Shown: one piece after another, positions 1 through 64,000 of the stretch | Layout of the letters: the number at the start of each line of letters is the position of its first letter | Numbering within the stretch: position 1 is the stretch's first letter | Origin: Nitrospinaceae bacterium | GTDB lineage: Bacteria; Nitrospinota; Nitrospinia; Nitrospinales; Nitrospinaceae | Assembly: GCA_965237905.1 (NCBI GenBank) | Contig: OZ250172.1 | Span: forward strand, 1,888,001-1,952,000 | Reading direction: 5' to 3' | Length of the DNA stretch: 64,000 nt | Position numbers and translations under genes: made by a program | Notes under the pieces: generated by a model | Seen by the model: only the letters and a program-made list of their open reading frames with translations | Database searches by the model: none | Told to the model about the DNA's origin: nothing

Positions 1-51
1 AAGAGAGAACAACCGCTCCTGGTCTACGCCAACCAGCAACAAGCGAGCTGA
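1..51 (+). CDS. clpX: 3' end of ATP-dependent Clp protease ATPase ClpX (partial)
   Basis: Frame 1 reads [21 protein letters not shown] is typical of ClpX C-termini, and clpX-lon synteny is common. Confidence 0.7.
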
Positions 52-53
52 TT

Positions 54-2468
54 ATGAGTGCAGAACGTCTGGTGCTTCCCCTCGTCCCGCTCCGGGATAT
101 CGTGGTGTTCCCTTTCATGGTCATTCCTTTGTTTGTCGGACGGGAGAAGTCCGTCCGCGCGTTGGAAAAAGCCATGGCGGAGCAGAAAAGCGTTTTTCTT
201 TCCGCCCAACGCCATGCCAATACGAACGATCCCAAACCCAGCGACATTTATGAAACGGGAACCTTCGCGAATATTCTGCAAATTCTGAAACTCACCGATG
301 GCACCATGAAGGTGCTGGTGGAAGGGATGCAGAGAGGGCGTATCATTGGGTTCGAGGAAAACTCCAATTACTATGAAGTGGAAGTCGCCCGTATTGAGGA
401 AAACGTCCAGGTCACTCCGGAGCTCAAAGCGCTGATGCGCAGTATCGAAGGCCAGTTCGAGCAATACGCCAAGCTCAACCAGAAAATCCCTCTGGAATCC
501 ATTACGGCTATCTCCAATATCACCGAGCCGCACCGTTTCGCCGACACCATCGCATCCTACATGGTGTTTCAAACCGGCGAGAAGCAGGACATGCTGGACA
601 CGTTCAGTCCCGAAGACCGCCTGAACAAAATCATCACCAGCCTGAAATCGGAAATGGAAATTCTCAAGATCGAAAAGCGGGTGCACGGTCGTGTGCGCAA
701 GCAGATGGAGCGCAGTCAGAAAGAGTTTTATCTGAATGAGCAGATGAAGGCCATCCAGAAGGAACTGGGCAAGCGCGACGAATTCAAGTCCGACATCGAC
801 GAGCTGACGGCGAAAATCAAAAAAGCCAAGATGCCGAAAGATGTCAACGAAAAGGCGGATAAGGAATTGCGGCGTCTCGAAGGCATGCAACCCATGTCCG
901 CTGAAGCAACGGTCGTTCGTAATTACATCGACTGGTTGGTCGATCTGCCTTGGAAGAAAGGCCCTGGTTCCGACAAGGTTAACCTGAAGCAGGCGCAAAA
1001 AATTCTGGACGACGACCATTACGGTCTGGAAAAAGTCAAAGAACGCATCGTCGAACATTTGGCTGTCATGAAACTGGTAAAAAACATGAAAGGACCCATT
1101 CTGTGTCTGGTGGGTCCTCCGGGTGTGGGTAAAACCTCTCTGGGCAAATCCGTCGCCCGCGCGACAGGGCGCAAGTTCGTGCGCATCTCCCTGGGCGGCG
1201 TGCGCGACGAAGCGGAAATCCGCGGTCATCGCCGCACTTACATCGGCGCCCTGCCCGGAAAAATTATCCAGGGCATGAAAAAAGCCGGAACGCTCAACCC
1301 GGTGTTCCTGCTCGACGAAGTGGACAAGATGAGTATGGACTTCCGCGGCGATCCCTCTTCGGCTCTGCTCGAGGTGCTCGATCCGGAACAGAACAGCAAC
1401 TTCAACGATCATTTTCTGGAAATCGACTACGATCTGTCGCAGGTGTTATTCATCTGCACCGCCAATGTCCTGCACACCATCCCACAGCCATTACAGGATC
1501 GCATGGAGATCATCCGCCTACCCGGTTACACCGAGGAGGAAAAACTGTCCATCGCCACTAAATTTCTGGTGCCCAAAAAACTGAAGGAACACGGCCTCAC
1601 CACTCGCAACCTGAAGATTGGCAAAACCATTCTTCAGGCAGTCATCCAAGAATACACGCGGGAGGCAGGGGTGCGCAGTCTCGAACGCGAAATCGGCACA
1701 CTCTGTCGGAAAACTGCGACCCAGGTGGTTGAGAAAGGCAAGAAAACGTCCATCGATTTAAAACCGGCCAGACTGAACAAGTATCTGGGCGTTTCCAAGT
1801 TTTCGAAAAATGCGGAACGCGCGGAATCGGAAGTGGGTGTGGCCACTGGCCTGGCGTGGACGGAGTTCGGTGGCGAATTGCTCAACATAGAAGTCATCAC
1901 CACTCCCGGCACGGGCAAGGTGTCATTGACCGGCAAACTCGGTGACGTCATGAAAGAGTCGGCTCAGGCCGCGCTCAGTTATGTGCGTCAGCGGTCGGCG
2001 GAGTTGGGCTTGCCCAAAAACTTTTATCAGAAGGTGGACCTGCACATGCACATTCCCGAAGGCGCCATCCCAAAAGATGGCCCCTCGGCGGGCATCACCA
2101 TCGCTGTGGCGATCATCTCCGCGTTGACGGGGAATCCGGTGCGCCGGGATATTACCATGACGGGTGAGGTGACTCTGACCGGCAAGGTTTTGCCTATCGG
2201 CGGTCTGAAAGAGAAAGCCCTGGCGGCGCACCGTGTGAAGATTGCAAACATCATCATCCCGAAGGACAACGAAAAAGACGTGTCGGAAATTCCGGAGAAC
2301 GTTCGCAAGAAGATCAAGTTCATCGCAGTGGAATCGATGGACGAAGTGATCAAGCACAGTTTCAAGCAGAAGTTCAGCCTCGAGAAAACGAAGAAGGCCG
2401 CCCTAAAAACCGCAAAGCCGAGCAAAACGAGTACCACACGCCGCCCCTCCGTCTCTCACTTGAATTAG
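54..2468 (+). CDS. lon: Lon ATP-dependent protease
   Basis: [14 protein letters not shown]-domain, Walker A GPPGVGKT, catalytic PKDGPSAG, and PIGGLKEK. Confidence 0.98.
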
Positions 2469-2519
2469 CACTCTCATTTGCTAAAAGAATTCTTAACCCT
2501 CTAATCGGATTGATTACTA

Positions 2520-3058
2520 ATGTTAAGTCCCTGGCATGATGTGGAGTTGGGTAATGACCGCCCGGAAATTTTCCCGGCATCATCGAAGTCCCCAAAGGCT
2601 CCAAGACCAAATACGAACTGGACAAGGCGACCGGCATGATCCGCGTCGACCGTATCCTATACAGCTCCGTGCAGTACCCCGCCAACTACGGCTTTATTCC
2701 CCGCACCTATTGCGAAGATCACGATCCGCTCGACGTTCTTGTGCTCGGACAGGAACCGGTGGTGCCGCTTTCCATCATGCGGGCGAAGCCTATCGGTCTG
2801 ATGAAAATGATCGATCACGGTGAGGCCGACGACAAGATCATTGCCGTGCACGCTGACGATCCAGAGTATGCGCATTATGAACTGATGAGCGAACTGCCGC
2901 CGCATCGCATGATGGAAGTGAAACGGTTCTTCGAGGATTACAAGGAGTTGGAGGACAAAAAAGTCGTGGTCGAAGACTTCTTCGGCAAAAAGGAAGCCCT
3001 CGAAACCATCGCCGCCGCCATGGTCCTCTACCAAAAAGAATTCGGCAATAAAAAGTGA
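2520..3058 (+). pseudogene. ppa: Family I inorganic pyrophosphatase split by a 1-nt frameshift near 2558-2580
   Basis: ATG at 2520 gives [19 protein letters not shown]. The continuation [25 protein letters not shown]...[22 protein letters not shown] is in the -1 frame (ATC at 2579). Confidence 0.8.
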
Positions 3059-3087
3059 AATAGGAATTAATTTTTGGGAATTTAAAT

Positions 3088-3762
3088 ATGCCGGGACACT
3101 TATATTTGTTTTTAGACGAAGGCGGCAACTTGGATTTTTCAGCTTCCGGAACAAAGTATTTTACTCTGACCAGTGTGACCATGATCCGTCCCTTTCATAT
3201 GGCCGACCCGCTGGATGAATTGAAATACGATTTAATCGAATTGGGATTGGAAATTGAATATTTTCACGCTTCAGAGGATAAACAAAAGGTGAGAGATAAG
3301 ATTTTTGACATTATAAAAAATCATTTGAATCATATTCAAATCGATTCCCTAATTGTCGAAAAAAGGAAAACCGGTCCCGCTTTAACAAGCGAAGCCCAAT
3401 TTTATCCAAGAATGCTTGGATATTTATTAAAATATCCTTTGACCCATCAGGTTTTTGGGAAATATAGAGCGGAAGATTTTGACGAGGTGATTATCGTTAC
3501 GGACGCTATTCCGGTCAAAAGGAAAAAAGCGGTGGTCGAAAAAGCCATCAAATATTACTTAAAATCACTACCGCAGAAAACTCAATACCGGATCATGCAC
3601 CATTCGTCAAAATCCAGCATGGAACTCCAAGTCGCAGATTATTGCAATTGGGCGATTTTCAGGAAATGGGAAAGAAACGATACCCGGTCATACGATTTGA
3701 TCAAGGGTGGGATCAAGAGCGAATTTGATATTTTCAGGACTGGAACTAGTAATTACTACTAA
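3088..3762 (+). CDS. DUF3800 family protein (predicted RNase H-like fold)
   Basis: N-terminal LFLDEGG and C-terminal LQVADYC (the DE and QxxD motifs of DUF3800). Visibly more AT-rich than the flanking genes. Confidence 0.85.
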   Translation: MPGHLYLFLDEGGNLDFSASGTKYFTLTSVTMIRPFHMADPLDELKYDLIELGLEIEYFHASEDKQKVRDKIFDIIKNHLNHIQIDSLIVEKRKTGPALTSEAQFYPRMLGYLLKYPLTHQVFGKYRAEDFDEVIIVTDAIPVKRKKAVVEKAIKYYLKSLPQKTQYRIMHHSSKSSMELQVADYCNWAIFRKWERNDTRSYDLIKGGIKSEFDIFRTGTSNYY

Positions 3763-3849
3763 AAAAATGACCTCCCGAGCTATCCTTCAAGAGGAAGAAC
3801 CCCATGGGTTCTTTTCGCAAGGGAGGAACCTTTTCATATTTTCTTTTCT
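3761..3849 (-). ncRNA. Putative structured small RNA convergent with the DUF3800 gene (DUF3800-motif-like)
   Basis: Pairings 3771-3776/3821-3826 (CCTCCC/GGGAGG), 3795-3802/3806-3813 (AAGAACCC/GGGTTCTT) and 3783-3786/3792-3795. Ends in U7 on the minus strand, with a sigma70 promoter upstream. Confidence 0.65.
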
Positions 3850-3855
3850 AATATC

Positions 3856-3884
3856 AATTTATCTTCAATTTAACAATTTGTCAA
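3856..3884 (-). promoter_or_regulatory. sigma70-type promoter driving the putative sRNA
   Basis: Minus strand TTGACA (3884-3879), 17-nt spacer, TAAATT (3861-3856). Confidence 0.65.
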
Positions 3885-3896
3885 ATTTTGACAAAT
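3876..3896. promoter_or_regulatory. Perfect palindrome over the -35 box (candidate operator)
   Basis: ATTTGTCAAA-T-TTTGACAAAT, 10-bp arms. Confidence 0.5.
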
Positions 3897-4054
3897 AGAT
3901 TAATTTGTTAAACCTTATATTTATTCCCTTCATATATATTTAATTTATCAGGGATCGAAAGTTGTAACCTGATACTTTAAAAGGGATTACCCGCTTTCAA
4001 GGAAAAGTGTTTTGGCAACTTTTTTATATGGTTCTTATTGCTAAACCTGTTCGG

Positions 4055-4888
4055 CTACATTTCCCAGCGGGATGGGAGGGGGGCTTCGGTGTCTTCCTTC
4101 ATGGCCATGACCACGCGCGGCTCGTTGGCCATACGGTTTTTGATGACGGCCAACAGGGTGACGCTGTCGGACAGGAAGGCATCTTTATTGGATTCGTCCA
4201 CCTTGCGGTCCCACAAACCTTTATAGAGATCAATCAACGGTTGGGTTTTCAGGATCAGCTCCTGAATTTCAGAATAGGGCACCTTGCGAGTCGCGTTTTT
4301 CCTCGAAAACTCGGCGTGCTTCAGCCACAGATCGACATCCGCCGGCGCTTCGCCCACCACTTCGGTAAAATGTTCGCGCGCTTTTTCTTTTCCCATTTGA
4401 TCGATGACTCCGTTAACCTTGACGGCCAGATCATTCTGCGGCACACCTTGGGCAGTCCGGCATAAATGCCGCAGGGAGAACACCAGTGTGTTCATGTTGC
4501 TGTCGATTTGCATCCCGTTGTTGGAATGGGGCCTGATCAGTGCCGACCGCTCGAACATACTCCAGGCGCCGCCTTCCCGCTGAACGTATTTGCGCGTTTT
4601 GTCCAGTGGATCGAGCAGGGCCAGGCAGGAGGCGGTATCTTTAACCGGGGATTTTGGAGCGGGTCCGCTGGTGCGCATCAGTGTGTCATACAGATCCTGA
4701 TTGATGGGGATGTGGATCGCGGTTCCGCTTTTGGGCGCCAGGGCGGCGTCTTTGGTGATATCCACCTGCTCGGTTTTGACCCAGGTTTTTTCCCTTTCCG
4801 GCAGGCGCAGAGGTTCTTCTGCCGACTGGTCCGAACCGCAAGCGGTCAATAGTAATAAAGCGATTCCCCCCACCCCTGCTTTCAACAT
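4055..4888 (-). CDS. Hypothetical lipoprotein
   Basis: 277-aa ORF with lipobox LLTAC. Confidence 0.75.
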   Translation of the reverse strand: MLKAGVGGIALLLLTACGSDQSAEEPLRLPEREKTWVKTEQVDITKDAALAPKSGTAIHIPINQDLYDTLMRTSGPAPKSPVKDTASCLALLDPLDKTRKYVQREGGAWSMFERSALIRPHSNNGMQIDSNMNTLVFSLRHLCRTAQGVPQNDLAVKVNGVIDQMGKEKAREHFTEVVGEAPADVDLWLKHAEFSRKNATRKVPYSEIQELILKTQPLIDLYKGLWDRKVDESNKDAFLSDSVTLLAVIKNRMANEPRVVMAMKEDTEAPLPSRWEM

Positions 4889-4919
4889 AAAAATCTTTTT
4901 TTCATCCTTATATATTTTA

Positions 4920-5246
4920 TTAATGGGTGTAGTGCTTCTTTTGATTGAGCTTCAACAGGTCCTTCACTCTTTGTTTGTCAACACCCGTGTCCTTGCTTCC
5001 AGAACCTTCTTTTTTAGCTCCAAGATGTTTCCGTGCTGGAGCGGGCGCCGCCACCGGGAGGTTGCCTGCATTTCCTTTGCTGGATTTCATTTTTTTTATG
5101 TGTTTTTTGTTCCGCTGATCCAGCGGCACCTTGCTGAGACTGTCGGTAAAATGAATTTTACCGTCCTTATCCGTCCACTTGTACAAGCCCGCAAACGCCG
5201 GTGAAGCCAGCGCCAAACAGACCACAGTGATGATAAAAATTCGCAT
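4920..5246 (-). CDS. DUF4124 domain secreted protein
   Basis: Signal peptide followed by LYKWTDKDGKIHFTD. RBS GAGGTG precedes the ATG at 5246. Confidence 0.85.
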   Translation of the reverse strand: MRIFIITVVCLALASPAFAGLYKWTDKDGKIHFTDSLSKVPLDQRNKKHIKKMKSSKGNAGNLPVAAPAPARKHLGAKKEGSGSKDTGVDKQRVKDLLKLNQKKHYTH

Positions 5247-5708
5247 GTGACACCTCACTTTAAGGACCGCCGGGTACCGGCGACCGGTTCACATTCAGCC
5301 AAAGAAGCCACCCCTTTTTATAGAGTGCGCTCCCCCCGTCCCAAAGCGAATGTCTCATTATCTATTAATTTTACAGGAAAAGCCGGGCCCACGCTACTCG
5401 AAGACCCGATAAACCCGGCACGGATTAGGGCCCAGGCACCCAATTGATTGAAAAATAGATCGCTACATGGTTTTTTCGCTGAAGAATTTTTAAAGGTTGG
5501 GCAGGATCAGGGTACGAAAAAGAGACGTGGGTTCGATTAAAGTTTCGTTGCCGCGTGGACCGATAAGGAGGGTGTTGCTATGCAGGTAAAAAAGGATCAC
5601 AGGGGCAAAGTTTTCCCACTATCGCCGAGAAATACAGATGAAGGCGAAACTCCTGAACCCTATTTGATATAAGGGGTTGGACAATTAACCCGGTGTTCCA
5701 GAGAGGGC

Positions 5709-5738
5709 TTGACAACCCCGGTATGGGTTTTGCATAAT
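5709..5738 (+). promoter_or_regulatory. Possible sigma70 promoter
   Basis: TTGACA-N18-CATAAT upstream of the CDS at 5777. Confidence 0.45.
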
Positions 5739-5776
5739 CATAGAAAAAACAATACTTTAAAAGGAAGCTCCAGCGT

Positions 5777-6349
5777 ATGACCACTCTCAAGTCCAAGTCG
5801 ATCCGGCTCGTTGCTCTTTTTATGGCAGTCAGTTTTCTGGCCGGTTGTGAGGTCAAGTTCGGTCCGTCCAATTTCTGGGATAAATGGTTCAAGCCCGAAA
5901 CCGATACCGAGTATTACCAGGACAAATCCGAGGATCTGGTGGACACCATCACCCGCGACGTGGAGGAGTACGAGATCAACAAGATCGTGGTGCTGGATCT
6001 GGTGGACGACAAGGACAAGGTGCCCATCCTCGGCCAGTACATGTCCAACCGGGTGGTGGAAGCCATGACGCGCAACAAGACGTTCCGGGTGGCCCAGCGC
6101 GGCGAGGTCGAAGAAACGCTGAACCGGCTGGACCTGAAACATTCCTTCAAATACACCAGCGAGGACATTCAACGCCTCGGCAAGGCAATGAACGCCCAGG
6201 CACTGGTGATGGGCAAACTGCTGGATATCGGCGCGAACATCGACGTGCACATCGCGTTGGTGGATATCGCCAGCGGCGAAGTCATCGCCTCCGCCTCCGA
6301 ACAACTCATCCGCACCCGCTCCGCCGTCGAACTCCTGCGGCACTATTAA
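5777..6349 (+). CDS. FlgO/CsgG-like outer-membrane lipoprotein
   Basis: Lipobox LAGC. KIVVLDL...RLGKAMNAQALVMG...LVDIASGEVIASAS fits the CsgG/FlgO/TolB-N fold. Confidence 0.7.
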   Translation: MTTLKSKSIRLVALFMAVSFLAGCEVKFGPSNFWDKWFKPETDTEYYQDKSEDLVDTITRDVEEYEINKIVVLDLVDDKDKVPILGQYMSNRVVEAMTRNKTFRVAQRGEVEETLNRLDLKHSFKYTSEDIQRLGKAMNAQALVMGKLLDIGANIDVHIALVDIASGEVIASASEQLIRTRSAVELLRHY

Positions 6350-6368
6350 AAACCAAACTCTATTTTAA

Positions 6369-8321
6369 TTATCTGATTTTGTTCCTATATCGGGCGAGGG
6401 CCATGAGGGGGAAGAAGATCTGGTACAGGTGGTACTTGATATAAAAATGGCGCGGGAAACCGGTGCCGGTGAATTCATGTTCGTACCAGCTGCCATTCTT
6501 TTTCTGATGTTTACCGAGGTATTGAATGCCACGCTTGGCGGCGGGGCTTTCGGCGGCGTCGGCTTCGATCAGTCCCATCACCGCCCAGGCGGTTTGTGAG
6601 TTCGTGCTTTTACCTTTCCCGCGGAGATTGGACATTTCATAACTCCGACAAGTTTCGCCCCAGCCGCCGTCCTCGTTCTGATGTTCCTTCAACCATTCAG
6701 CGGCACGGCGGATGTAGGACTGGCTGGGGTCTTCGCCGATCGACCGCAAGCCGCTCAACACCAGCCACGTCCCGTAAATATAATTCACTCCCCATCGACC
6801 GAACCAGCACCCGTCGGCTTCCTGCTCGCTCTTGATGAACTGTAAGGCGCGTTGCACCATCGGGTCGTCGATGTCGTGATTGATGCGCCCGAGCATCCAC
6901 AGAATGCGGCCCGTCACGTCGACCGTCGGCGGGTCGAGCATGGCACCGTGGTCGGCGAAAGGAATCTTATTAAACAGTTCGTGGTCGTTGTCCTGGTCGA
7001 ACGCCGCCCACCCGCCGTTTTTGCTTTGCATGCTGAACAGCCAGGTGAGGGCGCGCTGCATTTCCTTGCCCTTCCATATCGTGTCGGGAATAGCGGTGCG
7101 GTCCAACGCCATCAGAATTTCCGCGGTGTCGTCGCAGTCCGGGTACGGTTCGTTGTAAAACTCGAACGCCCAGCCACCTGCCGGGGTTTTCGGATTTTTA
7201 ACCATCCAGTCACCGGGACGCGTCACCTGTTTTCTCAGCATCCATTCTCCGGCCTTGACGATGGCGGGATGATCGCCCGGCACCCCGGCATCCATCAACG
7301 CGTTGCAGGAGAGCGAGGTGTCCCACAGCGGCGAGACGCAGGCCTGGGAAATCAGTTGGTTCCCGCGGTCGATGATGAACCGGTCGATGGCCTCGTAGCC
7401 TTTGACCATGAGTGGGTCATCGTTTTCGTATCCCATTAGTTTCAACGCCATCATCGAATTCAACATGGCCGGCTGGATACCGGCGAAGTCGCCTTCCGGC
7501 TCCTGATGGTCGAGCGTCCACTGCAAGGCGCGCCTCAAGGCCCAACCCCGGAACGGCTTGATGGGTGATTTGCCGAGGAACTTAAGGAACCGGTCGACTT
7601 TCAAAAAAAAGTTCGGCCAGTTCAATCCGCTTTTTTTGGATTGGAGGGACAAGTCCTGGTCGGCACTGGTGAATATCTCCTGCACCGACTGCTCGGCTTT
7701 CAGCGGCCACACCGGTTTGTGGGCGGCGACGATAGTCAGCGGCACCACGGTACCGCGCGACCAGCTCGACATCTCGTAAATATTGAAGTAGAAACTTTTG
7801 GGGAGCAGGATGATTTCCACCGGCATGGCGGGCACGTCGTCCCACGAACTTTGCCCCAGCATGGCCAGAAAGACTTTGGTGAAGACCCGGGCCTTGCGTA
7901 CCCCGCCCCGGGTGAAGATGCATTTGAGGGCGCGGGCCATCTCCGGCGCGTTGAGGTCCATCCCCGCCATGCGGAGCGCAACGTAGGACTCTACCGTGGT
8001 GCTGATATCGCTGGTCTCTCCGTAATACAGGGGCCATCCGCCGTCCGACTGCTGGGTTTTCAGCAGGGTATTCTTGCACTTCTCCACCCGCTCCGGGTTC
8101 CAGATCCCCATAAAATGCATGAAAAACACATATTCCGCGACCATGGTGGCGTTGGATTCCAGCTCGGCCACCCAGTACCCGTCCGGATGCTGGAGGGAGA
8201 ACAGGTAATCCTTCGCCCGGTCAATCGCCCTGTCCAGGGGTGACTCCGTCTTTGCCTTGGGTACCGGAGAACCCAAGGGTGATGCTGATTTTTCAACGGT
8301 TTCAGGTTTTTGCTCGGGCAT
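6369..8321 (-). CDS. shc: Squalene-hopene cyclase
   Basis: YPDCDDTAE (DxDD) motif, QW repeats (QxxDGxW, QxxNGGW), and FTGTGFPRHFYIKYHLY. Confidence 0.97.
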   Translation of the reverse strand: MPEQKPETVEKSASPLGSPVPKAKTESPLDRAIDRAKDYLFSLQHPDGYWVAELESNATMVAEYVFFMHFMGIWNPERVEKCKNTLLKTQQSDGGWPLYYGETSDISTTVESYVALRMAGMDLNAPEMARALKCIFTRGGVRKARVFTKVFLAMLGQSSWDDVPAMPVEIILLPKSFYFNIYEMSSWSRGTVVPLTIVAAHKPVWPLKAEQSVQEIFTSADQDLSLQSKKSGLNWPNFFLKVDRFLKFLGKSPIKPFRGWALRRALQWTLDHQEPEGDFAGIQPAMLNSMMALKLMGYENDDPLMVKGYEAIDRFIIDRGNQLISQACVSPLWDTSLSCNALMDAGVPGDHPAIVKAGEWMLRKQVTRPGDWMVKNPKTPAGGWAFEFYNEPYPDCDDTAEILMALDRTAIPDTIWKGKEMQRALTWLFSMQSKNGGWAAFDQDNDHELFNKIPFADHGAMLDPPTVDVTGRILWMLGRINHDIDDPMVQRALQFIKSEQEADGCWFGRWGVNYIYGTWLVLSGLRSIGEDPSQSYIRRAAEWLKEHQNEDGGWGETCRSYEMSNLRGKGKSTNSQTAWAVMGLIEADAAESPAAKRGIQYLGKHQKKNGSWYEHEFTGTGFPRHFYIKYHLYQIFFPLMALARYRNKIR

Positions 8322-8481
8322 GAATCACCTGGAAAAACTAAGTGGGTGGCTGTGGTTCCGGTCCGGGATGTCCTGGGACGGGGTGACAGTCCTGATAGAG
8401 GGTTCAAATATCAGTGACCTTCCCTCATTATAATCAAGAAACGGAAATTTACAAATAGTCATAAAGGGGTCGCTTTCCCTG

Positions 8482-8510
8482 TTGACAGACTGGCCGGAAT
8501 TTCTTATTAT
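8482..8510 (+). promoter_or_regulatory. sigma70 promoter of rplM-rpsI
   Basis: TTGACA-N17-TATTAT. Confidence 0.7.
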
Positions 8511-8549
8511 GACTGGTTTTAAACCCTTACATAAATATCTGATTTTTTT

Positions 8550-8978
8550 ATGAAAACGTTTTCAGCCAAGCCACAGGACGTCGTCAAAAACTGGGTCGTG
8601 ATCGATGCGGCGGACCAGGCACTGGGCCGGGTCGCCAGCAAGGTGGCGGCGATTGTCCGCGGCAAGACCAAGCCCATTTACACCCCGCATGTGGATACCG
8701 GCGACAATGTCATTATCATCAATGCCGCGCAGGTCAAACTGACCGGGAACAAGTGGGGCAATAAAATTTATCATCATCACACCGGTTACATCGGGCATTT
8801 GCGATCCGCCAGCGCGAAGCAGATTATGGAAAAGAATCCGCGCGAACTGCTCAAGAAAGCGATCAACGGCATGTTGCCGAAGACTCGGCTGGGGCGGACG
8901 CTACGCAGTAATTACCGGATTTATGATAACGCAGAACATCCTCACAGCGGACAAAAACCCGAAGTGGTTTCCGTTTAA
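8550..8978 (+). CDS. rplM: 50S ribosomal protein L13
   Basis: WVVIDA..LGRVAS..RGKTKPIYTPHVDTGD..GMLPK. Confidence 0.98.
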   Translation: MKTFSAKPQDVVKNWVVIDAADQALGRVASKVAAIVRGKTKPIYTPHVDTGDNVIIINAAQVKLTGNKWGNKIYHHHTGYIGHLRSASAKQIMEKNPRELLKKAINGMLPKTRLGRTLRSNYRIYDNAEHPHSGQKPEVVSV

Positions 8979-9027
8979 GTAATCATCTTTGAAGGACCGG
9001 GGCAATCCCCGGTATGGAGCACACTCA

Positions 9028-9417
9028 GTGGAAGATAGATATTACGCAACTGGCAGAAGAAAAGAAGCGACCGCCAAGGTCTGGATTCAGGCCGGCGAAG
9101 GCAGCATCATCGTCAATGGCAAAGAACTCAGTGCCTACTTCGGACGGAAAACCGCTGATATGATCGTGCATCAACCACTGGTCCTCACCGACAATCTTAA
9201 ATCTCTCGATATCAAAGCCACCGTTTTGGGCGGTGGATTATCCGGCCAGGCCGGAGCGCTCCGATTGGGTATTTCCCGAGCCCTGATCGTATCCAATCCC
9301 GAACTCAGGCCTCCTCTGAAAAAAGCCGGGTTCCTCACCCGTGATCCCCGCGAAGTCGAACGTAAAAAATATGGACGTGCCGGGGCTCGTAAACGTTTCC
9401 AGTTCTCCAAGCGTTAA
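9028..9417 (+). CDS. rpsI: 30S ribosomal protein S9
   Basis: [38 protein letters not shown] start at 9028 after GGAG. Confidence 0.97.
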
Positions 9418-9434
9418 CCACCGGCGAAGCGCCT

Positions 9435-9565
9435 GCCAGCGTAACGCTGGACCCAGCTTGGCTTGGGGCGTTGCGGAGTTTTCTTCCGTTTCTTTCGCAT
9501 CAAAAGGTTTTTAAATATCCCCTGCGGGCGTGGCCCGCTTAAAATTACCTGCGGAGGTACTCCGC
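9435..9565. repeat. REP-like palindromic repeats
   Basis: GCCAGCGTAACGCTGGAC (9435-9452) and two AT-rich-leader plus GC hairpin units (about 9508-9538 and 9539-9565). Related copies at 27215-27413 and 41401-41428. Confidence 0.6.
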
Positions 9566-9669
9566 ATTTCCCTGTATAATTAATCTCTGTTAGCGATTGT
9601 GGCAAACGTTTGCCGTTTGCCGGACCGTGCGACTCTCTTTTATCGGAGTCCATGGCACAAGGATCTGTT

Positions 9670-10707
9670 ATGAAAAAAATCAGTATTGCAGGCGCGACCG
9701 GGTACACGGGTATCGAACTACTCCGCCTTCTGGTGAAACATCCAGAGGTAGAGATAGGTTCCCTCACCGCCGAGTCGCATGCCGGAAAAAATATCGCCAC
9801 CGTGGCCCCTTCGTTGAAGGGTTGGGCCGATCAGACGCTGGTCAAGCTGTCGCCGGCGGTGGCGCAGGAGTGTGATGTGTTGTTCCTCGCATTGCCGCAC
9901 ACCACTTCGATGAAGCATGTGCCGGAGTTGTTGCAAAGCGACTGCAAGATCATCGACCTCAGTGCCGACTACCGCCTGCATGAGGCTGAGGTGTACGACC
10001 AGTGGTACCAGACGTCGCACCTCAATCCGGAGTTGTTGAGTCAGGCGGTTTACGGATTGCCGGAGTTGCACCGGAAGGCAATCAAAAAAGCGCAACTGGT
10101 GGCGAATCCGGGATGCTACCCGACGAGTGCGATACTAGCACTGGCTCCGTTCATGCAGCAGGACTGGGCGGACCGGGAATCGATCATCATCGATTCCAAA
10201 TCCGGTGTTTCGGGTGCCGGACGCAAACTCAGCCAGACGACGCAGTTTTGCGAAGCCAACGAATCGGTCGCCGCTTACGGCCTGGGCGAACACCGTCACA
10301 CGCCGGAGATCGAGCAGGAGTTGAGCGGTCTCGCGGAACAGAGCATCACCGTATCGTTTTCGCCGCACCTGATGCCGATGACGCGCGGCATGCTCACCAC
10401 CGCTTATGTCAATTTGAAGAAAACCGTAGCCCGCGACGAGTTGCACGATCATTTTGCAAAATTCTATAAGAATGAGCGGTTTGTACGGGTGCTCGAGGCG
10501 GGGCAGTATGCCAACACCGCCCATGTCGCCGGATCGAATTTCTGCGACATCGGCGTGCAGGTGGACACGCGCAACCAACGCGCCATCGTCACCAGTGCGA
10601 TCGATAATTTGATGAAAGGCGCCTCCAGCCAGGCGATCCAGAATATGAACCTCATGCTGGGGATCGACGAGACCACCGGGCTCGATGCGCCTCCCCTGTT
10701 TCCATAA
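9670..10707 (+). CDS. argC: N-acetyl-gamma-glutamyl-phosphate reductase
   Basis: IAGATGYTG, ANPGCYPT, SGVSGAGR, DNLMKGA. An alternative start lies at 9652. Confidence 0.97.
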   Translation: MKKISIAGATGYTGIELLRLLVKHPEVEIGSLTAESHAGKNIATVAPSLKGWADQTLVKLSPAVAQECDVLFLALPHTTSMKHVPELLQSDCKIIDLSADYRLHEAEVYDQWYQTSHLNPELLSQAVYGLPELHRKAIKKAQLVANPGCYPTSAILALAPFMQQDWADRESIIIDSKSGVSGAGRKLSQTTQFCEANESVAAYGLGEHRHTPEIEQELSGLAEQSITVSFSPHLMPMTRGMLTTAYVNLKKTVARDELHDHFAKFYKNERFVRVLEAGQYANTAHVAGSNFCDIGVQVDTRNQRAIVTSAIDNLMKGASSQAIQNMNLMLGIDETTGLDAPPLFP

Positions 10708-10713
10708 TTCAAA

Positions 10714-11910
10714 ATGAAATTGAAAGAGTTGAAACAGTTTCAGGTGCCCGGTTTTCTGGCCGGAGGCATCGCGTGCGGTCTCAAGAAGAAGGGCGTCAAG
10801 GACCTCACCCTGATTGTCTCCGAAGTGCCGGCGACGGCGGCGGGGATGTTCACGCAAAACCAGATGGTGTCTCCGACAGTACCGATCAGCCGGAAAGCGC
10901 TCAAGGCCTCCCAGACCATTCGCGCCATTATCGCCAACAGCGGCAACGCCAACGCCTTCACCGGGCCGCAGGGAGTGAAAGATTGCCAAGCGGTGGTGGC
11001 GGCAACCGCGAAGGCCCTGGATATTCCGGCGCAAGAGGTGCTGACCGCATCCACCGGTGTCATCAGCGTTCCCCTGGCGGTGAAAACAATTGAAGCGGGT
11101 ATTCCCAAACTGGTGAATCAGCTGTCCCCGAAGGGATGGAGTCAAGCCGCCGAAGGCATCATGACCACCGACCTGGTGTCCAAAACCTGCGCCGTGCAGT
11201 ATGGAGATATTATCGTGGGCGGCATTTCCAAAGGATCGGGCATGATCCAGCCGAACATGGCGACCATGCTGGCGTTCCTCGCCAGCAACATCCGGATCGA
11301 CAAGCGAACATTACAAAAAGCACTGAAAGCGGCGGTGGACCCGACGTTCAACTGCATCACCGTCGACGGCGAAACCAGTACCAACGATATGGTGCTGTTA
11401 CTGGCCAACGGCCAGGCGGGTAACTCATCGGTGAAAGCGGGATCGAAAGCGTACAAGGGTTTTGTAATCGCGCTGACGCATGTGTGCAAAACGCTGGCGT
11501 TTAAAATCGTGGAAGACGGAGAAGGCGCCACCAAGTTCGTCACCTTAAAAGTGAACGGCGCGAAAACGACCAAGCAGGCGGAGCAGATTGGTAAACGGCT
11601 GGCCAATTCCCTGTTAGTGAAAACGGCGCTGTTCGGGGAGGACCCGAACTGGGGGCGGATTATCTCCGCTGTGGGAAGCGCCGGGGTGCTGATCAAACCC
11701 GAGAAGCTGGAGGTCGTTTTGAACGGGACATCGCTGGTCAAAAACGGCGAGCATGTCAAAGGCGTGTCCGCGTCCGCGCTGAAGAAAAAAATGAAGAGCA
11801 AGGAAATTGAAATCGTCATCGGCCTGCACATGGGCAAAGCTCATGCCGAGACCTACACCTGCGATTTGTCCTACGATTACGTCCGCATCAACGCTGAATA
11901 CACGACTTAA
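10714..11910 (+). CDS. argJ: Glutamate N-acetyltransferase / ornithine acetyltransferase
   Basis: KGSGMIQPNMATML, DGETSTND, DGEGATK, DPNWGR, YVRINAEYTT. Confidence 0.97.
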   Translation: MKLKELKQFQVPGFLAGGIACGLKKKGVKDLTLIVSEVPATAAGMFTQNQMVSPTVPISRKALKASQTIRAIIANSGNANAFTGPQGVKDCQAVVAATAKALDIPAQEVLTASTGVISVPLAVKTIEAGIPKLVNQLSPKGWSQAAEGIMTTDLVSKTCAVQYGDIIVGGISKGSGMIQPNMATMLAFLASNIRIDKRTLQKALKAAVDPTFNCITVDGETSTNDMVLLLANGQAGNSSVKAGSKAYKGFVIALTHVCKTLAFKIVEDGEGATKFVTLKVNGAKTTKQAEQIGKRLANSLLVKTALFGEDPNWGRIISAVGSAGVLIKPEKLEVVLNGTSLVKNGEHVKGVSASALKKKMKSKEIEIVIGLHMGKAHAETYTCDLSYDYVRINAEYTT

Positions 11911-11917
11911 AATTTTA

Positions 11918-12379
11918 TTATTTGAAGACGGCGCCGCATCCGCGGCATTGAAGTTGGGCGGGGAAGAACAGGCCGGGGAGGCCAAGCAGCAGCATGTTCA
12001 GCCACAGGGGTACGGGACCGGGCAGGGTTTTGTGGGCATTGATGCTGAGGCACCGCGGGCAGATCACGGGTTTGGTGCCCTCCGGGATATCTTTCCAGGA
12101 TGACGCGGTTTCCTCCTCCTTTATTTCCATTTCATAATCCTCTTCGATGTCTTCCAGAAGATCGACCCCCTCCTCCATCATCAGGTCCAGAATGTCGAGC
12201 GCGTCGTCAGCGTCCTGTTCCGGCACCTGCAGGCGAATTTCCACGTACCCGCCCTGCATGGGGTTGGTGTTGTCGTCCCGAATCACAGTTGAGATGCCTT
12301 TTTCCTCGAGGAAGGACGCGGCCATCTCGGCCTCGTGCGGCATTTGAAAGCTGGCGATGGTCACGAATCGGTTTTCCAT
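11918..12379 (-). CDS. DUF2007 domain protein with C-terminal CxxC-hydrophobic-CxxC motif
   Basis: MENRFVTIASF..EAEMAASFLEEKGI..IRDD..IRLQVP, then CPRC...CRGC. Confidence 0.75.
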   Translation of the reverse strand: MENRFVTIASFQMPHEAEMAASFLEEKGISTVIRDDNTNPMQGGYVEIRLQVPEQDADDALDILDLMMEEGVDLLEDIEEDYEMEIKEEETASSWKDIPEGTKPVICPRCLSINAHKTLPGPVPLWLNMLLLGLPGLFFPAQLQCRGCGAVFK

Positions 12380-12422
12380 ACCGTCAGTGTATGACAAAAA
12401 GGAACGCGGTTGAAGGGAGTGT

Positions 12423-12869
12423 TTACTGTGCCCGGAAGGTGTGATCGCAGGCGCGGCAGTGCAGGGGGCGTCCAATCCATAAGTAGGGCAATCCCAACAG
12501 CAATCCATTGAGAAATCGTTCGATGGGATAGTGGAGTTCCTCTGCGAATCCTTCGCTGCCGCAGTGCGGGCATTCGATCGACTCCGGAGGTCTCGGGCCG
12601 TGTTCTTCGGGCATCGTGGCTGATAATGCTTCCTCATCCTGCAGTTCCACGTCGGGCACCGAGTCCAGAATTTCCTGCGCCTCTTTGAGATTGACGCTCG
12701 GCACCTGCACTTTGACTCCACCGAGTGCCGGGGAATAGAGTTGGTTGATGCTGATGAGATGTTCGTCTTGGATGAAGACGGGAATATCCGCCGCCTCCAG
12801 GCGCGATTTGGCGAGGTGGGCCTGGTAAGGCATGTTGAACGAAGCGACGGTGACGAGTTTAGATTCCAT
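12423..12869 (-). CDS. DUF2007 domain protein, paralog of 11918-12379
   Basis: MESKLVTVASF..AHLAKSRLEAADIP..GGVKVQVP, then CPHC...CRAC. Confidence 0.8.
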   Translation of the reverse strand: MESKLVTVASFNMPYQAHLAKSRLEAADIPVFIQDEHLISINQLYSPALGGVKVQVPSVNLKEAQEILDSVPDVELQDEEALSATMPEEHGPRPPESIECPHCGSEGFAEELHYPIERFLNGLLLGLPYLWIGRPLHCRACDHTFRAQ

Positions 12870-12943
12870 AGCCTCAGTCTATCGCAATAAGGCCGATCTG
12901 AACACTCCATCGCCGGGATAACGGGAGAAAGTGACAGAGGCGG

Positions 12944-14119
12944 TCATTCTTTAGCCCCGTGTTTCCTGAGAAGGTCGGCTACTTTTTCCTTCTTCCCAAG
13001 GATTGCCCTTTGAAGCGGCGTTCTGCTTTTAATGTCTTTGGCATTGACGTCGGCACCATTTTGGATGAGCAATTGAACCATCTTGGTGTAACCGAAAAAA
13101 ACCGCACTGTGAAGCGGCGTTGAGCCGTATTTGCCGGCTTTAACGTTGACGTCGGCACCGTTTTGGATGAGTAGTTGGGCCGTCTTATAGCGACCCTCAC
13201 CGGGTCCCTCACCGGCCGCCCAGAAAAGCGGTGTGTGTCCTTTATTGTCTTTAGCATGGACATCGGCACCTTTTTGGATGAGGAGTTGAGCCACCTGATC
13301 GCGGCCATGACGTGCCGCCCACATCAGCGGCGTTTGGCCATTGTCGGCTTTGGCATTGACGTCGGCGCCTTTTTGGAGGAGTCGTTCAACCTCCGTAACG
13401 GAGCCGCCAAAAACCGCCATGAAAAGCGGTGTTTGTCCAAATTGATCTCTATGGTAGACGTCGTCGAGAAAGGCAAATCTGGAGTCCGAAACTCCGTACG
13501 AACCTCTATTGTTGGCGTGGGCGCGAGCGGCAGAGCCGGATTCCGAAGCTCCGTGTTTTCTGAGCAGGTCGGCCATTTTTTTATTGTTCCTTTGGAGTGC
13601 TCTGTCAAGCGCCGTGCCTCTCTCGTTTGCGGTATTGAGGTCGGCGCCATTTTGGATCAGCAATTGGGCGACCTCATAATAGCCAAAAGAGGACGCCCAC
13701 ATAAGCGACGTGCCTCCATATGCGTTTCTGGCATTGACGTCGGCGCCGTTTTTAATGAGTAGTTCGGCCGTCTCAGGGTGACCCTTACTCTTATCCTTAC
13801 CCTTATCGACCGTCATGTGAAGCGGCGTGTTTCTTGACCCGTCTCTGCCATTGACGTAGGCGCCTTTTTGCAGGAGTAGTTGGGCTGTTTTAGTGTGACC
13901 GTAAAAAGCCGCAGTGTGAAGCGGCGTTCTGCCCCATCTGCCAGCATTAGAGTTGACGTCGGCGCCTGCTTGTATGAGTCGTTCGACCTCTGCATCCGAA
14001 CCATTCCGGGCGGCAGTGTCGATTTTTGAGACAGGCAGTATCGAGCATGCCTGGCATGCCAGGCTTGATATCGCAACCAACAGAAAACATTTCCAGAAAG
14101 TACGGGTCATTTGTTTCAT
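12944..14119 (-). CDS. Secreted ankyrin-repeat protein (possible lipoprotein)
   Basis: Repeated GxTPLHxAA...LLIQNGADVNAK units in two blocks. Signal peptide ends near ACQAC. Confidence 0.93.
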   Translation of the reverse strand: MKQMTRTFWKCFLLVAISSLACQACSILPVSKIDTAARNGSDAEVERLIQAGADVNSNAGRWGRTPLHTAAFYGHTKTAQLLLQKGAYVNGRDGSRNTPLHMTVDKGKDKSKGHPETAELLIKNGADVNARNAYGGTSLMWASSFGYYEVAQLLIQNGADLNTANERGTALDRALQRNNKKMADLLRKHGASESGSAARAHANNRGSYGVSDSRFAFLDDVYHRDQFGQTPLFMAVFGGSVTEVERLLQKGADVNAKADNGQTPLMWAARHGRDQVAQLLIQKGADVHAKDNKGHTPLFWAAGEGPGEGRYKTAQLLIQNGADVNVKAGKYGSTPLHSAVFFGYTKMVQLLIQNGADVNAKDIKSRTPLQRAILGKKEKVADLLRKHGAKE

Positions 14120-14206
14120 CGGATGGTACCCCCCCTAAAGTTTATAAGCGCATCCTCGAGATGGATAATATCATGTGAAGCGGATTCAATTTCCATTTTT
14201 TTTCTC

Positions 14207-15847
14207 TTATTGACGCTGATTTTCAAGGGCCGGCTTGAGACGGTACTCGGTGTAGGCGGAGCCGAGGTAGAGGGCGATGTCGCCTTCATCTGTCTCACTG
14301 TCAAAAACAGCACCTTGATCATCCGTAAGGTCGGGGCCGACGCCGTATAGAATCATTCCATTATCCATCGCCTTCATTTTAAGCGGTTCGCCGCTGAACG
14401 GGTCTATGGGAATTTCCGTGATGTATTTCGGCACCAGAGCGTCCAATTTTTTCGGATATCTCCCGTGATCGGAATGGTACGCGGCGGCAGCCAATCCCAG
14501 TTGGGTCAGAAGTCTATGGGTTTGGCTATGGGCCACTCGCTCAAAGTAGTTCGAAATCTCGGAAAAGGCTATTGTTGTTAAAAGTCCAAATTCGGGGTTA
14601 TCGCTTGGCTCGGTATCCCATTCTTTAAATTCCGGTCCGGATTTGTGATATGGTTTTTGTGTGAACTTGTGAATTTTTTCCCAGTATCTTTTATGACTCA
14701 CCACGTCGTCATGGTAAAGGAATATCCGGTACAGGATGCCAAATGAAAACAATGTGGGGAGACTATTGGGTTCCAGGGGTGCCAAAGCATAATGTTCCAA
14801 GATATTGGTTGAAGGACGATGCAGTAAAATGTCAGCTATAATGAAAGTTTGCACGGCCTCTTCAAAGATCATACTTTTGTGGAAAGCCTGCGCAATGTGA
14901 TCGTGGGGTTTGACCGGCAGATGGATTTTGATCTTTGACTTGCCGGGTTGTTCGGCAAGTATCGTTTCCAAAGCTTGCTTGGATTTCGCACGGATCGCGT
15001 TTGCTATCAGGATATTGATCAAATGAGGTGTTTGCTCCAGATGTTCCGCAATTTTGTTCATGTAAGATATATTTTCCAATGCGGCGGCCATCTGTCCGCT
15101 CAAAGCATAGGTGCGGGCCTCCAGTCCCAGTAGTCGGGTGGCGTTTCTCAAGGGAGTAATCGGTTCGAGAATAAAATCGAACGATAATCTCAAGGGTTGG
15201 TAGTAATTGGGTTTTTGAGACGCTTCTTTGAATAAAGCCAGAGCTCTTTTTTTCTCCCGTAGCAGGTTTTGGGCTTTATCCGATTTGGGGTCAAAGGCCG
15301 GGTTAGCTGTCTCCTTCTTAAGCCAATCGGGGACGTCCCCCAACTCCTGGGCGGCTTGGTCATACAGTTCGGCAGCGTTTTGGTCATGCGCAGGGGGAGC
15401 CTGTAACAGGGTCTGGACTTTGTTCAAGGCCGAGGTTTGGGCGGCGATTGCCTCTAGCCTGGCAGTGTTGTCCAGGACCGTCATCGTGAACCATTGGAAG
15501 ACGAGGACGATGAACAAAACTCCTGACAATTTGGAGCGGGACCAGTGAGCCGCCCTTGGGATTGCGCCGGTGGGTTGACGGCCCCACTTAATTAGAATCC
15601 AACTCCCGGAGATGAAGAGTAGGGTCCAGAGCAATGTGTAAGGGAATAACCATTGTGGACGGACGTTAAAGTAAAGTAAAAATCCCGCGAAGACAGTTGC
15701 GGCAATGCCTAGTCCGCCGAGTAGCAACGCCATCAGGATGGGCCACAGGGCCGGCCATTTTTTCAGCCGTCCGGAACAAGCAAACACCACCGCCACCATC
15801 AGTAGAGCCGAGGCCATCGCTTCCAGCCAGAGCAATAAGTATCCCAT
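14207..15847 (-). CDS. Hypothetical membrane protein with pseudopilin GspG-like C-terminal motif
   Basis: About 4 N-terminal TM helices. C-terminal AYHSDHGRYPKKLDALVPKYITEIPIDPFSG..LYGVGPDLTDD. Confidence 0.75.
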   Translation of the reverse strand: MGYLLLWLEAMASALLMVAVVFACSGRLKKWPALWPILMALLLGGLGIAATVFAGFLLYFNVRPQWLFPYTLLWTLLFISGSWILIKWGRQPTGAIPRAAHWSRSKLSGVLFIVLVFQWFTMTVLDNTARLEAIAAQTSALNKVQTLLQAPPAHDQNAAELYDQAAQELGDVPDWLKKETANPAFDPKSDKAQNLLREKKRALALFKEASQKPNYYQPLRLSFDFILEPITPLRNATRLLGLEARTYALSGQMAAALENISYMNKIAEHLEQTPHLINILIANAIRAKSKQALETILAEQPGKSKIKIHLPVKPHDHIAQAFHKSMIFEEAVQTFIIADILLHRPSTNILEHYALAPLEPNSLPTLFSFGILYRIFLYHDDVVSHKRYWEKIHKFTQKPYHKSGPEFKEWDTEPSDNPEFGLLTTIAFSEISNYFERVAHSQTHRLLTQLGLAAAAYHSDHGRYPKKLDALVPKYITEIPIDPFSGEPLKMKAMDNGMILYGVGPDLTDDQGAVFDSETDEGDIALYLGSAYTEYRLKPALENQRQ

Positions 15848-15912
15848 TGAAAAACTCCCGATAGATTTCTTCTATTCAGGGTAAGGCAAAACGGGCGAGA
15901 TGCTAGTGCTTT

Positions 15913-16278
15913 TTAGTCACAGTTGCGGTTGTAGGTGTTGATGAGGGTGCTGACTTCGTCGCCATCGAGTGACTGGGTCCATTCGTAGACGTATTTCAAT
16001 TGTTCGATTTTGGAGCGGAGGAGGTCGCTGAGGTCGCGGCGCAGGATTTCACGGAACATGGTTTCGACGGTCAAAAACTGAGGTTGTCGCGGATGCCTGC
16101 CGAAAATGGGTGGCAGGTTGGACGGTTTGTAAGTCTTGATGGCCTTGGCGAATATTTCTTCCCATTGCAGGCCGGCTTTCTCACGGATCTCGTTGGCCTT
16201 GCGGATGGCGTTCAGCGCCTCGGCGTCGTTGGAAGATTTGGTCAATTCCAGGAGTTTGAGAATTTTATCCTGTGGCAT
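15913..16278 (-). CDS. Hypothetical protein with DUF2786-like N-terminus
   Basis: DKILKLLELTKSSNDAEALNAIRKA. The start could be 16278 or 16317. Confidence 0.6.
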   Translation of the reverse strand: MPQDKILKLLELTKSSNDAEALNAIRKANEIREKAGLQWEEIFAKAIKTYKPSNLPPIFGRHPRQPQFLTVETMFREILRRDLSDLLRSKIEQLKYVYEWTQSLDGDEVSTLINTYNRNCD

Positions 16279-16926
16279 GGTAATTCTGTTGGCCTTCCGG
16301 TTACGGGATGATTTCATTCAATTATACTTGAAACCCAAGAGCAATCCAGCCCTGTTCCTCACCCTGAGAGGTGAACCCTCCTTGGGTTCACCCCTGTAGC
16401 TCCTCATTAGGATTTTGGTGAGTATTTTCCCGATCGGTTACAGGGGGGGAATTGGGAATATCTTTTTTGGAACCACAGATTTCCTCCAATAGCCTAGCTA
16501 TCCGAATGCGGATAATAGCGGGTTTCCGAAAGGCCTGGGCGGGGTCCTCCCGGGAATAGAAGCAGAGTGGCTGAATTTACGGGGCTTTCTGGATCCAGGA
16601 AAGTCTCAAGGCCTCTATTTACCAAGGGTTGCTTTCCATCCGGAATTATATAACCGCTTGATATTAATATGGTTCCTGTTATCCTGATAATATTCTAAGT
16701 TAAAACAACCCCCGTAAGGGTCTTTGACAGTGCGTGAACAGGCGAATTCTCCTCGGGAAAATCCAACGAGGGCCGTTGTCTGGGTGCGCCGATGGTGGAT
16801 GGGCGTGAGTGTGGTTACGGCGGTGGGTTTCAATATATTTGCGGGATGCATTGTTTAAAAAAACGCAAAACTTCCTGAAGGGTCTCAGGAAGAGTCGATT
16901 AACCTTATCATTTTTTTTCGAGTTTT

Positions 16927-19878
16927 ATGCAGTCTTCAGGTTCCATAAATAAGTTCGTCGATCGCCTGTTTGAATCCAAGATGGAGAAAAACGGGGTTAT
17001 CCTGTTGATGGGCGAGGAGTGCTCACTGCGCTCCGGGATGCCTACGGCATCTGAATGGGTTGCGGCGATCAAAAAAAGTTACCCCAAGGCCTACGAAAAA
17101 GCCCGAACCAAAGACCTCCAGCATTGCGCGGCGGAATTAGCGGCCACTCAGAAATTCGAACTATTCAGTTTTTATCTGCGAAAATCGAAAGTCAGTTGGG
17201 CGCATTTATGTATAGCCCTGCTCATGAAAGAGGGATTTTTGAACCGGGTGTATACCACCTGCCCCGACCCTCTTTTGGAGAGGGCCTGTACTTTGGTGGG
17301 AGAGTTCCCAACCGTTTACGACTGTACGGTAGGAGCGATCACCAAACCGGAGTTGATACCCCCAAAATCGATCATTCATCTGAAGGGCCAGACTCTGGGT
17401 GCGAAGCCCGGTTCTCTGGAGGGCGTACTTTCCAGCGCGGGACGCAGCGGCCCCTGGTTGGTACTGGGATATAACCCCGATTCCAAAGACCCGGTTTACG
17501 AACAGGTCGCCTGGCTCGATAACATCAGTAAAGGATTGCTCTGGGTATTTTCGGGAAGCCAGCCTCCGGCGCGGTTTCTGCAGGAGCAGGTTTTTTCCAA
17601 AGCGAACAATCATTACACCCATTCCGAGGATCCGGACGTTTTTCTGGTTTCGCTGATTCGCATGATGAAGATCGGCATCCCCGAACTCATCGGTTACCCA
17701 TTTACGTTTTTGGGCCAATGGCTGAATAAAGTGGGCGCCTACCCTGCGCCCGGTCAGAAGGATGGGCTGAATATAGCGGATATTTCCCTCAAACAGACGA
17801 AAGCGGCTATCCAGCAGTATGAAGGTCCAGAACGGGGTAGCGATATCGGAGATGAAGAAGAAGCGGCAGGCGGGGTGGATGACCCGGAATTGTTGAAAGC
17901 CATTCAGGCGGCGCGCACCGGTTTGATGGCGGGGAACCCGAAGAAAGTGATCGAGCAGCACAAGCAGTTTGAAGAGACCCCTTCCGTTCAATTAGGTCAT
18001 CTTTTGAATTGGGCCTACCAGGTAGAAGGAGACTCCGCTGTTGAGGAAGCCAATAAACTGTTCGGCCCAAAAGCCTTGAAAAAATTAAAAGAGGCCCAGC
18101 CTCATTATGAAATGGCCCTTCAGATCAGGCCGGACGCTCCTCACACCTATTTCAAATTGGGCCGGTTGCTGGTTGAGCAGGCCAAAATTCAATCCGATGA
18201 CAATACTGCCGATCTGCTGGAGCAGGGCTCTGAACAATTCAAAAAGGCTCTCGAATTGAATCCTGATTTTTATGAAGCCAATTACGAGTTGGCGATGGTG
18301 CTTACAGAATTAGCCGGCACCAAAACCGACCCGGAATCGGATCAGTTATACGAGACGGCCGCAAAACAATTTCAAGAGAGCCTACGCGTCCAACCCAATC
18401 ATCCCGAGGCCGCTTATGGGGCCGGCCATGTGATGTTTTCTCAAGGGCGCCGCAAGAAAGGCGCGGATGCCGTACGGCTATACACCCAAGCGGTGGAAAT
18501 GTTTAAAATCGCCTTGCATGGCAACCCAGACAAAAGGGAGGCAATGGTGGAAATGGGGCAATCGCTCTTTATTCTTTCCAAAACCAAAAAAGGGGAAGAC
18601 GCCGATCGGTTTCTGATGATGGCCGAAGAAAAATTCCAGCAAGCCATACAACTGGATTCCACACTGGCAGAGGCTCAGTTCGGGTGGGCCGACGTTTTGA
18701 TGGAACGCGCGACATTGAAAAATGACGCGACTTCTGACCGGTTCTTCAACAAAGCGTTCGAAAAATACCAGGAAGTTTTGAATCTCAAGCCGGATATGCC
18801 GCGCGTGAATTTCCGATGGGCCGTGGGGCAATACAATATGGCGATGAAAAAATCCGGTGACGAAGCTGTCGGTTTGCTCAAGGATGCGGCGGCAAAATTT
18901 AAAAAAGCCCTCCAACGCAATCCCAAAAGTATTGAAATCCTGAGTCGCCTGGGACGCGTGTACTTTGAGTTAGCGAACAAACATAAAGGTTCTAATGCGG
19001 AGAAGCTCTATTCCCAAACCGTGAATCATTTCCATGACCTGCTAAAGCTACAACCGAAAAATTATAAAGTTATCTCCCAAGTGGGTGAAATTTATTACCA
19101 TATTTCCATGCTTAAAAAAGACAAGGAAGCGGAAAACCTGGTTCAAGCTTCCATCGAGAAATATCAGGATGTTCTTAAGATCAAACCTGACTACAGCCGG
19201 GCTATCATGTTGTGGGGAAATGCACTATTCCGGTTGGCAACTCTCAAGTCGGGCGACACGGGAGAGGATCTCTATAACCAAGCTGAGAAGAAATATGCGC
19301 AGGCCCTGAAAATTCATCCCAATGATGCCACCGCCTTGAGTAATTTTGGTTCGATCCTGTTGAAACGAGCCAAAAGGGAAGATCCGGACAAGGCAGGTCC
19401 CTTGTTGAATAAAGCGGTTGATTCCTTTCAGACCGCCATTGAGATTCGGGAGAACAATCCGGAAGCGCTCAACATGATGGGAGAAGCTTTAATCGCCCAA
19501 GCCAAAAGCAAACGGGGTATCAATGCGCATCCTCTGTTGGCCGAAGCGAAAGGGGTGCTTCAAAAAGCTGAAGAATACCAACCCGGCGCCGGGTGTTATA
19601 ACATGGCGAGACTCCAGGCTCAATTGGCGAACGAAACAGGGTGCCGTCAATGGCTGCAACGGTGCCAGGAACACAATGTTCTCCCCGATGCCGATGTGCT
19701 TACTGGGGAAACCCTGTTTGCCTCGGTGCGTGAATCCAATTGGTTTAAAAAACTGGTGCCCGATTCAGAACAACCGAAAGAGGGGCAGGAAGAGGTTGAG
19801 AACGGAATCGCCATGCCTACCAGTGACAATGCACCCGCCCCTTCCCCCAACAAGTCAACCAAACCTGCCAACGCGTAA
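16927..19878 (+). CDS. Degenerate SIR2-like domain plus long TPR array
   Basis: LLMGEECS..GMP, WAHLCIA..RVYTTCPDPL, HLKGQ, WLVLGY, then about 44-aa TPR-like repeats and a terminal YNMAR unit. Confidence 0.8.
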   Translation: MQSSGSINKFVDRLFESKMEKNGVILLMGEECSLRSGMPTASEWVAAIKKSYPKAYEKARTKDLQHCAAELAATQKFELFSFYLRKSKVSWAHLCIALLMKEGFLNRVYTTCPDPLLERACTLVGEFPTVYDCTVGAITKPELIPPKSIIHLKGQTLGAKPGSLEGVLSSAGRSGPWLVLGYNPDSKDPVYEQVAWLDNISKGLLWVFSGSQPPARFLQEQVFSKANNHYTHSEDPDVFLVSLIRMMKIGIPELIGYPFTFLGQWLNKVGAYPAPGQKDGLNIADISLKQTKAAIQQYEGPERGSDIGDEEEAAGGVDDPELLKAIQAARTGLMAGNPKKVIEQHKQFEETPSVQLGHLLNWAYQVEGDSAVEEANKLFGPKALKKLKEAQPHYEMALQIRPDAPHTYFKLGRLLVEQAKIQSDDNTADLLEQGSEQFKKALELNPDFYEANYELAMVLTELAGTKTDPESDQLYETAAKQFQESLRVQPNHPEAAYGAGHVMFSQGRRKKGADAVRLYTQAVEMFKIALHGNPDKREAMVEMGQSLFILSKTKKGEDADRFLMMAEEKFQQAIQLDSTLAEAQFGWADVLMERATLKNDATSDRFFNKAFEKYQEVLNLKPDMPRVNFRWAVGQYNMAMKKSGDEAVGLLKDAAAKFKKALQRNPKSIEILSRLGRVYFELANKHKGSNAEKLYSQTVNHFHDLLKLQPKNYKVISQVGEIYYHISMLKKDKEAENLVQASIEKYQDVLKIKPDYSRAIMLWGNALFRLATLKSGDTGEDLYNQAEKKYAQALKIHPNDATALSNFGSILLKRAKREDPDKAGPLLNKAVDSFQTAIEIRENNPEALNMMGEALIAQAKSKRGINAHPLLAEAKGVLQKAEEYQPGAGCYNMARLQAQLANETGCRQWLQRCQEHNVLPDADVLTGETLFASVRESNWFKKLVPDSEQPKEGQEEVENGIAMPTSDNAPAPSPNKSTKPANA

Positions 19879-19919
19879 CCCTTATCCCAACCCAAATGAT
19901 CATCTTGCCGTTCTACCCC

Positions 19920-21902
19920 TCACGTCTTGGGTACACCGGTCCCATTGGAAAGAAACTTTTTCACATCCTCCAGGTTTTGCGTCTGTGTGCACTCGGGGAG
20001 TGAATTTAAAAACTGCTTGCCGTAACTGCGTTGGGTCATGCGCGAATCCAGAATTGCCACCACCCCCTTGTCAGTGCGTTTGCGGATGAGGCGGCCAAAT
20101 CCCTGGCGCAGTTGAATGATCGCCCGCGGTACCTGGTAGTGCTTGAATGGATTGAGCGACCGTTTTTTCATATCTTCAATGCGCGCTTCAACCAACGGTT
20201 CTGTCGGCACATCGAACGGTAATTTGGTAATGATGACACTCGACAACGCATCACCGGGAATATCCACCCCCTGCCAGAACGAACTGGTTCCAAAAATGAC
20301 TGAAGGTTTTTCCTTGAAGCGCTGAATCATCCGGCTGGGTGCCAGGTCCCCTTGCTTTAATATTTGATATTGGTGGAGCTTGGGATCAAGAATCTGGTGC
20401 ACACGGTTGAGGATGTCGTAACTGGTAAACAGAACGAACGTTTTTCCACCGGTAGCGTGAATCAGGTCCAACGTCCGATCAGCCAGCGCGGTGACGTACC
20501 TGGCGACATCTTCTCCCGGCTCCGGCATGTCCCGAGGCAGGTACAGCAGAGCCTGGCTGGCGTAATCGAAGGGCGAATCCAGAGTCGTTTCCTCTTTAGG
20601 CGTACACCCAAGACGTTCTTTAATGTGCTCGAAATTGCGGTTGGTGGTTAAGGTGGCGGAGGTCAGGACCGCCCGGTCAACCTTGGAGAACACCTGTTCG
20701 TGCAGTTCTTCATTGATGTTGATGGGCATCCCCCGCAGGGTGGCGCGGGTGAACCTTTTTTTAGGCGTGACCTCCAGCCAGTAGACGTACTCTTTCATGT
20801 TCTGATTCAGCAAAGCGGAGATTGTATTGTTGTATTCAAACACGCGGGTGGCTGCGGCCGAAACCTCCAGTTGCTCCTCTTCCGAAGTTACCCGGTGCTC
20901 AAGGGATTTCAACGCTTCGTGCAAATCCTGTAAAGGAATGAACAGCGTATTGTTCAAAGTGGGCGGACTGTAAAAGCGCAGGGTGCGTTCCTTTCGCCCG
21001 AATTCGTCAAACAGGTTCGCAAAAAATCCTTCCACAGCGATCCGAACCTTGCTTATCTTGTGCCGGATTTCCACCGTCAAGTCCTCACGCATTCGGCCCA
21101 GCGTACCACGTTTCGTTTTGGCGTTGTAGAGACGGTCGAGAAAATAGAACAAGCCAGAGTTGGAAATATCCAGTCCCAGAAAAGAAGTGGCGGCCTCTTC
21201 CAGATTCTGCGCTTCATCGAAAATGACCGCGTCGTAACGGGGAAGCACCGCGCCGCTGTTCGCCACATTGGCAAAGAACAGGTGGTGGTTGACGATCAGG
21301 ATATGCGCCCCGAACCATTTGCGCCGTTCTTTAAAATAAAAACACGAATTGAAGGTTTCGCACTGTTTGCCCATGCACAAATCTTTCTGCCGTCCGACTT
21401 CTTCCCAGACGGAAGGCGAGGGCTCGAACGGCAGATCGTTGCGGAAACCGGATTCCGTAAGGCCGGCCCAATGAAAAATTTTGTTCAGCTGTTCGTCTTC
21501 TGCCACATTGCCGAACAGGCGGGTCTGGCTGGCCCGTTTCATCCGCCGCAGGGACAGGTAGTTTTCGCTTCCCAGACACAGTGAGTATTTGAACGGTAGC
21601 CCCAGCACATCGCGCAGAAAGGGAATGTCCTGATTCACAATCTGTTCCTGCAGGGTTTTGGTGTAGGTCGATATGATGACGCGGGTTTCGTTTTGCAGAG
21701 CCCACAAGACCGCCGGGATCAGATAGGCCAGGCTTTTCCCGGTTCCGGTCCCGGCTTCGACCATCAGGTGATGGCCTTCCTCCAGAGCGGCGGTCACTCC
21801 ACGGGCCATTTCCAGTTGTTGAGGGCGGAATTCAAAAGAGCTCAGTTTTTGCGACAGTACTCCGCCGCTTTCGAAATAAGTTTTGATTTCGGCGACATTC
21901 AT
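19920..21902 (-). CDS. dinG: DinG/YoaA family ATP-dependent helicase
   Basis: EAGTGTGKS, DEAQ, TSATL, FWQGVD, QGFGRLIR. Confidence 0.92.
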   Translation of the reverse strand: MNVAEIKTYFESGGVLSQKLSSFEFRPQQLEMARGVTAALEEGHHLMVEAGTGTGKSLAYLIPAVLWALQNETRVIISTYTKTLQEQIVNQDIPFLRDVLGLPFKYSLCLGSENYLSLRRMKRASQTRLFGNVAEDEQLNKIFHWAGLTESGFRNDLPFEPSPSVWEEVGRQKDLCMGKQCETFNSCFYFKERRKWFGAHILIVNHHLFFANVANSGAVLPRYDAVIFDEAQNLEEAATSFLGLDISNSGLFYFLDRLYNAKTKRGTLGRMREDLTVEIRHKISKVRIAVEGFFANLFDEFGRKERTLRFYSPPTLNNTLFIPLQDLHEALKSLEHRVTSEEEQLEVSAAATRVFEYNNTISALLNQNMKEYVYWLEVTPKKRFTRATLRGMPININEELHEQVFSKVDRAVLTSATLTTNRNFEHIKERLGCTPKEETTLDSPFDYASQALLYLPRDMPEPGEDVARYVTALADRTLDLIHATGGKTFVLFTSYDILNRVHQILDPKLHQYQILKQGDLAPSRMIQRFKEKPSVIFGTSSFWQGVDIPGDALSSVIITKLPFDVPTEPLVEARIEDMKKRSLNPFKHYQVPRAIIQLRQGFGRLIRKRTDKGVVAILDSRMTQRSYGKQFLNSLPECTQTQNLEDVKKFLSNGTGVPKT

Positions 21903-22252
21903 AACCTCGCATGGTATGTGGGATTAAGGGGTGCGTAAAGATATATTTAACTCGCGGACCCGTTGGATGAAAAATTGTTGTTAGTTGTGGACGTCCTTTG
22001 AAATTGGAATCGCTAAGCTTTGCCGACTCCATTGAATAGGCCTTTTGCAGGGTTTTTCAGTTGAAGGCCCCGAATCTTCTATTTAACTCATTGAACTTAT
22101 GGAAGTTAAGCCAATAAAAAAGGGATTTATCGATTGAATTTGCTTTTTTTAAATTGTAAGATTATTGCAGTTGTTTTCAGTGAGATAAGTCCTAAACAAT
22201 CAATATCTTAATACCCACCCCCCAAACCTTTTCATTCGAAGGAGTCTCACCC

Positions 22253-23092
22253 ATGAAAATCCTCTCATCTTTTCTGCTATTGGCGTTCCTTTTCACTTCC
22301 AACGCCTATGCCGCTGATGAAACCTCCCAGCAGGAATTGTTGAAGGACTCCAAGTCCGTGGTGGAAGAAATCATGAACACGCCGGATCTGGGGATTCCTT
22401 CCGGTCTCATGTCCAGGGCGCAAGCGGTCATCATATTTCCCGCCATGTTCAAAGGTGGATTTTTTATCGGTGCCCGGTACGGCAAGGGGGTTGCAACGGT
22501 TAGGAATTCCAAAACCGGCCAATGGGGACCGCCGTCGTTCATTACCACTCTGGGCGGCAGTTTTGGTCTCCAATTCGGAGCTCAGGCGGTGGACCTGATT
22601 TTAATCGTCATGACTGAGAAGGGTATCAAGGGCCTTCTGCACAACAACTTCACCTTGGGTGGAGATATTGCCATCGCAGCCGGTCCGGTGGGCCGCCACG
22701 CTGAGCTGGGTGTCGATATTTTATTGCAGGGTGACATGTATTCGTATTCCCGCAGTAAGGGTCTTTTTGGCGGAGTGTCTTTAAAAGGAACCATTATCAA
22801 GCAAAATGTGGGCTACAACGAGGCGCATTACAATGCAAAACTGACGCCGGAAGAAATCATGATTGATGGCAAGGTTAAAAACGTGCCTGAATCATCCCGG
22901 CAGTTCACCAAATATATGAACCAGATCGCGCCGCCGGAAAAGCCTGAATACGACAAGTCAGAATGGATGGGCTGGACAAATGATCCCAAATACGGTTTTG
23001 CGCCCAAGTATGAACCCAAGGTGATGGCTCAAAACACGCAGGTGGAGCCAGAGCCGGCACGTCAACCGAAGGAAGCGTTGCCGCTCTGGTAA
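22253..23092 (+). CDS. YSC84/SYLF domain secreted protein
   Basis: KGGFFIGARYGKG..GGSFGLQFG..AAGPVGR..YSYSRSKGLFGGVSL. Confidence 0.9.
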   Translation: MKILSSFLLLAFLFTSNAYAADETSQQELLKDSKSVVEEIMNTPDLGIPSGLMSRAQAVIIFPAMFKGGFFIGARYGKGVATVRNSKTGQWGPPSFITTLGGSFGLQFGAQAVDLILIVMTEKGIKGLLHNNFTLGGDIAIAAGPVGRHAELGVDILLQGDMYSYSRSKGLFGGVSLKGTIIKQNVGYNEAHYNAKLTPEEIMIDGKVKNVPESSRQFTKYMNQIAPPEKPEYDKSEWMGWTNDPKYGFAPKYEPKVMAQNTQVEPEPARQPKEALPLW

Positions 23093-23103
23093 GGAGACCT
23101 TTG

Positions 23104-23164
23104 TGTCAGCCTGAGCTTGCCGAAGGGGGACACGGTGTCATACTTCGACAGGCTCAGCATAACA
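23104..23164. repeat. Inverted pair of short palindromic repeats
   Basis: TGTCAGCCTGAGCTTGCCGAAG / CTTCGACAGGCTCAGCATAACA. The reverse complement of 23139-23164 matches 27777-27802 at 25/26 nt. Confidence 0.7.
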
Positions 23165-23196
23165 CCGATTATATGTTCCTGTCCCAAGCACCATAC

Positions 23197-23250
23197 AAAA
23201 ATAGACCGGCCCGTGGAACCGTATCAGGTACCCGGCCCGGTTATTTTTTT
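23197..23250. terminator. Possible bidirectional terminator between convergent genes
   Basis: Imperfect GC stem flanked by an A-tract and a T-tract. Confidence 0.45.
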
Positions 23251-23296
23251 GCGCAAACGCGCGCCTCCGAGGAGCTGTATTTATCTGTTGAGGGGT

Positions 23297-23749
23297 TTAC
23301 GTTAAGCGCATGGCGGTGGTCCACAGCAGGCCCAGCCCGAAGATCAATACGGTGGCGTTGAGACGGACCGACCATCCATGCAGGGATCGGAATTGCGGTT
23401 CCAGAGCTTCGCGGTTTTCCGGTTGCTCCTGCATCTGTTGCTTCAGGACACGCGCCTGCGGGTTGATGATCAGACCCGCATAAAACGTACAGGCCGCCAT
23501 GACGGTGAGAAATATCAGAGGCGGACCTGCCATTCCACGAGGGCTCAGCATCAGCGTGGCGGCGGCCAGAACACTGCAGATGTATCCGATGGCGTAGTAT
23601 TTCGGGAAAATCGCGCCCACCACTTCCCCGGCTTTCTCCCGGTCGAGCAGGCGAAACACGGCCGGCGCGGTGAAGAAGGAGAAGAAAATAATACTTCCCA
23701 TCCACATTACGAGACTGAGTAAATGTATGAAATGGATCAGGGTCTCCAT
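23297..23749 (-). CDS. DUF4149 membrane protein
   Basis: WMGSIIFFSFFTAPAVF..AGEVVGAIFPKY..FRSLHGWSVRLN. Confidence 0.85.
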   Translation of the reverse strand: METLIHFIHLLSLVMWMGSIIFFSFFTAPAVFRLLDREKAGEVVGAIFPKYYAIGYICSVLAAATLMLSPRGMAGPPLIFLTVMAACTFYAGLIINPQARVLKQQMQEQPENREALEPQFRSLHGWSVRLNATVLIFGLGLLWTTAMRLT

Positions 23750-23789
23750 GGCACTTCATCATAACGAAGGATGGCGGGAGGAGGTAGAA

Positions 23790-24530
23790 TTATTTTGCGC
23801 TGGCGAGAGCTTCGGAAATTTCCTGTACGATGCGTTGCGCCGCCGCTTTGGGATCGGCCGCGTCGCGAATGGGACGCCCCACCACCAGATAATCGGCGCC
23901 GGACTGGATGGCCTGCGTGGGAGTAGTTATGCGGCTTTGATCATCCTTCTTTACAGCACTCTCAGAAGGACGGATTCCCGGCGTGACTGTAAGAAACGCT
24001 TCGCCCAGTTGATTGCGTATCATGTGTGCCTCGGTTCCGGAGCAGACCACGCCAGCGCACCCTGCATTTTTAGCCCGCCGGGCATACTCCGCAATCAATT
24101 CAGTAATGTTTATGCCCTCGCGGAAGCCTATTTCTTTCGTCAGGTGTTCCGTTCCTATACTGGTGAGCACGGTGACTCCCAGAATCTGCAAGCCGGAGTC
24201 GCCGGCACCCTGCACCGCGGTTTTTAACATCGCCTCGCCTCCTGCACAATGCACGGTCAGGAAACGGACTTTGTGGGCGGCGGCGGATTGGACGGCTCTT
24301 TCAACGGTGGCGGGGATATCGTGCAGTTTGAGATCGAGAAATATTTCGGCGTCGCTGTGGTCCTTGATGGCGGTGAGAACGGCAGGTCCTTCTTTGATGA
24401 ACAGTTCCAATCCCACTTTAAACATGCCCACGCAACCGTCCAGCTTTTGGACAAAAGAAACCGCCTCATCCACCCCCGGAACGTCCAGGGCGAAGATGAG
24501 GCGGGATTTTGGGTCATTGAGACCAATCAT
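23790..24530 (-). CDS. pyrF: Orotidine-5'-phosphate decarboxylase
   Basis: LIFALD, FKVG, FLDLKLHDIPAT, VTPGIRP, VVGRPI. Confidence 0.97.
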   Translation of the reverse strand: MIGLNDPKSRLIFALDVPGVDEAVSFVQKLDGCVGMFKVGLELFIKEGPAVLTAIKDHSDAEIFLDLKLHDIPATVERAVQSAAAHKVRFLTVHCAGGEAMLKTAVQGAGDSGLQILGVTVLTSIGTEHLTKEIGFREGINITELIAEYARRAKNAGCAGVVCSGTEAHMIRNQLGEAFLTVTPGIRPSESAVKKDDQSRITTPTQAIQSGADYLVVGRPIRDAADPKAAAQRIVQEISEALASAK

Positions 24531-24540
24531 GTATTAATCA

Positions 24541-26358
24541 TCAGAAGTTTCTGAACGAGTAATCGTTAGCATCGACTGCTCCATCGTCCGATGATTCGTC
24601 CGTGGTTTCCTCGGGAGCCGGTTCTTCAACCATCGCTTCGCCACCGGTGTTCGTTTCAAACGAATCCTCGGACGTGCCGATCGGAGTGACTTCCGGATTT
24701 TCCTCCGTGGTGCCCACGGGGGTCACTTCGGGAGATTCCGAACCGTCTGATGATTCTACACCAGATTCCCCGGCGTTTTCAAAGGATTCCTCAGCCGGAG
24801 TTTCTTCTGCAGTTTCCATGGCAGGTTCTTCTACAGGAGTTTCCTCAGCGGTCTCCATGGCAGGTGCTTCCGCAGGAGTTTCCTCGGCAGTGCCAAAAGA
24901 CTCTTCGACAGCCGGGGCTTCCTCTGCAGTCTCCATGGCAGGTTCTTCCGCCGGAGCCTCTTCAGCCGTCTCCATCATGGGTTCTTCAGCTGGAGTTTCC
25001 TCGGCAGTCTCCATGGCGGGTGCCTCCGCAGGAGTCTCTTCTGCAGTCGCGAAAGGATCTATAAAAGGAGTTCCCTCAGCCGGAGCCTCTTCAGCCGTAT
25101 CGAAAGACTCTTCTACAGGAGTTTCCTCGGCAGTCTCCATGGTGGGTTCTTCAACTGGAGTTTCCTCAGCGGTTTCCATAGCAGGTGCTTCCGCAGGAAT
25201 TTCTTCCTGCACGGCATCAAAAGACTCTTCGACCGCAGGAGTTTCCTCCTGAACAGCATCAAAGGACTCTTCTACTGCGGGAGCCTCTTCCTGAACGGCG
25301 TCAAAAGACTCTTCCATCGCAGGAGCTTCCTCCTGAACAGCGTCAAAGGACTCTTCCATCGGAGGAGTTTCTTCTACCGGAGTTTCATCGATAGCTGGTG
25401 TTTCCTCTACAGCGGGCTCGAATGTTTCTTCCGGTGTTTTTTCCAGAGTCATTTGACCGGCGGCTTCCTGCTGTTTTTTCTGACGTTCGAGGTAACCCTT
25501 CAGGTATTTCAGATTGCTGGACGCCTCCTTAAGCCTCGGATCAAACTTCAAAGCCTTCTCATAACTCTCCATGGCTGACTCCAGTTGCTCGGAGTTCTGG
25601 TGCATGGCGCCGATATTATAGTAAGCCGAAGCGAGTCCCGGTTTTTCATTGAGGGCCAGCTCGAAATAACGGATGGCATCGTCATGACGTTCCAGGTAAC
25701 CATAGACCAGACCCATGTTGTAATATTTCACGGTCCGGGAAGGAGCGGAACTCAGGGACTGTTCCAGATTGCCTACCGCGTTCTCATAATCTCCCGTACG
25801 GGCCTGCACTTCGCCCAGGCGATAGGCGGTCAGGTAGTCCGAGGAATTCAAATTGACTGCCTGCTGCAGGGGATCCAACGCGCTTTTATAGTGTTTGAGT
25901 CGGTAATGCGCCTCACCCAGCTTGGCAAAGTATCGGGAGTTGCTTCCATAATTTTGTGTCAGAGATTTCAAAGGCCCGACCATTTGTTTCCAGGAACCCC
26001 GGATTTCATAAATCCGCACCAGGGTCTGGTTCGCCTCTTCATTAGTGGGGTCCAGCTTCAATGCCTTTTTAGCCGTTTTGATAGCACTGCTGTAGTGTCC
26101 GGTATTGGCATAGACCATACTCAAATAACTGAGAGCGCCCACGTGTTTGGGATCCTGCCGCACTGCCTGCTCGAACAATTGTTGCGCTCTCTTGTAATTC
26201 CCGTCCTGCGCTTGCTGGACGCCCTTGTTGTAGGTTCCCGTAGCGTCGGACACCACGTAATCCTTTAATATTAGGGTGCTCAGGTTTACAGCGGTAGCAT
26301 TGCCAACGATGCCCAGGACGAAAAAAATACTTGCGATCCAAGCCAGGGGCCTTTTCAT
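24541..26358 (-). CDS. Secreted TPR protein with long acidic repeat tail
   Basis: Signal peptide, TPR units, then an E/P/A/T-rich tail. The start could be 26358 or 26373. Confidence 0.88.
   Translation of the reverse strand: MKRPLAWIASIFFVLGIVGNATAVNLSTLILKDYVVSDATGTYNKGVQQAQDGNYKRAQQLFEQAVRQDPKHVGALSYLSMVYANTGHYSSAIKTAKKALKLDPTNEEANQTLVRIYEIRGSWKQMVGPLKSLTQNYGSNSRYFAKLGEAHYRLKHYKSALDPLQQAVNLNSSDYLTAYRLGEVQARTGDYENAVGNLEQSLSSAPSRTVKYYNMGLVYGYLERHDDAIRYFELALNEKPGLASAYYNIGAMHQNSEQLESAMESYEKALKFDPRLKEASSNLKYLKGYLERQKKQQEAAGQMTLEKTPEETFEPAVEETPAIDETPVEETPPMEESFDAVQEEAPAMEESFDAVQEEAPAVEESFDAVQEETPAVEESFDAVQEEIPAEAPAMETAEETPVEEPTMETAEETPVEESFDTAEEAPAEGTPFIDPFATAEETPAEAPAMETAEETPAEEPMMETAEEAPAEEPAMETAEEAPAVEESFGTAEETPAEAPAMETAEETPVEEPAMETAEETPAEESFENAGESGVESSDGSESPEVTPVGTTEENPEVTPIGTSEDSFETNTGGEAMVEEPAPEETTDESSDDGAVDANDYSFRNF
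24775..25360 (-). repeat. Coding tandem repeats
   Basis: About 4 units of 14 aa (EESFDAVQEEAPAx) followed by about 11 units of mostly 13 aa (AEETPAEEPAMET). Confidence 0.85.
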
Positions 26359-26519
26359 ACCTCGTCTCCTCATGCAAAAGTATTGGGTAAGATTTTCATA
26401 GAAAGTAAAGTGAATTTAATTAATGATAAATCCCGGCAGAAGGATTGTAAACCCCGACCTCCCCTGATTGACTTTAGTGCGCAAGTTTCAATGGAATTCG
26501 TTTATCTGGGAGGGGATGT

Positions 26520-27074
26520 TTATGGCCTCGAATCCAGTCTTCTGATTTGGTGTAGGATTTTAGCCGTGGCCCCCCAAATATGGTGCTCCAAGTACCAATA
26601 TGCAACCATTTGTTTTTGTGGGGGATAGCCCATTTCCGGGTGGTGGGTGGACAGCAGAGGTAGGAGAGGAGTTTCCAACACTTTTTGCACCTCACTCGGA
26701 TTTTTGCGGTATTGCGGCAGTTTATCGAGAATCGTGATAAAAGGCGCAATATCAAATCCTGTAAGGGTTGTGACAGCTGGAAGTAGACCCAGCACCTGAG
26801 ACGCCGGTATATCCAGGTCCAGCTCTTCCCGGGTTTCGCGCAGAGCCGTGGTCAGCAGGGTGCCGTCCTGTTCCTCAAAGAAGCCGCCGGGAAAGGAGAT
26901 TTCCCCGGCATGCAGGCGCAACTGTTCAGACCGCTGGATCAACAGGACGTGCGGCTGGCGGTGTCGGGTGTAGAGGACGACCAGCACCGCGGAGGATTTC
27001 TTATTTTCCGGCAACGGAGCTTCTGGTAACGGGCACTCGGATCGCAACCGGTCGGCTAGTAAATTGAGATCCAT
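26520..27074 (-). CDS. Nudix hydrolase, CoA pyrophosphatase family
   Basis: LLIQRSEQLRLHAGEISFPGG..ALRETREEL..IWGATA. Confidence 0.9.
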   Translation of the reverse strand: MDLNLLADRLRSECPLPEAPLPENKKSSAVLVVLYTRHRQPHVLLIQRSEQLRLHAGEISFPGGFFEEQDGTLLTTALRETREELDLDIPASQVLGLLPAVTTLTGFDIAPFITILDKLPQYRKNPSEVQKVLETPLLPLLSTHHPEMGYPPQKQMVAYWYLEHHIWGATAKILHQIRRLDSRP

Positions 27075-27125
27075 AATTCGGGTTGTGGTCACAGAGACCT
27101 TTGCGTAACGCAGATAATAAAATAT

Positions 27126-27210
27126 TCCTCCCCTCACCAAGGGGAGGATACAGGTGGGGTTATGACAACTCCACCCCTCACCTTAATCCTCTCCCCATGA
27201 GGGGAGAGGA
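27126..27210. repeat. Pair of short GC hairpin repeats
   Basis: TCCTCCCCT-CACCA-AGGGGAGGA and TCCTCTCCCC-ATGA-GGGGAGAGGA. Confidence 0.65.
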
Positions 27211-27214
27211 GAAA

Positions 27215-27341
27215 TTGAGTCTAGCGTGACGCTGGCCGGGCTAGGCCCGGAGCAAACTAAAATTGCGTCCAATGATTTTCGTTTGCCGTTACCGGTCAGC
27301 CAGCTCCCCCTCCGGGCAGGCCAGCGTCACGCTGGACTCAA
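27215..27341. repeat. REPIN/MITE-like element with 23-bp terminal inverted repeats
   Basis: 27215-27237 is the reverse complement of 27319-27341 with 1 mismatch. Each arm is internally palindromic. Confidence 0.65.
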
Positions 27342-27392
27342 AGTTATCCACTGGCGATTCGCCGGCCCCCAGCCGAAAGCCGGGGTTTAAAA

Positions 27393-27752
27393 TTACCTGC
27401 GGCGGTTCGCCGCCCAGACCTGTTTGTATTCATCTTCATCGAATCCAACGGTGATGCGATCGCCGTCCACCGCAATGGGACGTTTCACCAGCCGCCCGTT
27501 GGAGGCCAGCAGGTCGAGCGCCTGCGCTTCCGTCATCCCCTTCAGCTTGTCTTTGATATTGAGTTCCTTGTATTGCACGCCACTGGTGTTGAACAGTTTT
27601 TTAAGCTCGCGCGACTTGAGCGCTTTTTTCAGCACCGTCTTGGGTGGCGGCGTTTCCGTGATGTCGATGGATTGGTACGTCACCTTTTTGCCGTCCAAAA
27701 ATTTCTGCGCCTTTCTGCAGGTACTGCATTTATTGTATCCGTAAAATTTCAT
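27393..27752 (-). CDS. ArsC/Spx family thioredoxin-fold protein
   Basis: MKFYGYNKCSTCRKA..LFNTSG..LVKRPI..VGF. Confidence 0.9.
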   Translation of the reverse strand: MKFYGYNKCSTCRKAQKFLDGKKVTYQSIDITETPPPKTVLKKALKSRELKKLFNTSGVQYKELNIKDKLKGMTEAQALDLLASNGRLVKRPIAVDGDRITVGFDEDEYKQVWAANRRR

Positions 27753-27776
27753 ATTTTGTTTCTCCTCGTGACAGGC

Positions 27777-27802
27777 TGTCATGCTGAGCCTGTCGAAGTA
27801 TG
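27777..27802. repeat. Copy of the TGTCATGCTGAGCCTGTCGAAG repeat
   Basis: Near-identical to the reverse complement of 23139-23164. Confidence 0.65.
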
Positions 27803-28052
27803 GCAGCCAATCAATGTGTCTGTCAGCAATTTATGATGAGGGCTTAATAATAAGGAAGATCATATCGAAAAACCCCCTCCCGGGACAAATTTTTATAATT
27901 TCGTTGCCGGGAGCTTTGAGAATTGAAACCCAAGCCAGGGTATTGCCAATTTGGACCCATATCGATTATCTTAAAGATGGAATTAATCGCAGAATTTAGC
28001 GGCAAAGCGAATGCGTTTTTCAGCAGACACTTTTAGGTTGAAAATTTGATTG

Positions 28053-28505
28053 ATGGCTCATTACTCAGAAACAGCTGAAGAAATCAAAAAACATTTCAAT
28101 TTCTTATGCTCGGAATTGGGGTGCGCCATTGCAAAAGAAGAAATTGATAACAATGGAGCTTATATTACCTATACCAATGAAGTAGCAGGGCTACGCGTCA
28201 GTTTTGAGAGGTTGGATGGAGGGGTCTTCGTTATGGTTTTCAAGCTTAAAGATCATAAAATTCCCCCATATGAGGGGAGCGGCTGGATGGATATTATTGA
28301 TCTTTTGAATGTCAAAGGAGTGGAATTTGTTGAACCGAATGTAAAGAATTTTGAGAATCCCGAACCAAAAGAATTAAGGAGAGTGTTGACCCACTTTGCG
28401 GATAATGTTCGAATTCATGCGCAAAGTTTTCTTCAAGGAGATTTCAGCATCATTGAAAAAGTTGAAAAAATTATTGAAGAGAGGAGAAAAGAATTAGGGC
28501 ATTAA
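28053..28505 (+). CDS. Hypothetical protein (AT-rich)
   Basis: 150-aa ORF filling the intergenic gap; no family recognised. Confidence 0.65.
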   Translation: MAHYSETAEEIKKHFNFLCSELGCAIAKEEIDNNGAYITYTNEVAGLRVSFERLDGGVFVMVFKLKDHKIPPYEGSGWMDIIDLLNVKGVEFVEPNVKNFENPEPKELRRVLTHFADNVRIHAQSFLQGDFSIIEKVEKIIEERRKELGH

Positions 28506-28605
28506 AAAATGGGTCAGGTCTCTTCTTGGCTGCATATTGGTAACTTTACCCATCAATTCCTGGTTCATCCTGTGATCCTGTCCAAAAATAGATTCTTTTC
28601 ATAAA

Positions 28606-28652
28606 CCACAATATGTAGTGGATTTTAATCAGGTTTACCCCATAAATTGTAT
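28606..28652. promoter_or_regulatory. Tandem NrdR-box-like sites
   Basis: CCACAATATGTAGTGG (28606) and ACCCCATAAATTGTAT (28637) against consensus acaCwAtATaTwGtgt, offset by 31 bp. Confidence 0.6.
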
Positions 28653-28679
28653 AAAAATTACTTTACATCCTTTTCTGGA

Positions 28680-28688
28680 TGTTATAAT
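28680..28688 (+). promoter_or_regulatory. Extended -10 promoter of smc
   Basis: TGTTATAAT about 60 nt upstream of the ATG. Confidence 0.6.
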
Positions 28689-28748
28689 CTGCGAAGAAGT
28701 GTGATTATGCCTTAAACGGTTCTTTTTAAAAGGCCTATTGGAGTTTCA

Positions 28749-31700
28749 ATGATTCTCAAACAGCTTGAGCTTGCCGGTTTCAAATCCTTCGTCGATACCA
28801 CCCGCCTCGATTTCACCAACGGATTCACCGCCGTGGTGGGCCCCAACGGGTGCGGCAAAAGCAATATTTCTGACGCCATCCGCTGGATCATCGGCGAGCA
28901 GAGCTCCAAAGCCCTGCGCGGCACCCGCATCACCGATCTGATTTTCAACGGTTCCGCGGCCCGCAAGCCGGTCAACCGCACGGAAATTTCCCTGACCCTG
29001 AGCGATGTGCCGGAGGGTCTCAGGGTGGCCAGTGTTCCCAACCTGTCGGATGAGATCAAAGTCACCCGCTGTTACCACCGTTCCGGCGACAGCGAATTTT
29101 ACATCAATAAGATTCCCTGCAGACTGAAGGACATCACCGATCTGTTTCTCGACATCGGCATCAGCCCCAAGGTGCTGACGGTTATCGAGCAGGGCCATAT
29201 TCAGGACATGATCAGCTCCAAGCCGGAGGAGCGCCGCATCTGGATTGAAGAAGCGGCCGGCGTGTTGAAGTTCAAGGTCCGCAAAGCGGAAGCCCTGCGC
29301 AAGCTTGACGCCTCCGGCCAGAACCTGGACCGTATTTCCGACATCGTGCATGAGTTGGAGCGGCAGGTGGGATCCCTGAAGCGGCAGGCCGCCAAGGCGG
29401 AGCGCTATAAAGCATTCCAGGGGGAGATCAAGGAGTTGTCGCTCGGCCTGTTTTCGAAAAAAATCCGCGGCCTGAAAGTACAGTTCGATGAATTGGAAGC
29501 GGCTTACAAGGAGAAAGCGGAGCAGAAAACGCAATGGGCCGCCCGGTCGTCGACTCTGGAAAACGAAATCAGCCTGATGAAAATTGAAATCGACGAGTTG
29601 ACCACCACCCTCAATCAGAAGCGCGAAACCCTGCATCAGCTGACGGCGGAGATCAGCCATAGTGAGCACAATATCGAATTGAGGAATTCCCAGATCCAGC
29701 AGGCGCAGTCGGATAAGGAAGCCGCGGCGCGGGAAATTCAGCAGATGCAGGACGAAATCGGATCCCACAGCGAGGAGCGGGAAACGCATCGCAGTGAGTT
29801 GGAAGCCGCAGATGAAAAAATCCGTGAGCAGGAACTGGAATGTGAGGAAAAGACCCGGGAATGCGAACACAGCAGAGGGTTGATGCGGACTTTGGAAAAG
29901 GAGCTTCAGGACCGGGAAAGCCGGGTTCTCGATTTATTGCACCACCTGTCCGGGAAAAAGAATTCACTGACGGAGTTGGAAGCCCGGCGAAAATTCCTGA
30001 ATGATCAGGGAGAAAAGCTGGCCCGCGAGCGGGAGGAAACACGCGGGCAGATGGAGTCGGCTCAAGCCGCAGTCGGCGAAGCCCAATCCCAACACGATCA
30101 AAAAAATCAGGATCTGGAGACCCGCAAGCAGGAGCACCTCAGGCTTCAGGAACGGTTGGGCGAGTGTAAGGAGCAACTCAAGGACGGAGAAGAGAAGGCT
30201 CATGCCGCCAAGGAGGTTTACCTGTCCAAGGCCTCGCTGTTGGGCTCCCTCAAGGAATTGCGCAATCAATATGAAGGTTTTGGGCAGGGCGTCCGCTCCC
30301 TGATGAGCCAGAATTCCCGGCCCGATGGTTTGCGCGAAGTGGTGGTGGACGTCATTCAAACTCCCGCCGAATATGAAAAAGCGGTGGAAGCGGTGCTGGG
30401 TGAAAAACTGCAGAGCATGATCGTCAATTCCTACTCGGATACTTTGGGTGTCATTCGTTACATGAACGAACATCACTCCGGGCGCGGCTCGTTCATTCCG
30501 CTGAATCCGAAATCCATTCCCCTCAAGCCGGTGTATCTGAATGGAGACACGGGCGTGGTCGGCAAACTGGCCGATCTGGTGGAGACCCGTGAGGAGTACA
30601 AATCTGTTTTTGATCATCTGCTGAACAATGTGGTGCTGGTGCGCGATCTGGAAACCGCTCTCAAACTGCATGGGAACAGCGAATTTGAGGGAACGGTGGT
30701 GACCCTCGACGGCGAGGTGATTGATGCGCAGGGCCTTGTCACCGGCGGTCGGAACGGGGAAGACCCCGGTGGGTTGCTGTCGCAGACCCGCGAAATGGAA
30801 GAGTTGGGTGGGCAGGTGGCGGACCTCCAAAAAGATTTGGAGCAGCTTGAGGAAGCCAATCGTAACGCAGAGAATGAATTTTCGGCAGTGGAAGAGAGCC
30901 ATCGGGCCGCCGGGGTGTCGGTTCATCAGGTGGACATCGAACAAACGCAATGCCGGAACAATCTGGAGCAGGCCCAAAAAGAATTGGAACGGTTGGAGCA
31001 AAAACAGTCTCACCTCGAACATGAATTGTCCTCGGGAGCGCGCGAGCTGGAAGAGCTGACGCAGGGATTTGACTCTCTGACCCATGAGATCCGAACCGGC
31101 GAGGAAGAAAAAGAGCAGACCGAGGCGGTCGTCGAAGACCTGCGCGTCACGCTTCGGGACCAACGCCAGGAAATCGAAGTGATGGCCGGGTGGATCAATG
31201 AAGTGAATGTGAAAATCGCTTCCATGAAAGGCCGGCGCGACAATGTCCGGCTGGAAATCAAACGGCTGGACCTGCAGGAAGAAAACCTGAACCAGCGCAT
31301 CGCGCAACGCAGTGAAGACAGCCGGATTAATTCCGAGAAGATTGGCGAAAATCAAAAAGCGATTACGGAGATCGAACAAGGCATCCTCGACAAGGTGAGA
31401 GAGAAGGATCGTTTGTCCGAGGAAGTGGTTCGCGAGGAAGAGGGCCTGCGGGAGAAAGAAGAAACGCAGGAAGCCAAGAATCGCGAAAGCCGCGAACTGG
31501 TTCACCGGATTCAGGAGATGACCGAGGAGGTTTCCGCCGTGGAGTTGAAGCGCTCCGAGGTGAAAATCCAGATCAGCCATATCGAAGAAAAGGTGTTCGA
31601 AGATTTCAACGTCAGCTTGCAGGAAATGTTGAATCAATACGACGGCGAGGTCGACGAGGAAGCGGTGACCGGGGAATTGAATGAACTGAAAGAAAAAGTC

Positions 31701-32309
31701 GCCAAACTCGGAGAAGTGAATCTGGCGGCTTTGTCCGAATATCAGCAAGCCAGCGAGCGGTTTACCTTTTTACAAAAGCAGCAGGAAGATCTGGCGGACT
31801 CCATTCGCGCCCTGCACGAAACCATTGAGAAAATCGACCAGACCACCCGCAAATTATTCAAGGAAACCTTCGAGCAGGTGAACGAGCATTTCCAGGACAA
31901 CTTCAAGCGCCTGTTCCTGGGCGGTAAGGCGGAGTTGTCCCTGACCGACCCGGACAATATTCTGGAATCGGGGATCGATATCACTGCCAGCCCGCTGGGC
32001 AAGAGTATGCACAACATCACTCTACTTTCCGGCGGCGAAAAAACGATGACCGCCATCGCCCTCATGTTTGCCATCCTCAAAGTCCGGCCCAGCCCGTTCT
32101 GCCTGCTGGATGAAGTCGACGCACCACTGGACGAGGCCAACGTCGTCCGCTTTCAGGAAATGCTGAAAGAGATGTCCGACAAAACCCAGTTCATCCTCAT
32201 CACCCACAACCAGAAAACCATGTCCTTCGCCGACACCCTGTATGGCGTGACCATGGAAGAACGCGGCGTCTCCAAAGTCGTCTCCGTCCACTTGAACCAA
32301 GCGGCCTAA
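28749..32309 (+). CDS. smc: Chromosome segregation protein SMC
   Basis: GFKSF, GPNGCGKSN, hinge GRGSFIPL, LSGGEK, LDEVDAPLD, ITH. Confidence 0.98.
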   Translation: MILKQLELAGFKSFVDTTRLDFTNGFTAVVGPNGCGKSNISDAIRWIIGEQSSKALRGTRITDLIFNGSAARKPVNRTEISLTLSDVPEGLRVASVPNLSDEIKVTRCYHRSGDSEFYINKIPCRLKDITDLFLDIGISPKVLTVIEQGHIQDMISSKPEERRIWIEEAAGVLKFKVRKAEALRKLDASGQNLDRISDIVHELERQVGSLKRQAAKAERYKAFQGEIKELSLGLFSKKIRGLKVQFDELEAAYKEKAEQKTQWAARSSTLENEISLMKIEIDELTTTLNQKRETLHQLTAEISHSEHNIELRNSQIQQAQSDKEAAAREIQQMQDEIGSHSEERETHRSELEAADEKIREQELECEEKTRECEHSRGLMRTLEKELQDRESRVLDLLHHLSGKKNSLTELEARRKFLNDQGEKLAREREETRGQMESAQAAVGEAQSQHDQKNQDLETRKQEHLRLQERLGECKEQLKDGEEKAHAAKEVYLSKASLLGSLKELRNQYEGFGQGVRSLMSQNSRPDGLREVVVDVIQTPAEYEKAVEAVLGEKLQSMIVNSYSDTLGVIRYMNEHHSGRGSFIPLNPKSIPLKPVYLNGDTGVVGKLADLVETREEYKSVFDHLLNNVVLVRDLETALKLHGNSEFEGTVVTLDGEVIDAQGLVTGGRNGEDPGGLLSQTREMEELGGQVADLQKDLEQLEEANRNAENEFSAVEESHRAAGVSVHQVDIEQTQCRNNLEQAQKELERLEQKQSHLEHELSSGARELEELTQGFDSLTHEIRTGEEEKEQTEAVVEDLRVTLRDQRQEIEVMAGWINEVNVKIASMKGRRDNVRLEIKRLDLQEENLNQRIAQRSEDSRINSEKIGENQKAITEIEQGILDKVREKDRLSEEVVREEEGLREKEETQEAKNRESRELVHRIQEMTEEVSAVELKRSEVKIQISHIEEKVFEDFNVSLQEMLNQYDGEVDEEAVTGELNELKEKVAKLGEVNLAALSEYQQASERFTFLQKQQEDLADSIRALHETIEKIDQTTRKLFKETFEQVNEHFQDNFKRLFLGGKAELSLTDPDNILESGIDITASPLGKSMHNITLLSGGEKTMTAIALMFAILKVRPSPFCLLDEVDAPLDEANVVRFQEMLKEMSDKTQFILITHNQKTMSFADTLYGVTMEERGVSKVVSVHLNQAA

Positions 32310-32368
32310 CGCGGTAAGCTTATTTAGTTCCTCTCTCTATCTGTAGATCCATTGTAAATGGAGTGTTT

Positions 32369-33016
32369 ATGCGTAACGCAGTGATTCCTTTTCTGCTTTT
32401 TATTAGTCTTTTCCTGTCGTCCTGCGCGGTGACCTCACGGTTTCCCCTTTCGCAACTCGAAGAGCATGAGCCTGATCCCCGGCTTACAAGCATATGGTTA
32501 TTAAAAGCGGATAAAGAAGAACTATATTTTCATTTCTCGTCTGAGAAAGATGGGAAAAGAGGATTAGCCTTAGTTTCTTATGGTGTGGATGGGAGATTTG
32601 GTTTTTATATTTTCGATGTGATTACCACTCCCATTGGGAATCACCGATTTATGAATATCAGAATTTTGCAGATAGGCCATTATGATACTAAAGAAGATGT
32701 TCCTTCCTATGTCCTGGCAGAATATGAAATCAATGGTAACGATGAACTTTTTATACGTATGATGTCGCCTGAAGAAGTAGCGGATAAAATTAAGGATGGC
32801 ACTCTTCAAGGAACAATTAAAAGTCGAAAAAAGACCGAGGTTTATATTACAGATACTTCAGAAAATTTAATTAAATTTATTGAAAGCTCGGATATCGATC
32901 AATTATTCGGCTATCCGCCGATTGAGGAAAAACAATGGCGGGGGCCCTACCAGAAAATAATCCAACCCTTTGCTGATTCTCCGACTGAACAACTCCCCTC
33001 AAAAGAACCTAATTAG
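32369..33016 (+). CDS. Hypothetical lipoprotein (AT-rich)
   Basis: Lipobox LSSC, followed by DPRLTSIW. Confidence 0.7.
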   Translation: MRNAVIPFLLFISLFLSSCAVTSRFPLSQLEEHEPDPRLTSIWLLKADKEELYFHFSSEKDGKRGLALVSYGVDGRFGFYIFDVITTPIGNHRFMNIRILQIGHYDTKEDVPSYVLAEYEINGNDELFIRMMSPEEVADKIKDGTLQGTIKSRKKTEVYITDTSENLIKFIESSDIDQLFGYPPIEEKQWRGPYQKIIQPFADSPTEQLPSKEPN

Positions 33017-33096
33017 TTCCTTTTCCGCGGTTCCCTCCCTCTCAGACAATGCTATAATGCGCCTCATCCCAATCAGCCCGAGGCTCTGGTACTGCT

Positions 33097-34449
33097 ATGG
33101 CAGAAGCGAAGGATATCAACGACAGTCTGGAGTTTCTCCGGTATTTTGAGAAATACACGGAGTCGGAAGACCTGTTGAGCGTGATTCAGCACAAGATGGA
33201 GCAAAACTCCGAAATGCTGGACCTGATCCGTCATGAATTGTCCGAGGACGATTGCAAGCTGTTGGCCGACCTGGCCCCGCTCGCACGCTTGAAGGTGCTC
33301 AATTTAAGGGAAACCAGCCTCACCACCAGCGGCCTGCAACATTTATGCATGTCGCCTCATCTGACCGGCCTCGACGAGTTCATCATCGACAACAACAACG
33401 TGGATGACGACGGGTTGTTCTTCATCTCCAAAGTCAAAACGTTCAGCCAACTCAAAAAACTGAGTGTCGTCAGCAACGAGATCGGTCCGGTGGGACTGAA
33501 AGCGCTGGCGCTCAGCCAGACGTTAACCGGGCTCGAACACCTGGACGTGTCTTATAACCGGGTGGAGGCGATCGGGATCAAGGCGCTGGCTGGCTCCGAT
33601 TTTGGATCGCGTTTAAAAGGGTTGAATTTGACCGACACTGGAATCGGCGACGAGGGCCTCCAGAAAATCGCCGAGGGAACGCCGATGCCACAATTGGAAT
33701 CCCTCAACCTTTCGGACAATCACCTGACGGACCAGGGGCTTGAAGCTTTGGCGCGCTCCGAGGTCTTCCCCAATTTAAAGAACCTCAATCTCGATAGTAA
33801 TCATGTGGGAGACGACGGGGTCTATGCCCTGGCCGAATCCAACCTGAGTGTTCAGCTGGAAGTGCTGAATTTGAAGTGCAACGGATTGACGACGGACAGC
33901 GCACTATCCATTGCGCAATCGAAAACACTTACCCGGCTTATCTCGCTGGATCTCAACAATAACGATCTCCGAGCCGAAGGCACGGCCGCGCTGGCGCAAT
34001 CGGAAAATAGCCAGCACCTGGAGCGGCTTGATCTCGGTGAAAACCAATTGAATGCAGAGGGTGCCGAGGCCATCGCCCAAAGCCCATACCTGACCCGGCT
34101 CAAATATCTCCGTTTAAACGACAACAACATTGCTGACCAAGGGGTGAAGGCTCTCGCTTACAGCAAGACTCTGACGCAGATGGAAGAGTTGCATCTGGAG
34201 CAGGACAATTGGATTCACGCGCAGGGAGCGAAGGCCATAGCGGAATCCACCGCCTTATCCAGCCTGCAGACTCTGGTTCTGGGCTTGAATCAGATTGGAG
34301 ATGAGGGGGCGCATTATTTGGCGGATTCGAAGGTTCTGACTAAGTTGGCCTTTCTCAATGTAATTGGAAACAAGCTGACGGCCGCAGGGGAAGATGCGCT
34401 TCGATATTCCCCCAATTTCCCTAAATTAAAAACGCTGGAGTTAGTGTAA
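33097..34449 (+). CDS. Leucine-rich-repeat protein (RNI/GALA-like, 28-aa repeats)
   Basis: Repeated LxxLxLxxNxIGxxGxxALAxS. Confidence 0.92.
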   Translation: MAEAKDINDSLEFLRYFEKYTESEDLLSVIQHKMEQNSEMLDLIRHELSEDDCKLLADLAPLARLKVLNLRETSLTTSGLQHLCMSPHLTGLDEFIIDNNNVDDDGLFFISKVKTFSQLKKLSVVSNEIGPVGLKALALSQTLTGLEHLDVSYNRVEAIGIKALAGSDFGSRLKGLNLTDTGIGDEGLQKIAEGTPMPQLESLNLSDNHLTDQGLEALARSEVFPNLKNLNLDSNHVGDDGVYALAESNLSVQLEVLNLKCNGLTTDSALSIAQSKTLTRLISLDLNNNDLRAEGTAALAQSENSQHLERLDLGENQLNAEGAEAIAQSPYLTRLKYLRLNDNNIADQGVKALAYSKTLTQMEELHLEQDNWIHAQGAKAIAESTALSSLQTLVLGLNQIGDEGAHYLADSKVLTKLAFLNVIGNKLTAAGEDALRYSPNFPKLKTLELV

Positions 34450-34476
34450 TAAATACCCCACTAGGGGTATTTATTA
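34447..34476. terminator. Perfect 13-bp inverted repeat after the LRR gene
   Basis: TAATAAATACCCC-ACTA-GGGGTATTTATTA. Confidence 0.55.
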
Positions 34477-34673
34477 TTGGGTGCGTTATTCTATATACTC
34501 CAATTCTGTTACACCTGATTCGAGTGATGACCATCTAAGAGCAAGGTGCATCATGGAGGGTCAGGACACCAGCTCGCGGCATTATTTTTGGATATTCAGA
34601 ATTTAAGCCAGCCTGAATGGATCAATAGTATTTCTAATTCTTGTTTGCAATTTTCGAGTGAACCACTTTCCTT

Positions 34674-35864
34674 ATGATAGATAAAACTGTTCAGCACGTC
34701 GAAAATATCCAGCCCCTGCGGGAATCCATTATTGGGTTCATGAAAAACCATGGGGAGGATGAAGAAAAATTTTTGCAGGAACTGGAGCACATTGCACAGT
34801 CGGAAGGAGATTTAATGTTCCCGGTGTTGCTGAATGTTTTTACTCAGCTGGACTTCAGCCAGGACGAGGCCAAGGAAATCTGGGGAGGCATATTGAAGCA
34901 CCGCAAGGAAATGAGCGATTCTTTCAAGCGGCAGGTCAATTTGCTGACCGCGATTTGCGATTATTTTTTGACCGTTAAAAAATCCTTTAATTACCCCAAG
35001 GTGGTCGAGCTCAAGGTCTTTGAGGAGGCCAACCATTTCTCCAAATGTGATTCGTTAACCGGCCTGTACAACCGGGGTTACTTCGAAGACGCCCTGAGCG
35101 GCGAAATTTCCCGGGCACGACGCTACGATACGGAATTTTCCATTCTGTTCCTGGATCTGGATGATTTCAAAAAAGTGAATGACACCATGGGACATCTCGC
35201 CGGAGATTTTGTACTCAAGAAAGTGGCGAATCTCATCATCAATGAGAAGCGGGAAGAGGACGTGGTCGTCCGTTACGGTGGCGAGGAATTGGTGGTTATT
35301 CTGCCCGAGACCCACAAAGTCAACACGATCATCAAGGCCGAGCGGATACGAAAGAAAATTCAGGATATGCCTCTCGTTTTCGACGGCAAGGAAATTAAGA
35401 TTTCAGTGAGTGGCGGGATCGCGACCTTTCCGCAGGATGCGGTAGAAGCCGATAAACTGATCCATTGCGCCGACCAGGCTTTATACCGCGCCAAAGCGGA
35501 AGGTAAAAACCGGATTTGTTTATTCTCCATCGACAAGCGCCAGTACGTACGTATTGATTTCGCCGGTGAAATCAAGGTTCAGCCTTTGGGAAAATGGGTC
35601 GGCCAGAGTCAGATCTTTGCCAAAGGCAGGGATCTCAGCCTTTCGGGCATCTTGTTTGAATCTGAAAATCCCATTGAAATGGGAACCAAGATTCAGTTGG
35701 AAGTCCCCATCCCCAGTAAGGACAACCCTATTATTCTGGTCGGAACCGTGGCGCGCGTGGAAGTTTTCGAGGATCACTACGATATCGGCGTTAGCTTTGT
35801 TCAATTGCAAGGGGCCGACCGCAGAGAGCTGAGCTCCTTTCTGAAGGTGATGCCTGTATCCTGA
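34674..35864 (+). CDS. Diguanylate cyclase with C-terminal PilZ
   Basis: DSLTGLYNR, DLDDFK.VND, I-site REED, GGEEL. PilZ motifs RQYVR..DLSLSG. Confidence 0.92.
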   Translation: MIDKTVQHVENIQPLRESIIGFMKNHGEDEEKFLQELEHIAQSEGDLMFPVLLNVFTQLDFSQDEAKEIWGGILKHRKEMSDSFKRQVNLLTAICDYFLTVKKSFNYPKVVELKVFEEANHFSKCDSLTGLYNRGYFEDALSGEISRARRYDTEFSILFLDLDDFKKVNDTMGHLAGDFVLKKVANLIINEKREEDVVVRYGGEELVVILPETHKVNTIIKAERIRKKIQDMPLVFDGKEIKISVSGGIATFPQDAVEADKLIHCADQALYRAKAEGKNRICLFSIDKRQYVRIDFAGEIKVQPLGKWVGQSQIFAKGRDLSLSGILFESENPIEMGTKIQLEVPIPSKDNPIILVGTVARVEVFEDHYDIGVSFVQLQGADRRELSSFLKVMPVS

Positions 35865-36069
35865 ATCCAGCCGGATTCTCAGGACTCTATTCCAATTTCA
35901 ATCCAATAGCCACTATACACTTGTACCGGTATCCGTCAAAAACTCCGTCGTCGGGTCCAAGTTTTTTGACTCTTTCACACCAGCCAACCCAGCTCGAACT
36001 TCAAACTAATCCCCTAACTGTAATAAAAAATTGATTTTAATGGGTTTATGAGTTCACCTCGATTTTGTT

Positions 36070-36085
36070 TGGCACTCATTTTGCT
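36070..36085 (+). promoter_or_regulatory. sigma54 (-24/-12) promoter
   Basis: TGGCAC-TCATT-TTGCT, about 50 nt before the ATG at 36137. Confidence 0.75.
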
Positions 36086-36136
36086 TTAAATAAAAGAGGA
36101 ACCCAATTTACAACCGCTGGAGGTCAACTCACGGTC

Positions 36137-37333
36137 ATGAATATATTGCAGGACCACTCAAGGGAAACTTTAAGGGCTTCCCTGATTCAACAACTCAGTG
36201 CTTATTCACAGAATGAGGATGAATTTTTGCGCCATGTGGATTACCTGGCAGGAACCCAGGGCGAAAAAATTTACCCCGTTCTGCTGAATATCTTCAGCCA
36301 GTTGGATTTTAAGGATGACGAAGCCCAATCCATTTGGCAGGACATGGTTCAGCATCGACAACAGATGATGGACTCCATGGGTCGGCCGGTCAACCTCACC
36401 ACGGCCATTTGCGATTATATGTTGACCGTTCGCCGAGAGTTGATCCATCCCAAAGTGGTGGAGTTGAATCTGTTTGAAGAAACCAGCCATTATTGCAAAT
36501 GCGACCGCCTGACCGGTCTTTATAACCGATCGTATTTTGAGGAGGCTCTCAAGAGCGAGGCGTCACGGTGCAAACGTTATCAAACGGAATTTTCACTCGC
36601 TTTTTTTGATCTCGATCACTTCAAAACAATCAACGATACTTTTGGCCACCAGGCCGGGGATATGGTTTTAAAATCCGTCGCCAAACTGATTCAATCAGAA
36701 AAACGAACCGAGGACATTGCGGCCCGTTTCGGCGGAGAGGAAATCATCCTGATTCTTCCCGGAACTCCAAAATACAATGCTTTGATTATTGCCGAGCGCA
36801 TCCGGCATAAAATCGAATATATGAATTTGAATTTTGAAGGGGAGAAGATGGAAGTTACAGTTACCGGTGGAATCGCCACATTTCCGCTGGATACCGATAT
36901 CGAAACGGAAATGGTGGAGTGTGCCGACCGGGCCCTGTATCGGGCCAAAAGCCAGGGTCGGAACCAGATCGTCCTGTTTTCGGAAGACAAACGCCACAAC
37001 TATCGAATGGGTTTGATCGGTCCCATCAAAGTTCAGGAACTTGGAATGAAAACCAGTCAATTGCCTTCGTTGGGCCGCATCAAAGATCTCAGTCTTTCGG
37101 GTGTGTTGTTTGAATCGCAGAAACCCCTGGATATGGGAAGCCGCATTCAAGTGGAGGTGCCTCTCTCCTCCCGTGATAAACCGTTGGTGATGGTGGGGCG
37201 GGTGACCCGTTTACAGCCGTCGGGTTCCTCTTATGATGTGGGCGCCACGTTTCTGCACTTTGGAGAGCAGGATCGGGTGGACATCAGTAAGCATTTTACC
37301 AGCCTGCTTCGCACTTCCTCTGCCACACATTAA
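36137..37333 (+). CDS. Diguanylate cyclase with C-terminal PilZ (paralog)
   Basis: DRLTGLYNR, I-site RTED, GGEEI. PilZ motifs RHNYR..DLSLSG. GGAGG RBS. Confidence 0.92.
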   Translation: MNILQDHSRETLRASLIQQLSAYSQNEDEFLRHVDYLAGTQGEKIYPVLLNIFSQLDFKDDEAQSIWQDMVQHRQQMMDSMGRPVNLTTAICDYMLTVRRELIHPKVVELNLFEETSHYCKCDRLTGLYNRSYFEEALKSEASRCKRYQTEFSLAFFDLDHFKTINDTFGHQAGDMVLKSVAKLIQSEKRTEDIAARFGGEEIILILPGTPKYNALIIAERIRHKIEYMNLNFEGEKMEVTVTGGIATFPLDTDIETEMVECADRALYRAKSQGRNQIVLFSEDKRHNYRMGLIGPIKVQELGMKTSQLPSLGRIKDLSLSGVLFESQKPLDMGSRIQVEVPLSSRDKPLVMVGRVTRLQPSGSSYDVGATFLHFGEQDRVDISKHFTSLLRTSSATH

Positions 37334-37550
37334 CACCCCTTCTATTTCCAAGTATTGTCATTAAGTAACTAATTGTGCGACCATAGGGTATGAGTACTAT
37401 CAAGAATCCCTATATCCGTCATGGTTTCCCACCCGCAGTCATCCGCCCTGCTGTATGGTTTGATCACCGTTTTACTTCAAGTTTTCGTGACATTGGAGAC
37501 TACCCGCCATCCGGGGTATTCAAGCCTCCTATGAATAGAGACTTGAAAGA

Positions 37551-38783
37551 ATGATAGACAAACAACGTCAATCAAGCACCTCGCCCCAAATGGATAAATA
37601 CCAGGGTGTTCTGCTCTGCCCGCAATGCAACCACGATTACCCTGACCTGGCAAATTACAAAATGGTCCCCGATCAAAATGACCCCCTGGCTCAAAACAAA
37701 GGGCCCAACCGGTTTGTAAAATTCCAATGCGTCAAATGCGGAACGATGCTCAAGAAAACCTTGCCGCTGTGGCTAACATATCTTTCAGGACTGGCAATTA
37801 TTCCTGGTTGCATAATTTTTGCTTATATACTTAGTTATTATGCTGGAAATGCGCCTCTTGGATTTGGAGTAAATCAATTTTATGCAGGGCAATATCTTGA
37901 TTCTTACGGAATGGTGATTTCGCTTGTGCTTCCTCCTCTTATTCTAGTATTACTGGCCATATTACTTGAGAGGCCCTACCAACGCCTGGAAAAGTATGAT
38001 CAAAAGTTTATAAGGACTCAAATCATGCATTCCGTTTTTGGTGTAGGGATTATAGCGATCTTTATCTCTGCATATTTTTTGGTTATTTCATTAAATTTGA
38101 TCAAAGATTTCGTCGCCTCCTCGTCAAAACCAGAATACCAAAAGAGAATTGAATATATCCTGAAATACACTCCGCTATGGAAGGGCCCCTTTTATGTCAT
38201 GCATGGTCAGGGTTATTTATTGAACGCTGATTTTGACGCGGCAATAAAAAACTTTGATCTGGGAATCGAAACCATACAGGATCATTCGTACCCTTATTTT
38301 TACCGTGGAATTGCACACCTGTATTCAAAAAATTACGATCAAGCCGAAGTCGATTTAAACACCGCAATCAAAATAAATACCGGGAAGTGGGAACCGGATG
38401 ATATGTATAAAAGGTTGTGGGTTTACCTGGCCAGGGAGAGAAAAAATGGGTCGGGGCAGGAATATCTTGAGACCCTCCAGAACGATTTAAAACCGGGCCA
38501 ATGGCCTGATTCACTTCTCCTGTTGTTTCTTGGAAAAACAGACCCGCAAGAACTTCAAAAAACTTTCGGAAAGAAAGATAAAATTAAAAAATGCAAAATA
38601 TTTTTCTATTCCGCAGTCTATTTAAAAATGAAAGGCCATGATAAAAAGGCTCGGATTGAATTCGAACGCGCCAAAGAAACTCATGCTTCAGGTTGCTTTG
38701 AACTGCATGCCGCCGGGTTTGAATTGGCTGATCTCACTAATAATAAAACCACTATGGATTCATCAAATAACGGAGGCCTATGA
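37551..38783 (+). CDS. Zn-ribbon + 3 TM + NlpI-like TPR protein
   Basis: CPQC..CVKC, hydrophobic helices, YFYRGIAH TPR, and an NlpI-like LWVYLA..WP tail. Confidence 0.8.
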   Translation: MIDKQRQSSTSPQMDKYQGVLLCPQCNHDYPDLANYKMVPDQNDPLAQNKGPNRFVKFQCVKCGTMLKKTLPLWLTYLSGLAIIPGCIIFAYILSYYAGNAPLGFGVNQFYAGQYLDSYGMVISLVLPPLILVLLAILLERPYQRLEKYDQKFIRTQIMHSVFGVGIIAIFISAYFLVISLNLIKDFVASSSKPEYQKRIEYILKYTPLWKGPFYVMHGQGYLLNADFDAAIKNFDLGIETIQDHSYPYFYRGIAHLYSKNYDQAEVDLNTAIKINTGKWEPDDMYKRLWVYLARERKNGSGQEYLETLQNDLKPGQWPDSLLLLFLGKTDPQELQKTFGKKDKIKKCKIFFYSAVYLKMKGHDKKARIEFERAKETHASGCFELHAAGFELADLTNNKTTMDSSNNGGL

Positions 38784-40141
38784 ATTTATTTCCGTTCGTC
38801 TATCTTCGCCGGAATGAAATAATAAGACCGGTCCAAAGGTCCCACCTCAAATCTTTGATAAAAATAGGGAATATATTCGCTACCGATCAATTTTCAACCA
38901 ACAAAAAAAACTGGGTGCGATTTGATCAGGCCCCGGAGTATGCAGAATATTTTAAGCACTCTCAATCTGCCGTTTTTCCGGAGGAAAAGGAATTTCAGGG
39001 TGTTTTGGTCTGCCCTCAATGCAAACAGGATTACCCTGATCTGACGGATTACAAGCCATCAGCTACAGAACGCGGGATATCGAACTTTGTACGGCCTAAA
39101 AGATTCAAACCGTTTCCTTGCGTTCAATGCGGAACTTTATTAAAAAAAACATTAGGACCGTTGGCCCCCTACCTGAGAGCCGGAGTTGTTTTCTTCAGCT
39201 TCACGATTTTTACTTATATGTTTAATCTATTTTTGGACCATGAGCCTCTTGGGCTTGGTTTTGACATGTATTACGAAAATCAATATCTGGACAATCCAGC
39301 CATGTTCTTCGTTATGATGATGTCTTGTGTTACTTATTTAATCCCGACAATGGCCATGGAGAAATATTCTCAACGTCTGGAATATGGCGAATATGACAAA
39401 AATCCAGGGCGCGTCCATCATCAATACGCCGCTACCGTTATGGCGGTTATTGTATTGATATTTTTTTCCCTTGGGCTTTACCTTAATATCTGCAAGGATC
39501 TGACCACATTTCAGATCAAACCAACGTTTCACCACAACACCCAAAAAATTCTCGAATGGACGCCTTTATGGAAGAGTCCCTATTACACGGTTCAAGGCCA
39601 GGGCCATTTGTTGAATGGGGAGTTTACCGAAGCGGTTAAAAACTTTGATCACTCCATTGAACTCAAAAAGGACCATTCCTATCCATATTTCTATCGAGGC
39701 ATCGCTCACTATTATCTGGATCAATACGACCTTGCCGAATCAGATTTAAACAAGGCGACAGAGATCGATAGCGGCAAATGGGAGCCAGACGATTTATATA
39801 AAAAACTTTGGATATTTTTAGCCAGAGAGAAGCAAGATAAATCAGGTCAAGCTTATATAAAATCCATCCGCAGCGAATTGACGATGAGTCATTGGCCGGA
39901 TTCTCTATTTTTACTATTTACTGGAGAGATAAAAGCAGACCGTTTAAAAAGTATTCCCAGAAAAAGAGAACGGACCAAAAAATGCCAATCGAATTTCTAT
40001 ACAGGAATGTTTTATAAAATGGAGAAGCGTTACGAAGAAGCCAGGGCGGCTTTCGAGCGCGCACAAGAGACCAAAGCTGAAGATTGTATCGAAATTCATG
40101 CTGCCGAATTTGAATTAGCCGACTTGCCCGATAGTCACTAG
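38780..40141 (+). CDS. Paralog with an extra N-terminal GYF-like segment
   Basis: Same architecture (CPQC..CVQC, TM, TPR). ATGA overlap with the upstream paralog. Confidence 0.8.
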   Translation: MNLFPFVYLRRNEIIRPVQRSHLKSLIKIGNIFATDQFSTNKKNWVRFDQAPEYAEYFKHSQSAVFPEEKEFQGVLVCPQCKQDYPDLTDYKPSATERGISNFVRPKRFKPFPCVQCGTLLKKTLGPLAPYLRAGVVFFSFTIFTYMFNLFLDHEPLGLGFDMYYENQYLDNPAMFFVMMMSCVTYLIPTMAMEKYSQRLEYGEYDKNPGRVHHQYAATVMAVIVLIFFSLGLYLNICKDLTTFQIKPTFHHNTQKILEWTPLWKSPYYTVQGQGHLLNGEFTEAVKNFDHSIELKKDHSYPYFYRGIAHYYLDQYDLAESDLNKATEIDSGKWEPDDLYKKLWIFLAREKQDKSGQAYIKSIRSELTMSHWPDSLFLLFTGEIKADRLKSIPRKRERTKKCQSNFYTGMFYKMEKRYEEARAAFERAQETKAEDCIEIHAAEFELADLPDSH

Positions 40142-40204
40142 GAAATAGTCATGCAAAGATTCTCTTCACTTACTCGATGTGACATTACCATCCCGAGAGG
40201 TGGC

Positions 40205-41143
40205 TTAACGGCGTCGAAAATACTGAGCGCTTGGCCTGGGGCTGTAGATAAAATTCGCTAGAATCGGCAGGGCTTCCCGGTCGATGGTGACAGGAAAGGG
40301 ATAGTAAGGAGCGGCAGATTTAACCGCCTGGAGCGCCGCCTCATCCAGAACGTTGTACCCGGAACCATTGATCAACTTGACATTCATCAGGTTGCCGTCC
40401 CTGGAAATCTGAAAACGGAGTGTCAGTTGTCCGGTAATTCCCTTGCGCTGGGCTTCGTTCGGGTAATTCCACGCCAGTTCGATCTGTCGCTTGATACGCG
40501 CAAAATAGGAAGCATACTTGGATTCTCGTGTATCCAGGGGAATCGCTTCGCCATCATCCTCAACGGTGTCGGATTCCGTATCCATTGCGGCGTATTTTTC
40601 AGCATCGAATCCATCCAGAAGCGCCAGCGTTCCTCCAGTAATTTTTTTCGGTGACGAGTTGTTGGAAACTTCTCCTTTGTTTTTGGGAAGAGCAAATCCC
40701 TTTTCATACGGACGAAACGGTTTTTTAATTGCTGTAGAGTTGGATTGCGGTGCCGTTTTCTTTTTGGGAGTGGGTTGCGGTCTTTTAGAAACGGACTTTT
40801 TGGTTTTGGGGATCACCGTTTTTTTGCCCTGATGACGCGGGTCCTTTTGGATTTTTCGATTGGAGTGCGCCCGGCTGTCGTAACGCGCAATCAGCTCGGA
40901 ACTTTTAGGCGTTTCCACCTTACGCGGTTTTGGAATTTCCGCAAGGGTCGGAACTTTTTGAGGAGGTGGTTTTTTCTCCGGCGGCAAGTATTTGACTTTC
41001 ACCGCAGGCAATTTGGTCGCGGTTTTCTTTTCATCCGGCATCAACCCCTGGGCCACCATGACGGTGATATGAAGGCACACGGAAAGAAGCACAAACCACT
41101 TGAGCGGTGGGGCCTCCAGAATTTCAAACCGATCGATCGACAT
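40205..41143 (-). CDS. TonB family energy transducer
   Basis: SVCLH TM anchor, K/P-rich linker, YPNEAQRKG..SGYNVLDEAALQAV. Confidence 0.88.
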   Translation of the reverse strand: MSIDRFEILEAPPLKWFVLLSVCLHITVMVAQGLMPDEKKTATKLPAVKVKYLPPEKKPPPQKVPTLAEIPKPRKVETPKSSELIARYDSRAHSNRKIQKDPRHQGKKTVIPKTKKSVSKRPQPTPKKKTAPQSNSTAIKKPFRPYEKGFALPKNKGEVSNNSSPKKITGGTLALLDGFDAEKYAAMDTESDTVEDDGEAIPLDTRESKYASYFARIKRQIELAWNYPNEAQRKGITGQLTLRFQISRDGNLMNVKLINGSGYNVLDEAALQAVKSAAPYYPFPVTIDREALPILANFIYSPRPSAQYFRRR

Positions 41144-41400
41144 AACCTCAATATCCTTGACCCAGCGATGTGCGGGGGGCCAAGCATCCTTCATAGATTA
41201 AAATGGGGCCGTATTGCCCTCTCTCCACTGTATAGCATCCCTCCCACCGGGAGCAAATAAAAACTCTGCGAAGTTTCAACAGCAGGAAAAGGATTGAAAT
41301 TTGTGGGCTTAATTATGACCAGTGAGGTAGGGTAGGTCCTGTCGGAGAGAGATAGGGCTGGGCGTCAGGGTGCAATCCTTGAGTTATTTTGCCACAAAGG

Positions 41401-41428
41401 TTTTAAATTACCCGTGGCGGTTCGCCAC
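41401..41428. repeat. REP-like hairpin copy
   Basis: TTTTAAATTACCC-GTGGCG-GTT-CGCCAC. Confidence 0.55.
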
Positions 41429-41443
41429 CCAGGTTTTGCCCGG

Positions 41444-42739
41444 TCAAGCTATTCTTTGGGCAAAATGCAGGGTTTTATCCGCGTACCAGCGGTACGCTGT
41501 TTCGATTTGCGGGGTGTGCAGGTTGGGGGTGTCGTACCGGCCCGCTTCATCGAAGGGCACATACTGCATTTCCATCGAACGATAAAGCTGGTTGAGGTAA
41601 CCCTGAAAATCGGCGTACATCGGAATAAGTTTTTTCAGCTTGGGCATGGCCTGTTCTTTAAACCGCAACAACTCTCTGCCGAAGGGATGAATGGCCGCAA
41701 GCCCGTCACTGCCGTGCCGCTCCTCCGCACAATGCACCAGCGATTCGAAATCCTCCCAATCCTCCAGCGCGTCCACATCCGAAACAAACGCCGGGTCGTC
41801 GTTGAATTTGGCGAGAAACGGGGTATCCAGAAGAATCGAGGCCCCCTGGTTGAAATTCTTGAGATGGGCTCCGAATTTGAAATCGTCGTCCAGGCGGAAT
41901 TGTTTCAAATCTGAATCAAAGTGCCGGAAGTGTTTCGCCAGAACCGGTAACAGCATCAACATGCGGGCCGGCGAACGCAAGGCCTTGCTCAATCCCGCGT
42001 TGAGGATTTTTCCGTCCTTACGGGTTTGGTGCAGGAGTTCAATAATATCTTCCTCGATCGCTGACAAATTGATGGGGTAGACGTTAGGCTCTTTCACATC
42101 GTGAAGCTGTTTGGCCTTTTCAGCGATGACACGGTAATGGTAATTGCGTATTACGAATTCGCTGTCGGGGTTTTCCTTGAAATGCGGGAACATGGCTTGG
42201 CGTGAATTCACCCAGAGAATCAGGTTGTGATGTTTGAGGTCTGCATCCCGCAACACGTTTTCCAGGTCGTACATGAAAGGCAGGTCGCCCGGTTGGAACA
42301 ACACCAGTTCATTGGCGGCGAGGGAGAGTTGGTTGCGCCCGAGGATCATCGTGTTGATCAGCATCAGGTTGTCCGGGTCTTCGTGGACGAACATCACTTT
42401 TTTGCCGCGGGTGTCGATTACATCCAGAAAATGCTCCAGAATGATTTTCACTTCGGTCGAACCCACCACGACGATTTCTTTCAGGCTCGACATCAGCAGG
42501 TTGCCGAGGGCGTAGCACATGATGGGGATGCCCCGGACCAGAAACAGAAATTTGAGACGGTCGATTTCCTCCCCCGCGGCTCGCAGGATGAGGTGGCTCA
42601 CACCTTTTTTCTTCTGGGCAATTTCCCGCCGCGCTTTTTCCAGGGCGAATTTGTCCGCCAAGCTCCGGCTTTCGTAACAGTTGTGGCTGAAGCTGACGAT
42701 GCACTTATCGATTACTGGTTTGTTATTGACGCGGAACAT
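41444..42739 (-). CDS. Hypothetical protein, nucleotidyltransferase/GT-A-like N-terminal fold
   Basis: LILRAAG..KFLFLVRGIPIMCYAL..IVVVG..PGDLPF resembles MobA-like NTP transferases. Confidence 0.6.
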   Translation of the reverse strand: MFRVNNKPVIDKCIVSFSHNCYESRSLADKFALEKARREIAQKKKGVSHLILRAAGEEIDRLKFLFLVRGIPIMCYALGNLLMSSLKEIVVVGSTEVKIILEHFLDVIDTRGKKVMFVHEDPDNLMLINTMILGRNQLSLAANELVLFQPGDLPFMYDLENVLRDADLKHHNLILWVNSRQAMFPHFKENPDSEFVIRNYHYRVIAEKAKQLHDVKEPNVYPINLSAIEEDIIELLHQTRKDGKILNAGLSKALRSPARMLMLLPVLAKHFRHFDSDLKQFRLDDDFKFGAHLKNFNQGASILLDTPFLAKFNDDPAFVSDVDALEDWEDFESLVHCAEERHGSDGLAAIHPFGRELLRFKEQAMPKLKKLIPMYADFQGYLNQLYRSMEMQYVPFDEAGRYDTPNLHTPQIETAYRWYADKTLHFAQRIA

Positions 42740-43050
42740 GGCTTGTTTCGGGAACCCGCAAATGTGCCTCCTGAGCGAGGTCCGCCGAGATATCTCCCTG
42801 AGAAATTTTGAATCTTTTAAGTTATTGTAATTTAAAAACTAACCCCATTTCTACCAATTTTTGTTTGAAATCAAATAGTTAGTTAAACCTCATGCTACAG
42901 GGCCGCAGTGGCTCCTTTAAGCTTTCTTTCGAAAGGCGTTTAAATGCGGGTTTTCCAGCTCACCGGCCAACCTCCCAACTCTGCGAAATGACTTGATTTA
43001 TTGAGTTTATTATTCATACAATTAGTAAATACCCCTCATCAAGGTGCCGC

Positions 43051-44661
43051 ATGGGAGACCCAACCCATATTATAGAATTGATCGATCAAATGCTGGAGGA
43101 AACGGCGGATAGGCCGGACCTTCAGGAGAAAATATTCGATCTGCGCGACGCCCTTCTGCAGGCCCAGCAGTCTGCTCAACAGTATAATCTTAAAATCAAA
43201 ACGCTGGAAGAAACCATTCGCCAGCTCAAACTGCCGGCCCATCGCATCGGAACCATTCTCGGCAAGGGACAAGACGACTTGTACCGCCTGAATGTGGGCG
43301 GGACCGACTACCAGGCGGCCGTCTCTCCCGAGATTCTCGAAGACGGAGAATTGCAGGTAGGGGATCAAGTTGCGGTCAACGAAGGATTTGTCGCGATCGC
43401 CAAACTTCCCCGGCCCGAAAGAGGCCCGATATCCCGCATTGTGTCACGTTTGGACGATGGCCATTGGCTGGTCGGCGGCGGCGCCAACACTTCCGAATCC
43501 ATGGTGATTCCCTGCACCGAGTTGGAACAGGAAACCTTTAAGGAAGGGGATGAAGTCGTTCTCGATCCCACACAGAAGGTGATTATGAAGCGCCTCCCCA
43601 AACGCCAGTCCAAATCGCTGGTGGAGGACGATTACGTTCCGGTTACCTGGAAGCAGGTCGGGGGACAGGAGAAAGTAATCAAAGAAGTCCGCAAGGTCAT
43701 CGAGTACCCCATTCTACACGAAGAGATTCTTAATAAGATGGAATACCGCATGCCCAAGGGGTTCCTGTTTTACGGCCCGCCCGGTTGCGGCAAAACGCTG
43801 ATCGGCAAGGCGATCCTGTCCGACGTGGTTTCCCAGCTCAAGTCCAAGGATGAAGGCAGTAGGAATTTGGAAGGCCGGTTTATCCACGTCAAGGGTCCGG
43901 AAATTCTCAACATGTGGCTCGGTGAATCGGAACGCAAAGTCCGCGAAATTTTCAAACGGGCGCGCGAGTATAAAGAAAAGGGGAAACTCCCTTTCATCTT
44001 CATCGACGAAGCCGAATCCGTACTCGGTACGCGCCAGGCCATGCGTGGCAACAATATTTCCAATACCCTGGTCCCGATGTTCTGCGCGGAGATGGACGGC
44101 ATTCAGTCGGTGCGCGAAATGGTGGTGATCCTCGCAACCAACCGGCCCGATTTGATGGACCCCGCGATTTTAAGACCGGGACGCATCGACCGCAAAATTA
44201 AAGTGGGACGGCCCAGCCGTGAAGATTGCGAAGCCATTTTAAAAGTGTACCTCAAGCTGGAACTCCCGACCGAAGGCGACCTGATCAACCCGTTCCTTGA
44301 TCAACTGTTCAAGAGGACACCGGAGCAGGAAGCGCTGGTTTTGACACTCCGTAGCGGCGGGTTCAAAAAACTGTATTGGAAAGATTTCATTTCCGGCGCT
44401 ATTCTGGAGGGCATCGTTTTGCGTGCCAAGGAGCGCGCCATCGAGCGGGCCATTACCGGAGAAGAATTGCAGATCAAGAGTGACGACATGACGCAGGCTC
44501 TGCACAACGAGTTCACCGAGAACAGCGTTCTGCCGGCCGATTCCAATATGGAAGACTGGCTCCGGCTGCTCGACTTTGACCCGAAGAACGTGGCACGGGT
44601 ACGGCGGCCCAACGATTCCGATCAGGCCGCATCCGATACCCTTAGCCGGTCGATCATATGA
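43051..44661 (+). CDS. arc: Proteasome-associated AAA ATPase (ARC/Mpa)
   Basis: Coiled coil, OB domains, GPPGCGKT, KGPEILNMWLGESER, FIDEAE, DPAILRPGRID. Confidence 0.93.
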   Translation: MGDPTHIIELIDQMLEETADRPDLQEKIFDLRDALLQAQQSAQQYNLKIKTLEETIRQLKLPAHRIGTILGKGQDDLYRLNVGGTDYQAAVSPEILEDGELQVGDQVAVNEGFVAIAKLPRPERGPISRIVSRLDDGHWLVGGGANTSESMVIPCTELEQETFKEGDEVVLDPTQKVIMKRLPKRQSKSLVEDDYVPVTWKQVGGQEKVIKEVRKVIEYPILHEEILNKMEYRMPKGFLFYGPPGCGKTLIGKAILSDVVSQLKSKDEGSRNLEGRFIHVKGPEILNMWLGESERKVREIFKRAREYKEKGKLPFIFIDEAESVLGTRQAMRGNNISNTLVPMFCAEMDGIQSVREMVVILATNRPDLMDPAILRPGRIDRKIKVGRPSREDCEAILKVYLKLELPTEGDLINPFLDQLFKRTPEQEALVLTLRSGGFKKLYWKDFISGAILEGIVLRAKERAIERAITGEELQIKSDDMTQALHNEFTENSVLPADSNMEDWLRLLDFDPKNVARVRRPNDSDQAASDTLSRSII

Positions 44662-46148
44662 ACGAAATTGTACCTCTGCTGGGGATCGAAACGGAATACG
44701 GTATCATCCGGGAAGATCAAGGGGAATCTGACCCGGTCGAAGAGTCGATGCGCCTGCTGGCCCGCTGTGAAGCGAAAAGTGTTTTCAAGGCCTGGGCTTA
44801 TAACCGCGAGCGCACGCATCAGGATATGCGCGGGTTTCAGGTGTCCCGGCTGGCGCAGGATGAAGAGGAAGACGAATTTTGCGAACAGGACCGCCAGCGG
44901 CCCTATTCGTATTGGGAAATGAAAAGCGACCGGGTGCTGACCAACGGTGCGCGTTTTTACAACGATCACACGCACCCGGAATACAGCACCCCGGAATGCC
45001 GAACCGTGTTCGATCTGGTCGCACACGATCTGGCCGGCGAAACCATCGTCGGTGAATGTGTCCGCCTCCGCAACCAGGATTTGGGCGGCGACTATTTGCA
45101 GTTGTTTAAAAACAACACGGATTACAGCGGCCACAGTTACGGCACGCATGACAATTATCTGATTCCGCGCAAACTGCCGTTCGATGTCTGGGTCCAGCAT
45201 CTGGTCCCGTTTCTGGTGACGCGGCAATTGTACGCTGGGGCGGGAAAAGTCGGCGCGGAACGAAAAAACGAAGACGGGTTCACCGGTCTCCAGCTGGCGC
45301 AACGCGCCGATTTTATCGACTGCGTTCTCAGTATCGAAACCATGACCCAGCGGCCCATCATCAACACCCGCGATGAGCCGCATGCGACTCAGGATTACCG
45401 ACGTCTGCATTTGATATTGGGGGACGCCAACATGTCGCCCTACGCGACGGCGTTGAAGGTGGGGACTACCCGATTGGTGTTAACCTTGATCGGCGCCCAG
45501 AAAATGGACTCGCCGTTTGAATTGGCGGACCCGGTGGCGGACGTCCAGCGTGTGTCGCGGGATACTACCGGCAAGATTCCCCTGAAATTGCAATCGGGGA
45601 AAACTGTCACCCCGCTGGAAATCCAGGAATGGTATCTGGAGCAGGCGCTCAAGCAAACCGGTCTTTCCGGCGATACGGAAGAATGGGACTGGGTCACCCG
45701 CGAGTGGGGACGGACGTTGAACGACCTGAGGCATCACCGGGAAAACCTGGCCGACCGTATCGATTGGGCGATCAAAGAAAGCCTTTTCAAGGATTTTATG
45801 GAAGCGGAAGGCTTGCAATGGGAAGACCCGATTTTACAAAGTCTCGATTTGGAGTATCATAACCTTAACCCGGAACGTGGGCTGTATTACAGTTTGCGCG
45901 ACCAAGGCAGTGTGGCCGGGTTGATCGAGCAAAACAAAATCGACGCTGCCGTCCACCAGGCCCCGCAGGATACACGGGCCCGGATTCGAGGGCAGGCGGT
46001 CGAGCGGGAGCGTGACCATATTAAAAACATCCATTGGACGGGAATCGAATTCAACAATGGTGAGTATTTAGATCTGTCCGGACTCATCACTAAAGAAGAT
46101 GTCGTTCAGGTCCTGGATTCACACAAGGAGCAGTTTGCATGGAAATGA
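44658..46148 (+). CDS. dop: Dop-like deamidase/depupylase
   Basis: GIETEYG, LTNGARFYNDHTHPEYSTPEC (Dop-type), RPIINTRDEPHA, RLHLILGDAN. Confidence 0.88.
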   Translation: MNEIVPLLGIETEYGIIREDQGESDPVEESMRLLARCEAKSVFKAWAYNRERTHQDMRGFQVSRLAQDEEEDEFCEQDRQRPYSYWEMKSDRVLTNGARFYNDHTHPEYSTPECRTVFDLVAHDLAGETIVGECVRLRNQDLGGDYLQLFKNNTDYSGHSYGTHDNYLIPRKLPFDVWVQHLVPFLVTRQLYAGAGKVGAERKNEDGFTGLQLAQRADFIDCVLSIETMTQRPIINTRDEPHATQDYRRLHLILGDANMSPYATALKVGTTRLVLTLIGAQKMDSPFELADPVADVQRVSRDTTGKIPLKLQSGKTVTPLEIQEWYLEQALKQTGLSGDTEEWDWVTREWGRTLNDLRHHRENLADRIDWAIKESLFKDFMEAEGLQWEDPILQSLDLEYHNLNPERGLYYSLRDQGSVAGLIEQNKIDAAVHQAPQDTRARIRGQAVERERDHIKNIHWTGIEFNNGEYLDLSGLITKEDVVQVLDSHKEQFAWK

Positions 46149-46315
46149 ATGATCCCTTGCGGCGGGAAGAGAAGAAAGAGTCCACCCCGGACAGGAAGGA
46201 CAGTGGTCCTTCCAAACCCGATGTGAATCGGCCGGGGCGCGATGATCTTCTCAAGCGAATGAAAAAAGTCGACCCCAAGCAATCTGAAAAATACAAACAG
46301 CGAACGGGTCAATGA
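46139..46315 (+). CDS. ubact: UBact, ubiquitin-like (Pup-analogous) modifier, 58 aa
   Basis: MEMNDPLRREEKKESTPDRKDSGPSKPDVNRPGRDDLLKRMKKVDPKQSEKYKQRTGQ*. AAGGAG RBS at 46125-46130, C-terminal RTGQ, and it occupies the pup slot. Confidence 0.93.
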   Translation: MEMNDPLRREEKKESTPDRKDSGPSKPDVNRPGRDDLLKRMKKVDPKQSEKYKQRTGQ

Positions 46316-47112
46316 GCGATAAACCGGATAATTTTAATGGGCCGGGAGATTTTATCGATCTCCTGGAGCGGTCGGGTTATTCCTGGCCCAAAGCGATTGC
46401 AGGTTTGACCGCCATCGACAAGGCCAGTCTGCCCCAGGGCACCACCGTGCTGGCTTTTCATTTCAAGGATGGCGTGATCGTTGCCGGAGACCGCCGTGCC
46501 ACCGCGGGCAATGCCATTATGTACGAGCGGTGCGACAAGGTGATTCCCATCGACGACTATTCCCTGATGGCCATCGCCGGGGTTCCCGCCACGGCGTTCG
46601 AGATGGCCCGCGTCCTTTCGCACAACTTCGAATATTACCGCCGGTCGCAACTGCAACCCTTAAGCACCGAAGGCAAAATCCGCGCCCTGTCCAAACTTTT
46701 GAAGGACAACATGGGACTCGCCCTGCAGGGTGTCGGCGCGGTCAGCCCCCTCTTTGCGTCCTACGACAAAAAAGAAGATAAGCCCTATCTTTATTATTAC
46801 GATCTTCTGGGAGCGCAGTTTGAAATTCAGACCCACACCGCCACCGGTTCCGGGTCGCCGGTGATTCGCGGTATCCTCGAATACGAAGATCTCTGGGGAA
46901 CTCAAAAGCTGGTGCAAAGGGATATGAAGGGAGCCGCCAAACTGGCCATACGGCTTTTGCAAACTGCCGGGCAGTTCGACAGCGCCACCGGGCAGGCCCG
47001 TCCCGAAGACAAAATTTATCCGATTATTGCCAGCGTTACCGATCAAGGTTACCAATTCATGCCGGAAGAGGAACTGGCGGGACTGTTTCAGGAATCCACT
47101 AAAAGGAAATAA
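46312..47112 (+). CDS. prcB: 20S proteasome beta subunit
   Basis: 43-aa propeptide, then G|TTVLA..AGDRRAT..K..GSGS. Confidence 0.93.
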   Translation: MSDKPDNFNGPGDFIDLLERSGYSWPKAIAGLTAIDKASLPQGTTVLAFHFKDGVIVAGDRRATAGNAIMYERCDKVIPIDDYSLMAIAGVPATAFEMARVLSHNFEYYRRSQLQPLSTEGKIRALSKLLKDNMGLALQGVGAVSPLFASYDKKEDKPYLYYYDLLGAQFEIQTHTATGSGSPVIRGILEYEDLWGTQKLVQRDMKGAAKLAIRLLQTAGQFDSATGQARPEDKIYPIIASVTDQGYQFMPEEELAGLFQESTKRK

Positions 47113-47114
47113 CC

Positions 47115-47861
47115 ATGTTTGATGAACCGTTTCGCTGGATGGAGGCCATTTCCACCCGCCACAGTTACGTCCAGGAGAAACTGAAAAAAGGCCAGCCGGT
47201 GCTTGCGGTGCCTTATAAAGAAGGCTCGCTGGTGATGGGATTTACCGCCCAGCCCGGAAAAATTTTTGAAGTGTATGACCGCATCGCGCTGGGTAGTCTC
47301 GGACATCCTGCCGACGTCGAACGTCTGCGCATGACTCTCTTGGACATGGCGCACGTGGAAGGATTCAACCGGTCGGACAAAGATGTGACCATTGCCCGGC
47401 TCCTCCAGTTCGGCATCGCTCCCGCCATGAAACAGAACTTTGAAGAAGTGATGCGGGCGCCGTATCTGGTCAAACTGTTGTTCGCCGAAATCGATTTCGA
47501 TAACCGACCGTTATTCTTCCGGCTCAATTACGACGGGCACTGGGAGATGTTCAAAAAGGGAGCGGTGATTTCCGGCAACGATAAGGAATCGAAATGGATT
47601 CAAAAACAAATTGAGCAGACCGATTTTGCCTCGCTTTCGCTGAAGCAAGCATTGAAGGAAGCGTGCCGCCTGTGGGAAGAGGGCAAGAAGCAAGCTTCGC
47701 CCGAATCTGAAGACGCCGAGGAACAACCGATGACCCTGTCCGAGGCGTTCGACCGGTGGACACTGGAGGCAGCGGTGCTCTCCACCAAAACAGAGCGTAA
47801 GGCCTTGTACCGGGTGCTGACTCCGGATGAAATTGAACCCTTGAAAGCGGCGGCCAAATAA
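47115..47861 (+). CDS. prcA: 20S proteasome alpha subunit
   Basis: KIFEVYDRIALGSLG..DVERLR, LEAAVL, and operon position. Confidence 0.88.
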   Translation: MFDEPFRWMEAISTRHSYVQEKLKKGQPVLAVPYKEGSLVMGFTAQPGKIFEVYDRIALGSLGHPADVERLRMTLLDMAHVEGFNRSDKDVTIARLLQFGIAPAMKQNFEEVMRAPYLVKLLFAEIDFDNRPLFFRLNYDGHWEMFKKGAVISGNDKESKWIQKQIEQTDFASLSLKQALKEACRLWEEGKKQASPESEDAEEQPMTLSEAFDRWTLEAAVLSTKTERKALYRVLTPDEIEPLKAAAK

Positions 47862-47863
47862 AT

Positions 47864-49321
47864 ATGAAACGCAGAATATACGGGATTGAAACGGAGTACG
47901 GCCTCTTGATCAAGGAGGATGATTTCAAATACGGTCCCATTGACGTCGCGGTTCGCATCAAAAATCATATCTTCGACCAGAAGCAGGGTGTGCTCGATTT
48001 GCATTACCGCGCCAACGACGAGCCGCCCGGCAACGGTGGATTCCTCGCCAACGGCGGCCGGATTTATCTCGACATGGGCCATCTCGAATACGCCTCGCCG
48101 GAATGTTCCAATCTGGTGGACCTGGTCACGTTCGACCGCGCCGGGGACAATATTGTGCAAAAAGCACTGGAGGAATTGGGTTGGGCGGACCAGGTGGCGT
48201 TTATTAAAAACAATGTCGATCTGGAAACCAACGCCACCTTCGGGTGCCATGAGAATTATCTGGTCAGCCGCGCGTTCCAGTTTGATAACCGCGAAAACCT
48301 GCGGCTTCTGGCGTCGTTTCTGGTAACCCGGCAGATTTATGCCGGCACCGGACGAACCGGTGCCTGCAACCCGCAACCGTTCCGCGATTGGGATGATGTT
48401 CACCAGACGCGTAAAGATACCGAAGAGGTCAATTTCCAGATATCCCAGCGTGCGGATCATATCCCCAACGAGTTTTACCGATGGGTGCAATACAACCGCG
48501 CCATCGTCAACACCCGCGACGAACCGTTGTCCGATCCCAGCAAGTACCGGCGCATTCATTTGTTGGTCGGTGATTCCAACATGAGTGATTTCGCCTGCGC
48601 CCTCAAGATGGGCACCACGTCCCTGATGATGGAGCTGATCGAGTTGGGAGTGGCGGACCCGGCATGGATTCTATCCGATTCCGTGAATGCCATGCGGGAT
48701 ATCTCCCGGGATCAGGAGTTCAAGTGGGAAATCACTCTGCGGGACGGTAACCAAAGCACCGCGCTGGAGTTGCAATGGGAAATGATGCAGGTTGGGAAAA
48801 AATACCTGGCGGGATCTTCGAGTGACGCTGATTGGGTGTTGGGAGCTTGGGAATCGGTGCTGACCGATATGCCCAAAGGACCGGAAGCGCTCATCGGACG
48901 GGTGGACTGGGCCAGCAAATACTGGATGCTCACCGAATTCATGAAGTCGGAAAATGTGGGATGGCAGGATCCCTGGATTAAAAGTCTCGACCTGGAGTTT
49001 CATAATCTCAATAAAGCGCACGGACTGTATTGGGGACTGGAAGAAAACGGAGACGCCCATCGCAAAACCTCCGATGAAGCCATCCTGTTCGCGCAGTCCA
49101 ACGCACCCAAGGGCACCCGCGCCGACGGTCGCGGCGAATTGGTAAAAACATTATTGGAATGCCAGACCGGTTATCTGATCGACTGGATCGGTTTCCGCCT
49201 GAATAAAGAAGAACCCTTCCTTATGCTGGACCCCTTCATTTCCTACAAAAAAGAAATTCAAGACTACCTGCGAAGTATGGATTTGCAGGACCCCTTCGGC
49301 GGTAAAAATTATTTTAGTTAA
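47864..49321 (+). CDS. pafA: PafA-like UBact/Pup-protein ligase
   Basis: RRIYGIETEYG, FLANGGRIYLDMGHLEYASPEC (PafA-type), GCHENY, RIHLLVGDSN. Confidence 0.88.
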   Translation: MKRRIYGIETEYGLLIKEDDFKYGPIDVAVRIKNHIFDQKQGVLDLHYRANDEPPGNGGFLANGGRIYLDMGHLEYASPECSNLVDLVTFDRAGDNIVQKALEELGWADQVAFIKNNVDLETNATFGCHENYLVSRAFQFDNRENLRLLASFLVTRQIYAGTGRTGACNPQPFRDWDDVHQTRKDTEEVNFQISQRADHIPNEFYRWVQYNRAIVNTRDEPLSDPSKYRRIHLLVGDSNMSDFACALKMGTTSLMMELIELGVADPAWILSDSVNAMRDISRDQEFKWEITLRDGNQSTALELQWEMMQVGKKYLAGSSSDADWVLGAWESVLTDMPKGPEALIGRVDWASKYWMLTEFMKSENVGWQDPWIKSLDLEFHNLNKAHGLYWGLEENGDAHRKTSDEAILFAQSNAPKGTRADGRGELVKTLLECQTGYLIDWIGFRLNKEEPFLMLDPFISYKKEIQDYLRSMDLQDPFGGKNYFS

Positions 49322-49485
49322 AAACGGACTATCGGACTGATTGATTTTCCCCTTGCTACCAAACGGTTATCCGGTCCACAGGGTGTCGTTTCACGCAGTG
49401 GGTTTTTGGTTGGCTTCGTTGGGAGGCAGGAGTATATTAAAGCAAATGGGAGTGATTTTTTTATTCATCTTGTAAGGAGGGTGCT

Positions 49486-49833
49486 TTGGAGGACAATTGT
49501 CTGTTTTGCAAAATTGCCAGTGGAAAGATGGATTCCGAAACAGTTTATAATGATGGGAATTTGATAGCTATTAAAGACATCAATCCGCAGGCCCCAACGC
49601 ATCTGTTGATCATTCCTAAAAAGCATTTTGGAACTCTCATGGATATTGAGGATTCGGACAAGGAGCTGATGGGGTCCGTGTGTACCTTGGCCAAATTCCT
49701 GGCCCAGGAAAACGATCTGGAGGCATCCGGCTTCCGTTTGGTGCTCAATTGCGGGTCGGGCGCCGGGCAGTCGGTGTTTCATATTCATTTTCATCTGTTG
49801 GGCGGAAGGCCCATGAAGTGGCCTCCCGGTTAA
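49486..49833 (+). CDS. hinT: Histidine triad nucleotide-binding protein
   Basis: CLFCKI, DINPQAPTH, GQSVFHIHFHLLGGR. TTG start after AGGAGG. Confidence 0.93.
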   Translation: MEDNCLFCKIASGKMDSETVYNDGNLIAIKDINPQAPTHLLIIPKKHFGTLMDIEDSDKELMGSVCTLAKFLAQENDLEASGFRLVLNCGSGAGQSVFHIHFHLLGGRPMKWPPG

Positions 49834-49837
49834 TCGC

Positions 49838-50863
49838 ATGATCACAGTCGAACAATTATATGAAAAACTAAAACCGATTAAGGTCGGCAGTCCCCTGTGC
49901 GAATTTACGCTCGAGCATTGTCAGCGGATTTATCCCATCATCAGCCGCATCGAAGAACTCAAGCGGAAGAAGAACGCCATCATCCTGGCGCACAATTATG
50001 TCGCGCCGGAAATTTTGTATGGAGTCGCCGACCACACTGGAGATTCCTACGGCCTGGCCAAGATCGCCCGCGATTCCGATGCGGAAGTGATCGTCTTTCC
50101 CGCCGTGCGGTTCATGGCGGAAACCGCAAAAATTTTAAATCCCAATAAAACGGTCCTCGATCCCAATCCCGACGGCGGTTGTTCCCTGGCGGATGGTATT
50201 ACCGCCGCCGATGTCCGGCGCCTGCGGAAGGAATTTCCCGATCACACCTTTGTCTGCTATATCAACACCACCGCCGAAGTAAAGGCTTTGTGTGACGTGT
50301 GCGTGACGTCCTCCAATGTGTATCACATTGTGGAAACCATCGATAATGACAATATCTATTTTCTGCCCGACAAGTTGATGGCCATGAATGTGGTTCATTA
50401 TTTGCAGGATCGGGGAATCAAAAAAAATATTTCCTGGTACGACGGCACCTGTTATGTGCACGAGGAATACGCGCCCGACGCCATCGACTTTGTCCGCACC
50501 GGCAATCCGAATGTCGATGTGCTGGTGCATCCGGAATGCCATCCCGCAGTGGTCCAGAAGGCGGATTTCGTGGGGAGTACCACGAGTATGCTCAACCACG
50601 TTCGCGAATCCAGTGGCGATACGTTTTTCCTGCTTACGGAGTGCGGGCTGACCGGTATTTTACAATCCGAGTTTCCCGAAAAGCGGTTCGTGGGTTCCTG
50701 TACCATGTGCAAATACATGAAGTCCAATTCCCTGCAGGATGTTTTGCAAGCCTTGGAGAATCCGCGTCCGGATCAGATCATTGAGCTTTCCCCTGAAGTC
50801 CGGCAGAACGCGCTGCGTTGTGTCGAACGCATGTTCGAATACACGGAACAAATCTCTTCCTGA
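49838..50863 (+). CDS. nadA: Quinolinate synthase
   Basis: ILAHNY, GDS, FMAETAKIL, CSLA, YINT, CYVH, HPEC, CKYMK. Confidence 0.95.
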   Translation: MITVEQLYEKLKPIKVGSPLCEFTLEHCQRIYPIISRIEELKRKKNAIILAHNYVAPEILYGVADHTGDSYGLAKIARDSDAEVIVFPAVRFMAETAKILNPNKTVLDPNPDGGCSLADGITAADVRRLRKEFPDHTFVCYINTTAEVKALCDVCVTSSNVYHIVETIDNDNIYFLPDKLMAMNVVHYLQDRGIKKNISWYDGTCYVHEEYAPDAIDFVRTGNPNVDVLVHPECHPAVVQKADFVGSTTSMLNHVRESSGDTFFLLTECGLTGILQSEFPEKRFVGSCTMCKYMKSNSLQDVLQALENPRPDQIIELSPEVRQNALRCVERMFEYTEQISS

Positions 50864-50870
50864 ACGCCCT

Positions 50871-54056
<3,186 letters not shown>

Positions 54057-55865
54057 TTAATGGTCGTGCGTGGCTGCGGATTTGCCGATCTCCGCCTTCA
54101 CCACAAAACTGTTTTTGTGCACGTACTCGCTTCCCGGTTCGATGCCGCTGAGCACTTCCACATGGACGCCGTCGTTTTCGCCCAGCTCCAGCGGGCGGGC
54201 TTCGTAACGGTTATCGACCTTAATGAACACCACCGACCAGTCGCGTATCGTCTGAATCGCGTCCACCGGCACTGCCAGCGGCACCTTCCGCGAGGCCTGA
54301 ACCAGTTTCACCGTAACGTACATGCCGGGCCGCCACAGGCGTTGTTTGTTGGGAATGACCACCCGCCCGGTCACGGTACGGCTCTTCTTATCGATCAATG
54401 CTCCCAGGTAAGTGAGTTTCCCTTTGGCCTCCAGGCCCAGCTTGTCAGCCCGGACGGTGACTTGCTGGCCCAGTCGCACCACGTTCAGGTGCTTGGCCGG
54501 AACGGCGATATTGACCCAGACTTCGGACAAGTCAGCCAGCACGAACACATCGAAATCTTTTTTAACCGACTCCCCAACGGCGATGTGCTTTTGAATCACT
54601 TCCCCGTTAATTTCAGAGCGCAATTCGAATCGAGTGAATCGCCGCTTCTGCTCATGAGACAAATTATTGACTTCCCGTGAGGTCAACCCCAATGCTCGCA
54701 GTTTCTGCGCCAGGGTTTTGATTTCAAGGTTGGCCTGTTCCACGTTCTTTTGTTTTTCGAGCAGAGCCAGTTTGTTGCCATACGCGATTTTTTCACGCAG
54801 AGAAATGTACCTGGCCTCGGCGCTTTTATATTCCTCCATCGCCAGCAGGTATTCCGACCGGGAGGAAATTTTCTTTTGGTACAGCGAGAGCTCACGTTCA
54901 TAAACGGCCTTGGACCGAATCAGTCGTCCATAAGCCGGAACGATCTGCGCGCGCGATTCACCCAGTACCAGTGCGTTGATCTTTTCGTAAAGCGTATCCA
55001 GGTCCAATCCCTGTTGCAGAAGGTCGAGCATGACCCGGTTATTTTTGTTGATCAGTTTCTGCCGTTCGAGTTCGACGCGCACCGGTTCGGCCTGCTTGAC
55101 AGCCGTTAAATATTCGGTTTTGGCGTCGGCCAACTCGCGTGAATCCAGAATCGCCAGAATGTCGCCTTTTTTCACTGGGTCACCCAGATCCTTGTGAACG
55201 CGGGTGACCATGGCATCCAGCCGCGGCACGACGTGCGCCACGCGCTTTTCATGCAGGCCGATCTCGCCGTTGAGTTGCACGACCTGATGAATTTCGGCGG
55301 GTCCGGCCCGCGTGGTTTCGATGCCGGCGTTCTTCGCCGCTTCTTCGGAAATCTGGGCGCGCGCTTCTATCTGCGAGTATTCCCACTGATAATTTTTCCC
55401 ATGCCATCCGGCTTTTATTTTTACGTCGAAAGAATGCGGTTCGACCACGATCCGGTCACCCAACAGGTAATCGCCGGAAGGGCGGAATTTGATAGTGTCC
55501 ACGCGCTCCAGCCGGTGCAGGTCGATGTTCAGTTTGATATGATCGAGCAAGATATTGTTACCCTCCGCGTCCGTTGCGTAGATGCGGAATTGCGGCGGCA
55601 CGTTGCGTTCGTAAATGGTGACCTCCAAATTCAAATCGTCCTTGGAAAATATGCGGCCGCCGTGCGGTCCTTTGTCTTCTGCATGTTCTTCGCCTGCGGT
55701 TTCCTCGCCTTCGGAGTGGCCCTGTTCTCCTTCCTCCATATGACCGGCGGGTTCGTCATGTCCATGTTGATCGTGGATTCCCGGGGGCTCGGTTTGCAGA
55801 ATCATGACCGCCAGCACGGCGCCTACCGCCAGGATGATCAGGATGGATAAGGATTTACGGTTCAT
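54057..55865 (-). CDS. czcB: CzcB-type periplasmic adaptor with His-rich N-terminus
   Basis: HDQHGH..GPHGG, membrane-fusion protein motifs, WRPGMYV, C-terminal ATHDH. Confidence 0.9.
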   Translation of the reverse strand: MNRKSLSILIILAVGAVLAVMILQTEPPGIHDQHGHDEPAGHMEEGEQGHSEGEETAGEEHAEDKGPHGGRIFSKDDLNLEVTIYERNVPPQFRIYATDAEGNNILLDHIKLNIDLHRLERVDTIKFRPSGDYLLGDRIVVEPHSFDVKIKAGWHGKNYQWEYSQIEARAQISEEAAKNAGIETTRAGPAEIHQVVQLNGEIGLHEKRVAHVVPRLDAMVTRVHKDLGDPVKKGDILAILDSRELADAKTEYLTAVKQAEPVRVELERQKLINKNNRVMLDLLQQGLDLDTLYEKINALVLGESRAQIVPAYGRLIRSKAVYERELSLYQKKISSRSEYLLAMEEYKSAEARYISLREKIAYGNKLALLEKQKNVEQANLEIKTLAQKLRALGLTSREVNNLSHEQKRRFTRFELRSEINGEVIQKHIAVGESVKKDFDVFVLADLSEVWVNIAVPAKHLNVVRLGQQVTVRADKLGLEAKGKLTYLGALIDKKSRTVTGRVVIPNKQRLWRPGMYVTVKLVQASRKVPLAVPVDAIQTIRDWSVVFIKVDNRYEARPLELGENDGVHVEVLSGIEPGSEYVHKNSFVVKAEIGKSAATHDH

Positions 55866-57220
55866 CGTCGTTTCTCCCTTTGTTTCGGCTGAGGGCGGGG
55901 CTCGGGTAAAGGAGACACCGCCTGCCCGGTCAACCGCTCCACGTCGGCGACCGCTTTATGGTATTCCGCCAGTGCATCGAGAAACTGCGACCGCGCGTTG
56001 AACCAGGTCCGCTGGCTGTCCAGCACTTCGAGATAACCGAATTTGCCGAAGCGGTATCCCTCGTTGACCGCTTCAAACGCGGTTCGCGCGCCCGGCAGGA
56101 TTTTGGTTTTGAGCGATGTCACCTGGCTGTGGGCGTTGGCCAGGCGGGTGTACCCGGTGGCCAGCGCCGCGTTCAGTTTCAATGCGACCGCCCTTCGCTC
56201 AGCCTTGGCCTTTGCGAGACGGTGCCGCGCTTCGGCGATAGCGCCCTGGTTGCGGTCGAACAGTTGAATGGGAATCGAGAATTCAACAATGAAGGAGTTG
56301 TCGTTGGTCTCCTCGAACCAGCGCGCCCCGGCACCGACTCTGAGGTTGGGAACGGCGTTGGCTTGTTCCAGATCAACTGCGGCTGTGCGTTGCGCCATCT
56401 CCGTGGCCCAGCGGGCGAGATCGGGGTTGCTTTGCATCCGTTCCGCCAGAGTGTTAAACGGCGGCACGGACCTGATCAGGTAAAGGCGTCCCGTCACTCT
56501 TTTGAAGTGCGGCGTCATGCTGGCCCAGAACGAAGCCAGCCGCCGGTACGCCGCCATCAGATTATTCTTGGACTGCTGGAATTGAATCTGCGTGGTGGAC
56601 AGCGCGACCTGTGCTTTGACCTCGTGGATGGGAGATACCTTGCCCGCAGTCACCCGCGCTTTGACTGCGTTGTAGGAATTTTTGGAAAGTTGCACCAGCT
56701 CCCGCGCCAGGCTCAGCTTTTCCTGGGCGGTCAGGGCGTCGGTGTACGCCTTCGCCACCCGCGTCAGAATATCCATCCGCGCGGTTTCGTAATCCCAGAA
56801 CGCGAGGTCTTTGTGCGACAACGCTTCTTTCTCCCGCTTGGTGCGCTTGCCGCCTAGTTCGATCACCTGGCTGAGCACGAGGGTGGACTGCGACTGCTGG
56901 ACATCCCTGAAGCCGCCGGAGCCGAACACATCCTGCACGTCAAATAGGAGGTTGGGATTTTTATACAGGCCGGCCTGTAGAGCCCGCGCCTCGCGTGCAC
57001 GCACTTCCAGCGAGAACGCTTCCAGCTCCGGATTGTGGAGCAGGACCTGCGCGATCACTTCCCGCAGGGTCAGCACTCCGCCAGCTGGCTTCTGCAGGGT
57101 GATCTCTCCGGACGGGCCGGTGGATTTCTTTATCGGAATTTTTGGGTTCGCCCCGAAGGAGATTGAAGGCAATAGTATCAACAATGCCACCAGGACAAGT
57201 CGTTTGATAACGGGTTTCAT
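55862..57220 (-). CDS. czcC: CzcC/TolC outer membrane factor
   Basis: NPEL..ELGGKR..LFDRNQG..GKFGYLEVLDSQR. Confidence 0.9.
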   Translation of the reverse strand: MKPVIKRLVLVALLILLPSISFGANPKIPIKKSTGPSGEITLQKPAGGVLTLREVIAQVLLHNPELEAFSLEVRAREARALQAGLYKNPNLLFDVQDVFGSGGFRDVQQSQSTLVLSQVIELGGKRTKREKEALSHKDLAFWDYETARMDILTRVAKAYTDALTAQEKLSLARELVQLSKNSYNAVKARVTAGKVSPIHEVKAQVALSTTQIQFQQSKNNLMAAYRRLASFWASMTPHFKRVTGRLYLIRSVPPFNTLAERMQSNPDLARWATEMAQRTAAVDLEQANAVPNLRVGAGARWFEETNDNSFIVEFSIPIQLFDRNQGAIAEARHRLAKAKAERRAVALKLNAALATGYTRLANAHSQVTSLKTKILPGARTAFEAVNEGYRFGKFGYLEVLDSQRTWFNARSQFLDALAEYHKAVADVERLTGQAVSPLPEPRPQPKQREKRR

Positions 57221-57304
57221 AGTGTTTGAGTCACCGGAACGGCGGAACAGGCTCCGCGATTCCGAATGGATTTATTTTAAGTTTTTAAATGGGTGGAGAC
57301 GGGA

Positions 57305-57778
57305 TTACGCGCGCAGGGGCGGCGATCGTTCGGAATGGTTTTGCGGACACAGGAGAATTCGGTTGGCGTCGGGTGAAATTTGCTGAGAATGAGAGGATTC
57401 CAATTGCACCGGGATAGAGGAAACCACTGTGGCAGCGGGGTGGAACTCCAACGCCAGCTTGATGACCTTGGTGACGCCGGATTGGTTGAAATCGTATTGC
57501 ACCGTTGCGGCATCGCTGCCCGGCATATTTTCGGAGTGGTGATGCGTCTCACCGGGGCGCAGGGGCTGATGGTCGGGCTCGATAAAGCGCGCCAGCAGGG
57601 TATCCAACTCCAGCGAATGGAAATGCCCGCTGTGCTGGTGCGCCTGCAGTTCGCCGTCGTGCGCGTGGACGTATTCGGGATGATAATGATAGAACATCCC
57701 GAAACTGAAGTGGAACGTCCATAGCAGGACGAACATAAAAGTCAGCGCCGGACGGTTATTTGTGAATCTGCGAATCAC
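57305..57778 (-). CDS. His-rich exported leader protein ending in RSPP
   Basis: Hydrophobic N-terminus, HYHPEYVHAH..HQHSGHFH..HHH, and C-terminal SERSPPLRA. Confidence 0.75.
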   Translation of the reverse strand: MIRRFTNNRPALTFMFVLLWTFHFSFGMFYHYHPEYVHAHDGELQAHQHSGHFHSLELDTLLARFIEPDHQPLRPGETHHHSENMPGSDAATVQYDFNQSGVTKVIKLALEFHPAATVVSSIPVQLESSHSQQISPDANRILLCPQNHSERSPPLRA

Positions 57779-57881
57779 AGTACTCTCACTCCCGGAAAAG
57801 GGGTCGCAACTCTCTATCGGTGTAATATAGGCCCAGTATAAGCAAATTCAAGGATTTATAGCAAGTATTTTCCGCCCGGCG

Positions 57882-59270
57882 CTACGCCGGGCCGATCATG
57901 TTTTTCGGTTGGACTTTCTGGTCGAATTCTTCGGCAGTGAGCAGGCCGAGGGCCACGGCGGCTTCTTTGAGTGTGCTGTGGTCTTCGAAGGCTTTCTTGG
58001 CGACTTTGGCGGCGTTGTCGTAACCGATGTGCGGGTTGAGCGCGGTGACCAGCATCAATGAGTTCTTGAGGTTCTTTTCGATATTTTCCTTGTTGGGTTG
58101 GATACCGACGGCGCAGTGTTCGTTGAACGATTTGCAGGCGTCGGCCAGGAGGCGGATGGATTGCAGGAGGTTGTAGATCATCACTGGCTTAAATACATTA
58201 AGCTCGAAGTTGCCGGACGCGCCGCCGACGTTGACGGCGGTGTCGTTACCGATCACTTGCGCCGCGACCATGGTGAGCGCTTCGCATTGAGTCGGGTTCA
58301 CCTTGCCGGGCATGATGGACGAGCCGGGTTCGTTGGCGGGCAGGGCGAGCTCGCCGATGCCACAGCGCGGTCCTGACCCCAGCCAGCGGATGTCGTTGCC
58401 GATCTTCATGAGCGAGCAGGCGATGGTTTTCATGACGCCGCTGGCTTCGACGATGGCGTCGTGCGCCGCCAGCGCCTCGAACTTGTTAGGCGCGGTGATG
58501 AACGGGTGTTTGGTGATATTCGCGATTTCCTTCGCCACTTTCACCGGGAAATCCGCATGCGTGTTGATGCCGGTGCCGACGGCGGTGCCGCCGAGGGCGA
58601 TCTGGTACAGGCGCGGCAGACAGGAGTCGATGCGCTGGATGGCGTTGTCGAGTTGCGCGGCGTAACCGCTGAACTCCTGCCCCAGCGTGAGCGGGGTGGC
58701 GTCCATCAAATGCGTCCTGCCGATCTTGATAATGCTTTTGAATTCCTCCGATTTCTTTTTCAGCGTGTCGCGCAGGGCGGAGACGTCGGGGATGAGCCGG
58801 TTATGAATCTGCTCGACCGCCGAGATGTGCATGGCCGTGGGGAAAGTGTCGTTGGAGGACTGGCCTTTGTTGACGTCGTCGTTGGGATGGATCGGTTGCT
58901 TGCTTCCCAGTTCGCCGCCGGCGATTTCGATGGCGCGGTTGGCGATGACTTCGTTGGTGTTCATGTTGGTCTGGGTGCCGGAGCCGGTCTGCCACACGTA
59001 CAAGGGGAAATGCAAATCGAGGGTGCCGGAGATCACTTCGTCCGCCGCCTGGACGATGAGGTCTTTTTTGTCGGCGGGTAATACGTGAAGGTCGGCGTTG
59101 ACGATGGCGGCGGCTTTTTTGAGGATGCCCATGGCCCGGATGATCTCGCGCGGCATGGTTTCCCATCCGATGTTGAAATTGATGAGCGACCGCGCGGTCT
59201 GTGCGCCGTAATATTTATCGGCGGGAACCTTGATCTCCCCCATGCTGTCCGATTCCATCCGGTATTTCAT
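57882..59270 (-). CDS. fumC: Class II fumarate hydratase
   Basis: [27 protein letters not shown]. Confidence 0.98.
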
Positions 59271-59320
59271 AATTGTTCCCCTCTGAACGATGATATTGAA
59301 AAATTAGAATCTGTATTTTA

Positions 59321-59435
59321 ACCACAGATGAACACAGATAAACACCGATGAAACCGAGATCCTTCGCTGGCGCTCAGGATGACCGGCGAGCCGCCGGTGG
59401 CAAATTTATCCTGTTAACCCTATCATCCTGTTATT
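59321..59435. repeat. Cluster of short intergenic repeats
   Basis: 3 x 10-bp ACCACAGATG/AACACAGATA/AACACCGATG, then GAGATCCTTCGCTGGCGCTCAGGATGAC (59356-59383), then ATCCTGT repeats also seen near 28567. Confidence 0.55.
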
Positions 59436-59536
59436 CGTTCCTCCAAGACGTTGATGGTTATCACCTGTTTGGGAGGACCTGTCTGCCTTTGGTTCGGGCA
59501 AGGCCCGGAGCAAAATTGGGTCCAGCCTCAGGCTGG

Positions 59537-60562
59537 TTAACGCATGAAATAGTGTTCCGCTTCCGGTAAGTGTTCTGTTATATACGTTTTGAATTTTTTG
59601 AGCAAGCGTTGTTCCGTCTGTCGGACGGCTTCGCGGGTAATGTTATAGTGTTCGCCGATTTCTTTCAACGAGGTTGGGTCCTCGGACAGGATGCGGGTGG
59701 CAAACAGTTCTTTTTCAATGGGTTTCAGGTCTTCGAGGAAGGCCTCGATTTTCTCGTGGAGGGCTTCATGGAACTGGCTTTTTTCGATGGCCTGGGCCGG
59801 GTTCTTGCCGTCGCTCAGTGATGCGCCGGGGGTCATATCGCTGTCCGGGTGGCTGGGGGTATCCATCGAGACGTCGTAGGCGCCGAGGCTGGCCTGCACG
59901 TCGATGACGTCTTTTTCCGCGACGCCAAAATGCTCGGCGAGTTTCTTGGGCGAAGCGGTGAAGCCCTGCTCCTCCAGCTTGGCTTTTTCCTTTTGTAAAT
60001 TATAGAGCAGCTTGCGGCGGGCGTTGGTGGTGCCGACGCGCACCAGCCGCCAGTTGTCGAGGATGTATTTCAGGATATAGGCCTTGATCCACCAGCTGGC
60101 GTAGGCGGGCAGGCGCACGCCGCGGAACGGGTCGAAGTTCTTCACCGCTTTCATGAGGCCGACGTTGCCCTCCTGGATGAGGTCCATCACGTTCTGCCAT
60201 TCGCGCCGGAAGGTCATGGCGATTTTGACCACCAGCATGAGGTTGTTGGTGATGAGTTTGTAGGCGGCCTGGGCGTCGCCGGTTTCCTGATAGTGGAGGG
60301 CGAGTTCTTTTTCCTCGTCCTCGGACAGTTCCGTGTATTGCCGGATTTCGTTGATGTAGGCGGTCAGCGGGTCGAGCGGCGCCAGCGCGTCCGATCCACG
60401 CAGGACGGGCAGGGAACGAGAATCCTCCTCCTCTGGGCTCTCGTCGTCGAGTTCGTCGTCCAGCACTTCCGGTTCCAGCGGGAGAGGTTTCTCCTCCTCG
60501 TCACCGGGATGGGAATCGTCTGCTTCCTGGAGTTCCGATTTATGCTTTAAAGGCTCGTTCAT
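59537..60562 (-). CDS. rpoH: RpoH (sigma-32)-family RNA polymerase sigma factor
   Basis: DLIQEGNVGLMKAVKNFDP..WWIKAYILKYILDNWRLVRVGTTNARRKLLYNL (RpoH box-like), TREAVRQ. Start 60562 or 60580. Confidence 0.85.
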   Translation of the reverse strand: MNEPLKHKSELQEADDSHPGDEEEKPLPLEPEVLDDELDDESPEEEDSRSLPVLRGSDALAPLDPLTAYINEIRQYTELSEDEEKELALHYQETGDAQAAYKLITNNLMLVVKIAMTFRREWQNVMDLIQEGNVGLMKAVKNFDPFRGVRLPAYASWWIKAYILKYILDNWRLVRVGTTNARRKLLYNLQKEKAKLEEQGFTASPKKLAEHFGVAEKDVIDVQASLGAYDVSMDTPSHPDSDMTPGASLSDGKNPAQAIEKSQFHEALHEKIEAFLEDLKPIEKELFATRILSEDPTSLKEIGEHYNITREAVRQTEQRLLKKFKTYITEHLPEAEHYFMR

Positions 60563-60655
60563 AATCAACCATTTGTCCATTTAGCCGATTCCGCACCCAT
60601 ATTTGAGGGAATAGGAGCCGTTGAATGTCGCTCTTATACAAAGTACAATGGCGGC

Positions 60656-60895
60656 ATGCGAATAGATATTTTTATAATACTCCTGGTAGGGGCGATTTTA
60701 CTGTACCGCTGGTCCCAGAAGGCCTCTAAAGAAAAAGGCGACGGGCCTTCTTCCACGGAGATGGTCATGGACCCCAATTGCGAGATCTACATTCCGGAGA
60801 CGGAAGCGATCCGGGCCACCATTGGCGGCAGGGACCATTTTTTTTGCAGTGAAAAATGCGCCGCTGAATACCGGAAATGGCACAGCACCGTATGA
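60656..60895 (+). CDS. Small membrane-anchored YHS/TRASH-domain protein
   Basis: TM helix followed by MVMDPNCEIYIP..HFFCSEKC. Confidence 0.8.
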   Translation: MRIDIFIILLVGAILLYRWSQKASKEKGDGPSSTEMVMDPNCEIYIPETEAIRATIGGRDHFFCSEKCAAEYRKWHSTV

Positions 60896-61048
60896 GATCG
60901 GTCCGAAAAGCCCCACATTTACCCATATTGTACCATAACCCGCAGGCAAACCCGGTTGGGGCGGGAGCCGCCGAAACGGGCCCGGGAGGACGCCGAAGCG
61001 GGCCCGGGACGCCGGGAGCGGGAGGCTGGAACCAGGAAAGGAAGCCTT

Positions 61049-61603
61049 GTGACGTATAAATCTGGATGGATGAAGGGGGTCGCTGTTGGCCTGATGTTAG
61101 GGGTGGCGGGGACCGCCCAGGCGGCGGAAGCGCCCAAGCCGTGCGAGCCGGTGGAGACGAAGGGGGTCAAGGTCGAGGGCTATATCTCGAAAAAATTCAA
61201 GCGGCAGAAGCGGGCGATCATCAAGGAGTTCAAGGAAATGGGATACACGCGAGCGGCGATCCGTCCGTTTCCCATGGGGAAGACCGCCAAGGTGATCGGT
61301 ATCGGGCGCTGCGTTCCGGCTTACATTGCGCGTCATGTGATGGCGAAGGCGTTGAAGTACACCAGCGGTATTGAGAGCCTCGTCAACCAGACGTTTCTGC
61401 ACACACACTGGATCGGTATCGGCACCACGACGTTTGATGAACCGTCCCAGCAGTTGGTGACGCAGGAGCAGGTCAAGCAGTTGATGAATCCTGCGTTGGG
61501 CGATGAGGAGTTTCATGCCTTGTACCGCAAATTTTCGGTGCAGGATGAAACCGTGCCTTACTTTGGGCTGACACCGAAGAACGCGAAGAAAGTGACCGAG
61601 TGA
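61049..61603 (+). CDS. Hypothetical secreted protein
   Basis: Signal peptide ending TAQA. Start is GTG 61049 or ATG 61070. Confidence 0.7.
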   Translation: MTYKSGWMKGVAVGLMLGVAGTAQAAEAPKPCEPVETKGVKVEGYISKKFKRQKRAIIKEFKEMGYTRAAIRPFPMGKTAKVIGIGRCVPAYIARHVMAKALKYTSGIESLVNQTFLHTHWIGIGTTTFDEPSQQLVTQEQVKQLMNPALGDEEFHALYRKFSVQDETVPYFGLTPKNAKKVTE

Positions 61604-61624
61604 GGTGAGTCCTCCGGCCTCAAC

Positions 61625-62113
61625 TTAGAAAGCGCGAAACTCCTTGACCAGAAAAATCGGGGTTTTCCCTGTCGTGCCGATATACACCATAAACAGCATG
61701 ACCTCGCCATTCTTTTTGACGTCTCTTTTGAGATGGGCGACCAGGATTTCCTGAATGGGAAGCCAATAGGTCTGGCCTTTCTCCCTCACCTTGATTTCCT
61801 TTTTGTAGGTCTTGGCCAGCAGGGCGGTATCTTTTTTCGCTGCTTCGCCCCACATTTTGATGAAAGAGCGACGGTCCCGCTTCATATTGCGCACCTTCCC
61901 CAGAAATAGAGCGGTAGATCGAAGGGGGTCTCCCTTGGGATGGAGATTGATGGCCACCACGCCCTTGGGAACTTTGCGGTTGCTGAGAGGGCTTGCGTGC
62001 TTTGCGGTGATGTCCGCCAGGGTTGCAGGATCGTAATCATTCCAACCGGCCCAGGCGGTTCCGGTGAGGGTGGTGCACAGCAGGCCGATCAGGATTTTGA
62101 TGCGCCACTTCAT
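61625..62113 (-). CDS. Hypothetical secreted protein
   Basis: Signal peptide ending AWA, AGGAG RBS. Confidence 0.75.
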   Translation of the reverse strand: MKWRIKILIGLLCTTLTGTAWAGWNDYDPATLADITAKHASPLSNRKVPKGVVAINLHPKGDPLRSTALFLGKVRNMKRDRRSFIKMWGEAAKKDTALLAKTYKKEIKVREKGQTYWLPIQEILVAHLKRDVKKNGEVMLFMVYIGTTGKTPIFLVKEFRAF

Positions 62114-62312
62114 GATACGTTGCTCCTAATAAAATGAAATTGTTCCAATAGTAATAGTGTAATAGGTAGGGCTGAAGGGTCAATCGGATAATTAAAGCAT
62201 CCCGACTCATTTTCTGGCACTGGCAGAGAAGCGCTGTTAAGATGGTGCTGACAATCTGATTTTGGAACCGATGTCCCAATGCTCCCCAACCTCAAACTCA
62301 TACAATAACCGG

Positions 62313-63554
62313 ATGACCACTCTCGACCTCATCGCCTGGCTGATGTTCATCACCGCCGGGTTCAGTTACCTCAACCACCGTTTCCTCAAGTTTCCCACCA
62401 GCATCGGGCTGATGGCGATTGCCCTCGTGTTTTCGATGATCTTGCTCGCGCTGGGAGAATTAAAATGGATTCCCGGGCTGGAGGATTCCGCGCGGGCGCT
62501 GTTGGAGTCCATTGACTTCAACCAACTGGTTCTGCACGGGATTTTGGGGGCGCTTCTGTTTGCCGGCGCCTTGCACATCAATCTGGAAGATCTGGCGAAA
62601 CAGAAATGGATCATCACCCTGCTGGCATCCGTCGGCGTGGTGTTGTCGACGACCATCGTCGCCGGGTTGATGTACTTTGTGTTGGGATGGCTGGGCATTG
62701 GCATCCCCTTCATCTATTGTCTCGTGTTTGGCGCGTTGATCTCGCCGACCGATCCCATCGCAGTGATGGCCATTTTAAAAACCGTTGGCGCGCCCAAGGC
62801 GTTGGAAACTAAAATCGCCGGCGAGTCGTTGTTCAATGATGGCGTGGCGGTGGTGATCTTCATCGTGCTTCTGGATATTGCCATCGGTACCCACGAGCCG
62901 TCGTTTGTTTCGATCACGGTTTTGTTTTTGAAGGAAGCAGTGGGCGGCGCGTTGTTCGGTCTGGCGGCGGGTTACGGAGCATACCGTATGTTGCGCACGG
63001 TGGACAATTATCAGGTCGAGGTCTTGATCACAATCGCGCTGGTGTTTGCCAGCTATGCCGCGGCGGAGGCGATACACGTCTCTGCACCCATCGCGGCGGT
63101 GGCGGCGGGATTGCTGATCGGCAACCACGGCCGGACGCTGGCCATGTCCGAGAAAACCATCGAACATGTCGATATGTTCTGGGAGCTGGTGGATGAAATT
63201 TTAAATGGGATATTGTTTGTTCTGTTGGGATTTGAGCTGTTGATCGTGACGTTCGACCTGTCCAGTTTCAAGGCCGCTGTGATAGCGATACCCGTTGTCC
63301 TGCTGGCGCGGTTGATCGGGGTGAGCCTGCCCATCTGGCTCATGAAATTCAAGCGTGAGTTCAGTCCGAACGCCATCAAGGTGTTGACGTGGGGCGGGCT
63401 GCGGGGAGGTATTTCCGTGGCGCTGGCGTTATCGCTGCCCGCATCTCCCGAACGCGAACTGATTTTAATGATGACCTATGTGGTGGTCGTGTTTTCCATC
63501 CTCGTTCAGGGATTGACCATCGGCAAACTGGTCCAGCGGGGACTAAAAAATTGA
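62313..63554 (+). CDS. CPA1/NhaP-type Na+/H+ antiporter
   Basis: GALISPTDPIAV, GESLFNDG, WGGLRGGISVALAL, VQGLT. Confidence 0.93.
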   Translation: MTTLDLIAWLMFITAGFSYLNHRFLKFPTSIGLMAIALVFSMILLALGELKWIPGLEDSARALLESIDFNQLVLHGILGALLFAGALHINLEDLAKQKWIITLLASVGVVLSTTIVAGLMYFVLGWLGIGIPFIYCLVFGALISPTDPIAVMAILKTVGAPKALETKIAGESLFNDGVAVVIFIVLLDIAIGTHEPSFVSITVLFLKEAVGGALFGLAAGYGAYRMLRTVDNYQVEVLITIALVFASYAAAEAIHVSAPIAAVAAGLLIGNHGRTLAMSEKTIEHVDMFWELVDEILNGILFVLLGFELLIVTFDLSSFKAAVIAIPVVLLARLIGVSLPIWLMKFKREFSPNAIKVLTWGGLRGGISVALALSLPASPERELILMMTYVVVVFSILVQGLTIGKLVQRGLKN

Positions 63555-63588
63555 CGGCGCCCCGGCACGTTGGATTTCCTTCTTATGA

Positions 63589-63999
63589 TTATCCCCGTCG
63601 GACGAGACGGGCGGCGTGGGAAATGGTTTTATCGTTTTTGTCGTACCAGTAGGGACAACCGTTGAGGTAAAAAACGATCTGGCCTTCGGAGCCGCGTTCG
63701 TCGCTGGTCCAGGAGCAGTTGCCCGCTCCCGGTGGAAACACCGCATCGATCTTGATATCTCCCCCCTTGAAATCCTTGTTCAGTTTTTGCTCGTCGTACA
63801 GGGAAGAGGCTTCGTGGATGGTCGGCAGTCGCCAGTCCGAATGTCCTGCGAATTTTTTCTCGTTCATTTCCTTTGCATACTCATTGGCTTCATCCCAGGA
63901 CAACTCCTTGTCCTTGTCCAGGCGGGAATCGTTGGCCATCCACATGAGGCTGGTCAGGGAATCGTATATGGTGTTGTCGTCGGTTTTGATAAAACGTGA
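63589..63999 (-). CDS. DUF1566 (Lcl C-terminal) domain protein, 5'-truncated by the window edge
   Basis: RFIKTDDNTIYDSLTSLMW..LSWDEA..GHSDWRLPTIHE..WTSD..RLVR. Confidence 0.85.
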   Translation of the reverse strand, partial: SRFIKTDDNTIYDSLTSLMWMANDSRLDKDKELSWDEANEYAKEMNEKKFAGHSDWRLPTIHEASSLYDEQKLNKDFKGGDIKIDAVFPPGAGNCSWTSDERGSEGQIVFYLNGCPYWYDKNDKTISHAARLVRRG

Positions 64000-64000
64000 T

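Follow-up and report, generated by a model that had tools for sequence, protein, structure and literature searches.

An intact UBact gene set in a Nitrospinaceae bacterium, with a tyrosine-free ATPase tail and a mosaic PafA-like protein

A cluster of six closely packed genes in a Nitrospinaceae-like bacterium raises the question of which protein-tagging system it encodes, how common that system is and how its parts might work together. Lehmann, Udasin, Livneh and Ciechanover are said to have described, in 2017, a UBact conjugation-proteasome system of Gram-negative bacteria, reportedly defined by a tag ending in R[ST]G[EQ] and by a cluster in the order arc-dop-ubact-prcB-prcA-pafA. Here we report that the six-ORF locus, found in a window (the whole stretch of DNA analysed) of 64,000 nucleotides, is an intact copy of this already described gene set. 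On balance we think it probable that the operon is an intact tag-and-degrade system in which the ATPase docks without the usual tyrosine and the ligase is a PafA-derived mosaic.

Gene content and prevalence of the UBact locus

The genes run on the forward strand in the order arc-dop-ubact-prcB-prcA-pafA-like, with successive intergenic junctions of -4, -10, -4, +2 and +2 nt:

43051..44661, + strand: arc/mpa-type proteasomal AAA+ ATPase, 536 aa (TIGR03689, PF17758, PF16450, PF00004, motifs)
44658..46148, + strand: dop, predicted deamidase/de-conjugase, 496 aa (TIGR03688, PDB match, diagnostic columns)
46139..46315, + strand: ubact, 58-aa tag (exceeds the NF033388 and PF20513 cut-offs; public records use the name UBact)
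46312..47112, + strand: prcB, 20S beta subunit, 266 aa (TIGR03690 165 bits, cut-off 192; 43-aa propeptide)
47115..47861, + strand: prcA, divergent 20S alpha subunit, 248 aa (TIGR03691 52.9 bits, cut-off 139)
47864..49321, + strand: pafA-like predicted UBact ligase, 485 aa (PF03136; TIGR03686 328.9 bits, below the 551.3 cut-off)

A preliminary description of this DNA had proposed a UBact-proteasome locus with this six-gene order and overlapping or 2-nt junctions, and its outline stands: all six ORFs were recovered at these coordinates on the + strand, as were the RTGQ end of the tag, the catalytic residues and Dop-loop of Dop, and the G|T autocleavage site of the beta subunit. Profile searches gave family matches for all six proteins. 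The tag, which carries the identification together with relatives already named UBact, reaches 74.7 bits with NF033388 (cut-off 35) and 74.6 with PF20513 (cut-off 27.8), and shares 81-93% identity with Nitrospinaceae and Nitrospina proteins that bear the name UBact; the five other proteins all fall below the equivalog cut-offs of the Pup-system NCBIfam models.

The same order was seen in 16 of 20 related loci (one of them, L045, with its first four genes in order and with prcA and pafA absent from the fetched stretch), and in the other four the genes are rearranged or a further prcB is present. A chance arrangement is excluded because the order recurs across these 20 loci, and most complete UBact loci of other phyla share it as well. 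The locus is no hidden rarity: of 120 genomes from the phylum, 94 carry UBact, and the system is ordinary for the lineage. The tag gene was "hidden" only in the sense that 58 aa falls under a 60-aa ORF filter; near-identical proteins are publicly annotated as UBact. Within the genome the Pup-ligase family has exactly two members, dop and the pafA-like gene, and there is no Pup operon.

Tag, deamidase, proteasome core and ATPase tail

UBact has a Pro- and charge-rich N-terminal half, a basic C-terminal half and an RTGQ end, and an SD-like AAGGAG, lying within the last part of dop, precedes its ATG by 8 nt. Over the final 30 residues, net charge is +1 to +7 in UBact (n=110) versus -3 to -9 in Pup (n=13), and profile comparison gave no significant homology between the two tags (probability 0.5%, E 0.13). 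Terminal Gln instead of Glu is the norm in the lineage (114/120), a figure confined to Nitrospinota: the genome-collection pattern covered only Glu-ending tags, and the matches listed give no Q/E frequency outside that phylum.

We infer all catalytic steps of the pathway by analogy with the Pup system. Dop scores 419.7 bits with TIGR03688 (cut-off 492.3) versus 372.9 with TIGR03686, and its best PDB match is the Dop of A. cellulolyticus (E 1.5e-95). Compared with the solved enzyme, it has GIETEYG, E11, E13, the catalytic D103 and a Dop-loop with W46, and the alpha-loop Thr is retained in 12/12 UBact Dops. In Pup biochemistry a Dop step precedes ligation, according to PMC8223512, and by analogy Dop would deamidate the terminal Gln of UBact before ligation. 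Two relatives (L035 and L036) retain Dop beside a UBact that ends in Glu, so the presence of Dop is no test of this step.

The features looked for in a 20S core were all found. PrcB has a propeptide, the cleavage site QG|TT (G43|T44, with Thr1 at residue 44) and the equivalents of Asp17 and Lys33; aligned to solved bacterial PrcA, the alpha subunit retains the pocket Lys49 and carries Lys22 at the position of the Pup-type Gly. The pocket lysine is present in 97/97 UBact-type alpha subunits, while the nearby position is Gly in 14/14 Pup-type subunits and Gln, Lys or Arg in 64, 21 and 9 of the 97 UBact-type ones.

The ATPase has an N-terminal helical region, two OB domains and then the AAA+ motifs (Walker A 242-249, pore loop W289-L-G, Walker B 315-320, Arg finger 375), and scores 373 bits with TIGR03689, under the 504.75 cut-off. 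The ARC-20S step proposed earlier cannot rely on the textbook GQYL/HbYX motif, as the protein ends in RSII. An RS[IMV]I tail was found in 21/21 ARC loci of this order, and a penultimate aromatic or Tyr is absent from 76/76 UBact-linked ARCs (71 end in two aliphatics and 5 in IE); four of four further verrucomicrobial ARCs end in VI or VV. All 25 Pup-type ARCs examined, some from the same genomes, end in G[HQ]Y[LF]. The tails also differ in length, with 33-35 residues past the last [DE]W in 73/76 UBact-type ARCs versus mostly 38 in Pup-type. A simple charge swap on the ARC coiled coil was rejected, since net charge over the 35 residues that precede the OB domain shows no reversal (about 0 for Pup-type ARCs and -8 to +5 for UBact-type ones, the motif being missing in some rows). 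Modelling UBact in complex with a pair of ARC N-terminal regions (residues 1-186) gave a score of 0.00, which speaks neither for nor against an interaction.

Mosaic ancestry of the predicted ligase

The pafA-like protein has the catalytic D70, R212 and R218 together with the PafA-type residues F60, A77, H199, I200, S238 and D440. Hecht et al. place F47, A65, H174 and D418 among the positions that separate PafA from Dop (PMC7947786); F60, A77, H199 and D440 are their equivalents, giving four PafA-type positions, and R218 is the counterpart of the Arg essential in PafA (PMC7947786). The canonical Dop-loop is absent and a conserved DLH.R..DEP.GNGGFL loop occupies its position, with a Dop-length D-x-x-H loop in most UBact ligases. 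The alpha-loop, HIPNEFYRWVQYNR, lacks Thr-Thr (V208/Q209 instead). The loop Thr is present in 0/12 UBact ligases versus 12/12 Pup ligases, and the UBact consensus is F[FY].WVQ.NR; at most positions of the loop the present protein agrees with neither PafA nor Dop; a T183/T184 double mutant of PafA is weakly active (PMC7947786). In a structure model of pLDDT 87.4, for which Z is 48.1 with Dop 5LRT and 43.2 with PafA 4BJR, residues 201-220, which include this loop, are strand or loop with no helix, at pLDDT of about 60 or lower. Naming the last gene pafA was thus right as to its ligase-type residues; it is not a plain PafA, because the conserved Thr-Thr is missing and its ancestry is mosaic.

That ancestry is divided: the two outer regions (1-223 and 404-485) fall with the Pup ligases, and the middle (224-403) with UBact Dop.

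48533..49072, + strand: codons 224-403 of pafA-like, the segment grouping with UBact Dop (boundaries approximate)

The 223/403 boundaries were chosen from site-wise likelihoods on a first taxon set and tested on a non-overlapping second set. For 20 representatives that lacked genomic context, the Pup-type label was assigned by motifs or tree position. With subtrees fixed in this second set, the outer regions reject the grouping of the two UBact enzymes (p-AU 0.0007 under LG, 0.003 under C10), with p-AU 0.007 once trait columns are removed and 0.03 once the Hecht positions are removed too. The middle segment rejects the ligase|Dop division (p-AU 1e-11 or lower), and p-AU is 0.0004 after removal of the 20 most extreme sites at each end. 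In its free tree, tag type changes once (99) and enzyme type nine times. Mean net charge over residues 340-385 is -4.8 to -6.7 in UBact enzymes versus -1.3 to +0.1 in Pup enzymes; judged from sequence, the more acidic segment, which we take to hold the tag-binding groove, appears matched to the basic UBact tag.

Trees of the whole protein favour the UBact ligase with UBact Dop (SH 99 in FastTree; SH-aLRT 90 in IQ-TREE, with the search incomplete), but AU tests do not reject the ligase+ligase tree (p-AU 0.225 and 0.247), and we prefer a mosaic to a sister relationship over the entire length. With the N-terminal region alone, the UBact-pair tree was not rejected in the first taxon set (p-AU 0.06). 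Recent gene conversion was dismissed: in the tree of the middle segment, ligase and Dop from one and the same genome never form a supported sister pair, which places any conversion far back in time.

Based on these observations, we suggest that Dop would convert the terminal Gln of UBact to Glu, that the PafA-like enzyme would ligate this Glu to lysines of target proteins, and that ARC would unfold the tagged proteins and hand them to the 20S core, likely docking through its tyrosine-free tail. Co-variation suggests that the C-terminal carboxylate of ARC may still pair with the invariant alpha Lys49, two aliphatics replacing the Tyr. It likewise suggests that the last gene encodes a ligase derived from PafA, with segment 224-403 kept like that of its operon mate Dop, possibly by old segmental gene conversion, by co-evolution with the basic tag, or both. 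The segment may decide between UBact and Pup, allowing both systems to coexist in Nitrospira and Leptospirillum. More tentatively, and with a little less than an even chance of being right, we propose a second, tyrosine-free docking code made up of two terminal aliphatics and a remodelled alpha pocket, an acid-shifted tag-recognition module of about 180 residues common to ligase and deamidase through conversion or co-evolution, and UBact and Pup as orthogonal channels in one cell.

The ligase may be read differently. It could descend from a duplicate of the ancestral UBact Dop, with loss of the Dop-loop, a rebuilt alpha-loop and convergence on PafA residues, a natural second conversion of hydrolase to ligase; we consider this unlikely. 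It would account for the joining of the UBact enzymes in whole-protein trees and for an alpha-loop unlike that of PafA, and 20 substitutions turn Dop into a ligase (Hecht et al., PMC7947786). The stems of both ligase groups are also long (0.57 and 0.55 vs 0.22 and 0.25), and long-branch attraction could therefore produce the ligase|Dop signal. However, the outer regions back ligase+ligase under the mixture model as well, their signal survives removal of trait and Hecht columns, and the whole-protein AU test leaves ligase+ligase standing; Pup ligases and Pup Dops also intermix in the middle segment, a sign that a process specific to this segment acted in both systems. We find it highly improbable that the last gene is no protein ligase (a second hydrolase or small-amine ligase) or that the tag is mainly regulatory. 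The missing Thr-Thr and WEG..SSA alpha-loop, the loops of Dop length or position and a model slightly nearer Dop would fit, but the six PafA-type residues are in place, the genome encodes no further member of the family besides Dop, and the pafA position beside intact 20S genes is occupied.

Two further doubts concern docking and function. In proteasome-less corynebacteria tagged proteins are unfolded without direct hand-over, and ARC here might do the same or work through an adaptor encoded elsewhere, its tail not docking on the 20S; this strikes us as quite improbable. The penultimate Tyr is described as the main docking determinant in PMC8755798 and PMC12288473, so an ARC that consistently lacks it could mean no direct docking; the tail is also 3-5 residues shorter past the last [DE]W than in Pup-type ARCs, and several Verrucomicrobia have ubact-prcB-prcA apart from arc. 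Set against this, the two-aliphatic tail is conserved in at least six phyla, the Lys of the alpha pocket never varies and the nearby position changes together with the tail, and no ORF of at least 45 aa in this genome ends in G[QH]Y[LF] as an alternative activator. Tyrosine-free docking remains our preferred reading. As to function, bulk recycling of amino acids or nitrogen under starvation seems to us a doubtful role. Its precedent is in M. smegmatis only, and M. tuberculosis did not show the pattern (PMC8223512); the operon is not flanked by any nitrogen gene or regulator, and general protein quality control would account just as well for retention throughout the order.

Relation to known systems and surroundings of the operon

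With its tag above curated cut-offs, R[ST]G[EQ] end and gene order, the present copy matches the UBact system of Lehmann et al., and nothing distinguishes it from its relatives. Likeness to the Pup-proteasome of Actinobacteria and Nitrospirota extends to gene order, homologous enzymes, fold, catalytic motifs and predicted logic. UBact differs in its basic tag ending in RTGQ (Pup is acidic, with GG[EQ]), in an ARC without GQYL/GHYL, in an alpha subunit without the conserved Gly and in a ligase without the Thr-Thr alpha-loop (HxWEGxSSA-type in Pup ligases). The ligase-type positions of the engineered Dop2PafA-alpha (Hecht et al. 2021, PMC7947786) are also found in the pafA-like protein, whereas the alpha-loop of the natural UBact enzyme is of a third kind, neither PafA nor Dop.

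The locus itself is nothing new, being a core operon of one Nitrospinota order with a tag annotated in relatives. The fresh points are limited to the tyrosine-free ARC tail and the grouping of the middle segment by tag type, both system-wide; no description of the tail or of the mosaic ligase was found in the literature searched, and Lehmann 2017 may have them. Nor did that search, outside which Lehmann 2017 lies, find experiments on any UBact component. Complete, and the sole system of its kind in the genome, the operon offers a clean test case for a pathway apparently known only from genome analysis. Should the ARC tail dock without Tyr, the HbYX rule would have an exception in nature that spans at least six phyla. 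Ca. Nitrospira defluvii and one Leptospirillum genome carry UBact and Pup as separate operons; if segment 224-403 sets tag choice, it would explain separate tagging systems in these genera and provide an orthogonal ligase-tag pair, with a swappable module for reprogramming tag specificity.

Promoter and terminator scans stayed at shuffle level (10 vs 6.0 +/- 2.4; 15 vs 11.4 +/- 3.4). Four RNA-labelled runs contained only 5-6% of the words, and their contigs, from related strains, span parts of the operon including ubact, although contigs cannot demonstrate transcription. One sigma-70-like site lies at 42993-43022. Conserved neighbours of the operon are an NTP-transferase-like gene, tonB, hit and nadA.

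A UBact operon and its relatives

The six open reading frames claimed in the preliminary description are all present, with junctions of -4, -10, -4, +2 and +2 nucleotides, and the RTGQ end of UBact and the G|T site of the beta subunit are likewise as it stated:
43051-49321, plus strand: arc-dop-ubact-prcB-prcA-pafA-like operon
47864-49321, plus strand: pafA-like gene of 485 aa, the predicted UBact ligase

NCBIfam and Pfam matches identify the proteins as a proteasome ATPase, Dop, UBact, the beta and alpha subunits and a Pup-ligase-family protein, UBact being the sole one of the six above its NCBIfam cut-off; the nearest named homologues of the tag belong to Nitrospinaceae and Nitrospina, which makes the host Nitrospinaceae-like. 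Both Pup-ligase-family genes of the genome (3.09 Mb, one contig) lie within this operon, and the genome has five short ORFs ending GG[EQ] and no ORF of at least 45 aa ending G[QH]Y[LF]. The operon is a further example of the already known UBact system, which was reportedly defined by Lehmann et al. in 2017. The available portions of PMC5751360 and PMC12751074 cite that work, those of PMC11354881 name UBact, and those of Iyer et al. 2008 (PMC2588565) describe, for Nitrospirae and Verrucomicrobia, Pup-like genes that accompany PafA and proteasome genes. UBact would be ligated to substrates, and the conjugates would be recognized by ARC and degraded by the proteasome; for a possible role in nitrogen recycling, the one argument is mycobacterial precedent.

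Of 120 genomes of the phylum, 94 yielded UBact, namely that of the window and 93 of 101 others, from four families of the same order. It occurred in none of the 18 genomes of the five other families, and PF03136 was missing from all four of these that were tested. The gene order of the window is kept in 16 of 20 fetched loci, counting one (L045) whose stretch holds the first four genes only. Occurrence and order across relatives therefore mark the window locus as an ordinary member of the UBact systems. Gln is the last tag residue in 30/30 loci and in 114/120 of the homologues listed, while two loci (L035 and L036) have a Glu-ending tag with dop still present. A pattern scan gave at least 120 loci with Glu-ending tags, with flanks for 80 among the matches listed, which come from Nitrospirota, Verrucomicrobiota, Armatimonadota, Latescibacterota, Gemmatimonadota, Bipolaricaulota and others.

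Some loci are arranged differently. Three from one genus (L042, L043, L044) read arc-dop-prcA-ubact-prcB-pafA, with prcA ahead of ubact, and a fourth (L048, G100:C1:56600-72600) reads arc-dop-prcB-prcA-ubact-prcB-pafA, with prcA again ahead of ubact and a second prcB; both prcB copies have the TT active site, and dop is split in the assembly. In several Verrucomicrobia ubact-prcB-prcA is separate from arc, dop and the ligase (L056, L063, L100, L104, L110, L113, L118, L124, L128), and arc is located elsewhere in 4 of 5 such genomes tested. Actinobacterial-type dop, pup and pafA occur on L251 (MT835496.1 35724-53100), whose record is labelled an unverified bacteriophage; the stretch is likely host DNA.

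A mosaic signal in the predicted ligase

The product of the last gene keeps the catalytic core and the PafA-type residues F60, A77, H199, I200, S238 and D440 (positions from the available text of PMC7947786). It has Val-Gln where PafA has Thr-Thr, a different alpha-loop, and, where the Dop-loop would lie, a conserved loop; its predicted structure is a Dop/PafA fold in which the model leaves the alpha-loop unresolved. UBact ligases of Armatimonadota and Bipolaricaulota (L057, L068, L072, L083, L088, L111, L125, L130) differ yet again in the alpha-loop, which in L072, for instance, reads ISSRVRFNR; they have PK-WD instead of TRDE, and their catalytic-Asp loop is longer.

Whole-protein trees, all unrooted, join UBact ligases with UBact Dops, at 99* in FastTree (68 context-labelled proteins plus 123 representatives) and with an SH-aLRT of 90 in IQ-TREE under a mixture model (48 rows). 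Such grouping is what independent derivation of the last gene from Dop, followed by convergence on PafA, would leave, a less probable history. The whole-protein tree uniting ligase with ligase is nevertheless not rejected (p-AU 0.225), because regions of the protein conflict. Site likelihoods favour the ligase|Dop split at residues 1-88, 194-223 and 404-466; the preference shifts to UBact|Pup at 224-403, with residues 89-193 about neutral. This regional clustering was matched in 0 of 5000 permutations. The top sites of the middle segment are W324, F359, E363, W371, S374, E378 and N381. In an independent check with 58 other sequences and a different aligner mode, UBact|Pup was rejected for the outer regions (p-AU 0.0007; 0.003 with C10) and ligase|Dop for the middle segment (p-AU 1e-11 or lower); both rejections persist without trait columns or extreme sites, the outer regions being weaker (0.007 and 0.03).

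For the middle segment, the free unrooted tree requires one change for tag type and nine for enzyme type. UBact enzymes are more acidic in this segment; the tags differ the other way, UBact having a basic tail and Pup an acidic one. The best reading is that the last gene encodes a PafA-derived ligase whose middle segment probably tracks its tag; old gene conversion may account for this, or co-evolution, or the two together.

Predicted tag processing, the ARC tail and proposed 20S docking

Aligned to A. cellulolyticus Dop, the second gene has GIETEYG, the Dop-loop Trp (W46), the catalytic Asp (D103) and the alpha-loop Thr. According to the parts available of the respective papers, that Thr contacts the final residue of the tag (Cui et al., PMC8599861), and Pup ending in Gln requires deamidation by Dop (PMC8223512). 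By analogy, it is sound to suppose that the deamidation step would carry over from Pup to UBact.

Mpa, in the portions available of PMC8755798, PMC12288473 and PMC4254994, docks through GQYL with its penultimate Tyr, and its C-terminus is bound by an alpha-subunit Lys. The window ARC ends in RSII, and RS[IMV]I is found in 21/21 loci of the same order. Two aliphatic residues end 48 of 49 ARC ORFs among the wider loci listed, the exception (L062) being frameshift-broken, and four further verrucomicrobial ARCs end VI or VV. With duplicates merged and the profile match required to extend to the tail, the penultimate aromatic is missing in all 76 ARCs from UBact loci; the remaining 28 comprise 25 with a G[HQ]Y[LF] end plus three UBact-type ARCs on loci without ubact in the stretch. 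Ca. Nitrospira defluvii and Leptospirillum-type genomes hold both operons and serve as a same-genome control, the Pup side ending GHYL and the UBact side QII or xIE.

The pocket Lys of PrcA is present in 97/97 UBact-type and 14/14 Pup-type proteins. Another position is Gly in all 14 Pup-type proteins, where it presumably lines the Tyr site; 94 of the 97 UBact-type proteins have Q, K or R there. These observations suggest that UBact-type ARC uses a Tyr-free tail for docking; alternatively, ARC would act without docking directly on the 20S. The tail and pocket counts measure conservation and not co-evolution, because kin are not independent. Neither the Tyr-free tail nor the mosaic ligase was found in the literature searched on UBact/proteasome, pupylation, HbYX and Nitrospina, which left out most subscription papers; the supplementary alignments of Hecht et al. 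may include UBact-type sequences.

UBact-type ARCs start with a short helix-turn-helix-like, often acidic segment ahead of the coiled coil, here IIELIDQMLEETADRPDL (within 43051-43200); Pup-type ARCs have one long, uninterrupted coil instead. This segment is a candidate site for the basic UBact tag.

Neighbouring genes

54-2465, plus strand: Lon protease gene, some 40 kb ahead of the operon
34674-40141, plus strand: two tandem GGDEF-PilZ genes, then two tandem TPR proteins with N-terminus-proximal Cys-pair motifs
41444-42739, minus strand: 431-aa gene with a weak MobA-like NTP-transferase match (E 0.0009, under cut-off) and no NCBIfam family
49486-50863, plus strand: hit (HinT-like) and nadA, downstream of the operon
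50871-57220, minus strand: CusA/CusB/outer-membrane-factor-like efflux cluster, convergent with nadA, the CusA label being a reading of the sequence without a family match

In 18 of 20 related loci the NTP-transferase-like gene lies upstream of arc in divergent orientation, and tonB usually follows it. Downstream, on the strand of the operon, nadA recurs in 15 and hit in 13 of the 20; the scan gave no convincing terminator between the operon and these genes, and they may be co-transcribed with it. The genome retains ordinary AAA+ proteases besides the proteasome. The two TPR genes occupy a GC-poor region, with 40% GC at 38001-40000.
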